DNA of 64,000 nt from Eledone cirrhosa (lineage: Eukaryota): positions 178,870,001-178,934,000 of the forward strand of contig OZ024740.1 in NCBI GenBank assembly GCA_964016885.1, given 5' to 3'. The translations under genes were made by a program, and so were the position numbers. The notes below the pieces were generated by a model. That model was given only the letters and a program-made list of their open reading frames with translations, was not told the origin of the DNA and ran no database searches. Below are positions 1-64,000 of this stretch, in pieces. Within the stretch, counting starts at the first letter, position 1, and every line of letters begins with the position of its first letter.

Positions 1-788
1 TCATTATTCAATGCACAATTAGTGTATTCATATACGGAAACATATAAAACAAGTAATGATATTTCCATGATGCAAGTGTATCTCGTCCCGGTTTCGATGC
101 TACAATATGGCCTCTTGGCGACGTATCTATTATCATAACATTGAGTTAACACAAGGTTTTTGTTTGAAATTGGGCAGATGGAAACAAATGAGGAAGCTTA
201 ACAGGTTGATTAAATCCGTAGAACATTTCAGACATTGTTTTGGATTAGCTGTGCCTCAGGATTACGTTTATGTTACATATATCTGTGGAATACTCAGCCA
301 CACACGTGATAACTCGATGAGTAACCAATTTATTTGATCGATCAACATAAGTATACAGAGTTGAAACCGACGATGACTTATTTATTGTGTATTCTAAAAT
401 GAAAGAATTAGAAGAAACTGGAGTCGAGAAAGACAGTTATAATTCAGATTATTTTTAATTGTAAACTCATACAGATTAACATATAATTTAATGAGTATGT
501 AAGAACGAAGAAAGGGGAAAATTGATTAGATGTCTGAAACCCCATTTTCGCAGGTCAGTTTTATCATATGACCAGTGAGCGGAGTCTATCTATTTTTCAC
601 ATCTAATATGCAGTATATATACAGACATTAACAACTTACAGACGTGAATCCTGTTTGGTTGAGATGTTTGAAGATAGAAATGCAATGTAGTGGAATTGGA
701 ATTGTGAAAGCAATTTCGTATAATATATTGTATCAATTATAAATGTTTGCATCACACTAGCTTACGTTAACCGTTTCCCTGGAAATTT

Positions 789-852
789 AGAAGAAGAAGA
801 AGAAGAAGAAGAAGAAGAAGAAGAAGAAGAAGAAGAAGAAGAAGAAGAAGAA
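789..852. repeat. (GAA)n microsatellite
   Basis: Direct reading; further (GAA/TTC)n tracts at ~5906-6018 and 54195-54240. Confidence 0.95.
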
Positions 853-1026
853 GGTCTATGCTATTAGAAGAACACTAGAGTTAGTTAACTTAATATTAAT
901 TATATCAATTATAGTTGTAATAATCGATGCACACCATCTCGATCAACAGAGTTGCGCAATATTGATCACTTCCGATATTGAACTCAGTGCTTTCTTTTCT
1001 TCTCAATAACAAAATGATATAACCAG

Positions 1027-1084
<58 letters not shown>

Positions 1085-1087
<3 letters not shown>

Positions 1088-1225
1088 AAAAAGTTAGGAT
1101 CCCGGCAGCTGAGCTCCGGCCGTTTCGACAGCGAGATCCGAACTATTACCCAATCTACTACCCAAAGTATTGAGTACTCTGGTGCGTTATGGTCCACCTG
1201 GTTCCTTACCACACTTTCTTTGTTA
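1085..1225 (+). mobile_element. Remnant of foldback+tail mini-element family A, single arm plus tail
   Basis: Shares 'tattaccca.tctacta..ccaagtattgagtact.tggtgcgttatggtcca' with 21712-21900 and partly with 1620-1766; flanked by (TA)n and (CA)n. Confidence 0.7.
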
Positions 1226-1233
1226 TACACACA

Positions 1234-1276
<43 letters not shown>

Positions 1277-1285
1277 GCAGACACA

Positions 1286-1323
<38 letters not shown>

Positions 1324-1619
1324 AACACATATATATATATATATATATACATATATGGGGGTGTAGGTGTGTGTATATGTGTGTGTGTATGTATGTGTGT
1401 GTACATGTGTGAGTTTTGGTTTCAATCGGCGGAAACCACAGCAAGGTAATCAATACATTAGCAGATTATAAACATCATGTTTAATATAGAAATGGATTCT
1501 AGAGAACTGGAAAAATTTCAAAAAATAAAAATTACTAGGAAAGCTTTCGTGATTTCTTTCGAACGAAACAGTTCTAGTCCTGTAAACGTCTCCTATATTA
1601 AACATGATATATATATATA

Positions 1620-1763
1620 GGAAAATGTTTAACCCCGACGGCAGAGCTCAAGCCGTTTCGACGGCTATTTCTGGACCTTAGCTCTGCCGTCGGGGTTAAA
1701 CATTTTCCTATTACCCACTCTACTGCGTTTTGGTCCATCTGGTCCCTTACCACAGTTCCATCG

Positions 1764-1766
<3 letters not shown>
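1620..1766 (+). mobile_element. Foldback+tail mini-element family A (probable PLE pLTR derivative)
   Basis: Inverted arms ggaaaatgtttaaccccgacggcagagct / agctctgccgtcggggttaaacattttcc plus a ~55-nt unpaired tail, with (TA)n on both sides. Confidence 0.75.
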
Positions 1767-2642
<876 letters not shown>

Positions 2643-2649
2643 CATATAC

Positions 2650-2681
<32 letters not shown>

Positions 2682-2690
2682 GTATGTATG

Positions 2691-2733
<43 letters not shown>

Positions 2734-2742
2734 GTATATATG

Positions 2743-2785
<43 letters not shown>

Positions 2786-2892
2786 GTATATGTATATGTA
2801 TATATACATATGTATATGTATAAGTATATGTATATATATAAATATATATATATGTATACATATACATATACATATATATATATATATATATA

Positions 2893-3327
2893 GTGTTATA
2901 CTTTGGGAGGGTCATGTTGCCAATAAGAAACACACGCACCAGTTGCTTTCACTTCAATTTATTATATATTTATAAATTTATAAATTTATAAATTTCTGGT
3001 TGGTTGGTTGGTTCCACAACCAGATAGTTGTTTATATATAGTCATAGTTCTTTCGTCACACACTCTGTGACCTCTTCAGTGACTGGGGATTCCTTTCTTT
3101 GTTTCTGTGACGAAAGAACTATGACTATATATAAACAAATTTCTGGTTGTGGAACCAACCAACCAACCAGAAATTTATAAATTTATAAATTTATAAATAT
3201 ATAATAAATTGAAGTGAAACAACTGGTGCGTGTGTTTCTTATTGGCAACATGACCCTCCCAAAGTATAACAATATCGGTTTCAACACACGATTTCAGATA
3301 AAGAATCTTGCTAAACAAATTCAGAAA

Positions 3328-3330
<3 letters not shown>
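2893..3330 (+). mobile_element. Foldback+tail mini-element family C (PLE pLTR derivative)
   Basis: ~165-bp inverted arms plus a tail, in (TA)n. The same sequence brackets the GIY-YIG ORF at 33091-34062. Confidence 0.85.
3040..3084 (-). ncRNA. Minimal type I hammerhead ribozyme
   Basis: Minus strand: AGTCA CTGAAGA G GTCACA-gagtg-TGTGAC GAAA GAAC TA TGACT (stem I, core, stem II, GAAA, minimal stem III, CUA triplet). Confidence 0.8.
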
Positions 3331-3363
<33 letters not shown>

Positions 3364-3368
<5 letters not shown>

Positions 3369-3722
3369 GAAGTGTGTAAAGAATTATTACAAGTGATTTT
3401 ACCGTTACTGTACAGGGAACAATATCAGCAAAATATAGTTATAAGGTTTGTGATTTAAAATTCCAATCCAGAGATTTGATTCTGATCTGGTTTTTTTTCT
3501 ATTTAATTGCTTACCTGTAGCTATTGTTCTCTGTACAGTTACGGTAAAATCACTTGTAATAATTCTTTACACACTTCTCACTGTGTAACACATTTCTCTT
3601 TGTGTAATATATACTTGCATTTGAGCTCGGAAGGAAATTCTCTATTCTTCTTTGAACTAATAATACTATTATTATTATTATTATTACAGTGAACTGCGGA
3701 ATACTCTTAATTCCGATTTTTG
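3364..3722 (+). mobile_element. Foldback+tail mini-element family D
   Basis: Inverted arms ~3364-3423 / ~3523-3583 (agtgagaagtgtgtaaagaattattacaagtgattttaccgt...) plus a tail, (TA)n flanks. Confidence 0.65.
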
Positions 3723-3790
<68 letters not shown>

Positions 3791-3842
3791 TATACATATA
3801 TATAATATATATATATACATATACATATACATATATATAATA

Positions 3843-3928
<86 letters not shown>

Positions 3929-3995
3929 CATATACATATATATATATACATATACATATATATATATATATGTATATGTATATATATATATATGT

Positions 3996-4037
<42 letters not shown>

Positions 4038-4070
4038 ATATATGTATATGTATATATACATATGTATATG

Positions 4071-4101
<31 letters not shown>

Positions 4102-4112
4102 ACATATATATA

Positions 4113-4145
<33 letters not shown>

Positions 4146-4199
4146 ACACATATATATATATATATATACATATGTATATGTATATGTATATGTATATAT

Positions 4200-4240
<41 letters not shown>

Positions 4241-4243
<3 letters not shown>

Positions 4244-5237
4244 CTTCTTTATGCCTACGAGATCTGGGTCACATATCGACACCACCTTAAGCAATTGGAG
4301 CGTTTCCATCAGATGTGTCTCAGACGGATCCATGGCGTTCGCTGGAGGGACCACATCAGTGACGTCGAGATTTTGGAAAGCTCTATGTGTGACAGTATAG
4401 AAGCTCTTGTGCTTAAGCAACGACTCCGTTGGAGTGGTCACCTTGCCAGGATGAAGGATTCTAGAATAGCAAAACAACTCTTTTATGGAGAGTTAGTTAA
4501 AGGAAAACGACCGCCACATAAACCAAAAAAGATGTATAAGGATTCCTTGAAAGCCTCTCTGAAAGACGCTTAGATCTCTGCTGATACATGGGAGAATATT
4601 GCTGCTGATCGTAATAAATGGAGAAAGACTGTACATGAGGGAAAAGTTGCCTTTGAGGCATCTCGAATCGCATACGAGAAAGTAAAGCGGGACGTGAGGA
4701 AGGGCATTGCTGTTGCACTTCCAGACGGCGAGGGTCCTCCTATGGTGCTGACATGCAGCGTCTGTGCGAGACTCTGCCTAAGCAAAGCTGGACTCGAAAG
4801 TCATCTTCGCAGTCATAAAGTAAGACCAGTGGTTGACTACCAGGCTGTTGTTGGAGATGCTACTCATCATGCTTGCCAAACATGTGGTAGAGAATGTAAA
4901 TCAGCAGGAGGGCTCAAGCGACATGCAAAAGTACACGAACTCCAACCACAGCCGACTATTCCCAGTGAATGTTTTGGTTGCCGACTCTGTGCAAGACAAT
5001 TTAGATCATTGGCTGGGCTAAAAAGCCACATTCGATCGCAGCGCTCTTAATTGCTATCGTGTTTGTGTGTGTATAGATATGTTTGTGTGTGTGCGTGTGT
5101 GTGTGTATATATATGTATATTATTATTGTTGTTGTTGTCGTTATTATTATTGTTGTTATTATTATTATTATTGTTATTATTTTTTTTTTTTCCTCCTTGC
5201 AATGGCCATACTCGATAATGAGGGGACAGCCATCATA
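4241..5237 (+). mobile_element. 5'-truncated RTE-clade LINE, 3' part of the ORF with three C2H2 zinc fingers
   Basis: [39 protein letters not shown] is the typical RTE post-RT region. In-frame TAG at 4571-4573. Then CxxC..HLRSH, CxxC..HAKVH and CxxC..HIRSQ. RTE-type 3' end tggccatactcg...cagccatc at ~5204-5236. Confidence 0.88.
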
Positions 5238-5309
5238 TATATATATATACATATACATGTACATTTATATATGTGTACACATGCACGCACACATGCACAC
5301 ATACACACA

Positions 5310-5484
5310 CCCTATGAGCCAGTACTGTCAAAACCTTCACCCTCTGTGCGCGTCCAGTTATTGGCCGCTGGTTGTCTATGTCATCATAAATACTGACAAC
5401 AGGTATCATATCGCTGTCCCATGTCAGCTACACTTCAATGAATTACTGCTGTATTTGGTGGTCCACACATCCACGCGCGCACTC
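5310..5484. mobile_element. Single arm of the palindromic MITE-like family at 20738-21358
   Basis: Close similarity to 21198-21358 and to the reverse complement of 20738-20910. Confidence 0.75.
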
Positions 5485-5561
5485 ACACACACACACACAC
5501 ACACAGACACACACAGACACACACAGACACACACACACACACATATATGTATATATTTTTG

Positions 5562-5740
5562 TGAAGGCGTGTGGCTGAGTGGTTAGAGAATTGGATTCGC
5601 AATCGTGAGGTTGTGAGTTCGATTCCCGGACCGGGCGATGCCTTATGCTCCTTGAGCAAGACACTTTATTTCACGTTGCTCCTTCTACTTGGAGTTGCGA
5701 CCGATATATACTATTAGCAATTCAATTAGAAAGCCCAACG
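5562..5740 (+). mobile_element. tRNA-derived SINE with CORE-like domain
   Basis: A-box-like tggctgagtgg, B-box gttcgattcc, CORE-like ccttgagcaagacacttta; reverse-strand copy at ~8790-8960. Confidence 0.8.
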
Positions 5741-5781
5741 ATATATATACAATCATAAATCTACTTAAAGTTACATATACA

Positions 5782-5857
<76 letters not shown>

Positions 5858-6642
5858 GTGTTTTTTTGTGTGTGTGTGCGTGTGTGGCTTCTGGCATACG
5901 TGGGTGAAGAAGAAGAAGAAGAAGAAGAAGAAGAAGAAGAAGAAGAAGAAGAAGAAGAAGAAGAAGAAGAAGAAGAAGAAAAAGAAGAAGAAGAAGAAGA
6001 AGAAAAAGAAGAAGAAGACATGTATGTATAGGCATATATATATATATAAGCATGTGTATATATAAAGACGGATATGTGTGTATGTGTGTGTGCGTCTGTG
6101 GACTGAGCAAGAGAGTGTGAGAGTGACGAGCAAGAGGATATGATAACATAAATACAATGCAAAGATGACCTTAAGATCAAATCAGTATATAATGAAATAA
6201 CCTGATACGAATGTATTCATGAGAAGTGCTGGAAGAATTAGATGTATCATTTACAGATTGAACAAAGCTTTTGTCCTTCTAATAAATGCAATATCAATTT
6301 TGTTCCGAATCTTGATTGTAATTCCGCCTGTATTAATTCCTATGTTCAGATCTCTTTTATCCTCCGCTTGTTTTTGTGTCCATTAACAAGTTTCCGATGA
6401 CTCTATACTACATTGTCTATATTTTATTAATGTGCCCAGATGCACAAATCTCTCACAAGCAATTAAACCATCAACCAATGAACAGCCATATTTCTCTCAT
6501 TGTTTTATTCATTCGTTCCCGCTCTCCTTCTAAATATACATAAATATACATACATACATACATACATACACACATACATACATACATACATACATACATA
6601 CATACATACATACATACATACATACATACATACATACATACA

Positions 6643-7536
6643 TCAATTTACAGAAAAAGTTGTGCATGGATACTGACCAATTTACAGAAAAAGTTGTGCA
6701 TGGATACTTGAGGCGTAAAACACAGACCATAGAGGGGATAAACCACTCAAAAAGCCTGGCATGGAGTTCCGACAAGTTTATGACATCACACCTTGAGGGA
6801 TATCTCTATGCAATACAGGAACAAGAACTCCCTACCAAATATCTGCTGCACAAAAGAGGAGGGCCAGCAGCTGACAATAAATGTAGGCTATGTAAAACAA
6901 AGATCGAGGATGTAAGCCACATTGTTGCCAGCTGCGAAAGAATGTCATCTCGCTACTACCTCCCCATGAGACACGATGGGATAGCTAGAACCATCTGAAA
7001 CGCACTTCGGAAAACAAAATTAACAACAAACGAGGAAGAATATATTGAGACAGATGGCACTAAGGAATACTGGTGGAACCTGAAAATAAAAACTGCCACC
7101 AAATTAAAGCACAACCGGCCTGATATTGTTATTTGGGACCACACATTGAAAACGTGTTCTGTTGTGGAGGTCAGCTGCCCACTTGATGTAAACGTTGTCA
7201 GAAAAATACAGGAGAAGGAGGACATCTACGGACCATTGATGAGGAGTTTACAAATCCAGTATCCAAGATACACCTTTAGCTTCATACCCATCATTATTGG
7301 AGCTACGGGTTATATACCAACCCGCTTGGACCAAAGTATGACTGAACTTGGATTTGCGGACAAAAAGCGCAGCTCCGTAATTCATAGTCTACAAATGGCT
7401 GCGATGGCTGGCACCTTCAAAATTTGTAAAACATTCTTTCGATTCAAGGGATGACAATTTCTTTTCTTTTACAACTTTGCGACCAGGAAGGTGGCCGGTC
7501 AAAAAAAATATACTCGAAATTAAGAGAAAGAGATAA
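6643..7536 (+). mobile_element. 5'-truncated R4/Dong-like RLE non-LTR retrotransposon in (TACA)n
   Basis: AIQEQE, CCHC knuckle CRLC..EDVSHIVASC, RHD, KHNRPDIVIWD..VVEVSCP (RLE); (TACA)n on both sides. Confidence 0.88.
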
Positions 7537-7550
7537 CATACATACATACA

Positions 7551-8158
7551 TGGTGGCTGCCAACTCGTCTTCGAGTACGGCCACTACTTTATATCCATGT
7601 AGGAGAACCCCTACCGATACGCTGAACGAGTGTGACTTTTTAGTCCAGCCAGCGACTTGAAAACTCTCGTACAAACACTACACTTGTGACAATTATTGAC
7701 ACATAGTGCTGGGCCCATGGTACCATGTGAGGACAAGTGCAGAGAGATCTCCAGATATAAAGCAATGCCTGTGCCGTGAAGCTTTTATTATGAGCAAAGG
7801 CACTGCACAAAGCCAGTCCCACTCTCTTAACCAAGATGATATTTACCAAAAAGAAGAACAAGTCAACATCATTGGATACCATCAGGGTTGCAGGTGTTAT
7901 ATCAGAGTTTTCCTTCTCCTAGAATTCTGCCTTGACAAAGGCTAAGGGGTCATCTCTACCTGTGATTTTGGATGGCCATTGACTCTTAAGAGCTCCTTTG
8001 CCCTTTGACAGGTTTTGTTTTAGTGCTGCAGGATGTCCAAAGTCACCCTCCTCACCAAGAAACCTTGATGGGGTTGCCAGTTTAGTCGCCAACGACCCGA
8101 CCAAGAGACAGGTTGCACTGGGATACATGTTACCAGTAGCACCAACTGGTGACCTGAC
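7551..8158 (-). mobile_element. Non-autonomous bipartite RTE derivative (~605 bp), copy 1
   Basis: Minus strand has RTE 5'UTR-like ctaggagaaggaaaactctga and RTE-like 3' end tggccgtactcg..gagttggcagccacca followed by (TATG)n; near-identical to 22192-22797 and 22832-23440. Confidence 0.75.
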
Positions 8159-8243
8159 ATACATACATACATACATACATACATACATACATACATACAT
8201 ACATACATACATACATACATACATACATACATACATACATACA

Positions 8244-8505
8244 TTTTAGCTTCATACCCATTATTATTGGAGCTACGGGTTATATACCAACCCACTTGGA
8301 CCAAAGTATGACTGAACTTGGATTTGCGGACAAAAAGCGCAGCTTCCTAATTCATAGTCTACAAATGGCTGCGATAGCTGTCACCTTCAAAATTTGCAAA
8401 ACATTCTTGCGATTCAAGGGATGACAATTTCTTTTCTTTTACAACCTTGCCACCAGGAAGGTGGCCGGTCCAAAAAAAATACTCGAAATTAAGAGAAAGA
8501 GATAA
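8244..8505 (+). mobile_element. Second short 3' fragment of the R4/Dong-like element at 6643-7536
   Basis: Near-identical to 7275-7536; (TACA)n flanks. Confidence 0.88.
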
Positions 8506-8789
8506 CATACATACATACATGCATGCATGCATGCATACATACATACATACATACATACATACATACATACATACATACATACATACATACATACATACAT
8601 ACATACATACATACATACATACATACATACATACATACATACATACATACATACATACATACATACATACATACATACATACATACATACATACTGTGGT
8701 TACGCCGGATTGAACACGGGATAAACTTATATATATATATCGACAGTCGATCGACTTTCGTCAAATCGGACCGAGGAAACAATGTCTCC

Positions 8790-8960
8790 ATTGGTCTTTC
8801 CAATTGCTAATACTATCTATCGGTCGCAACTCCAGGTAGAAGGAGCAACGTGAAATAAAGTGTCTTGCTCAAGGACATAACGCATCGCCCGGTTCGGGAA
8901 TCGAACTCACGACCTCACGATTGTGAATCCAATTCTCTAACCACTCATCTACGCGCCTTC
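8790..8960 (-). mobile_element. tRNA-derived CORE-like SINE (family of 5562-5740)
   Basis: Reverse-complement match including gggaatcgaactc (B box) and gtgtcttgctcaagga. Confidence 0.8.
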
Positions 8961-9020
8961 ATGTATGTATATAATAGTTTATCCCGGGTTGAATCGGGGG
9001 TGACCACAGTAAGTAAGGTA

Positions 9021-9102
<82 letters not shown>

Positions 9103-9110
<8 letters not shown>

Positions 9111-9867
9111 ATTTAGAGTTTACACTCAATGGGGTCATTTACAATTATTTCAGCTCTAAGAATCATTTCTGAGCAGTATAAATCAATATATGATAAGCAC
9201 TTACGTGTTTTTGTTGTAATTGACAATAAAATAGCTAGAATGAAATATCTTAATTCAAATACATATAGTCTGCCTGTGTCGATCTAAAAAATAATAAATC
9301 AATACTCACAAACACATATCGGCAAAAGGCCTTGGTACCTAGACACGTTTAAATTTCAAAATACAAACTTTTTCCGCAGATCAGTCCGAACTTCAAAATT
9401 TAAACATGTTTCACAAAGGATGGTATAATAGTGAAATAATTAATTAATTAGTAGTGAGATAATTAACTATCTGTGTTTATCAATAGGTACCCAGATAAAT
9501 TAAGTAACTTCACCTCGGAAAAATATCTACGGTCTGGTTACGTAGCAAAAATACACGAGGTTTTGCACACGAATTATTCCAGTCCTCTAGCCTCCCATAC
9601 TCATAGTGCTAGAAATAACAGCCGTTTATATGGGATTACAAATTCAGCTCAACTGAGGGAGCAGTAATATAATATAATTTAGAGTTTACACTCAATGGGG
9701 TCATTTACAATTATTTCAGCTCTAAGAATCATTTCTGAGCAGTATAAATTAATATATGATAAGGACTTACGTGTTTTTGTTGTAATTGACAATAAAATAG
9801 CTAGAATGAAATATCTTAATTCAAATACATATAGTCTGCCTGTGTCGATCTAAAAAATAATAAATCA
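9103..9867. repeat. ~200-bp near-identical direct repeats (9103-9301, 9668-9867) around a ~365-bp spacer
   Basis: Direct comparison shows only about two substitutions. Confidence 0.9.
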
Positions 9868-10172
9868 GGGGATTTATTAGATATTAAGTCATCAGTTTGC
9901 CTAAGTCAGCAATCACCATTTTGCCAATCAAATGCAATTAATGTCATCAATCTTTTGTACATAAATTGTCAGTTCATTTAAGTTGTCACGTTTTTTTGTC
10001 CCTTTAGTGGGTTAATTCTACTGTATTACTTTAAAAATTGACATTAAAAATATATTGAAATTAATAGTAAAAATTAATGAGGTAAATTTTGCATAAATTG
10101 TCATCATATTAAAATTATTAATCTAATTTCATTTTAAAAAAAGTTAAGCCAAATTTTGTCGAAATCGAATTA

Positions 10173-10291
10173 TAGTTGACTCTCCCTAATTGTCAGCGCC
10201 ATTTTTGGCCCAACTTTTATTTTTTGTGACTCTCCCTAATTGTCAGTCATTTTTACAGTTCCTTTGAGTGACAATTAGAGATAGTCAACTG
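10173..10291. mobile_element. ~120-bp Tc1/mariner(pogo)-type MITE
   Basis: TA-tagttgactctccctaattgtca ... tgacaattagagatagtcaactg-TA (TIRs with TA TSD), plus an internal direct copy of the TIR. Confidence 0.7.
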
Positions 10292-11211
10292 TATTTCAAA
10301 AAGAAAATTTAGTGATCAAGTGCGATATCATTCTGATTGATAATCTGGATTACTGTTCCTTTCTTATGAGGAAAGCAGAGACTATCCTTTAGAGATTAGC
10401 ACCAAAGATTAACTAGGCCATTTCTAATGAATCAAGGTGTTTCTAGATCGTTTCTAATTATTTAATTAATAATTAAGGTAAAAAATTATTTTGGTTGTCT
10501 TTAGGTCATTCTTGTGTTATTCTAAATCTATCCATGAAAGAGCTAGGAATGACCATTCCACATGCCAGTGCCGAAACGCTGGCACAGAAATGCCTGCACC
10601 GAAACGTCTTGTTCCATACCATCTTAACAACCTTCACCTCCTTGTGATTAAGTGTGATGTCATATGCTTATTATTGTACATTTAATTCATCAAATTCAAA
10701 TTTCAGCTTCAATATTCTAAGAGTTAATTCCACTTGTCCTGTACTTTTCCAGGTTTATTATTGGTTAAGAATATTAATACACATGCGCCCGCATTTTTCG
10801 GTCTAGTCTCCCTTTTTTAAAGGCATTGCAGCAAATTACTTGATTTAAATTACCTTGACCATTTGCTAAGGCATTTACAATCCTTTTTTCATCAATAAAA
10901 ATTAATTTTTCATTTCAATATTTCTATAAAATCCAAAATATTAAAATTGAAAAGGTATTTTGTAGAATATAATCAATAGAGACATTTGCCTTTTCTGAAC
11001 ACCCTTACTACAAACCTTCAGGTGTGCCCATGGAGACATAATTGACTATACTCTAATGATCAATTTAGAGTTTAACTTAACAAGTGAAGTTATTAAAGAT
11101 GCTAGAAAAACAAGCAATTAAAATAACTCAGTCAAAAATAAATAAAATTAAGTAGTAAATAAATAAAATGCCAATAAACAGTGAGCTCAAATTCGACAAT
11201 AATTTGTCCAT

Positions 11212-11462
11212 AATTAGCAGTTAGTCCAAAATAAAATTAAGTAGTCCAGAATTAGCATTTAGTCCAAAATAAAATTATGTAGTCGAAAATCAGCATTTAG
11301 TCCAAAATAAGCAGCAAGTAGTCAAAAATAAAATTAAGTAGTCCAGAATCAGCATTTAGTCCAAAATAATCAGCAAGTAGTCCAAAACAAAATGAAGTAG
11401 TCCAGAATTAACAGTAGTCCTAATTATAAGTTGGTAGTCCAAGATCAATAGTCCAAAATCAA
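11212..11462. repeat. Minisatellite with ~19/38-bp unit (tagtccaaaataaaattaag / tagtccagaattagcatt)
   Basis: Direct reading. Confidence 0.85.
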
Positions 11463-11466
11463 AAAT

Positions 11467-12009
11467 CTAAATTTTTTCCATAAACAATACAACCACATTT
11501 GGTAACTTAGGAGGAAATTTATTGTGCCTTTTTTTGATAATGTTTTCACTAATTTCATCACAATTTTCAGCATCACTTTTTACCAGACAAGTACAATGGC
11601 CTGCCGTGGATGATACTCCTTCATGAAGAATAGCAGCATTTAATGTGAAATTTGTGCCATATATTTGCTGCTTTTTTTAGCTAAAGTTCATAATATCAAA
11701 ATTAATTCTTTGTTCTCCTTCATTATTAATCAAATATCTACTAATTGAGATGACAAGATATTTGAAATCGTTAGTAAATTCAATTCTTGAAGTTATTTGA
11801 TGGTCAGTATTTTCAGAACAAGTATCACAGCATTTAGTCAAAGTATTTGTTGTTGAAAGTAGAGATTTAAATTGTTGTGTGCCATTAATAGGATTTAAGA
11901 TCAAATCCTCTTTTATTTGAAATGGAAGTTCAGATTCTATACCACATCCAGGTCTTGAATTACAATTGCAAACATTGTTATTTAAAGCTTGGCAATTTGT
12001 TTGATGCAA
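11467..12009 (-). pseudogene. C-terminal half of a USP/peptidase C19-like domain, interrupted by a stop
   Basis: Reading through TAA 11677-11679 gives ...KCCDTC...KYLVISISRY...*KKQQIYGTNFTLNAAILHEGVSSTAGHCTCLVK...NVVVLFMEKI*, resembling the USP His-box (L.AxI.H.G....GH) and terminal strand. Confidence 0.65.
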
Positions 12010-12152
12010 TCGGATGCATCTAGTAAAGAGGCGCCCAATAGTATTATTAAAGTATTTATTTTATATATATATGTGTGTGTGTATTTATGTATAAAAGATA
12101 TAAAACTTACTTTGACATAGACAACTGGGTAATTTACTAGTTTATGTACACA

Positions 12153-12611
12153 AACTCAAATAAACATTATCGCTAGTTATGTCTGGTCGAAAGTGAAACT
12201 GACTAGGGTTTAGGGTTAGGGTTAGTTTATTTATTGAAAAAGAGATTGAAATTATTAGATAGAAAAAGACAGAATTAAAAGCAGAACTAGTTAAATATTA
12301 ATATAATAGTAACTGTTTGATTTGATTACCTCGTAACTACAAAATAATAGACATTCTAAAACAAATTACTGATAACAATTAAAAATGCTGCAAAAAGTAT
12401 TATCTGCACGAACAGTATTTCGCCAAATAAATTCATGCAAGCAGCTTTGGAACAGGGCGTCTGAAGTACCAAATTGTCAACGTATTTCGACCTCCAGGCA
12501 TAATTTTCTCTGTCAGAAGTAAAATTAATTTTCAAAAGTGAAACTTTTAAGCTTAACAGTAACAGTTTCACATTCGACCAGACATAACTATCGATAATGT
12601 TTATTTGAGTT
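12153..12611. mobile_element. MITE-like element with ~49-bp TIRs and internal TTAGGG repeats
   Basis: aactcaaataaacattatcgctagttatgtctggtcgaaagtgaaactg vs cagtttcacattcgaccagacataactatcgataatgtttatttgagtt; tagggtttagggttagggttag at ~12204-12225. Confidence 0.7.
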
Positions 12612-12998
12612 ACTTAAGAGAAACTACTTAGTACAGCTACGATGGATTTATACGAGAGTTATGTCCCTTAGCGTTACTCCTCATCTGATTTCGTCACTTA
12701 AAGTGACACAACTCGATTTCTATGGCACCAATCTTTTCAGTATTGCCAAATTTTCAGTATTGCCAGGTTATCATGAGTCAAAGTCAATGAGGTGCCTTAT
12801 TCATCACTACTTGACCACACATATTTTAGCGTAACTTTTTTTCTACTGACCCAAATTTCAATTTCCTTATACCAAAATGTAGCCTGGGATTCTAGTGCAA
12901 ATTTGGTTGAGAACTGAATTAGTGACAAGTCCTAGAAGTGGCTGTCGTTGGGAAAAAGTTGACCTTAAGAATATTATTCACACACTACCGTGTGTGAA

Positions 12999-13088
<90 letters not shown>

Positions 13089-14420
13089 GTATATACATAT
13101 ATATAAAAAAATATAAAATATAAAATATATTAAAAATATTAAAAATATTAAAAATATTAAAAATATTACAAATATACATATAACGGCACATAGAGATACA
13201 CAGTGTGCTATACATGAAAGGGTGCGCCCAGTTGTATGTGTCTACAGAGATGTTGTTACGTTGCGACCATGGATCAATCCACGTATGGAGTTTTCACGCA
13301 ATGCCACATAATAGTATTACAGTATATAGTATGCGCAAACCGTACAAAGAAACTACGTGCAGAATATATATAAAAAAAGCAGAAGGAACGTGTATGCATA
13401 TGAGGTAGAACACAAGATAATTATGAGATACACACGTGGGTCTGCATACGGAAAATACATTAGGTATTACAAAAAGGAATACATAGAGGGTATGCACTCT
13501 ATATTGAAAAGATACACCTGCAGTGGGGTGCGTGGACCGGCCATACTGGAGTATGTCACTGTGGTTGAGGTATAGTGTCTTATTGGTGTAAGGCATTTGA
13601 CCGAATATCAGTGGAATCGGAAATAATCATGACGTGCAGACACCAGAGAAGATGCACACTCTCCGCATGGAATCCCCCGGGCAGCTCAAGCTAAAAGTAG
13701 GCGGCGGATCGCACGGCGACCAGAGTGGCGAAACGGGTCAAGAGATTAGACACCATACCCATTTGACTTTATATGCCCCGTGGGGTAAGCCGAAGTAACC
13801 CAGGATGCCCACCCGACTCTGCACGTGACCCTAGGCAAGGACATCGCCTGAGCCGGGAAAGGTTGACTCGGATTCCATGCTATGTACTGTAATAATATGA
13901 ACGCCCATTATGTGGCATTGCGTGAAGACTCCATACGTGGATTGATCCATGTTTGCAACGTAACAACATCTCTGTAGCCACATACAACTGGGCGCACCCT
14001 TTCATGTATAGCACACTGTGTATCTCTATATGCCGTTATATGTATATTTGTAATTAATCTAGCTGTCGTCTGTTCGACAGCGTAGACGTAATTCACTTCG
14101 CGCAGAAGTTTTGTTCCAATTTATTGCGGAAATTTTGTAAGTTTAATTTTAATTTTGATACTATTTTGTAGCTTGACCCCCCGTCTGAACTGTCAGGCGG
14201 TGGGTCAGCTCATCTTCGCCCCTCCCAGGGGTGGAAAACCTATTTTCAAAATGTTGTGGCATAAAATTTCAATCGTCTGGCAGAAATGTTAAACGAAGCT
14301 AACGAAAATAGTGGTGGGGGACAGCGGTAAGAGTTGTAAGCTCGCACGCTTTAGTCCCCCCTTCCTTCCCAACTAACATCATAGAGAAGGAAAGAAAAAA
14401 TAAAATAAAAACAGACGAAT

Positions 14421-16162
14421 ATGCGGAGATTGATTCCAACAACAACAAAAATTTGAAAGAATTGCATAACAATATTAATACCACAAACAAAGAAACAACA
14501 AACACAAAAATAACATTTGAAAACAACATCATAACAGAAAGCAAAACAGACGACAAAGTCAACACCAATAATATCTCGTTTGCACAAACAACAAAAAAAT
14601 CTTTAACATATATACCTGAAAATATTTCAGATGTGGCACAAAGAATAAAAAACGCCAAACATTTCATAACTCAAGGGGAAAATGGAACCTTATCGGTAAA
14701 AATGCCCCCAAAACTCACCAAAGATATTGAAAATCGGACGGTCGTTTTCCGCACCATCAACAACATCTCAAAAAAACCTCAACAACCAACACAAGCAGAA
14801 ATTAAAGCAGTACTTAGAGAAGTACTTAATGAAGCCACTTTCATAAGAAGAGATAGGCTGTATGGAAGCCTAGCCATTATTATGAAGAACGAATCAGCGG
14901 CAAAAAAATATGCTTTGTCGCCGATTCGTTCGACAAATTTTACCTTTTATCCATCTTATATGGGTAAAAAAACTCAGCGCATATGGCTGGATGCGATGAT
15001 GCCAGATATGGACCACTGCTGGCTCATAGCTGGCTTCATCGATCCAGCGAATGACAACGTGATTTCCATTGGGAAAACCACAGGCAATGCGTTCAGTGGA
15101 ACAGGTATAGAACTTGTAGTGCAAATGAAGCCTGAACGCATTGCCCAAATACCCGACAGAATCCTATTAGAGGGCCACGGGTATATAAACATTAGCGTGG
15201 AGGGGAGAAGGCCGTCCTGTCATATCTGTGCAGGCAGAGGGCACCTGAAGGTGGCTTGTCCCCAACTCAACAAGAAGAAAACCCTGCTACCAACACCAGC
15301 TCCACCACCACCACAACAGATAAACAAACAACAAAACTCAGTCCCACCCAACCCGTCCCTCAGTAAAACTACACCACCACCACAACACAAACAGACACAA
15401 CACATTACCCAAAAACAAAACACAGTCACACCCAACCCCTCACTCAATAAAACAACACAACCACCGCAGCCACAACACACAACACAGTCTAACATAGTGA
15501 CATCCCTCTCCCCCACAAAGAAAACCAACACGGAAACATTACCATCAAGCATACCCCTTCCCTCCAACACTGAAGATAACCCAACGAATTCGGAGGAAGA
15601 AACGGAGTCCTTCAGACAGATTAAAAGGAAAAAAAGAAAACATGTGCAAAACACACCAGGCCAAACAGCCCCTACCCAAATGTCAACACAATCCAACAAA
15701 ACACAAAACACCCCTCCGGCAACAAACAAAACCAAACCTGCCCCTCCCCTCTTCGAAACACTCACACCATCCGAAAAAAAGACATTACACTATACTTACA
15801 TCAACAGAAACAATAATAAATTAAATGAACTCATAAACAATAACCCTTCGGTACAAACCGAAGAAGTAAACTTTGTTTCTTCAGAATACTACCCATATTA
15901 AAAATTAATAAAGATCCCAATGAACCTCTACCAAAAACTAAAAAAGGATTTTAAGGAGGACGTAGGACCACCCTCTGTCAAACCCATAAACCGCGTCCTC
16001 CTAAAAAGCTTTCCCCCTCCCCTTCCCCTCCCCAACACAACTCCAAACACCCCAACCCCACCACACACTGACGACCCCACACCACCACAAGACACCCCTT
16101 CACCCAACACCCCCGACCCCATGGAAGTCGTGCGACCCGAACGCCGGGAAGCAGAAAGGTAG
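14421..16162 (+). pseudogene. Tx1 ORF1 (gag-like, CCHC zinc knuckle, Pro/Thr/Gln-rich tail) with a premature stop
   Basis: CHICAGRGHLKVAC knuckle; ORFs 14453-15901 and 15920-16162 are in the same frame, separated by one TAA; the probable ATG at 14421 is one base out of frame. Confidence 0.8.
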
Positions 16163-16195
16163 GTCTCTACACTCTCCTTTGGCTTTGCCGCCCAT

Positions 16196-19100
16196 ATGGA
16201 TGTGTTAAGAGTAGGATGTTTGAATGCACGTGGCCTGGGCTCAACTTGGAAGCAAGCAAAGCTTCTAAATGACCACAGCTCACGTGGTATAATTGTAATG
16301 GTTATCTGTGAGACTCGGATCAGCGTCGTGCGGCAGCTGGCCCCTACCTTCGATGACTTTGAGGTGCATGCATCTCTCTGTCAACCTGGAGGTGGGGGTG
16401 GGGTTGTCGTACTGCAGGAAAAACACCTGGGTCTCGCCGTACAGGTTGTTCACTCGGACCCGGTAGGTCGTTTGTTGGTGCTAGACGTTGGCAGTAGTGA
16501 AATTGCGGCCTTGAGACTGTTCGCCGTCTACTCCCCTTTTGGAGCTGAACGACCCGACTTGTTCCAGTGTCTGGAGACTTTTCTTGGAACGTCGCATTCC
16601 CTGCTTCTAGCGGGGGATTGGAATGACATCCTAGATGCACGTTGGGACTATACAGGAGCATCTCCTAATAGAGGGGGGTGTAACAGCCTCAAGGGGTTAC
16701 TCGACCGTTTTAACTTGGTCGATAGATATCGACTAGATTTTCCAACTGTGCCAACCTGGACTTGGACGAACCACAGTGGTCAATCTAGATCGTACTTAGA
16801 TAGATTCTTAGTTAGAAGTAAGGATAGGGACATATTAAGCTGTCCAGAAATGCTCACGGTTGGCTATACAGATCACAAATTAGTGACCTGCGTAGTCAAT
16901 CTCGAGAAAACACATAGACAGGGTCCCGGTTACTGGAAACTTAATTTGCCCTTACCGGCAAAAGAGGCTTACAGAAACCGGATTAGCAGATTAGTTAAGG
17001 AGAGGTTGACGGGTGCAATCGTCAACAACCGATGGTGGGCATCTCTCAAAAGAGAGATTAGAACAGATTCAATAAGTTATAGCAAGATGTTAGCTGCCGA
17101 TAGGAATAGGAACGAGAAAGAATTAACAGGTAAATTAGAAGAGGAAATCAAGAGCGAAGATGTGGCCAGAGTGCTGGCATCGAGGACGGCCTTGAGCCAG
17201 TTTTTCGATGCAAAGCACGAAGGCTGCGTCATTCGAAGTAAAATACGTGCTCTAGGTAATGAGGGGGCCAAAGCCGTTGGCTGGGCTCGCGTGACAGAAG
17301 CTAAGAGTGGAAATCGATCCACCATCCGGTCTTTGCAAGACGAGAATGGACGGGTGATCCGGGAGCCTAAGCAGATGTGCGAGGCCTTTAAAGGCACATT
17401 GCCCGATTGTTCGGGGGAGGCGAGGGTCCGGGCGGGGACGTGGATTTCGGTCCATACCTCGACGGCCTGCCGCGTCTCTCGAGCGAAGAGGCAGAGTCCT
17501 GCGAGGGACTAATCTCGGCTGAGATCGGCGATGCGCTGAGCCAACACAGCAGACACAAATCTCCAGGTCTCGATGGTATACCTTACGAACTTTATTTAGC
17601 AATGCCGGTCTTCTTCTCCGAACTCCTCGAAGCAGTCTACTGCAATTGGCAGCAGAACGGGAGAATTCCTTATTCTGTAGCCAAGGGCGTAGTCTCGCTG
17701 GTGAGGAAGGACGAGAACGAGGAAGATAGTATAAATAATTTTCGGCACATAACCCTGCTAAACACAGAGTTAAAGATTTTGGCCAAGGTGTTAGCAAAGA
17801 GGTTGGCGCTTGTCGCGGGTGGCCTGGTGGGAGATGCGCAGACATGTGCTATCCCATCCAGGTCCATTCACGACAACCTCCACCTCATGCGATACATCAT
17901 AGAGAGGGTTAGCAACAAACCCGGCTTCGGTGGGGCCCTGATCAACTTGGATCAGTTTAAGGCGTTCGATAGGGTCGACTATGGTTACCTGGATGCGGTG
18001 CTAGCGGCGGCTGGGTTCGGTCCTGTTTTTAGACGCTGGATCACTGCCTTACATAGCAACCACATCTGTTCTAGGATCAAGGTGAACGGCTACCTTTCGA
18101 AGCCGTTCGAAATCACACGATCCATTCGACAGGGGTGCCCTCTCTTCTCCCTTCTGTACGTATTGACTCTCGAGCCTTTACTGAGGAAGTTGGAGTTGTT
18201 GCAGGGTATCCCCCTGGAACCAGGATTGAGCAAAGCGGTGTCGGCTTACGCCGATGACGTAACAGTAATGGTATCGACCGACTCGGAGATCGAGGCGATC
18301 GGTACCTTACTGGAGGAATACGAAAGTTTGTCAGGAGCGAAACTGAACCGGGAAAAATCCATCGGGCTGCAACTCGGAACGTGGAGAGGCAGACCGATGC
18401 CTCCCGACGGTATCGTCGGACACTGGATGGAGAGCCCGGTGAAGTTGATTGGGGTCTGGTTTGCACTAACCCAGAAATGGGCCAAGTGTAAGCTGTCCCT
18501 AAAAGGTCGGACGGAGGTGGCGAACATTTACATAGCGTCCGTCACTTACTACCGCCTGACTGTCGTGCCTTGCCCTAAGGAAACACTCACCACCATGGAA
18601 CGCATGCTCTTTCAATTTCTTTTGAAGAATCGCCCTCCTATGGTGAGAAGATCCATCTGCTGCCAACAACCTTCGAAAGGAGGGCTGGGGATGCCGTGGT
18701 TGATGATGCGTAGGCACGCATTAAGGCTACGGCACCTACAGGTATTCCTCACTGGTCAACTGGTGTGGGCTCCGTTCGTGAAACGAGCCTTTCCGAGACT
18801 CGTCTCGCTCACCGAGTTGCAGTCCTGGGTCAAGCAAAGATCCGGAAAACTGGGCGACTGGTACACTGAGTGTGCCCAGGCGCTCAGGGCTCTCTGGCAA
18901 GCGGACCCGGCCATCGGTGGAGAATCCACCTCGTCATTCTATAGAGGGATGGTGGCTAGCAGGGGCGATGACACCCTTGGAGAGTCGCTGGACATGGAGG
19001 AGGACGAACAGGCCAGCCTGTTCGGTAGGACTTTCGGCCCGGGACCAATGGACAACTTCCAGAAGTCACTGGCCTGGCAGTGCTACCGGGGGGCTCTACC

Positions 19101-19575
19101 CGTTCGAGAAAAGCTCTACAGACACGGGCGCCCGGGCAGGGATCCCTCGAAAAAGATTTTCCCTAGATGCATGCGTCACGAAGAAACCGTTGCTCACGCA
19201 TTGGTGCACTGTCCGGGCGTGGCTGATCTGTGGGGCTACGCCGAACGGCTGCTGTCGCGGGTGGCGCCGATTCGATTGACCGCCGAGTCCGTGATGACAA
19301 TCAAACCGCCTCCCCTCTTCACAAAGGAAGCAAAGGCGGTTTTTCTGTGCGTAATAGCGATGTTGAAAGAGGTTGTTTGGTGGACACGATTGAAAGGTCT
19401 GAGGTCAGGCAACTTCCTCTCTGGCCATAGTCTGGTCTACTTCTTCCGATATCACTTCGGAAGAAGGATAAGAATGGAGAGAGAGGTGCTTGGCCACAGG
19501 CAGTTTTATGAAAGGTGGGTGATAGTGGCGAGAATGGCTCGTATAAATGTGCCTTCTCTGTATACCATCCTGTAG
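16196..19575 (+). pseudogene. Tx1 ORF2: APE endonuclease, reverse transcriptase and C-terminal Zn motif, frameshifted near 17390
   Basis: LNARGL, ICETR, AGDWN, SYLDRF, TDHK (APE); KSPGLDG, DQFKAFDRV, IRQGCPL, AYADDV (RT); RC..HEETVAHALVHC. Confidence 0.92.
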
Positions 19576-19869
19576 GTAAAGAAGTGAAGGAGAGGGGAGC
19601 ACCTTCTCCATGTGCTCCCTGGGCAAAGGATTGCACACTTTTTCGGGGGTGTGTGCAACCCCCATCACGTCCCCTCCCTTTTGAGGTTGTTTTTGATTAT
19701 TTTCATTTTATACCCTTTTTACTCGGTTTTATGTAACTCCCCCTTTGTATTTGTCCCTTCTTTTTATACCTTTATGGTAAATAAAGAAATATATATGTAT
19801 ATTTGTAATATTTTTAATATACTTTATATTTTATATTTTTTTATATATATGTATATACGTATATGTAAG

Positions 19870-19931
<62 letters not shown>

Positions 19932-19988
19932 CATATACGTATATACATATACGTATATACATATATATAAAAAAATATAAAATATAAA

Positions 19989-20023
<35 letters not shown>

Positions 20024-20284
20024 GTATATGTATGTATTTTTTATATGTGTACATATTTATAACAAGATGCATCCTTTCATCTACGACCCATTGTGTATCC
20101 TTATATGACTTTGAGTGTATATTCTGTTTATGTGTATATATATAGATATATATATATATAATATTATTGTTTTTTTATGCGTGCGTGGGTGTGTATGGGA
20201 ATATGCGCATATGTGTAAGAGTGTATATGGGCCAGTGTGTGTGTGTGTGTGTGTACAAGCACCCCTATAGGGAAAGGGTTTGTT

Positions 20285-20340
<56 letters not shown>

Positions 20341-20672
20341 TGTTTGCGAGCGAGTGTGTATCTGTGCGTGTATATATGGGTACGAGTGTGTATATGTGTG
20401 TGTGCGTGGGTGATAAAGGGGGGGGGGTCTACGTACATGTTTGTACGTGTTTGTGTGTACGTGTATACATAAGTGTATGCATGTGTATGAGCATGTGTGT
20501 GCGTGTTTATGTATACAGGGCTGTGGGCATGTGTCAATGTATGTACCTGTTGGATGAATGTATGCGTATGTTTATATGTCTGTATGTTCTCCTTAATGTG
20601 TGGGTATAGCGGGAGTCTCTGCGTACGACTGTCGGTATCTATGTGGTTGTGTGTGTGTGTGTGTGTGCGTGT

Positions 20673-20719
<47 letters not shown>

Positions 20720-20737
20720 TGTGTATGTGTGTGGGGA

Positions 20738-21358
20738 GTGCGCGCGTGGATGTGTGGACCACCAAACACAGCAGTAATTCATTGAAGTGTAGCAGTCAGG
20801 GGACAGCGGAATGATACCTGTGGTCAGAATTTATGATGACGAAGACAACCAGCGGCCAATAACTGGACGCGCGAAGAGGGTGAAGTTTTTGACAGTACTG
20901 GCCCATTGGGTCAGATACTCCAGTGAGAGAATATGCTCCGAAATCATTAGACGTGTCCGAGAATCAGACAGATCCACACAAATATCGCGTCTCGATCTGT
21001 CCGCCGGCGAAACAATTGTAACACACAATAAATTGAGTTCAGATGCATTACTGATTTTTCGTTTTATATTATATATATATACATAATAGAACAGCTGGAG
21101 ACGCTATCATTGTGTGGATCTGTCTGATTCTGGACCCGAAGGTTCGACGGACACGTCTAATTATTTCGGAGCACATTCTCTCACTAGGGTATCTGACCCT
21201 ATGGGCCAATACCGTCAAAAGCTTCACCCTCTGCGCCGCTTCCAGTGATTGGCCGCTGGTTGTCTACGTCATCATAAATTCTGAACACAGGTATCATTCC
21301 GCTGTCCCATGTCTGCTACACTTCAATGAATTACTGCTGTGTTTTTGTGGTCCACACA
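20738..21358. mobile_element. ~600-bp palindromic MITE-like element
   Basis: ~250-bp diverged inverted arms (tgtggaccaccaaacacagcagtaattcattgaagtgtagc... / ...gctacacttcaatgaattactgctgtgtttttgtggtccaca) between microsatellite tracts. Confidence 0.8.
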
Positions 21359-21510
21359 CATATATATATATATTCATTTAAGTCGATGGTTCACCACTGG
21401 TTAGAACTGGTCATTCCGTATACTTAACCTGATGCAATATTCGGAAGAGCACTCACGTGATGCAAATTAATCATCTTTGGTGTGAGAATCCGTTGGTGTA
21501 TATAAGTATA

Positions 21511-21640
<130 letters not shown>

Positions 21641-21711
21641 ATTATATATATATATATATATATACATAATTATATATATATATATATATACATAATTATA
21701 TATATATATAT

Positions 21712-21900
21712 AGGAACAAGTATGACCCCGACGGCAGAGCTCAAGCCGTTTGCCGGCTATGTCCAGAAATAGCCGTCGAAACGGCTTCAGCTCTGCTGTC
21801 GGGGTCATACTTGTTCCTATTACCCACTCTACTACGCCAAGTATTGAGTACTTTGGTGCGTTATGGTCCATCTGGTTTCTTACTACAATTCGTTCGTTAT
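21712..21900 (+). mobile_element. Foldback+tail mini-element family A, copy 3
   Basis: Arms ggaacaagtatgaccccgacggcagagct / agctctgctgtcggggtcatacttgttcc; hammerhead-like 3' half cggctat..atagccg tc gaaac; tail with GAGTACT; (TA)n flanks. Confidence 0.8.
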
Positions 21901-21902
21901 GT

Positions 21903-21943
<41 letters not shown>

Positions 21944-22191
21944 AAGAGAGAGAGAGAGAGAGAGGGGAAAGAGAGACAGGAGGATTGATCATCGATAGTT
22001 AAATTATGAATATCTAAATCTATGTATATGCTATACATGTTTGAATATGCGTGTATTTCTGCCGGTGAGTATGTAATCGATACATCCGCAATGCATACAT
22101 ACCTAGATACATACATACATACATACATACATACATACATACATACATACATACATACATACATACATACATACATACATACATACATACA

Positions 22192-23440
22192 TGGTGGCTG
22201 CCAACTCGTTTTCGAGTACGGCCACTACTTTATATCCATGTAGGAGGACTCCTACCGATGCGCTGAACGAAGTAACTTTAGTCCAGCCAGCGACTTGAAA
22301 ACTCTGGTACAAACACTACACCTGTGACAATTATTGACACATAGTGCTAGGCCCATGGTACCATGTGACGACAAGTGCAGAGAGATCTCCAGATACAAAG
22401 CAATGCCTGTGCCGTGAAGCTTTTATAGTGAGCAAAGGCACTGCACAAAGCCAGTCCCACTCTCTTAACCAAGATGATATTTACCAAAAAGAAGAACAAG
22501 TCAACATCATTGGATACCATCAGGGTTGCAGGTGTTATATCAGAGTTTTCCTTCTCCTAGAATTCTGCCTTGACAAAGGCTAAGGGATCATCTCTCCCAG
22601 TGATTTTGGATGGCCATTGACTCTTAAGAGCTCCTTTGCCCTTTGACAGGTTTTGTTTTTAGTCCTGCAGGATGTCCAAAGTCACCCTCCTCACCAAGAA
22701 ACCTTGGTGGGGTTGCCAGTTTAGTCGCCAACGACCCGACCATGAGACAGGTTGTACTGGGATACATGTTACCAGTAGCACCAACTGGTGACCTGACATA
22801 AATAACATACATACATACATACATACATACATGGTGGCTGCCAACTCGTTTTCGAGTACGGCCACTACTTTATATCCATGTAGGAGAACCCCTACCGATG
22901 CGCTGAACGAGTGTGACTTTTTAGTCCAGCCAGCAACTTGGAAACTCTGGTACAAACACTACACTTGTGACAATTATTGACACATAGTGCTGGGCCCATG
23001 ATACCATGTGACAACAAGTGCAGAGAGATCTCCAGATATAAAGCAATGCCTGTGCCGTGAAGCTTTTATAGTGAGCAAAGGCACTGCACAAAGCCAGTCC
23101 CACTCTCTTAACCAAGATGATATTTACCAAAAAGAAGAACAATTCAACATCATTGTATACCATCAGGGTTGCAGGTGTTATATCAGAGTTTTCCTTCTCC
23201 TAGAATTCTGCCTTGACAAAGGCTAAGGGGTCATCTCTCCCGGTGATTTTGGATGGCCATTGACTCTTAAGAGCTCCTTTGCCCTTTGACAGGTTTTGTT
23301 TTTAGTCCTGCAGGATGTCCAAAGTCATCCTCCTCACCAAGAAACCTTGGTGGGGTTGCCAGTTTAGTCGCCAACGACCCGACCATGAGACAGGTTGTAC
23401 TGGGATACATGTTACCAGTAGCACCAACAGGTGACCTGAC
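22192..23440 (-). mobile_element. Two tandem copies (22192-22797, 22832-23440) of the bipartite non-autonomous RTE derivative
   Basis: Near-identical to 7551-8158 and separated by (TACA)n. Confidence 0.8.
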
Positions 23441-23453
23441 ATAAATACATACA

Positions 23454-23482
<29 letters not shown>

Positions 23483-23484
<2 letters not shown>

Positions 23485-25681
23485 TATACCAGAATGGTTG
23501 ACATTAGCACAAACATTACTGGTCCCCAAGAACAAAGACACCCACTTGGCAAAAAACTACCGACTCATTGCATGCCAGAACCTTATGTATAAGATGTATA
23601 CAGTCTGACTGAACCTATTCCTCCAAGATCACTGTGAAAACATTATCAGAGCCATAGAGAGGCTGTCTTCGTCTTGGGCTACTATCATAAGGTTAAAGAC
23701 AGAGAGGGAGGACTCTATTTTCACTGATAAAATAAAATATTGCAGTGGTATATTTCAGGGGGACAGTCTCTCTGTGATATTATTCATCTTGTCATTAAAC
23801 CCCTTGTCCTTTCTGCTCAAGAAATGTGAGGGATACATCATTGGCTCATAGGAGGACAGAAATACGAACCTAACCCATAATTTCTCTGTAGACGATCTGA
23901 AACTCTATGCCAAGAACATGGATGGGAGGAAGAAAAATCTTGACCTGGTTACACCGTTCTCAAAGGATATAGGAATGGTGTTTGGTCAAGATAAATGCTC
24001 ATACATGACTGTAAAGCGGGGAAAAACAACAACCCAATCTAGCAACATTGTCATCAATGGCCTAACTGTTTCACCGATATCTGATGAGGACTGCTACAGA
24101 TACCTGGGGATAGATGAGAACATATCCTATAATGGTATCTGTAATAAAGAACGCATAACCAGGGAATACTACACCCGATTAAGAAATATATGGTCATCGG
24201 AACTCTCTAAGCAAAACAAAACAGTGGCTCACAATGTGCTTGCTGCGTCTGTCCTAACACCAACGTTTGGAATACTCAATTGGACGATAGACGAAATCCG
24301 AGCAGTTGATGTTGGAACTCGAAAGATACTGAACAACACCGGAAACATCCACATCAACAGTGACATAGACCGCCTTTACTTGAAACGTAAGCAGGGAGGC
24401 AGAGGCCTAACATTAGTCCAGACAACATTTGAATGTCGCATCATATCTCTCTGACAACATCTACGAAGCTCGAAGCGTAGGAGCCCGTTTCTCGAACAAG
24501 TCTATATGCATGAAACAGATAAGATCAAGAGAGTTAGGAAGGAACTCCTCGAGAGATATTCCCTGCGTGATAATCAAACACTCAGACCCAGGGATGTCGC
24601 TCAGCAGTATCGCAGTGAATCCATGGATGAAAAACTGCTTGCTTATCAGCAAAAAAATCATGCATGGATATGTTGCCAGGAAGCTCCAGAGTGAGAGTAA
24701 TATAGATAAGGAAAGTAGCCTATCTTGGACCAACAACGGCTATATTGGCTCCCACTTTGAAGGATACGCCTTTGCAATCCAGGAACAGGAGATTAACACG
24801 AAATACATGATTCACAAAAGAGATAGGGATGCAGGCAAAACACCTAGATGTGATAACAAGTGCAGACTCTGCAGAACTAACATCGAGGATATCACCCATG
24901 TCATCAGCAGCTGTCCAAAGATGTCATCGCGGTACTATCTACCTATGAGGCATGATGTAGTGGCCAAAACACTGTACAATGCAGTTCATAAAAAAGATAG
25001 CCCCGATAATAAGCACATTAAAAGCTACAGCAAGATGGAAGACATCCATGTACATAATATGAAAGAGTACTGGTGGAATGTTCCAGCAAAACCCCAATAA
25101 AATGCAGGCATAACAGACCAGCTATTATGATATGGGACAGGGAGAAGAAAGCATGCACAGTAGTGGAAATTAGCTGCCCAGCAGATGCCAATATAATATC
25201 AAAGATTAGAGAAAAGGAGAATATTTATGCAGAACTGATGAGAAATCTGCAGATACTCCACCCTGATTACACCTTCAGATTCATGCCTGTGATTATCGGG
25301 GCACTGGGATATGTTAGAAACCGCCTCAATACACATCTTGAGAAGCTAGTCTTCACAAGAATTGAAAGAACACAACTAGTTAGGAAATTACAACTACAAT
25401 CCATTAATGGAACATTAAAAATATGTAAAACATTCCAAAAATGTTGCATCTAATAACTGCATATACACATGTTCAGATGCAAAGCATATACACATGCACA
25501 CATACAACTCAAAACATACACATCCACACATACAATAACATCCATATCTACACATGCATGCATACATACATATCTACCTAGTTGATGTTGTGTACATTCC
25601 AATGAGAGATTCTTGTGTCTATGTTAGAAACCGACTCTCTCTCTATTGGTAAAACTTTGTGAAATTATAAAACCAGAAGAA
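23483..25681 (+). mobile_element. 5'-truncated, decayed R4/Dong-like RLE retrotransposon in (TACA)n
   Basis: IFQGDSLS, VDDLKLY (RT), DIDRLYLKRKQGGRGL, CRLC..EDITHVISSC, RHNRP..VVEISCP (RLE); several stops and frameshifts. Confidence 0.9.
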
Positions 25682-28600
25682 CATACATACATACATAAAT
25701 ATCCATATACATCTAGACATATAATAGGGTAGTTGCTTACAGGTATTTGTGAGGTTTTATAGCAAAAGCATAGACGTGATAATGTTGAGATATATTTATG
25801 AAGGAAATAGAAAGAAACAATCTGCTTATAGTATTAATGTAACTAATGAAAACTAGAACAATTTATTCGTAATCTGAATATGTGTGAAATCTAATTCAGT
25901 GATAAATGTGTTTGTCTATAGATATCAAATTGATGCTAAATTGTCATTATCATAAAAACTAAAAGCGTTTCGTCAATAAATAGAATCGCTAGTGTACCGG
26001 TTGATTAAATAGTTTTACTAGAGTACGAATTCGTTACTGTATGTAGCCTGCCTTGTTTTCTCATCGTTAAAAAACTCTTGATCAAATTTTAGGTGTATGC
26101 TGGAACATTAATACTGTTTGGGGCTCTACTAAATATATAATAAAATAAAGAACAAAGTATAGACATCTATTCATTTCTCCCACCTGCTACAAAGACGAAC
26201 ATTGTTTTTGTTCAAATGAATTCTGCACTGAAAATAAAATGCCGATGAGCATTGAGGAGTAAGAGATAAGCTTCCAAGCGAGTCGGAGCTGTAATCAAAT
26301 TGACCCGGATTTACGTCACACTGCCTTCAGAAACCTTTGAGAAAGTCGCGTAATATCTTAGTTCAATTGCCAATGAAATTTCTGGTTTCATGACTTCGTG
26401 ATGAGTAGTATTTGATCATTACCACAGGAGTGGGATGATGTGAACATGGCATACTGTAATGACTAGGGAAAGCTATGCAATCTATCTTCAAATTTCTATC
26501 GAGGCAAATTTGCTTTTTGTTTGTTTTGGAAGGCAAGCTGTAAACGCACAAAAAGCTGTCATTAAATTTCAATTCCTTATACAAACATATCTGTTTAATG
26601 TATATTTTACACATTGCTAGATGTGTTGAAGTTCAAGACGTACGCCTAAATATGAACTGAAGCTCTGCAATCTAGTTTCTACTTTCTATTCCATAAAATT
26701 TGCTTCATGTAAATAATTCAAATTTGTCAGAAAGCAATGATATGTACGCGCAAAGATCTATCTCCTATTTCACTATATATTCAATGAAATATATTCCTTA
26801 TTAATTGTATTACCCGAGTGCCAAGGTCAGCGAAACTATTCCTACTTCTTTTTTTAAGAAAACGAATACCACTTTCATATCAAAAGGCCTGGGTCTCGTA
26901 CTACAGCTCCACAAATCTCGCAATTACAAAGCTCGCAATTACTATTACTCATCAACTGTTTCAAGTACCACTTGAGGTGGTCTATGAGAGTAGTAAGGGA
27001 GAGAAAGATTACTTTCTTGTGTGTTACATAATAAATGGCTGTGAGATTTACGTGGCTGATCATACTTTTCTAAGCAGGAAGCAAAAACTCAGAGTGCACC
27101 TTCAGTATCCGTGAAAGAAAATATGGGTGAGCCACTTATTAAGGTCTATCAAATCGGTTATACCAAACATTTCAAAATGCATGGCTATGCGAGAAATCCT
27201 TACTAAAAGTGATAAGATAGAAAAATGTATCGAGTAGTGATCTGAGTGTTATTAAATGTTTAGTTTCACCTATCTGAAATGTTATATATGGACTCTGAAT
27301 CTGCAAGAAATAGCTGTAAATTCTCCCTAAATAACACCTTATTGACTTGGACAAAGAATTAATTGTAAAGTGTATTTCGGGCAGGATACATTATTTCTTA
27401 CCTATAAAGACGGGTTGAACATACCTGGAATTCTAATGATCACAGGCTTAGTAATTCGTGACAGATTTTGGTCGAAACGCCTACAATAACAAAAACGTTA
27501 TCAGTCGTGTCTCCAACCTCGATTAAATATGCGTCATAAGGTACTGTTAATGCTATGGTTCGATGTAACGATGTGTGTATTCTCCCAAGAACGCTTTCAC
27601 GGACACAACTTACCCGACAGAGAGAGGGGGCAGATGGGAGTGAGAAGGGGAGCAAGGGAATAAGCGAGAAAGTCTGTTTGAGCGCGTGAGCGTATGAGAG
27701 GGAGACTGTGTTTGAGAGAAGGAGAGAGTGTGTGTGATTGTGTGTATCAGAGAGAAAGGCCTATCGACCCAAATATTTGAATGGTATTCTTTTTTTCAAC
27801 CTCAAAACTACGAAAGGCAAATATGTCCTCAAATGGATTTGAACACAACGCATTTTATTCGACTGTATGCCATTCTATTCGGCACGTATTTGCTGCATTG
27901 GAAATATTGTTTCTACTTTTGGCACAAGGCCAGCGCTGCATTGGAAATATTAATAATAGGAAATTGACGGTGTATATCAATTAGTTTCGTTTAGTACGAA
28001 ACCTAACATCTTTCAGTATTTAGTTATGATATTCTTTATTATTGTCCCGTTGTTGATAAAACTGTAACATATAGTGGAAAATGAGTCCATTGGCTATAGG
28101 CCTACATATAAATCTGTGGCTTTATGTCAACGTGAGAAATCATTATTAATTATAATACAGCTGTCGGTTCCATCGGGATCCTGGTCGCAGCACTAACTGC
28201 AGCGATACCTCTGAACTATATAACAATATACAGAGTAATATTAATAACAATAAAGTAATGGTGTAATTCGATTACAGCCATCGATGTAAGTTATTTAGAA
28301 GATATGATTAAAGATCTCACTATGGAATAAGCGCCGATGCTACTCAAAAGCTTCCATAATTATTTAGTCTTTCAAACATATGCTTACTATTAACCGTTAA
28401 AGAATTACCATGTATGCTTAAAAATGTAGGACATAAATAACAGGAGTTTAAAAACTATCTATTCGAAGTGGCGAATAGAAAGGAAATAAGACTACAGTAA
28501 AACGACTGAACGAGAAAACGATATAATAAAAATAACATATACAAACTGAATGAATATTCAGGGGAAAATAATCATATATTTTATCTGGATATTTTAAAGC

Positions 28601-29454
28601 AACGTCCATGTGCTGTCAGTATTAATCGGCACAATCCAACTTTAATCGGCCGGACATAAAATCAAACACATTTCTACTATCATCACTCGTCGTTTAGCTG
28701 CATGTAAGCCACATAACCTAATAGTTGGGATGCATGAGGTACGATCGTAATGCCATCTATTCAATTCCTTTCTTTAGAAAAACACAATATTTTACGTTGC
28801 TCCAGTACACATCAGCTGAGAGTGAGTACCAGTAAAAGCTGGAGTGTTAAATCTGCGATAGAGGGAGAGACATACTCTCAGTAACTCAGCGCCGGGGAAA
28901 GCAGGTATAAGCACTGGCCTGAAGCGCCAGACATAGAATGTATCTTAAGAGTATGTTATATAGTGCGCATAATTTTCCTTATTTAGACATTATTGGGTAT
29001 GATATGATATACATTTGTTCCATAAGTGAACCCATAGAGGCTCCTTCAATGGCTTATATACATTCAGATATTTCTTGAGGTATTTATCAGGTATTTATGG
29101 AATACCGATTTTGTAATGAATATATTAAACTGGTTTAATTCAGTTTGATTCCGTTTCCTTCCAGAAAATTAAATTAATATTACAGTTAATACGAAAACAA
29201 ATCATTGAAATGACTAACGACTATTAATACAAATCAAATAGCGTTAATCGGTTTCTAATTAGCAGGAACAATGGAACACCGTGAAATATATTTTTCAGAA
29301 TTCCAAGAAAATGTGAGAGCATTACAGAAGATTAGAGAATATAGGAAATGCGTAGTTGTGCATGACTAACTATTCGTTAGATATCAATGGGAAAAAAGAA
29401 AAAACATTCAGTTTCTACTAAAATATTTAAGACATGCAATATATACATACATAT

Positions 29455-29537
<83 letters not shown>

Positions 29538-29543
<6 letters not shown>

Positions 29544-30027
29544 TAAATAAAAGTCAAATGATTAAAATTTAGCTTCGTTTATTACTGCTATATATATTTC
29601 AGTGACAGCCATCTTTGGCTGTGACCTCTTCAGGCAGTTTGAATTAGTATGGTATAGACAAGTACATATGTGGTTTAGGTGTATGATATTGTCAATACTC
29701 TGATATGCCCAGTTCCTTGCTGGGTTGTTAATTCACTGGGGAACTGGAGTCATATGACTCCAGTTTTTGACAATATCATACACCTAAACAACATATGTAC
29801 TTGTCTATACCATACTAATTCAAACTGCCTGAAGAGGTCACAGCCAAAGATGGCTGTCACTGAAATATATATAGCAGTAATAAACGAAGCTAAATTTTAA
29901 TCATTTGACTTTTATTTAACTTTATTTTACACTACTCCGGAGTAACCAAACCAACCTGCGCACTTCGTCGAGTGCTCCAGCCTGCATACTGAGGTGTTGG
30001 TATACAACCAACATAAACTCAAAATCT
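29538..30027 (+). mobile_element. Foldback+tail mini-element family E with a hammerhead on each arm
   Basis: ~155-bp near-perfect arms (29538-29695 / 29767-29924), a tail with GAGTGCT, (TA)n on the left. Confidence 0.88.
29824..29878 (+). ncRNA. Minimal hammerhead ribozyme (antisense copy 29584-29638)
   Basis: ACTGC CTGAAGA GGTCACAGCCA-aaga-TGGCTGTCACT GAAA TATATA TA GCAGT. Confidence 0.85.
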
Positions 30028-30433
30028 ATATTTATATATAGATAGATAGATACATAGATAGATACATAGATAGATACATATACACACATGCGCACATACA
30101 TACATGCATGAGTATACATAGATACAAACATAAGCGCATTACGGGTTATTGACTTAATATATGTATCCATCTGACCAGACAGCCGAAAAAGTAACAAACA
30201 AAATATTAAGGTACGCACATACGCACAGAACGTACATAACAATATTGGTGTACGAAAATACATATAATTACAAGAGGGTATGTAAATGGATATATATATA
30301 CACACACACACATATATACATATATATATACACACGTACATAGACATACATATAAACATACACACACATATGTATATATATACATGCATACATACACACA
30401 TACACACACACACACATATATATATGTATATAA

Positions 30434-30803
30434 TATATAAGATCAAAAGATGGTTAAAAGAGTTCCATGTATTTTATTATGCGCATTTCAAAAACAAATA
30501 TCATCATGCGATAACATTTGCGTTTTCGTCAGATAAAATAAGGAGACATGATATGAAGTTTAAAAAACACTTGTGAATAGTACAGTTTAAAATCAACATG
30601 TCTCCCTATTTTATCTGACGAAAACGCAAATGTCATCGCATGATGTTATTTGTTTTTGAAATGCGCATAATAAAATACATGGAACTTTTTTAACCATCTT
30701 TTGATCTTATATATTATTTATACTCCAGTCCTACAAACTGGAGAGTGCTACTTATCCGATATCTGCATTGCTTTATTGTACTACAATAAAACTCACCTCC
30801 TAC
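30434..30803 (+). mobile_element. Foldback+tail mini-element family F with a hammerhead on each arm
   Basis: ~115-bp arms (30434-30550 / 30596-30713); tail tactccag..ctggagagtgct. Confidence 0.88.
30608..30676 (+). ncRNA. Minimal hammerhead ribozyme (antisense copy 30471-30539)
   Basis: ATTTTAT CTGACGA [aaacgcaaat...atttgttttt] GAAA TGCGCA TA ATAAAAT, with a palindromic stem III. Confidence 0.88.
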
Positions 30804-32226
30804 ATATATATGTATATATATATGTGTGTGTATATATATGTATATATACATAGATACACATATAAAATTAATACCTACATACATACAGACACATAAATCA
30901 GAATAGAATAAAAATAAATTAATAGGACAAAAATTATTGAAATGCATACATAATTATCCGTGCACATATATGCTTATATAAACTTATATAGAATATAGAG
31001 ATAAGAAATACACAAAAGAATATATTTATATATAAACACACACATATACACGCGCATATATACACACAGATATATACACACGCACATAGACACACACACA
31101 TACATATATATACATATATATTTATTAAAATAACAGATTAAAGTTTAAGCAAAGAATCGCTGTTTTCACCCTTAACGGGAGCTTCTGAAACTAACAAAGT
31201 CAATCTGTAAACGCAGAAGTAAATATTTCAAAAAACGTTGCAACCGTAGGAAGACAGGAAGACGATACTTTGGTTCGTGGAAACGTTCCCTGGCAAAGAA
31301 CGGGAAAAAACGAATATAATACGTCATTATTTGGAGCGGTGAAAAACAATTACACGCAAAGACAAAACCACGTTTATGGTATAAAAGAAGTCGTAGACTA
31401 ATATTCTATTAAGTGGTTCATAGAGACCTTCTCTGGCAATGAACGAAAAAAACGAAGATAAAACGTCATATGTGGGGCGGGAGAACAATTGCACGCAAAG
31501 ACAAAACCACGTAAATGCTATAACTGAAGTCGTAGACTAAAATTCTAACTGGGAAACCGAATGGTTCTCGGCTTCAGAGTTAAGAATAAAGTAAATAAAA
31601 TACAGAGGTAATTGAAATTAAATAAATACATACACGCATCCATATACGTACTTAAACAAGCATAGGCGAAAACACTCGCCATAGGTATACAAATACACGC
31701 ACGTACACAAAAAACCAAAAACAAACCTGCACGCACATACAGAACCCATGCAACGCCTGTACCCGCACGCATACGAATGTATACACCAAATACACATAAA
31801 AATATATATAAAAAATATATATATATGTGTGTGTGTGCGTGTATACATATAATTAAATAAACGTATATAAATAAATAAATACGTATATAACAAGTGAACA
31901 CACATACCTACATGTAAATACATATATGTTCGGAGACTTACGTCAACCAAAACACGAAATACACATATACACACACCCTACATACGTACGAACCCGCATA
32001 TACACAGCCGCAAAACCCACGTATACACATAACCAAAAGCATATGTATCAGAATATATAATATATACGCCATAACATATACAATCAAATATACGTACGAG
32101 AAAGTATACGTACCTTCACAAAACATACAGGTAATATATACTTACCCATACAAATAAGTAATGGTATAAACATAACATATACTTAGCTACCACATCAAGA
32201 CGTAAAATATTCGCGTATAGTTCGTA

Positions 32227-32646
32227 CTATCCGTTAGGGTATAATGTGGGGCTGTAATACAGGAAAGTTTTGTGTAATTTTTGTTTACAAGCCGAAATTG
32301 CCTCAGATTTTTTGTTTAATATGTGGTCTTTGGCGTAGAGTTTTTCCAGGGCCTCAGCGGCGCAGAGGTCGCATGGTCTTTTATTTCCGTTATACGATCT
32401 AGCCCTAGCTAGGATCTCCCAGTGTAACTTATATTGGGTGTGGTTCTCTTTCAGACCCCAGCTATAAGCTGAAAGTGACGTCATATTCCTTCTTAAAGAG
32501 TTACGAAAAGAATAGGTACGCATGTAAAGACGCTGCTTGAATCTATTGGCGGTTAACCCTATGTAGGCCCTACGGGACGTGGGTGTTTCAACCTTACATT
32601 TGTAGACAATGTTATTATCGCGGTCTCTTTGGATTTTAGTCTTCAA
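32227..32646 (-). pseudogene. PLE GIY-YIG endonuclease fragment (Penelope/Poseidon type)
   Basis: IVYKCKV...AYIGLT..RFKQR...TSLSAYSWGLKE...WEIL...CDLC..E...LNKKSE..SAC. Confidence 0.88.
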
Positions 32647-32658
32647 ATTTATTATTAC

Positions 32659-32734
<76 letters not shown>

Positions 32735-32741
32735 CTATATA

Positions 32742-33050
32742 TATATTAAGACAGGGGGAAGAAAAAAATGGCTTCACTTGTGCTTTCAACAAATTTATTT
32801 TCTTCACAAAATCCCAAAATAATTTTTTTCCGGATTAAAAAAAATTTTATAAATTGAGTCGTTGGTTGTTGGTACCAACAACCAACGACTCAATTTATAA
32901 AAAACATTTTTTTTTTATTTTTTCTAATCCGGAAAAAAATTCTTTTTGGATTTTGTGAAGAAAATAAATTTGTTGAAACCACAAGTGAAGTCATTTTTTT
33001 CTTCCCCCCTGTCTTAATATACATAACTGTACCAAGGATTACACACATTT

Positions 33051-33055
<5 letters not shown>
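32742..33055 (+). mobile_element. Foldback+tail mini-element family G, spacerless palindrome centred on ggtacc
   Basis: Arms ~32742-32873 / 32874-33020 plus a ~35-nt tail; (TA)n flanks. Confidence 0.8.
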
Positions 33056-33090
<35 letters not shown>

Positions 33091-33094
<4 letters not shown>

Positions 33095-34062
33095 ATACTT
33101 TGGGAGGGTCATGTAGCCACTAAGAAACACACGCACCAGATGCTTTCACTTCAATTTATTATAATAAATTTATAAATTTAGACATTTATAAATTTCCGGT
33201 TGGTTGGTTGTTTCCACAACCAGATGATTGTTTATATATTGTCAAAGTTCTTTCGTCACACATTCTGTGACCTCTTCAGTGACTGGGATTATTTTCTTTG
33301 TTATTGTGCTGCTCCATTGTTCTGTCCTACGCCATCTTGTTTTTGTGTGTGTGTTGTGTGCTTAGTTTGCGCATGTGTTACATCCGGGTGTCTGTGTGTG
33401 TTTATATTTGTTTATTTATTGGTTTATTTACATGTTACTGGTTGGTTGTTTGTTCTATGTGCGTGTGTGTTTTCATTTTGACCTTAATTGTAAGTTGTGA
33501 TGTTGCTGTTCCATTCATGTTTTCTATTTAATATTGTTGGAGTTCATTTATGTTTATTGCCGCTGTTTATTTTTTCTATTTAATTTTGGTGGATTTCATT
33601 TATGTTTATTGTTCATTTATGTTTATTGCCTTATGTTTATTGCCTCTGTCTAAACATTGCGTCTTTTCTGTGTAGATTCTACTTTTATTTCTATGTTCTC
33701 TAATTTACCCTTATGTTCTATTTTAGCATGTACACATGATTTTTCACTATCTTGAAGGTCTCGCCAGTGTTCATTTATCCGTTCCCCTATACTACGAGCT
33801 GTCTCACCTATGTACACTATATTCTTATCTCTACATTGTTCTTTTGTACATCTTATGCTATATACTACATTTCTAGTTTTACAGTTAATATGGGGGCTTA
33901 ATTTACAGATTATACATTTCTTATCTATACAGGGAGGTCTTATTATAATAAATTGAAGTGAAAGCAACTGGTGCGTGTGTTTCTTATTGGCAACATGAGC
34001 CTCCCAAATATAACAATGTCTGTTTCAACACACGTTTTCAGATAAAGAAATTCAGAAACGAA
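33091..34062 (-). mobile_element. 5'-truncated PLE: GIY-YIG ORF, 3' pLTR with hammerhead (33241-33284) and inverted family-C tail
   Basis: ORF 33650-33967 CIIC..NCKTRNVVYSIRC..C..VYIGETARSIGERINEH; its termini are the family C sequence of 2893-3330. Confidence 0.85.
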
Positions 34063-34080
34063 ATATATATATATATATAT

Positions 34081-34410
34081 AGGTAAAAAAGAAAGGAAAA
34101 TGCTGACAAATTTTTCCCAGTGAAAAATAGTTTAATTAGGAATAAGTATAAATTAGTAATAAGTATTAGTTAGTAATCAGCTTTAGTTATAAGTTTTATA
34201 AATGAACCACCGCTCCGCGACGTAGTTTCTTCACTCACTCGATTGAGAAGTGACGCGGCCGTCGCCGAGCGGTGGTTCATTTATAAAACTTAAAACTAAA
34301 ACTGAATACTAACTAATACTTATTACTAATTTATACTTATTCCTAATTAAACTATTTTTCACTGGGAAAAATTTGTCAGCATTTTCTTTTTCTTTCACAC
34401 CACTATTTTT
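34081..34410 (+). mobile_element. Foldback mini-element family H
   Basis: ~125-bp arms (34090-34215 / 34267-34395); the minus-strand centre has a hammerhead-like 3' half gaaac-tac-gtc-gcgg. Confidence 0.75.
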
Positions 34411-34411
34411 T

Positions 34412-34530
<119 letters not shown>

Positions 34531-34801
34531 ACATATGTATATATATGTATATATATGTATATATATATATTTATATATACATGCATACATACGTATGTGT
34601 ATATATATAGAAAAACCCATATATTCGTACATACATACGCACACACATGCATAAATAAATATACACACACACATACATTTACATATATGAAAAAAGAAAA
34701 GAAAGAAAAAAGAAAAAAATATAAAATTATAAAAGTGTAAAAATATACATACGTATGTACGCAGACATAGAAGTATGGAAATGCATATAATTGGAAAAGT
34801 G

Positions 34802-34832
<31 letters not shown>

Positions 34833-35071
34833 CTAAAAAAATTATATAGATAAAATTATATACACTATAAGATATACAGCACGTACACATACGTACATAA
34901 ACACACATATGTAAAAATATATACACGCACGCACCAATATACAAATATGGATATACATATATATATATACACATATACATACACTCATGCCCATACGTAC
35001 ATGCAGAACATATACATACGCATACATAGACATGCACATACACACACATATATATAAATATACACATATAC

Positions 35072-35103
<32 letters not shown>

Positions 35104-36516
35104 GTAAATATACATATATACACATATAAATACAAGAATACACACCAAATTATACATCAACACATACATATATACATACATACATACATACTTAAACAAG
35201 CATATATCAATATATATCTATGAATATATTATCTGAAAGATAGAATTGGGGTTCCCGTTATTACAACAATATGTAGAAAGTGTATAACTATTAGGTAGAA
35301 AGAAAAGGCTATGATTGAGTATTAGAGGTTGATGGAATGAGGGTAGTCAGAGTGTGTGTGTTAAGGGTATGACAAAGGCTTTGTGTTTAAAGTGAATATG
35401 TGAGTGTTTTTTGGTTGTAGATAAAGGTATGGTTAAATGTTAAAAAGGAAGAAGTGTTCAAAGTCTCTAATAGGTTATGAATGGTGGAAAGAATGAAAGT
35501 GGTCGGTGTGTCTGTGTGTCTGTGTTAAATGTATGAAAAAAAAAAGGGGGGGGGGATATAATGAAAATAAATAAGTGGGTGTTTATTGTGTGCAATGATT
35601 GTAGTTAAATACTTGTGTTCATAAAGAGATCAGAGTTTTGAGTGGAAGAGTTAATTCGTAAAAGGAGGAAGTTCGGGGTGGTTGAGTGTCCAAAGGTATA
35701 TTATACCAGCTGCAAAGAAGATGTGATTTCATGTATGGACAACCTCTGAATATATCATTATTAGAATTGAGGCAAATATTAGAGATTGCGATTCTGTATT
35801 TTTCGGTTATACACAAAGAACATTTCTTTGTGCCTTTCTGATAATCTTTTGAGTAGTCTAAAATGGACCAATCAATCAAATATGGAATCTTACATTCTTT
35901 TAACTCCCACACTTTCTTTGTCAGCGCCGTAGTTGTCCTTTTGTCTGGGTGTTTGAAGGAAGCGACATGTGCGTAGTATTGAATCTATCGGACGTCATAC
36001 CCACATATCGCTCAATCATAGCTGGTTGGTTATTCTCAATAGGTGTTACTTTAGCCTAGTATGCGATTGATTTCGTATTACCTTGTAAAGGGCATTCTTC
36101 AGCTTTTCTGCAGCTACATTTATTGATATTCCTTTATTGATATTCATGTTGGTAATCTTAGATTTCATGGATGGGCAGCAAGAGTAGTTAAGTTTAACTA
36201 AATTTGTATTAAACATCTTATCATATCTACGATGTTGGGGGAAGTGTTTGTCTACAAGTGTTTATATATAAATATATTCTTGTCTGTATTTCTTATTCTA
36301 TATGAGTTTATATAAGCATATATGTGCACGGATAATTATGTATGCATTTCAATATTTTTTGTCCTATTAATTTATTTTTATTCTATTCCGAGATTATAAA
36401 TATGTCTGTATGTTTGTAAGTATTATATTTTTTATGTGTACGTATTTGTGTGTGTATGTGTGCGGGTGTGTGTATGTGAGTGTTTGTGTGTGTTGGTATG
36501 TGTGCATGTCTATGTA

Positions 36517-36591
<75 letters not shown>

Positions 36592-36989
36592 ATATATGTG
36601 TGTGTATATAAATATCCATTTACTTACTCTTATGTAATTATATATATTTTTGTGCGTCAATGTGTTTATATACGTTATGCGCGTGTGTGCATGAGTGTGT
36701 TTATATTTATACCTTAATATTTTGTTTGTTACTTTTTCGGCTGTCTGGTCAGATGGATTCATATATTAAGTCAATAACCCGAAATGCGCTTCTGATATTG
36801 TATCTATGTATACTCACGCATTATATATGTGTGTATGTATATGTATATATATATATATATATATAAATATATATATATGTGTGTGTGTATATGTATGTCT
36901 GTATGTATGTATGTGTGTATGTACGTATGTATATGTTGTACATATGTATGTATATGTATGTATATGTATATATACATATGTGTATGTAT

Positions 36990-37345
36990 ATGCGCGGGTA
37001 AATAGAAATAGTCGGGCTACACACCCGATCGCGCTATTAAACCACTGCTACGGAAGGACCCCTGGCCTTTGTCAGGGCATTCTTCTAGGAGAAGGCAACT
37101 CAGGAAACTGGGATAACTCCGATATAAAATCTGCGGCTCAGTAGTTACTGATGATGTTGCTTTTTTTTCTTTTTTTCGGGTCATAGCAACTGTCGCTCAG
37201 AGAGTGGGATTGGTTCAGTGCACAGTCTTTCTTCACTTTAAAACATATCTTTACGCACAGGCAATGCACGATAGAATTAATTAATAATTATTAATAATGG
37301 TATATCGTGCAATGGCCATACTCGATAACGAGGGGGCAGCCATCA
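36990..37345 (+). mobile_element. Second bipartite RTE-derived short element
   Basis: gcctttgtcagggca..ctaggagaaggcaactc (RTE 5'UTR-like) plus a 3' end tgcaatggccatactcgataacgagggggcagccatc nearly identical to the 3' end of the RTE at 5198-5237. Confidence 0.7.
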
Positions 37346-37409
37346 TATGTGTATGTATGTGTGCGAGTATATGTATCTGGGTGTGTGTGTAGGTATATAT
37401 ATATGTATG

Positions 37410-37454
<45 letters not shown>

Positions 37455-38273
37455 GTGTGTGTGTGTGTCTATATATATACACATATATATATATATATAT
37501 ATATATAATATTTTATATATATATATATTCATTTAAAAATAAATCATTTTCTTATATATATATATATATATATATGTTAAATTTATATAAATGCACCCAC
37601 AGCAGAGACGGTAAAATCTTCCAAAATTAAAACATTGAAGTCCATTGGGTTAAGCTGGAATCCCACGTAAGATCAGCAAAGAAAGAATTCTGGCAGACCA
37701 TCCACCAAAATCGAAATAAGAAGTTCCACTCAACACATGGTATCAGTAACGCGTCCAGGCTTCTTCTGTTTTCACACATGTTCATCCTCACAAGTTAAAG
37801 AAAATAATTTTCTGATCTTCCACACCAGCATCTTCTGATGTGCATGAGGTACATCTGGAAGCAATGACTAACCTCTGAGGGACTGGGCCCACAAATAAAG
37901 AAGCTCATATGCACAGATGAAATTCAGCCAGAGATTTTAATAGCCCTAAATAGAGAAAATGTTATCTGGCTGATTCGTGAGTGCCGGATGGCTAGTGTCT
38001 CTGGAAAGGCCCCTAAGCGATGGAAATCGGGGTAGGCACTGGGTAGGTCTCGAACAAGATGTTTGCATAACATCATTAGTTTCGGCTAGTATCCCAAAAT
38101 GTAGGTGTGCTTGAGGAATCTGTCCCCACAAACCACCAAGGAATAGGGGAGCGAACAAGACGAAATCCTTATATTTATATATATACATTCAACTGTTCGT
38201 ATCCATAGAGTACTAAATTGAATAATGGTCTTACTAGTCTCAACGATAAAGATCTCACTTCATTCGCACCACT

Positions 38274-38338
<65 letters not shown>

Positions 38339-38633
38339 CTCTCTCTCTTTTGCTCTCTCTCTCTCTATTTCTCCCTCTCCCTCTCTCTCTCTCTATATAT
38401 ATATATATGTGTGTGTGTATGTGTGTGTGTGTGTGTGAATGTGTATGTGTGTGTTTGTGTGGATGAGTCAATGGCAAGTGAGTTTTACTTTCTCCTGTCT
38501 TCCTCTTCTTTCTAATATCCACAAAGAGAGATCTCATCTGTATATATACACACCACCCGATGAAATTACTAGCGTCCAAATGTTATCATACCTTTCTAAC
38601 TTTTTATAAACGTTATACTAAATTGTCATTATC

Positions 38634-39010
38634 TTGGTGGATTGGCAGTATCGGTAGAGGGTTGGATGCCATGCTTTGACGCATAAAGTTACGGCCCGTG
38701 CCATTCTGAGTTCAAATCCCGCCGAGGTTAACTTTGCCTTTCATCCTTACGGGGTCGATAAAATAAAGTACCAGTAATACACTGGAGTAATAGCTGGTCT
38801 TGTGCCAAAGTAGAAACAATTATCGTAATTTGGCAGTATCGGTAGAGGGTCGGACGCCATGCTTTGACGTATAGAGTTACGGCCTTTGCCATTCTAATTT
38901 AAAATCCCGCCGAGGTTAACTTTGCCTTTCATCCTTACGGGGTCGGTAAAATAAAGTACCAGTAAAGCACTGGCATAATTGCTGGCATTGTGCAAAACGT
39001 GGAAACAATT
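38634..39010 (+). mobile_element. Two tandem tRNA-derived SINEs (Nin/Deu-domain-like central region)
   Basis: tggcagtatcgg (A box), gttcaaatcc (B box), gcctttcatccttacggggtcgataaaataaagtaccag, tail gtgccaaagtagaaacaatt. Confidence 0.85.
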
Positions 39011-39555
39011 ACCATAATGTGTTGTTCTTTGTTTCTATGTTTTCATGAATTTTATTTGTCATGTGATTATATATATATATATATATATACGATATTAACA
39101 AATTGAAAATATATTTATAAAACCATATTTATTTCATTATACATATTTCAAGGATACCAAGTTAAATTATGGTATGCCTTCATCAGACAAAATACAATAT
39201 ATACCAGTTTTATAAATAAACATTGACGTACCCTTTCAAAATGCAACCGTTACTTTTGGAAAACATCAGGATAGTGGTTTGTTTATTTTAGTGAGTCGTT
39301 GTGTTAAGGAGATGTAAAAAGACGGAGAGAGAGAGAAACGTGGAGAAAAGAAAGGGAGATATAAATAAAGAAAAAGAAGAAAGAAAAAAGAAAAAAAAGA
39401 AAGAAGAAAACAGAGGAAAACAACAGAGAGATATCAACCCACCAGACAGAGAGAAAAAATCAAGAGAGAGAAACATAGAGATAGAGAGAGGGGGAGAGAA
39501 CGAAAACCTTAAGTCATGTCATATTAAGTTGAGTTTATAAAACTGGTATATATTG

Positions 39556-39620
39556 TATTTTATCTGATGAAGGCATACCATAATTTAACTTGGTATCCTT
39601 GAAATATGTATAATGAAATA
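39556..39620 (+). ncRNA. Minimal hammerhead ribozyme in pLTR (copies 43588-43652 plus strand, 39130-39194 minus strand)
   Basis: TATTTTAT CTGATGA AGGCATACCA-taatttaact-TGGTATCCTT GAAA TATGTA TA ATGAAATA. Confidence 0.85.
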
Positions 39621-39798
39621 AATATGGTTTTATAAATATAGTTTCCATTTGTTAATATCGTATATCTACTCCAAATACTTGTCGAGTGCTTTATATCAGT
39701 TATAAAATTATTTGCTTTTTGTATCCCAACAATTTAAATAGAACTTTTGCATATACTCTGCTCCTGTATTGTTGAGCGCTTTACATTATAACTGGAAA

Positions 39799-42020
39799 AT
39801 GGAATTCTTTAAGATCTCTTCTTCTCTAAAAGACATAACTCTACCTAGGAATAAAGATTTTATTAAACAATTAATAGAAAAATCAGACTCTTTTATAAGA
39901 AGAATCAGGTGGCGTGCTTTCCACTTCGATAAATCTAATCTAAATGAAAATGTTACAAATCTGGATAAAATCTTCAAATCTAAAAAAAATCCACCCCCCA
40001 ACAAACTACTAAGGGATTTTGAAAATGATATCATATCTATCATCCAAAGCATCAAATTCAAAAACAACTTCAAAGGCCAAGATTACTTAAGAGATATTAA
40101 GGATAATATTGAAAACTTGGAGAAAACGGAGAAAATTCTAGTCAAGTCGGACAAAACTAATAATCTTTACGGAATACAAAAGGACATTTATAACGACCTT
40201 ATATTGAAGGAACTAAGAAAGAAATACAAAGTAGCAAATAAGGACGAACTTGAAAAACTGAATACAGATGCCTCTTGTATAATGCATGAACTAGACATTG
40301 AAAATAAAACACCACCCTTCATGCCAAGGAAACCTAAGATTAATATGAAGGATCATAAAAGAAACTTTGAAAATGATTTAACAGTCAGATTAATTGCACC
40401 ATCTAAATCTGACCTGGGCAGACTTAGCAAAAATATTCTAGACAGAATAATACAACAAATTAAGAATTTACCTAATTTATCTTACTTAAAATTATGGAAA
40501 GGGACTAGTGAGGTTATCGATTGGTTTAAAGAAATTAAATATAACTATAATAATAAGTTTATTCAGTTGGACATTGCTAACTACTACTCATCTATCACTC
40601 CTAATCTACTGAATAAGGCACTAACTTACGCATTTAAACATACAGACCTAACTAGCAATGAAATGCACATTATATTATCGGCACGGAAAACATTAATAGA
40701 ATTTAATAACCAACTCTGGACTAGGGCAGATAGAAATAATAATTTCGACATAACTATGGGATCTTCAGACTCAGCTCAGGTAACAGACCTTGTGGGCCTA
40801 TTTATAATTAATTCTCTACATAGAAAAATACCAGGTGCAACCGGAGGCTTATATCGTGACGACATGCTTTTACTTATTGAAAATAATAGCTGTGAACTAA
40901 ATAGAAAAAGAAAACAAATTATACAATTTTTTTAATTACCTTAATCTAAAAGTAGAAATAGAGAATAACCATAAAATAGTCAATTTTTTAGATGTAACAC
41001 TAAATCTCAACACATGTCTTCATTATCCATTTCACAAACTAAATGAGAACTTAAATTATGTCAATGTTAACTCTAATCACCCCCAGATCAGTTAAAAATA
41101 CTATAGTGAACTCTGTTCAAGAACGAATTTCAAGAATTTCATCTAATAAGAATATATCTGATGAAAAAGCGCATTATTACAACGAAGCGTTAGGTAGAGC
41201 TGGGTATAGAAATAAAATTAAATGCATCGATAATAATAATAATATACAAACTAACCAAAATAATAACAACTTTAATTATGGTAACAATTTTAACAACTAT
41301 AATAGAAAACATTACAATAATTCCGAAAGCCGAAAAAGAAATAGAACTAGGAATATATTATGGTTCGCTCCTCCTTTCTCACTAAATATTAAAACCCCTA
41401 TTGCTAAACTATTCTTTAAAGCTCTTGACAAACGCTTCCCTAGAACACATAGATATTACTCAATTTTTAATAGACATACTATAAAATTAACTTACTCTTC
41501 CACCAAAAATTTAGCGCAAAATATTAATAGAATTAATAATAAAAATTTAAAACCTAACCAAAATACCAATAATAACCCAAGCAATATTCAATCGAATAAT
41601 TGTAACTGTAGAAATAAATCCAACTGTCCGTTAAATAACAACTGCTTAGCTAAAAATGTAGTTTATAATTGTAATGTTAAAACTAATTAAAATTATGTCG
41701 GTTTTACCTCCACAGAGTTTAAATCCCGCTTCAATAATCATAAAAATTCTTTTACAGATCCAAACAAAAAATCTTCAACTTCGCTATCTAGCCTATTATG
41801 GGACCTAAAACGAGATAATGTTGAATATTCGCTGATTTGGAATATTATTTCAAAAGTTACTCCTTTTAGTTCCTCTTCAGAAAATTGCGATCTTTGTATG
41901 GAGGAAATATTCTTTATATTAAAGACCAAAAATTCCCTTAATTTAAGGAATAATTTATTCAGTTGCTGCAGACATAGATTGAACTCAACGTTTAAATATA
42001 AATATAAATTTAAAATGTAG
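39799..42020 (+). pseudogene. PLE RT + GIY-YIG polyprotein, frameshifts near 40930 and 41080, stop at 41688
   Basis: KSDKT, KDHK, RLIAPSKS, LDIANYYSSI, TMGS, GLYRDD; NCNCR..CPL..CL..NVVY..*NYVGFT..FKSRFNNH..CDLC. Confidence 0.92.
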
Positions 42021-42169
42021 TATAATTAATTTAGTAATTTTGTTAATATATGAAACCTGTCGATAAATCATTAGATTCCTTCACCTTTTTCATTTTCTTT
42101 GGTTAAGTACTCAAGTATAAATAAATTTTCTTCCTACATATAAATATAAATATAATAAACTATTCTAGA

Positions 42170-42549
42170 AAAGTTTATCCTTTCAATATCTTGAGAAAAA
42201 TATACGTAAGATAAATTTCTATATTAAATATATTAAACATATTATTTTAACTTAAAATATTCTATAATATTTTTAAATATTTTAATATTTTGATATCTGT
42301 AGAATTCGTGTTTTTTAAAGTTATATTGATATAATATTTTATTTATTTTTATTAGGTTTGTTTTTATTCTGATAGCTTCTCATAATTTTCAAAAGTTTAT
42401 CCTTTCAATATCTTGATTAAAATATACGTAAGATAAATTTCTATACTAAATCTATTAAACATATTATTTTAACTTAAAATATTCTATAATATTTTAAAAT
42501 ATTTTAATGTTTTGATATTTGTAGAATTCTTTTGTTTTTAAGTTATATT
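42170..42549. repeat. Tandem duplication (period ~222 bp) in the PLE 3' UTR
   Basis: aaagtttatcctttcaatatcttga... starts at both 42170 and 42392. Confidence 0.85.
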
Positions 42550-43779
42550 TATATAATTATATTTTCAAAATATAATCCTTTTGTATTTTATATACTCAAT
42601 TGTACTATGTAATATATTGATGTATACTTATCTCTATACGACTATGTATGTATATATGTGTATTAACATACATATACATGTGTTATATGCTTTTTTTGAG
42701 TATATGTCTGTCTGTATATATGTATGAGTGACGCGTGTCTACCAATTGGGTGATGATACACACACATATTTATATATGTATATGTAAGAATTGTGTGTGT
42801 ACATGTACATGGTTACCCATGCAGTTTTGATTGCAGATATGCATAATTTAACAGACATAAATGCATGAAAGTTAATCCTATATATTTATATATATATACT
42901 AAAAGATTTTATTTAATAACACAAGGAATGTATAGCAGTAATAAAAAAATCACTTATGCTTTGTATGTATATATTATATGCGGGAGTGGATATAATGTGT
43001 ATTTTCTGAGTGTGTGTGTATATATATATTTATGTATCTTTGCCTATATTTACGTGCTATATGATAGGTAATTTCTCTAGCAATATATATATTTCGTAAT
43101 GTTTAAATTCCAATTTTTAATATATTGATCTCAATTTTTAAACTAAATATCTAATCATAATTAAACAATGATTAATTTCTCATATTATATATGTATATTC
43201 CATTCATGAATATTAATATTTCTAATTTTATTTATTCATTTCATCTCAATTGTTAACTCAACTTATTATGACATGACTTAAGGTTTTCGTTCTCTCCCCC
43301 TCTCTCTATCTCTATATTTCTATCTCTTGATTTTTTTCTCTCTGTCTGGTGGTTTGATATCTCTCTGTTGTTTTCCTCTGTTTTCTTTTTTCTTTTTTCT
43401 TTCTTCTTTTTCTTTATTTATCTCTCCCTTTCTTTTCTCCACGTTTCTCTGTCTCTCCGTCTTTTTACTTCTCCTTAACACAACGACTTACTAAAATAAA
43501 CAAACCACTATCCTGAAGTCTTCCAAAAGTAACGGTTGCATTTTGAAAGGGTACGTCAATGTTTATTTATAAAACTGGTATATATTGTATTTTGTCTGAT
43601 GAAAGCATACCATAATTTAACTTGGTATCCTTGAAATATGTATAATGAAATAAATATGGTTTTATAAATATAGTTTCCATTTGTTAATATCGTATATCTA
43701 CTCTAAATACTTGTTGAGTGCTTTATATCAGTTATAAAATTATTTGCTTGTTGTATCCCAACAATTTAAATAGAACTTT

Positions 43780-43992
<213 letters not shown>

Positions 43993-43995
<3 letters not shown>

Positions 43996-44325
43996 TAAAA
44001 GGTAAACAGAAATAACAACCCAATCGGTACAGTATATGGAAGGAATATATTATGTTAACGCTTGAAATTGCAGAAAGAGGGTCTTAACATTTCGGACGGT
44101 AGTTCTTCATCAGAAGAAATAAGACAGATTGAGGGGACGGGCAGGCTGGAGTTGGAAAAAATGCCTTTAGATAAAAATAACAGGTCCATTCATGTTGATA
44201 TCTCTAGTTTGCTTGAAGCATTGTATATAATATATAACGTTGAAAGAGATAGAAGGCTAAACAAAGTAAAAGTTACCTGGTAATCTTTGTTTTGTTTTGT
44301 TGTTGTTGTTCTTCTTCTTCTTATG

Positions 44326-44389
<64 letters not shown>

Positions 44390-44676
44390 TTATTTATTTG
44401 TTTACTCACCCAATCATTTATATCCTTTTATCACAAATAAATTTTATGTAATCGCAGATGTTTGGATGGGGAGTAACAAAAAGGATCACAATTAAACGAT
44501 ATTTTTAACTTCTAACAAATAAAACATAGTCAATCGTTGTATCACAAAATGTATTACTTTGAAACATTGAGGTTGTGGTTGAAGTTTCCAGTAATGTTCA
44601 AAGATATTTTTCAAAAATAAAGACAATAAAAAAAAACCTGTGACTGTACCGATTGTGTTGTTATTTCTGTTTATCT

Positions 44677-44682
<6 letters not shown>
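43993..44682 (-). mobile_element. pLTR-like remnant with ~40-bp terminal inversion and a small hammerhead (44082-44117)
   Basis: tgtaaaaggtaaacagaaataacaacccaatcggtacagt is inverted at 44644-44682; minus strand reads tctt CTGATGA agaac-tacc-gtcc GAAA tg TT aaga. Confidence 0.65.
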
Positions 44683-44736
<54 letters not shown>

Positions 44737-46591
44737 AAGAATGAATAATAACAGGTAGACATCATAAAAAAGGTAATTTATTCCGTGTGCTTACAAATGT
44801 TTCCACTGTGGTAGTACAGCCTAGTTATGCTATGTGCAAATTATCAACTATTTGCAGAACTCAAATATCAAATGCTGTGACCACTGTATCATCAGAGCAG
44901 AATGGTTAAAATGTACAATGTAAATACCCTTAAGTGAGGTTATTGGAGAAGATAGAGTAGAAAAGGAAGAGAGAAAAGTAGGGGAGAGGGAGAAAGAGAG
45001 AAAGATATGCAGGGGTTGGAGAAATAGGATAGAGTGGTTTGTAGATATCTTAATCAAAATGTTGTAGGAGTTTTATTATACTGGTAACTTTTAGAGAGAT
45101 GCGTTGATAGTCAAGGTTGGAATTATTTATTGCCCCAGGGGGCAGGTTCATAGATGTGGAGAGGGAGGGAGGTAGGTCAAAGGCGAGAGAGAGAGAGAGT
45201 GGAATGGATATAGAGGGAGAGATAGAGAGAGGACAGACGAGGTCTATGGGGTGGCTGAACTTTGGGTTCGTAGTAGTAATCCGCGAATTGCACTGAGTTA
45301 CCATTTATAGTGATAAGCAGGGTAGTGTGGGAGAAGAGAAGGTGGTTTGCTAGAAAGCGATGTTATAGTTACGGGTTCGAATGTTAAGTTATTTTATAGT
45401 GAGAGAATTTAGCTTTTAGTTTGTGGTTGCAGTATAATGATCGTTCGATTCTATCGTTAAGTAGTTTATTTTTGGATTTTAATATGTAAAAGAGTTCAAG
45501 GTTACATAGCCTACAGTACTTCAATCCACTCCGATATGCACTTGCGCTGGAAAGTATATCCCATTTTAAGGTGAACTGTTGGTTGCGTTCACGGAGTTGC
45601 CATGTCTTGTTGGCGAGCGTGGTCACAAAACGGTGAACAAGATGTTTGATTGAGAATCGATGACGGTACCGGCGAGATTTAAACGAGGTGGTGGTAGATC
45701 CGATGTAATACCATTTCTGGTCGTTCGATTCAACCATGCATTGGTAAACAATGTTGGACTTTATGCATTCATTCTTCAATGGACATCTTTCAGGTAGATG
45801 GCAGTTACATTTTTTGTTGTGGGTAGCGGGTATACCATGGATAGGTTGTGATAGCAGTACAGGTGGGTTGTGTAATACCCGTCTCCCATTTAGTGGTTGG
45901 GAGGCAGATATTACGTTCTGCCCATGTGTTACCAAACTATTTTGTTTTGTAGTGTTGTTTAATTGCTTTAAGTTAAGTTTTTTTTATGTATGCTTCAAGG
46001 TTTGGTGCCGTGGAGTATGATAGTCTAATAGTTTTAGAGTTCAGAATTTTACTGTATTTATGGGAACTAGGGAAATGCTTGTTGATTAACTTAAAGAATG
46101 AAAGAGATAGTTTTGTACTAATCGAAGCATTAAAAATGGGATTATACCAGATATACTTTCTACAACGTGATTTATTTGGTGATGATTTTCTATTATTAGT
46201 ATGTCTGGTGGTACTGTATGTGTGCGCTTATATTTTAGTCCCCCGGTTACGTATTCCTTGATTTCGTGTAGAGCTATGTGTGTTATGGAGATTCTTATCA
46301 ATGTATTCTATTGTATCCCGGTGGTCGGCATTCCTTAATGCATCATTATAGTATTCAGCGAGTTCACTAAAAATTTCAGAGTCAGACGATAGGCGAGAGA
46401 TTCTAAGAGAAATACTACGGGGAACCGATTTGATCATGGAGAGTGGGTGGTTTGAGTTAAAGTTGATATACGTAAGGTTCTCATTTATCTTGTGGAAGGG
46501 TCGTATCAGTCTGGTATTTAAATTAAGAGTTACGTCCAGAAAATTTACTACTTTAAGATTGTATTCGTATGTTATTTTTAGACCCAGTTCA

Positions 46592-46595
<4 letters not shown>
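44737..46595 (-). mobile_element. 5'-truncated PLE (RT C-terminus, GIY-YIG, 3' pLTR) flanked by (TA)n
   Basis: VVNFLDVTLNL..PFHK..YINFNSNHP; CNC..CPLKNEC..NIVYQC..YYIGST..FKSR..CRLCNLE. Confidence 0.9.
44788..44899 (-). ncRNA. Hammerhead ribozyme with extended stem II
   Basis: Minus strand: TGCT CTGATGA tacagtggt...accacagtg GAAA CATTT GTA AGCA. Confidence 0.75.
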
Positions 46596-46650
<55 letters not shown>

Positions 46651-47042
46651 GCATATATTGGCGCTCTCGTTTCGTTCAGTTTTACCTTCCATTACAGTTG
46701 ACACACTTTGGTTTGTAGCATTTTCTGTCCCTTTTAAAATGTTTTTCTTATTTCGTCTTTATTTGTCTAATTCACCTAAAGGTATAACTTATCCTGTCTT
46801 TGTTCCTTATGTTTTATTGCGACTCGAAGGACATAGGAATAAACTATCAAATTTGAAAATTCGAAATTTAGTGATTCTCAAATGTTGACTGAGGAGATGG
46901 AACTGTCCGTATTTCCCTTATTTTTCGCCATATACACCCTCATCCGCCGCTCCTTCAAAAAAAATGTGTGTATGTCGTGTATATATGTGTTTGTGTGTAT
47001 ATATGTATACATTAGATATTTTTGCACTATAACGGTTTCTTA

Positions 47043-47246
47043 TATAGGTACAAGGCCATCAATTTTTGAGGGACAGTCATTTAAATCTACACCAGTGCAT
47101 GACTGGTACATTTATTTTATCGACCCCGTAAGGATGAAAGGTAAAGTGAACCTCGGCAGGATTTGAACTCAGATCATAAGGGGCAGTAACTCTATGCTGC
47201 AAAACATGGTGCTGACCATCTACCGATACTGCCAATCCACCGCCCT
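47043..47246 (-). mobile_element. tRNA-derived SINE (family of 38634)
   Basis: Reverse complement of the family motifs: atcgaccccgtaaggatgaaagg, ggatttgaactc, ccgatactgccaatccacc. Confidence 0.8.
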
Positions 47247-47263
47247 CATATGTTTACAATATA

Positions 47264-47500
<237 letters not shown>

Positions 47501-47648
47501 AACATACGTACATGTATACACATAAATATTTACACATATACATACATACGCACGTACATATACATACACATACACACCTTCTGTTTACCTCTTACATACA
47601 TATATATGTATATATATATATATATATACATATATATGTATATATATA

Positions 47649-47713
<65 letters not shown>

Positions 47714-47754
47714 TAAAGTTAGTCCACATTTATATATATATATGTGAGAAAAAT

Positions 47755-47949
47755 GACAGACCCTCCATCTCAACTCTACTTTTGAAAAGCAGAAGAACTG
47801 TGAAGCCGGTAAAGGAACCAGATAAATATATATATATTTTTTTAAATAAGACTCCAGTTGCATTTTCGATTTCATCTTTTTTTCTTTATACTTTCACTCG
47901 TGTATGACACCTCGGTTATTTTTCATTTTGTAAAAAAAACCTCACTTTC

Positions 47950-47950
<1 letters not shown>
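47755..47950 (+). mobile_element. Family B mini-element, un-inverted pLTR form
   Basis: Matches 2368-2430 (reverse complement) and 2435-2573 (direct). Confidence 0.8.
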
Positions 47951-48030
<80 letters not shown>

Positions 48031-48072
48031 GTCTTCAAATTTATTATCATTACTATATATATATATATATAT

Positions 48073-48577
<505 letters not shown>

Positions 48578-49437
48578 TATATCGTTATCTACATATCTTT
48601 CTAGTATATTTTATAGGTAATTTTAGACGAAAGTTACAAAAACGGTTTCACTAATAATTTCCTTTCCATTAATATTGCACATTTAAATATTACTTGGTTG
48701 TACTTAATTCAATTCCTTTTAGAGATAATGTAACAATATATATATACATACCTATTTTAAAACGAAATGTATTTATTATTATTTTTTTACAAACTTTAAT
48801 ATACATAATTTTCAGGCTTGCTTTATCAATATGTAAGGAATAAATTTGGATAAAAATAAAACAAATATCTATTTATAGATAAGTGAAACAAAATAAAACC
48901 TAAAAACTCATCAGATTTTCAAAAGAAAAATAATAACAAAACAAGCAATTCGTCTTTCAATTTGTGATTTGCGATATTCCTAAATCTTATGAAATAAATG
49001 CTGACTAAACAGTATTTTTTGAAAATCATTTCAAAGTAATGTTGCAATTAAGTAAATAATATATTCTAAAGATGAGATTGTTCGAAGACTGTATTTGTTT
49101 TCATATATTAAATGTAAAATTCTAATGTAAATGTGGGCTGTACATAGAGAACAAGATTCAACTCGTTTCATTCAAAGCTACTTATTTTTTTATTACTAAT
49201 GGTATTTACTGTTTTTCATTATGTCATATTATACATACACTTATTTCTTCTTCTGTTTTTGTTTGAATTTAATGTATAGTTAATGCTAAATTGTTTGTTA
49301 AACATAGTTATTCTTATTTTTATTATCCCGAATGTTGTCTTAATATTTTATTAATTTGTTTTCCTAAGGACAAGCTATTGGGAAAATTTGTAAAGCAACT
49401 GAACTATTACCGTTAAGCAAACACACACACACACACA

Positions 49438-49530
<93 letters not shown>

Positions 49531-49694
49531 GCGCGCATATACACATACACATTTACAGATACACACACAAACACGCCCGTGTACACACATAATCTCTCAA
49601 TCAACCAATTACAGAAAATATATAATAATTCTAATCCTTATAACTGCCATTATTTTCTTGCTTTATTGTACATTTTGGTACACGAGAAACTGTT

Positions 49695-49885
49695 GGCGGC
49701 AGGGGGATTGGCAGTATCAGTAGAAGGTCGGACGCCATGCTTTCCAGCATAGTTACGTCCCTTTACGGTCTGAGTTCAAATCCCGCCAAGGTTAACTTTG
49801 CCTTTCATCCTTACGGGGTAGATAAAATAAAGTACCAGTAATGCACTGGATAATTGCTGGCCTTGTGCCAAAAGTAGAAACAATT
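49695..49885 (+). mobile_element. tRNA-derived SINE (family of 38634)
   Basis: Same A/B boxes, central domain and tail. Confidence 0.85.
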
Positions 49886-51523
49886 AATTTTATCACGCGT
49901 GTATGGTTGATTCCTTTAGTCTTTCTACTGATTCTTCAGATCTATTGATATTAAGATACTAAAAATACACAAACAGTTAGATAGTGCTTATTTAAACACA
50001 ACTGTTTGCTCTACCTTTATTTTGTGGGTGGGGAAGTTGTTAAAATGGCAAATATATTTGAATCTAAGAAGGTGAAATATATATTTATATATTAAAGCTT
50101 TACGAAAATATAGAGCTGTCGAGTTTGGCAGCAGAACGTCCGGTTTGATAAAACTATGTATTGGTATATATAATATATGACCCTTTGTCATGGAACCTTA
50201 TATATCCTGGATAAATAACTTTGTTAGTTGAAAAACGAATTACTTCACACTTTTCTTAAGTTATTTAGGAATATAATAAAATGTAATACAAAATTATTTA
50301 AATATATTGGTCACATATGTAAAAAAACAAAAATTGTTTTATATGATTTCTCCATTCGTCAAGTCTTGATTGAGCTCATATTACGTATTCCAGTTAAGAA
50401 ATAATGTTGATTATAATACAAATTTATATAAAAAATACAATCAAATAATGATCTTGTATGTAGAGAAGACATGCTTCATTTGTCTTTCGTTACATTTTGG
50501 GATAACTTTGGTTCAAAAATTTATTCTATTATGGAATGAAACACGAGAAATAATTATTGACCTAAACTTGATTTGTGCAAGCTGATTTGGAAGCAGCAGT
50601 GAAAGAAAACTTAAATAACGATATCTAATGGAAAAAAAAAATTAGTGAATGTGGTATAGTTTCTTGATTCTCTCGAAAGTTTTTATCATTCTTTGGACTC
50701 CATATTAATTACAATTAATTCTAACATGGCATAAGTATAAAAAGAAATACGTAAGTTATTGTTACATATTCAATACAGTAAATATTAAAACATCTAATAA
50801 ATAATAATTAAGTGTCGAAGAAAAGGTGATATTATATCAATGATTGATATTAATTTAATCATTTTGGCAAATCCGGAAAACAACTCTGTCTTATTGAATC
50901 TATTCAGCGAAGCATAGAGTTAACTTTCTTTACAGAAATAGTTGTGAGAAAATTATTGAGTAGATATTTAATACTGTACATGATTAGGCGTGAAAAATCA
51001 GTATATCTACAACAATAAGACATCGAGATTTATTTATTCAGAGATATGAAAATCAATGGTGATGTTGTTCTTAACATATAAATACAAGTGAAGTACTGGA
51101 TATATTTAAGAAAAATAAATCATTATCATTAATATTATTCGAAACTTCCTTTGAATTCTGCTTCTTTCCTATATCTGGCTGAATGTCAAACTGACACCTG
51201 ACACAAAATTTGTTAATACAGACAATGGATTTTACAATCCATTGACATACAAATGTTGCCATAAGGGCTTAAACTACAGTAATTTTCTGTGCAATATATT
51301 TAAATTGATACTGCCCTACTCAGGACATGGGCAGTACAAGACAGCACTATTTTCTGTATCTCTTTCACAGACGGCTTTCCATCTGGTCCAAATATTTTTC
51401 AGTTCCCTCATTTCACCCTTCCAAGTGCACCGACTATCATTGGTATTGTACAAGCTTTAGGATACCACAATTTTAGTTTTTAGAACTCTTTCGATAGGTT
51501 ACGATATGATGGAATGCTCATAC

Positions 51524-54194
51524 TTATTATTATTATTTCTATTATCATTTTTATTGCGCCTCATTACTACTTTATCGAGCACAGCTCTGTTCAGCTTCGG
51601 TATGAGCAGTGTAGTTTTTGCTGATGTCGTTTCTATTGTATTGATAGTACTTTTTGTAATGTGTGTGCAGTGCCTAGTAGTGCTATATTTTGTATGCTGT
51701 ATATATTTGCAAGTCCTGTAGTTTGGGCTATGTATTTGTCTGTGTGTAATTTATAATTTCTATTATTATAGGTATTGTTTCCGTTTTCATTTTCCACATT
51801 CCACTTAATTCTATCTCTAGATCTTTATATTTGGAGATTTTCTCTATTTCCTTGGAAGATATATTGTCATCTGTGGGGATAGATACATATATTATATGGC
51901 ATTATTTTTCTGGTCGCATGGTGGTGGATTGGCAGTATCGGTAGGGGGTCGGACGCCATGCTTTCCAGCATAGTTACGTCCCTTAACGATCTGAGTTCAA
52001 ATCCCGCCGAGGTTGACTTTGCCTTTCATCCTTACGGGGTCGATAAAATAAAGTACCAGTAATGCACTGGGTAATTGCTGGCCTTGTGCCAAAAGTAGAA
52101 ACAATTATTTTTCTTTGTGGTCTTTGACTATAGTATCTGGTCGGTTGGCCTTCATCTCTCTGTCTATATGCAGTGGCATATCCCAGAGAATGGTTGGTTT
52201 CTCATTGTCTGACTCTTTTTCTGGTGAGTATTTGTACCATCTTTTTTTCTATTTGTATTTCATAATGCTGGCATAACCTCCAGTGTATGAAACTCCAAAC
52301 TCTATCATGCCTATGGATATATTACTTTTTGGCTAGGACTGGGCATCCAGAGACTATGTGATTTATTATTTTTACGTATCTCCAGATATTCTACAGTTAC
52401 TTATTGTGCTTTGTTTCATTATATACTTTTGGCATTTTCTGGTAGTTAGACTCTGGTACTGCGTTGTAATTAGAAATCCTTGCGTCTCAGCTTTTAGTCC
52501 TGTGCTCCGAAGCCAGTTTTATGTGTTTTTCTTTGTGTACTTGCTTTCTATTTAGCTTTTCGTGGTATTGACCACGTAAGGAGTTCTCTTGCCATCTTTT
52601 AACATGGCAATCTGGATGTCAGTTTTCAATTCTTTGTTTTCATTTTCCTCACAATTATCTGTTAGTCCAGTTTCTACTTTGAAGTTTTGGGCTTCCTTGA
52701 AAACCGAGAACAGTTTTTTGTTTTGTTTCGTGGCTACTTGTATTAGCTTTCCTTTGTTTTATTAGGTGCTTTTGTAGTCCTACAGTAGTTATTTGAAAAG
52801 AGTTTTCTAGTTGCGTAAGGCACCTTCCCCTTGTGTTTTAGTAAGTATAGTCTTTCTACGTCTGAATTTCTAAATGCTGTCATTATTTTTCTTATTTTTC
52901 TATATATTCCAGCTAGTTCTTTTAGTGTCCAGGTCAAAATGTCAAAGCTTTAGATCATTACTGGGACTGCTAAAGTGTTGATGACAATCACCTTACTCTT
53001 TGCATTTAGTTCAGTTTTTAGTATTAACCTAATTCTTCAGTTGTATTCTTTTCTAATCTTTTCTTTCATCCGTGTGTATTGAATCTTATCTAGTTCGTTG
53101 ATTCCTAAGCATTTGTATGTCTTATTTTGATCTAGTTCTCTTATTTCTGTTTCTTTATCTAACATGATATTATTACTTTTCAATAGTTTCCCTCAGAGTT
53201 GACTTGGCACATTTTTATAATCTAAATTTCATGCCACTTTCTTTTGTGAATCCGTGTACAGTTTTTCATTTATAGTATACGGCTTTAGATCATCCATATA
53301 TAGGAGATGGTTAATTTTACCATTGTAGCATATATGCACTAGCCGAGTTCTGTTTAGTCTTTCAGATAGGGTTGTTAATGCTAGGCAGAAAATCAGTGGT
53401 GATAAAGAGTCTCCTTGAAATATGCATCTGTTGATTCGGATAGTCTCTGTTTTTATTGTTTTATCTTTTGTTTGTATCAGCAGAATTGTTTGCCATTTAC
53501 TCATGGCATGTTTGATAAATGCTGTAATCTTTCCTGATACCTTATTCAAGGCTAGTGTGTTGAGTATTCATGTATGGGAACACTGTCTAACGCTTTTTGG
53601 TAATCAATCTAAGCCATGGTGAGGTTTTCATTTTTGCAGTTTTCAGTTATGGCTTTATTTATTAATAACTGGCCTTTGTATCCATATGAGACTCTGCGGC
53701 ATTCTTTCTGTTCTTCTGGGAGCAGGTTGTTCTTATCCAGATGTTTGTTTATTTGCTGTGATAGTATTGAAGTTAAGGTTTAGTATGTAGTAGGCAAGCA
53801 TGTTATGGGTCTGTAATCTTTGTAGTTTGCTGTGTCATTGATTTGGGGATCAGCGTCATTTTCCCCTTAGTGAGCCAGGCAGGTGTTCTTTCTGGTTCTA
53901 TCAGCATTTCATTAAATTCCATTGCAAGCATATCATGCAACCCTGTTAAATATTTTAACCAGAAGTCGGGCCCTTATCATTTCCTGGTGCCTTCCAGCTG
54001 CTTACTCCTCTCAGTGTGATTGACACAGCATCTGGTTTAATATCTTCCCATAGTTGTTTGTCTGCTGTGTTAGCAGTTCTTGCTAGAGTTGAGCATGGTG
54101 ATTTATTTTCCTCTTCTGTCTATATTATTTTCCAGAACTCGTCCACTTCTTTTACATTTGGGGATACGTTAACTTCCATTTTGTTTCTATTAAG
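51524..54194 (-). mobile_element. Old, 5'-truncated R4/Dong-like RLE retrotransposon
   Basis: IFQGDSLSPL, HLLYMDDLK, DVERLYL, ANRPD-type RLE, ALLGTAH; many stops and frameshifts; (TAA)n tail. Confidence 0.85.
51912..52103 (+). mobile_element. tRNA-derived SINE inserted in the R4-like element, 11-bp TSD
   Basis: attatttttct at 51901-51911 and 52104-52114. Confidence 0.88.
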
Positions 54195-54211
54195 TTCTTC
54201 TTCTTCTTCTT

Positions 54212-54242
<31 letters not shown>

Positions 54243-54244
54243 TG

Positions 54245-54282
<38 letters not shown>

Positions 54283-54296
54283 CACCGTTATTACTC

Positions 54297-57200
54297 CTTG
54301 AGTCTCAGTCATTGATGTTAGTTAACTGGAAAGTTTGTTGAAATGAATATCAAGCCAATACCTGCAGCCTCAGATATTCAGGACGTATCGGAGGGTTCTT
54401 GCTGTTCCCAGCAAGCATGCCTTTTGAAGCGTTCCAAAAAGCGTGAAGGGGCCGATTTTCTTTAACCATCCCTGGAAACTTTTGGAGATAGTCCCTAGTG
54501 CGCCTATGACAATCGGGATCACTTTGACTTCATGGCAGTTCCAAATCCTTTTTACCTCCTACTTTAAGTCCTGGTATCGGTTAATTTTCTCCCTCTCCTT
54601 CTCTTGCACTCTCGTGTCGAATGGGCAGGCCACATCCACAATCAGGCACGATCTTTTTTCTTTGTCCACAACCACCAGGTCAGGTCTATTGTGTTCCAGT
54701 TTCTTGTCCGTCTGTATCCTAAAATCCCACAGCACCTTCACCTGATCGTTCTCTATCACCGCCTCTGGCTTATGCGCATACCATTTCTCAGAATGTGGTA
54801 AATTGTTTACTTTGCACAGGTACCAATGGATCACCCTGCCCATCACATCATGTCTCCAGCCCTTATAGTGGGTCTGGGCCAGGTGTTTACACTCGGATAC
54901 AATGTGAGCCACAGTCTCTTCTCTCTCTCCACAGATCCTGCACAGTGGGCTAGCCTCCTCCTTGTAAATGTGGTGTTTCAATCACTTCGTTTTGAGGGCC
55001 TGCTCCTGCGCAGCCATTAACATTCCTTCTGTAGCCTTTTTAAGGTCTCCTCTTTTCAACCAGTTCCATGTCTGTGGATCTCTAAATTCAGTTTTCTCAA
55101 AGAAGGTACTATGAAGGGATTTTTCCTGAAGGCTGCTCTTTCTCCTTGATGTTATTTCATCCTTGGACATCCCCTGGCCTATTGTCCTCTCCTTCAGTAC
55201 AGCTCTGAGCATTGGCTCCTTACTATCAGTCACGTATTTGTGTAGGTTGTTTTTCTCCATCTGAACACAGTCCTCTATGCTGATAAGACCTCTTCCACGC
55301 TCAGATCTCCTTAAGTAGAGTCTATCGACAGCACTCCTCTTGTGGAACATATTGTAGATAGTCAATAGCTTCCTAGTCTTCCTATCCATTTCTCTTTGTT
55401 CAGCAACATTCCATCTCAGAATTCCCGCACTGTACCTAATAATAGACACAGCTCGGGAATTTACTGCACTTATGGCATTCCTACTGTTCAGATGTGACTT
55501 TAATACGCTCCTTACTCTCCGAAGGTATTCAGTTCTTATCAATTCCTTCATTTTTTTGTTCTTGGTGTCATCAGCCTCCAGAACCCCCAAATACTTGTAT
55601 CCTTCTTCAGAGTCAATTTCTTTTATCATCTCACCTGTTGGTATCTGGATTCCGTTACTTCTGCTCAACTTACCCCTCCTCATCACAATGACTCCACACT
55701 TACTAATACCAAATTGCATACATATATCATTGCTGAAAATACGGACAGTGTCAACAAGCACATCCAACTCCTTCTCACTCTTCCCGAAGAGCTTAAGATC
55801 GTCTATGAAGAGGAGGTGATTGATGGTAAGCCCTCCCTTTCCCAACCTGTATCCTGCTCACACTTTTCGCAGTACACTGGTCAGGGGCATCAGGGCAAGG
55901 ACAAACAACAGAGGGGACAGACTATCTCCCTGGAAGATACCTCTCTTGATCTTCAGGCTTTCCAAGGATTCTCTAGTTGATGTTAACTCTGTTTCCCAGG
56001 ACTTCATACTTTTGCCCAACAACTGCCTGATGTTATCTGCCACCTTGAAGATCTCCAGGCTTTTGGTGATCCAAGAATGAGGCACCATGTAAAATGCCTT
56101 TTTGTAGTCTATCCATCCCATGGCAAGACAAGTGTGTCTCCTCTTGCAATTCCTCATTAACATATTATCAATAAGTAACTGGTCCTTTGTACCACATGAC
56201 TTCTTTCGGCATCCTTTCTGTTCGTCCGGTAACAAGTTGTTTGTGTGGAGGTGATGGTAGATTTCCTCAGACATAATGCTTCTCAACAGTTTCCACATTA
56301 CGGACAGACATGTGATAAGTCTATAGTTGGTAACATCATTACCCTTGATTCGGTCTTTCATTATCAGAACTGTGGAACCTTTTGTCAACCACTCTGGTAC
56401 CTCACCTGACATCAAGCAGTCATTGACCATGGTTGTCAGTTTCGGGTGGAGGGATGTTATGTTTTTAATCCAATATCCCTGCACACCATCTGGGCCAGGT
56501 GATTTCCAGTTGGTTAGTTTGGGGGCCTGCCCCTTAAGAGTTTCAACTGTGATACTCAAATCAGTTTGTTGGCGTGCCTGTTCACTAATCTCCTTCTGTA
56601 CTGTCTCAATCCACACTGCCTAGTCATTATGTTTAACATCCTGCTTCCATATTCCTATCCAGAATGTTTTAGTTTGTTCCGCCTCAGGGATCAAGTCGTT
56701 GCTTCTTTCTTTCCCTTCAAGCTGTCCAAACAGCATCTTCTGGTTGTTGTCGAACATGCGGTTCTGTCTATACTGGCTGACTATGTTCTCGTATCGCCTG
56801 ACTTTTGCACTTTTTGCTACAATGCGTTGCTTCAGTTCCTCTATGATAATACTTAGCTTTTTCCTCCTAGTTTTGTACTTTATTTCCAGTCTATTTTTAG
56901 TGTCTATGTTTTTTAGTGTCCCATTCAGTAGGGACTCAAGCTTTCCAATGTCATTTCTCATTTCCCTGATTTGACCACTCAGTCGTTTCTTCCACCAAGG
57001 CTCTGCTCTTTCTTGTCTGTTGTTTGCTCTCGCTTTTATACCAAGTATTTTCCTCACCGTATTTGCTGTTGCTTTGAGGATATTGTTGCACTGGTGAAGG
57101 CTCCTCGCCTCAAGGTATGGGATGACTTTGTTTACCTTAGCTGTTGTTTCTTTTAACTTTTTCCTGTCTACAAATCTTAGGTTCATAGGTCTCCCACTAT

Positions 57201-58850
57201 CATTGTTCAATTCATCTACCACTAAGTTTAGGATATCTACCAAATCTTGTCCTAGCCCGTCAGCATTCATCTCCTCAGTGGCCGTATCTCTGTTCCAGGT
57301 ATTATTTATCTCAGCATTCAGATCATTGTCTGTTTCGGGTGGTTCCTCCATTCTCTCGACCTCTTCACCTTCATTTCCCACTGGCTCGTTTGCCTGGCAT
57401 ACTCCACCCTCCATCTCCAAGCTAATCTCTCTGCCCAGTTCCTCCAGTTCCAGCTCGCTTATCCATCCCATTAGTCCTTATTACCAGAGCCTGCCCGGCC
57501 AGTTTTTGTTCATCTAATTTAAATGGAGCAATCTCGTTCCAGATGTTATGCATCCTTTTCCTATAGCCTTTCTGCTTGGGGTTACTCTTCGGGTAACATT
57601 GCATAACAGTTCTATTCAATTCTTTCGTCCAGTTGGTTGTGGTCCCTTTCCTTCTTCTTCTTCCTCCGACACCAGCAGTATTTCGTTGGCAGCCAGGTCC
57701 CTGCTGCTGAGCCAGGGAGCACCTGTTGGGTGAGAGTCTGTCACATGACATTCTAGTCTCCATTTCACCGTTATTCGAACTGTTTAGGTTCGACATTTAA
57801 ACACTCTTATCGAGGATTGGCGAATGTATGGTTACATAACCACCGGTGAATTACTTGTCTCCGGTGGTTTCGTCACTCCACGTGAATTTTGTGTGGCATT
57901 ATCACGCTGTAGACGAACTCAAACAAACAAACAAACAAACAGGCAGAAAAAACCCAAAAAATGAATAAGCATAAATTTCATTGTAATGTAGTGTTTGAGT
58001 GTCTGACTTAGTTTTTCCCTTCCCTTCTCTGTCCGTCCGTTTGTTTTTCACTTCATTTTTATTTCCTTTACGTTTTTCGTTGTTGCTGTGCTGCTTTGAT
58101 TTTGATTTTTTTTGTTTTTTGTTTCTTTTGTGTTTTTTTTGACCGGGTCATCAATTCAGTCTATTTATATATTTTGATGTTTTCCTCTTTTAGTGGGAAT
58201 TCTACAATGTAGCAGCGGATAGCGGGAGAGAATAGCGGTGGTAGTGATACTGAGGCAGCGGCGGCGGGGGGGGGGGGGGCGGTGCTGTGCTAGCAGCAAG
58301 TAGCAGGAGGTAGTGGGTGGGAATAACGACGGTAGCGATAGTGAGGAAGCGGTGGTGGTGATGTGGTCGTATTACTTTGTTAAAACTAAAACTTGATTTT
58401 GATTATTGTTTTTTGTTTTTTTTATTATTTTGATCGGGTCATCAATTCAGTCTATTTATATATTTCGATGTTTTCCTCTTTTAGTAAGAATTCTACAATG
58501 TAGCAGGGGGTAGCGGGAGAGAATAGCGGCAGTAGTGATATTGAGGCAGCGGCGGCGGTGGCGGTGCTGTGCTGGCAGCAACTAGCAGGAGGTAGTGGGA
58601 GAGAATAGCGGCGGTAGCGATAGTGAGGCAGCGGTGGTGGTGATGTGGTCGTATTACTGTAGTGATGGTGTTGAAGTTGGAGTAGAAATTTGAGTCGACT
58701 TGACCAGAGTTTTCATCGTCGTAGTGGTGGTGGTATTGGTGGTGAAATTATCTTTAGTGAAATTATCGTTAGTCGCGTGTATGTGTTGACATTTATTGGA
58801 ATTAAACATTTTGTTAAAACTAAAACTTGAGGGAATGGTAATAGTAATTA
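54297..58850 (-). mobile_element. Near-full-length R4/Dong-like element, copy 1 (disrupted ORF 54370-57796)
   Basis: NWTKELN..VMQCY..GYRKRM (N-terminus), WKSPGPDG, IFQGDSLSP, LFIDDLKLF, CRIC..ETVAHIVSEC, HNRPDL..IVDVACP; (TAA)n at the 3' side. The 5' boundary is uncertain. Confidence 0.92.
58141..58657. repeat. ~290-bp tandem duplication in the 5' region of R4 copy 1
   Basis: gaccgggtcatcaattcagtc...gtggtcgtattact occurs at ~58141-58376 and ~58432-58657. Confidence 0.8.
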
Positions 58851-59268
58851 TTATTATTATGCTGAGGTTGGTGGTGGTGGTGGTGAAATTGCCGTTATCG
58901 GGCTGTTGTGTTTAGTGTACACAGAGGGGTGATGGGGTAGGTGGTGTATCTAGTTTCTGATGTTGGTGAAATTGCTGTTATTTGGGTGTTCTATATAGTG
59001 TAGACAGAGGGGGGTTTCCTTCCATTTATAACCATTTTCTTTTTGAATATAAAATGTATAATACAAAATTGAATATTTGAGCGATATAACAATATATTGT
59101 GGATCCGAATTTTTTGGGACTGAAGCTGGATGTTTTATGCAACATTTGTACTAAGAATTGTTATTTCACGTTTGATTTAAATATGTTAAAAAATCAAAAC
59201 TTACGAGAGCGATTTCTCGACCTTCTATCCACCATGTGTGTCTTCTTTATTATTATTATTATTATTAT

Positions 59269-59599
59269 TTGCATTTATCTTGCTTTATGTTTATACGAGT
59301 TATCACCAAGTCACAACCAGTGACCTGAAGAGACAACAAGGTCCGCCATGTTCAAGAAAGAACACACATATTCACACATGCATCCTTAGTGTTTAGACTT
59401 GTGATGTACTTATATTGACAGGATCTTCCTTAGTATATGGGCATTTCCCATTAGTACTATCTTTTGTATTTCTCCTATACGCGGGTTTCCTGGGATTTGC
59501 GATAAGTAGTCGTTAGACCCCTTAGGTATCATTCCCAGAGCGCCTACAACCAGTGGTATTGTTTTAGTTCTCAATTTCCACATTTTTCCAATTTCTATC
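59269..59599 (-). mobile_element. Short 3' fragment of a further R4/Dong-like family in (TAA)n
   Basis: KMWKLRTKTIPLVVGALG..IQKIVLMGNAHILRKILSI*; (TAA)n on both sides. Confidence 0.8.
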
Positions 59600-59652
<53 letters not shown>

Positions 59653-59693
59653 GTGCCAAAAGTAGAAACAATTATTATTATTATTATTATTAT

Positions 59694-62600
59694 TTGAGTC
59701 TCAGTCATTGATGTTAGTTAACTGGAAAGTTTGTTGAAATGAATATCAAGCCACTACCTGCAGCCTCAGATATTCAGGACGTATCGGAGGGTTCTTGCTG
59801 TTCCCAGCAAGCATGCCTTTTGAAGCGTTCCAAAAAGCGTGGCGGGGCCAATTTCCTTTAACCATCCCTGGAAACTTTTTGAGATAGTACCCAGTGCGCC
59901 TATGACAATCGGGACCACTTTGACTTCATGGCAGTTCCAAATCCTTTTTACCTCCCACTTTAAGTCCTGGTATCGGTTGATTTTCTCCCTCTCCTTCTCT
60001 TGCACTCTCGTGTCGAATGGGCAGGCCACATCCACAATCAGGCACGATCTTTTTTCTTTGTCCAAAACCACCAGGTCAGGTCTATTGCGTTCCAGTTTGT
60101 TGTCCGTCTGTATCCTAAAATCCCATAGCACCTTCACCTGATCGTTTTCTATCACCGACTCTGGCTTATGCTCATACCACTTCTCAGAATGTGGTAAATT
60201 GTTTACGTTGCATAGGTGCCAGTGGATCACCCTGCCCATCACATCATGTCTCCAGCCTTTATAGTGAGTCTGGGCCAGGTGTTTACACTCGGATACAATG
60301 TGAGCCACAGTCTCCTCTCTCTCTCTCCACAGATCCTGCACAGTGGGCTAGCCTCCTCCTTGTAAACATGGTGTTTCAACCACTTCGTTTTGAGGGCCTG
60401 CTCTTGCCTAGCCATTAACATTCCTTCTGTAGCCTTTTTAAGGTCTCCTCTTTTCAACCAATTCCATGTCTGTGGATTTGTGAATTCAGTTTTCTCAAAG
60501 AAGGTAATATGAAGGGATTTTTCATGAAGTCTGCTCTTTCTGCTTGTTGTTATTTCCTCCTTGGACATCCCCTGGTCTATTGTCCTCCCCTTCAGTACAA
60601 TTCTGAGCATTGGCTCCTTACTGTCAGTCACGTATTTGTGTAGGTTGTTTTTCTCCATCTGAACACAGTCCTCTATGCTGATAAGACCTCTTCCACGCTC
60701 AGATCTCCTTAAGTAGAGTCTATCGACATCACTCCTCTTGTGGAACATGTTGTAGATAGTCAATAGCTTCCTAGTCTTCTTTTCCATTTCTTTTTGTTCA
60801 GCAACATTCCATCTCAGAATTCCCGCACTGTACCTAATAATAGACACAGCTCGGGAATTTAATGCCCTTATGGCATTCCTACTGTTCAGATGTGACTTTA
60901 ATACGCTCCTTACTCTCCGAATGTATTCAGTTCTTATCAATTCCTTCATTTTTTTGTTCTTGATGTGATCAGCCTCCAGAACACCCAAATATATGTATCC
61001 TTCTTCAATGTCAATTTCCTTTATCATCTCACCTGTTGGTACCTGGATTCCGTTGCTTCTGCTCAATTTACCCGTCTTCATCAAAAGGACTCCACACTTA
61101 CTAATACCAAATTGCATACATATATCATTGCTGAAAATACGGACAGTGTCAACAAGCACATCCAACTCCTTCTCACTCTTCCCGAAGAGCTTAAGGTCGT
61201 CTATGAAGGGGAGATGATTGATGGTAATCCCTCCCTTTCCCAACTTGTATCCTGCTCTCACTTTTCACAGTATAATGGTCAGAGGCATCAGGGCAAGGAC
61301 AAACAACAGAGGGGACAGACTATCTCCCAGGAAGATACCTCTCTTGATCTTCACGCCTCCCAAGTATTCTCCAGCTGATGTTAACTCTGTTTTCCAGGAC
61401 TTCATACTTTTGCCCAACAACTGTCTGATGTTATCTGCCACCTTGAAGATCTCTAGGCTTTTGGTGATCCAAGAATGTGGCACCATGTCAAATGCCTTTA
61501 TGTAATCTATCCATCCCATGGCAAGACAAGTGTGTCTCCTCTTGCAATTCCTCATTACCCTCTTATCAATAAGTAACTGGTCCTTTGTACCAGGCACTTC
61601 TTTTGGCATCCTTTCTGTTCGTCCGGTAACAAGTTGTTTGTGTGGAGGTGATGGTAGATTTCCTCAGACATAATGCTTCTCAACAGTTTCCACATTACGG
61701 ACAGACATGTGATAGGTCTATAGTTGGTAACATCATTACCCTTGATTCGGTCTTTCATTATCAGAACTGTGGTACCTTTTGTCAACCACTCTGGTACCTC
61801 ACCTGACATCAAGCAGTTATTGAACATGGTTGTCAGTTTCGGGTGGAGGGATGTTATATTTTTAATCCAATACCCATGCACACCATCTGGGCCTGGTGAT
61901 TTCCAGTTGGTTAGTTTTTTGGCCTGCCCCTTAAGAGTTTCAACTGTGATACTCAAATCAGTTTGTTGGTGTGCCTGTTCACTAATCTCATTCTGTACTG
62001 TCTCAATCCACCCTGCCTGGTCATTATGTTTAACATCCTGCTCCCATATTCCTCTCCAGAATGTTTTAGTTTGTTCCGCCTCATGGATCAAGTCGTTGCC
62101 TCTTTCTTTCCCTTCAAGCTGTCCAAACAGCATCTTCTGGTTGTTGTCGAACATGCGGTTCTGTCTATACTGGCTGACTCTGTTCTCGTATCGCCTGATT
62201 TTTGCACTCTTTGCTACAATGCGTTGCTTCAGTTCCTCTATGATAATATTTAGCTTTTTCCTCCAAGTTTTGTACTTTATTTCCATTCTATTTTTAGTGT
62301 CTATGTTTTTTAGTGTCCCATTCAGTAGGGACTCAAGTTTTCCAATGTCATTTCTCATTTCCCTGATTTGACCACTCAGTCGTTTCTTCCTCCAAGGCTC
62401 TGCTCTTTCTTGTCTGTTGTTTGCTCTCGCTTTTATACCAAGTAGTTTCCTCACCGAATTTGCCGTTGCTTTGAGGATATTGTTGCACTGGTGAAGGCTC
62501 CTCGCCTCAAGGTATGGGATGACTTTGTTTACCTTAGCTTTGTTTCTTTTAACTTTTTCCTGTCTACAAATCTTAGGTTCATAGGTCTCCCACTATCATT

Positions 62601-63533
62601 GTTCAATTCTTCTACCACTAAGTTTAGGATATCAACCAAATCTTGTCCTAGCCCGTCAGCATTCATCTCCTCAGTGGCCGTATCTCTGTTCCAGGTATTA
62701 TTTATCTCAGCATTCAGATCATTGTCTGCTTCGGGTGGTTCCTCCGTTCTCTCGACCTCTTCACCTTCATTTCCCACTGGCCCGTTTGCCTGGCATACTC
62801 TACTTTCCAACTCCAAGTAATCTCTCTGCTCAGTTCCTCCAGTTCCAGCTCGCTTATCCACCCATTAGTTCTTATTACCAGAGCCTGCCCGGCCAATTTG
62901 TGTTCATCTAATTTAAATAGACCAATGTCGTTCCAGATGTTATGCATCCGTTTCCTATAGCCTTTCTCCTTGGGGTTACTCTTCAGGTAACACTGCATAA
63001 CAGTTCTATTCAATTCTTTCGTCCAGTTGGTTCTGCTCCCCTTCCTTCTTCTTCTTCCTCCGACACCAGCAGTATTTGGTTGACAGCCAGGTCCCTGCTG
63101 CTGAGCCAGGGAGCACCTGTTGGGTGAGAGTCTGTCGCATGACATTCTAGTCTCCATTTCACCGTTATTCGAACTGTTTAGGTTCGACATTTAAACACTC
63201 TTATCGAGGATTGGCGAATGTATGGTTACATAACAACCGGTGATTTCGTCACTCCCCGTGATTTTTGTGTGGCATTATCACGCTGTAGACGAACATAAAT
63301 AAACAAACAAACAAACAGGCAAAGAAAACCCCAAAAATGAATAAGCATAAGTTTCATTGTAATGTAATGTTTGAATGTCTGACTTTTCCCTTCCCTTCTC
63401 TGTCCGTCTGTTTGTTTACTTCATTGTTCTTTTATTTACGTTTTTCGTTGTTGCTGTGCTGCTTTGAGTTTGATTATTATTTTTTTGATTTTGACCGGGT
63501 CATCAATTCAGTCTATTTATATATTTTGATGCC
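59694..63533 (-). mobile_element. Near-full-length R4/Dong-like element, copy 2 (disrupted ORF 59766-63190)
   Basis: Closely similar to copy 1; (TAA)n on both sides. Confidence 0.93.
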
Positions 63534-63610
63534 TTATTATTATTATTATTTGATTCCCTTATTATTATTATTATTATTATTATTATTGTTATTATTATTG
63601 TTATTACTCT

Positions 63611-64000
63611 TTGAGTCTCAGTCATTGGTGTTAGTTAACTGGAAAGTTTGTTGAAATGAATATCAAGCCACTACCTGCAGCCTCAGATATTCAGGACGTA
63701 TCGGAGGATTCTTGCTGGTCCCAGCAAGCATGCCTTTTGAAGCGTTCCAAAAATCGTGAAGGGGCTAATTTTCTTTAACCATCCCTGGAAACTTTTGGAG
63801 ATAGTCCCTAGTGCGCCTATGACAATCGGGACCACTTTGACTTCATGGCAGTTCCAAATCCTTTTTACCTCGCACTTTAAGTCCTGGTATCGGTTAATTT
63901 TCTCCCTCTCCATCTCTTGCACTCTCGTGTCGAATGGGCAGGCCATATCCACAATCAGGCACGATCTTTTTTCTTTGTTCAAAACCACCAGGTCAGGTCT
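63611..64000 (-). mobile_element. R4/Dong-like element, copy 3 (3' end; runs off the window)
   Basis: Same RLE C-terminus (..RYVLNI*) and 3' UTR ttgagtctcagtcatt, next to (TAA)n. Confidence 0.92.

Follow-up and report, generated by a model that had tools for sequence, protein, structure and literature searches.

The layout of inverted PLE insertions that carry a tail on one side only is already published. In the accessible parts of the papers on Pen2a_Av (PMC3846280) and of Craig et al. 2021 (Fig. 2, PMC8557442) partial tandems occur together with an inverted 5′-truncated copy and a one-sided tail, and canonical PLEs with a C-terminal endonuclease (EN) are described there with an ORF start in the pLTR, a tail of 30–40 nt made of ORF sequence, a hammerhead and (TA)n targets. 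The same position of the ORF start, with the tail as ORF sequence, is given for Pen2a_Av (PMC3846280) and for Poseidon_Ac (PAc) of Anolis (PMC11167929). According to the available text of Frangieh et al. 2024 (PMC11167929), PAc has two RT start sites in vitro, which lie in the 5′ part of the ORF and flank the tail, and AT-rich targets are cut on both strands, hammerhead cleavage not being needed; the steps after priming were left untested there, and how inverted one-tailed insertions form is named as an open question in the accessible text of Craig et al. (PMC8557442).

Here we describe two such insertions, copies A and B of one family (family C), in a 64-kb window, the whole stretch of DNA analysed, from the Eledone cirrhosa genome, which was searched over 3.0 Gb. 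Family C has the same arrangement of ORF start, tail, hammerhead and (TA)n targets, with a longer tail of 58–60 nt. We consider it probable, at roughly 70%, that copies A and B are 5′-truncated head-to-head insertions of one EN+ PLE, that both cut (TA)n strands primed RT on one donor RNA, at the tail end and 60 nt upstream of it, and that the RT belongs to a distinct lineage near Nematis and Hydra and not to Neptune.

Copy B (33090..34063), which the initial annotation had delimited as 33091..34062, is a truncated inverted PLE insertion, and copy A, an ORF-less hairpin at 2893..3330, is a truncated inverted insertion of the same PLE. In both, the left end falls on one and the same base beside (TA)n, as had been noticed, position 33091 lying one base inside this end, and both copies adjoin (TA)n on both sides. 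Their assignment to one family is borne out by identities of 90% over 230 nt between the left arms and of 86% over 146 nt between the right arms with tail. The long tail-less arm of copy B (33090..33941, minus strand) holds an EN fragment, the 3′ UTR, the hammerhead and the first 7 ORF codons, is 84–86% identical to the full unit over 864 columns, and has its outer end at the upstream AATATCG site, against (TA)n. After an inversion junction with a 2-nt overlap (33940..33941) follows the short tailed arm (33940..34016, plus strand), a 77-nt inverted copy of the left-arm end (inverted repeat of 33090-33167, 94% over 79 nt) with the ORF ATG at 33995, and then the tail (34017..34063, plus strand), which corresponds to ORF codons about 8–27 and ends at the second AATATCG against (TA)n. 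The tails of the two copies match, as stated in the initial annotation, except that the tail of copy B lacks 13 nt of the family tail. In copy A the tail-less arm (2893..3109, minus strand) contains a complete hammerhead with its core at 3079, and the tailed arm (3106..3330, plus strand; tail 3273-3330) only the 3′ half of it, the arms meeting in the junction TGTG (3106-3109). A hammerhead is present in the left arm of each copy, and is complete only there. That the inversion points differ could be confirmed, as the arms of copy A reach to about -229 and -278 from the tail end and those of copy B to -136 and -841.

The EN of copy B is a broken GIY-YIG fragment (33650..33941, minus strand; Pfam PF01541) whose translation matches the Pfam GIY-YIG model with an E-value of 5e-6 and 27.1 bits against a cut-off of 22.6. 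The arms had been taken to bracket a GIY-YIG ORF at 33650-33967. The EN is there, but it is part of the long left arm instead of lying between the arms, and past 33941 the reading frame runs backwards through the inverted arm. The fragment retains the linker Cx4CxxC-x7-C, VVY...YIGET and the CCHH residues; its 5′ side is cut, it carries in-frame and frameshifting deletions, a frameshift precedes the E and N motifs, and the motifs after 'STQK' are gone. Judged from its sequence, this EN is a dead fragment that cannot be functional because of the deletions and the frameshift before the last catalytic motifs. Copy B itself is a dead and ordinary insertion, but a real insertion of a known element class.

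Comparison across the 64 kb revealed no family copies besides A and B in the window. Genome-wide, the junction pattern of copy A occurs at 2 places in 3.0 Gb and that of copy B at 1; because the junctions are so rare, the two hairpins are one-off, separate insertion products and not a self-spreading family. These counts bear on a reading in which the hairpins spread by themselves as a non-autonomous mini-element of MITE or SINE type, and copy B captured a piece of EN. The near-equal size of many short hairpins in a young subfamily, where 15 of 35 inverted pairs are nearly equal and spaced 186–240 nt, and the recurrence of the commonest junction at many sites would fit it. However, arm lengths in the family form a continuum up to full units, the EN of copy B runs into the 3′ UTR without a break, just as it does in full units, and the recurrent junctions are accounted for by a common RNA start (see below), so that this reading is very improbable and for A and B largely refuted.

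Having established copies A and B as separate insertion products, we turn to their parent element, a PLE unit of 4.0–4.4 kb with a hammerhead and a single ORF encoding RT and, C-terminally, a GIY-YIG EN. The EN fragment of copy B is 86–94% identical to 149 other places among 150 scored, out of 26,012 first-look candidates, and extension of these matches leads into an RT upstream in the same frame. At one locus (L089), a partial tandem, the unit measures about 4.03 kb and its ORF begins 81 nt ahead of the tail end. The ORF start thus falls inside the pLTR, which makes the tail part of the ORF, and in 26 of 30 loci holding the 5′ region of the ORF a pLTR piece of variable length stands in tandem before it. 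Uninterrupted ORFs of 1265 aa (L328 1077-4904, minus strand) and 1318 aa (L324 5620-9606 and L325 1043-5029) were found in the young subfamily, whose units measure 4.3–4.4 kb; these copies are full-length and lie in tandem or inverted arrays that are at least 99% identical. Tandem units of this subfamily are 99.95% identical over 2152 nt, and together with the intact ORFs this suggests recent activity of the family. As a majority-vote mapping reference is frameshifted in a region rich in N, T and Q, all statements on the ORF are taken from real copies. The initial annotation had proposed that the hairpins are PLE insertions and that an autonomous element could be reconstructed. Both points hold: the ends of the family are those of a single, consistent RT+EN element, its unit was recovered, and the opposite case, in which the ends surround unrelated captured sequences with no consistent PLE ORF, was looked for and did not hold. 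Two variations on the theme were noted in passing. The copy at L240 (823-2139) has a long low-complexity block rich in N, T, Q and H in the ORF before the RT, like the asparagine-rich inserts of Adineta Penelope families, and L074 (near 3753) and L083 (near 8385) represent a sister family with the same ORF start and a diverged tail.

The hammerhead of copy B (33241..33283, minus strand) was recognized by motif scan, family variation and fold. It consists of stem I GTCA/TGAC, the core CTGAAGAG, a 5-bp stem II, GAAA and a 2-bp stem III, with a predicted cut between 33245 and 33244, and its layout agrees with the accessible part of File S2 of Craig et al. In 149 arms the five common family variants (-232, -218, -214, -209 and -202) affect loops of the hammerhead, the cut base or positions outside its stems. 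We thus predict a minimal type I hammerhead in the pLTR. Rfam returned no hammerhead family, either at gathering score for the whole window or by E-value for 2990-3130, giving sub-threshold hairpin matches only; minimal hammerhead motifs are described as weak when monomeric in the available text of PMC4209133.

The outer ends of the insertions were then analysed genome-wide. Exact end patterns yielded 11,695 tailed and 12,330 tail-less matches with 0 for reversed controls, and the same two arm-end classes, tailed and tail-less, were seen among the 122 ends listed. AATATCG occurs at only two sites in the unit, 60 nt apart, and these are the two outer ends. Most family ends lie in (TA)n, within which target-site duplications are unreadable, and 72 of 78 located tail ends (from 85 sampled) adjoin TA repeats. 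Both start sites contain AATAT and could pair with a (TA)n primer, in contrast to PAc, whose start sites are non-homologous to the cut DNA in the accessible text (PMC11167929). Pairing to the target may help to choose the start site. It does not alone determine it, because a longer TA run at -209 is unused as outer end in all arms examined. A third priming site at -209 was considered and dropped: the control pattern matched an internal TA expansion of the young subfamily instead of ends, so that only the local arm counts bear on this site.

To describe how the two end classes combine, we used 85 of the first 100 tailed ends listed on C1, with about 6 kb of flank, which collapse to 82 insertions. 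A tail-less inverted partner is present in 47 of these and a tailed partner in 3, while 23 are sense only, 4 have a truncated partner and 5 are complex. With ends as the unit of counting there are 47 tail-less and 7 tailed partners, which departs from free choice with p 1e-8. A set of 30 tail-less ends overlaps the first, many of its ends coming from insertions already counted. Here a tailed partner lies within 1.5 kb in 16 cases and at a greater distance in 2, and 3 ends face a tail-only piece (L136, L144, L146); for the other 9 the partner is not visible, truncated or unresolved, and a tail-less inverted partner occurs in none of the 30. Solo tail-less copies flanked by (TA)n exist as well (L138, L154). 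Within insertions the arms are alike: non-majority variants are common to both arms in 75% of cases (73% in unequal pairs) as compared with 24% between insertions, and divergence is 2.0% between the arms of one insertion and 5.8% between insertions. Arms of the same donor together with strict tailed/tail-less pairing make two cDNAs on one RNA the simplest reading, although shared variants are also expected from DNA copying of one arm or from later gene conversion.

The pairing counts also speak to a model in which the arms are primed on separate RNAs from the same locus, held by a dimeric enzyme, and in which the fixed ends result from the EN cutting its own DNA at AT sites instead of being RT starts. 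A dimer is predicted for PAc in the available text of Frangieh et al. (PMC11167929), and Craig et al. attribute the tail to EN-mediated resolution in the accessible part of their paper (PMC8557442). Both ends lie at AATAT, an AT-alternating site, and variant sharing would likewise be expected from same-locus RNAs. Yet such arms should choose their ends independently, which is at odds with the 47 tail-less against 7 tailed partners, and the TA run at -209 is not an outer end in any arm examined. We therefore regard two separate template RNAs as quite unlikely.

Arm lengths were compared in 45 insertions, left after removal of 2 duplicates (L229 and the second L233 end), 3 double-counted both-tailed entries having been removed earlier. 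In 20 of them, copy B included, it is the tail-less arm that extends further 5′, in 17 it is the tailed arm, and in 8 the arms end within 20 nt of each other; the arms do not reach the ORF stop in 20 of the 45. In unequal pairs the two lengths are uncorrelated (rho 0.15, p 0.37). No arm of an unequal insertion can derive entirely from its partner by copying, since the tail is found only on the tailed arm and the tail-less arm often extends further 5′. This limits an alternative according to which one cDNA snaps back and primes itself, forming a long palindrome from which the EN trims the tail on one side and whose arms become unequal by later central deletions. Self-priming has been proposed for PLE inversions (PMC3846280, accessible text), it explains donor variants common to both arms, and it also predicts the observed excess of near-perfect palindromes (8 of 45 as compared with 2.8 expected, p=0.004). 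The 20 insertions with a longer tail-less arm, the tail-only partners, the solo tail-less copies and the lack of correlation between unequal arm lengths all argue against it, as do the loop-free junctions described below, for which an intramolecular fold-back is sterically unlikely. On this evidence we consider snap-back unlikely.

Variable truncation points, part of the mechanism put forward in the initial annotation, are indeed found, as the inner ends of the arms vary. In that proposal a truncated first-strand cDNA underwent a template switch. The final join may be called a switch onto a second cDNA, but a single first strand is insufficient: a second, separately primed cDNA is needed because the tail-less arm extends further 5′ in 20 of 45 insertions and tail-only partners occur in 3 of 30. 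The inversion points vary between insertions, and microhomology at the junctions is weak. Of 17 insert-free junctions 14 overlap by at least 1 nt (42% expected), at 30 of 47 the arms seem to be parted by a gap or an insert, some of these being artefacts of later mutation, and an overlap of at least 3 nt is seen in only 4, all these counts being noisy as the copies are only about 95% like the reference. Short tandem re-copies of junction sequence at L336, L341 and L342 suggest that RT slipped repeatedly during the join. The same hairpin at L227 and L229 lies in a duplicated segment of about 6 kb that is 92–97% identical between its two positions, some 390 kb apart on C1.

The distribution of inner ends points to a start of the RNA within the pLTR. 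Of 179 inner ends 27 cluster at -325 to -297, and only 1 coincides with the hammerhead cut site (-213), which rules out hammerhead-cut RNA as the main template. In 14 hairpins of the young subfamily, picked for their near-equal size, both arms stop at -302 to -318. A pattern across a junction in the CA run had 74 matches at 45 junctions by hand count, and this pattern favours near-perfect palindromes of one subfamily, copies A and B not being of this type. The centre is GAC/GTC in 40 of the 45, GTAC in 2, TGCA in 1 and something else in 2. Blunt joins should give GAC/GTC half of the time, because cDNA ends in the CA run hold only G and T, which are unable to pair; 40 of 45 deviates from this 50% with p 4e-8, and there is no loop. 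The template base before ACACACAAAC is C, not G, and the extra G stands on the tailed arm in 5 and on the tail-less arm in 2 independent cases. A C added to one cDNA and pairing with G on the other explains all 40 GAC/GTC junctions, and this C could be cap-templated or result from non-templated addition. We infer a capped RNA start near -318, within the pLTR. Transcription start sites inside the pLTR are known for Penelope and Chlamys-3. In copy B the likely start region (33330..33352, minus strand), placed by the inner-end cluster and the extra-G junctions, comprises the CA run followed by AAGATGGCG, and the sequence of copy B reads through it. Located just downstream of the predicted start, AAGATGGCG resembles a YY1 site.

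In the two-cDNA model, the element endonuclease would open a (TA)n repeat on both strands, and the two ends so produced would serve as RT primers on the same donor RNA, one at the tail end and one 60 nt upstream. Each cDNA would then stop early or run off the 5′ end of the RNA, and the two would be joined by a few paired bases or by end joining. As both sites lie at the ORF start, ORF-less hairpins could arise from priming on the 5′ copy of the sites in a pLTR-initiated RNA, of which only about 320 nt would be copied, giving hairpins no longer than about 570 nt. If the 3′ copy, or a read-through RNA, is primed instead, the products would be EN-bearing arms like that of copy B and, when complete, partial tandems. 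In twin priming of L1, a single RNA is likewise the template for cDNAs started at the two target ends, and an inversion results when these are joined. L1 twin priming yields non-overlapping segments from a variable internal site, whereas in family C the 3′ region that is copied is the same for both arms and the two start sites are fixed. Two RT start sites flanking the tail and cutting of both strands have been shown in vitro for PAc (PMC11167929, accessible text), which belongs to another clade and has another linker than family C; its independence of hammerhead cleavage parallels the single inner end at the cut site here.

The RT and EN of the family were compared with those of described PLE clades. 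In the 1265-aa ORF of L328 the RT motifs precede the C-terminal EN, whose CCHH consists of two Cys between VVY and YIG followed by EH and HAKIEH. For the RT, Pfam gave only a weak RVT_1 match; telomerase RTs (TERTs) are the best fold matches of the predicted structure of the RT-EN part (pLDDT 77), and a sequence search of solved structures with the family protein found no PLE. Its nearest named relative is from Octopus vulgaris (65%), and the Atlas protein clusters matched by the family are all unnamed. Features of canonical EN+ PLEs that the family shows are RT with C-terminal GIY-YIG, CCHH, the tandems, inversion and tail of the pLTR, and the hammerhead, but it departs from them in having a fingers insertion of about 70 aa between RT3 and RT4, as canonical PLEs are without a fingers (IFD) insertion in the accessible text of Craig et al. 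(PMC8557442). The RT3–RT4 spacing is at least 110 in 109 of 109 measurable relatives (median 134; among 120 listed of 306 hits), whereas Nematis-like proteins have at most 75 (93 of 93) and 3 Neptune-type ORFs have 64. At 50% identity, 126 clusters score an E-value of 1e-30 or better with the family RT.

The initial annotation had suggested that the EN may be Neptune-like. Both share a Zn-finger-like linker before the EN (Cx2-5CxxC, here Cx4CxxC) and microsatellite targets. However, the spacer after CxxC is 7 residues in family C (6–11 in 70 of 70 measured relatives) and 23–24 aa in the 4 Neptune-type ORFs of the same genome, and the Neptune-type features DKG, PKIHK, GxAMG and lack of a fingers insertion all differ from family C, which has DKS, LRKDHK and GAAIG, a GG[AP]IG-type RT4. 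In the part of Fig. S2 of Craig et al. used for alignment, the linker resembles the Nematis rows and not those of Neptune. Neptune as identity of family C was dropped on linker alignment and motifs. Nematis is similar in its C-terminal EN with CCHH, its Cx2-5CxxC linker and its spacer, which is short in the three Nematis rows of that figure. It differs in having DKG, KTHK and a GL[AP]MG RT4 and in lacking the about 70 extra residues and the long stem of family C; KDHK replaces KTHK in 96 of the 120 relatives listed (306 hits). Hydra, as described in the accessible text of Craig et al. 2021, resembles the family in KDHK and YPSI motifs and (TA)n targets, and the hammerhead core of Hydra-1_oBim, CTGAAGAG, equals that of family C. 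In contrast to Hydra, which has no CCHH, has CxCX5C and DKT, and measures under 3 kb, family C retains CCHH and CxxC, is without CxCX5C, and has the fingers insertion, DKS and the larger unit. Naiad and Chlamys have an N-terminal EN and no hammerhead, unlike family C.

RT trees were calculated with motif-assigned proxies in place of named references (4 Neptune-type ORFs of this genome, 9–11 Nematis-like, 1 Poseidon-like and 4 Hydra-like sequences), with insert columns removed and some near-duplicate rows omitted. The family group forms one clade on a long stem branch (100/100 without Hydra, 98/97 with Hydra). It joins the Nematis-like proxies, and Hydra where included, against Neptune and Poseidon (98/95), so that an RT phylogeny, which had been called for, is available as a proxy tree and gives no Neptune-like placement. 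A union of family and Neptune is rejected (AU p=0.014) for the 4 proxy Neptune ORFs, all from this genome; Neptune is paraphyletic in the accessible text of Craig et al. (PMC8557442), and the proxies cover this genome's Neptune-type ORFs only. Without Hydra the family is sister to the Nematis-like proxies; with Hydra a union with Nematis is not rejected (p=0.14, long branches), and one proxy tree places the family as sister to Hydra (93/90), which may be long-branch attraction. As far as sequences can tell, the family RT may represent a distinct, possibly unnamed lineage near Nematis and Hydra that fits no described group well. The comparison being made via motif-chosen proxies, the family group may already sit among Repbase families or inside the Nematis of Craig et al.; their supplement text, in the accessible version with long sequence runs shortened, contains no GPIG and one unrelated DKSG (PMC8557442). 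Other PLEs of the same genome include Neptune-type families with long open frames (L295, L297, L298 and L094) and a Nematis-like family with KTHK and a short linker (L305).

Several further elements occupy the window. PLE fragments at 32227-32660 (minus), 35619-35984 (minus), 39742-42020 (plus) and 45384-46758 (minus), whose ENs had been classified as Penelope/Poseidon-type, instead carry the Hydra motifs printed in the accessible part of Craig et al., namely DKT, KDHK, the CxCX5C linker and C-terminal CxxC and CxH. Naiad was also considered as their identity and dropped on these motifs. The fragment at 39742-42020 is a near-complete, broken Hydra-type unit. Hairpin-plus-tail stubs of unrelated families, each single in the window, lie in (TA)n directly beside copies B (32738-33055 and 34088-34415) and A (3364-3610). 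Broken non-LTR retrotransposons were recognized by eye from translations at 14312-19575, 6534-7454 and 23609-25453 (plus) and at 54559-57796 and 59766-63190 (minus), one with ORF1, AP endonuclease and RT and several with RT and a restriction-like endonuclease end.

The accessible parts of the canonical PLE descriptions (PMC3846280, PMC8557442) state neither a strict pairing of tailed with tail-less arms nor a common donor of the two arms nor junctions with an extra G, and no paper found in our literature searches, which covered few subscription papers, states the pairing, the extra G or such a lineage. A bolder reading, possible but rather doubtful at present, would make family C a ninth clade of PLEs, unnamed and widespread, that lies between Nematis and Hydra, with C-terminal EN, hammerhead, a telomerase-like fingers insertion of ~70 aa and intact, very recent copies. 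Its insertions would then document the entire mechanism of PLEs, in which the two target strands start cDNAs at two AAUAU sites of a single capped RNA and a cap-templated C serves to join these cDNAs.

The value of these findings lies in the family and not in the locus. Family C makes the two-primer model directly testable, as it combines some 12,000 natural records with fixed start sites, a predicted start of the RNA and young copies whose ORFs are intact. A hammerhead-bearing lineage with C-terminal EN and a large fingers insertion would weaken this insertion as a mark of Naiad, Chlamys and telomerases, and such a lineage may link the isolated Hydra clade to Nematis. Family C thus offers a testable record of two-primer insertion and possibly an unnamed PLE lineage with intact copies.
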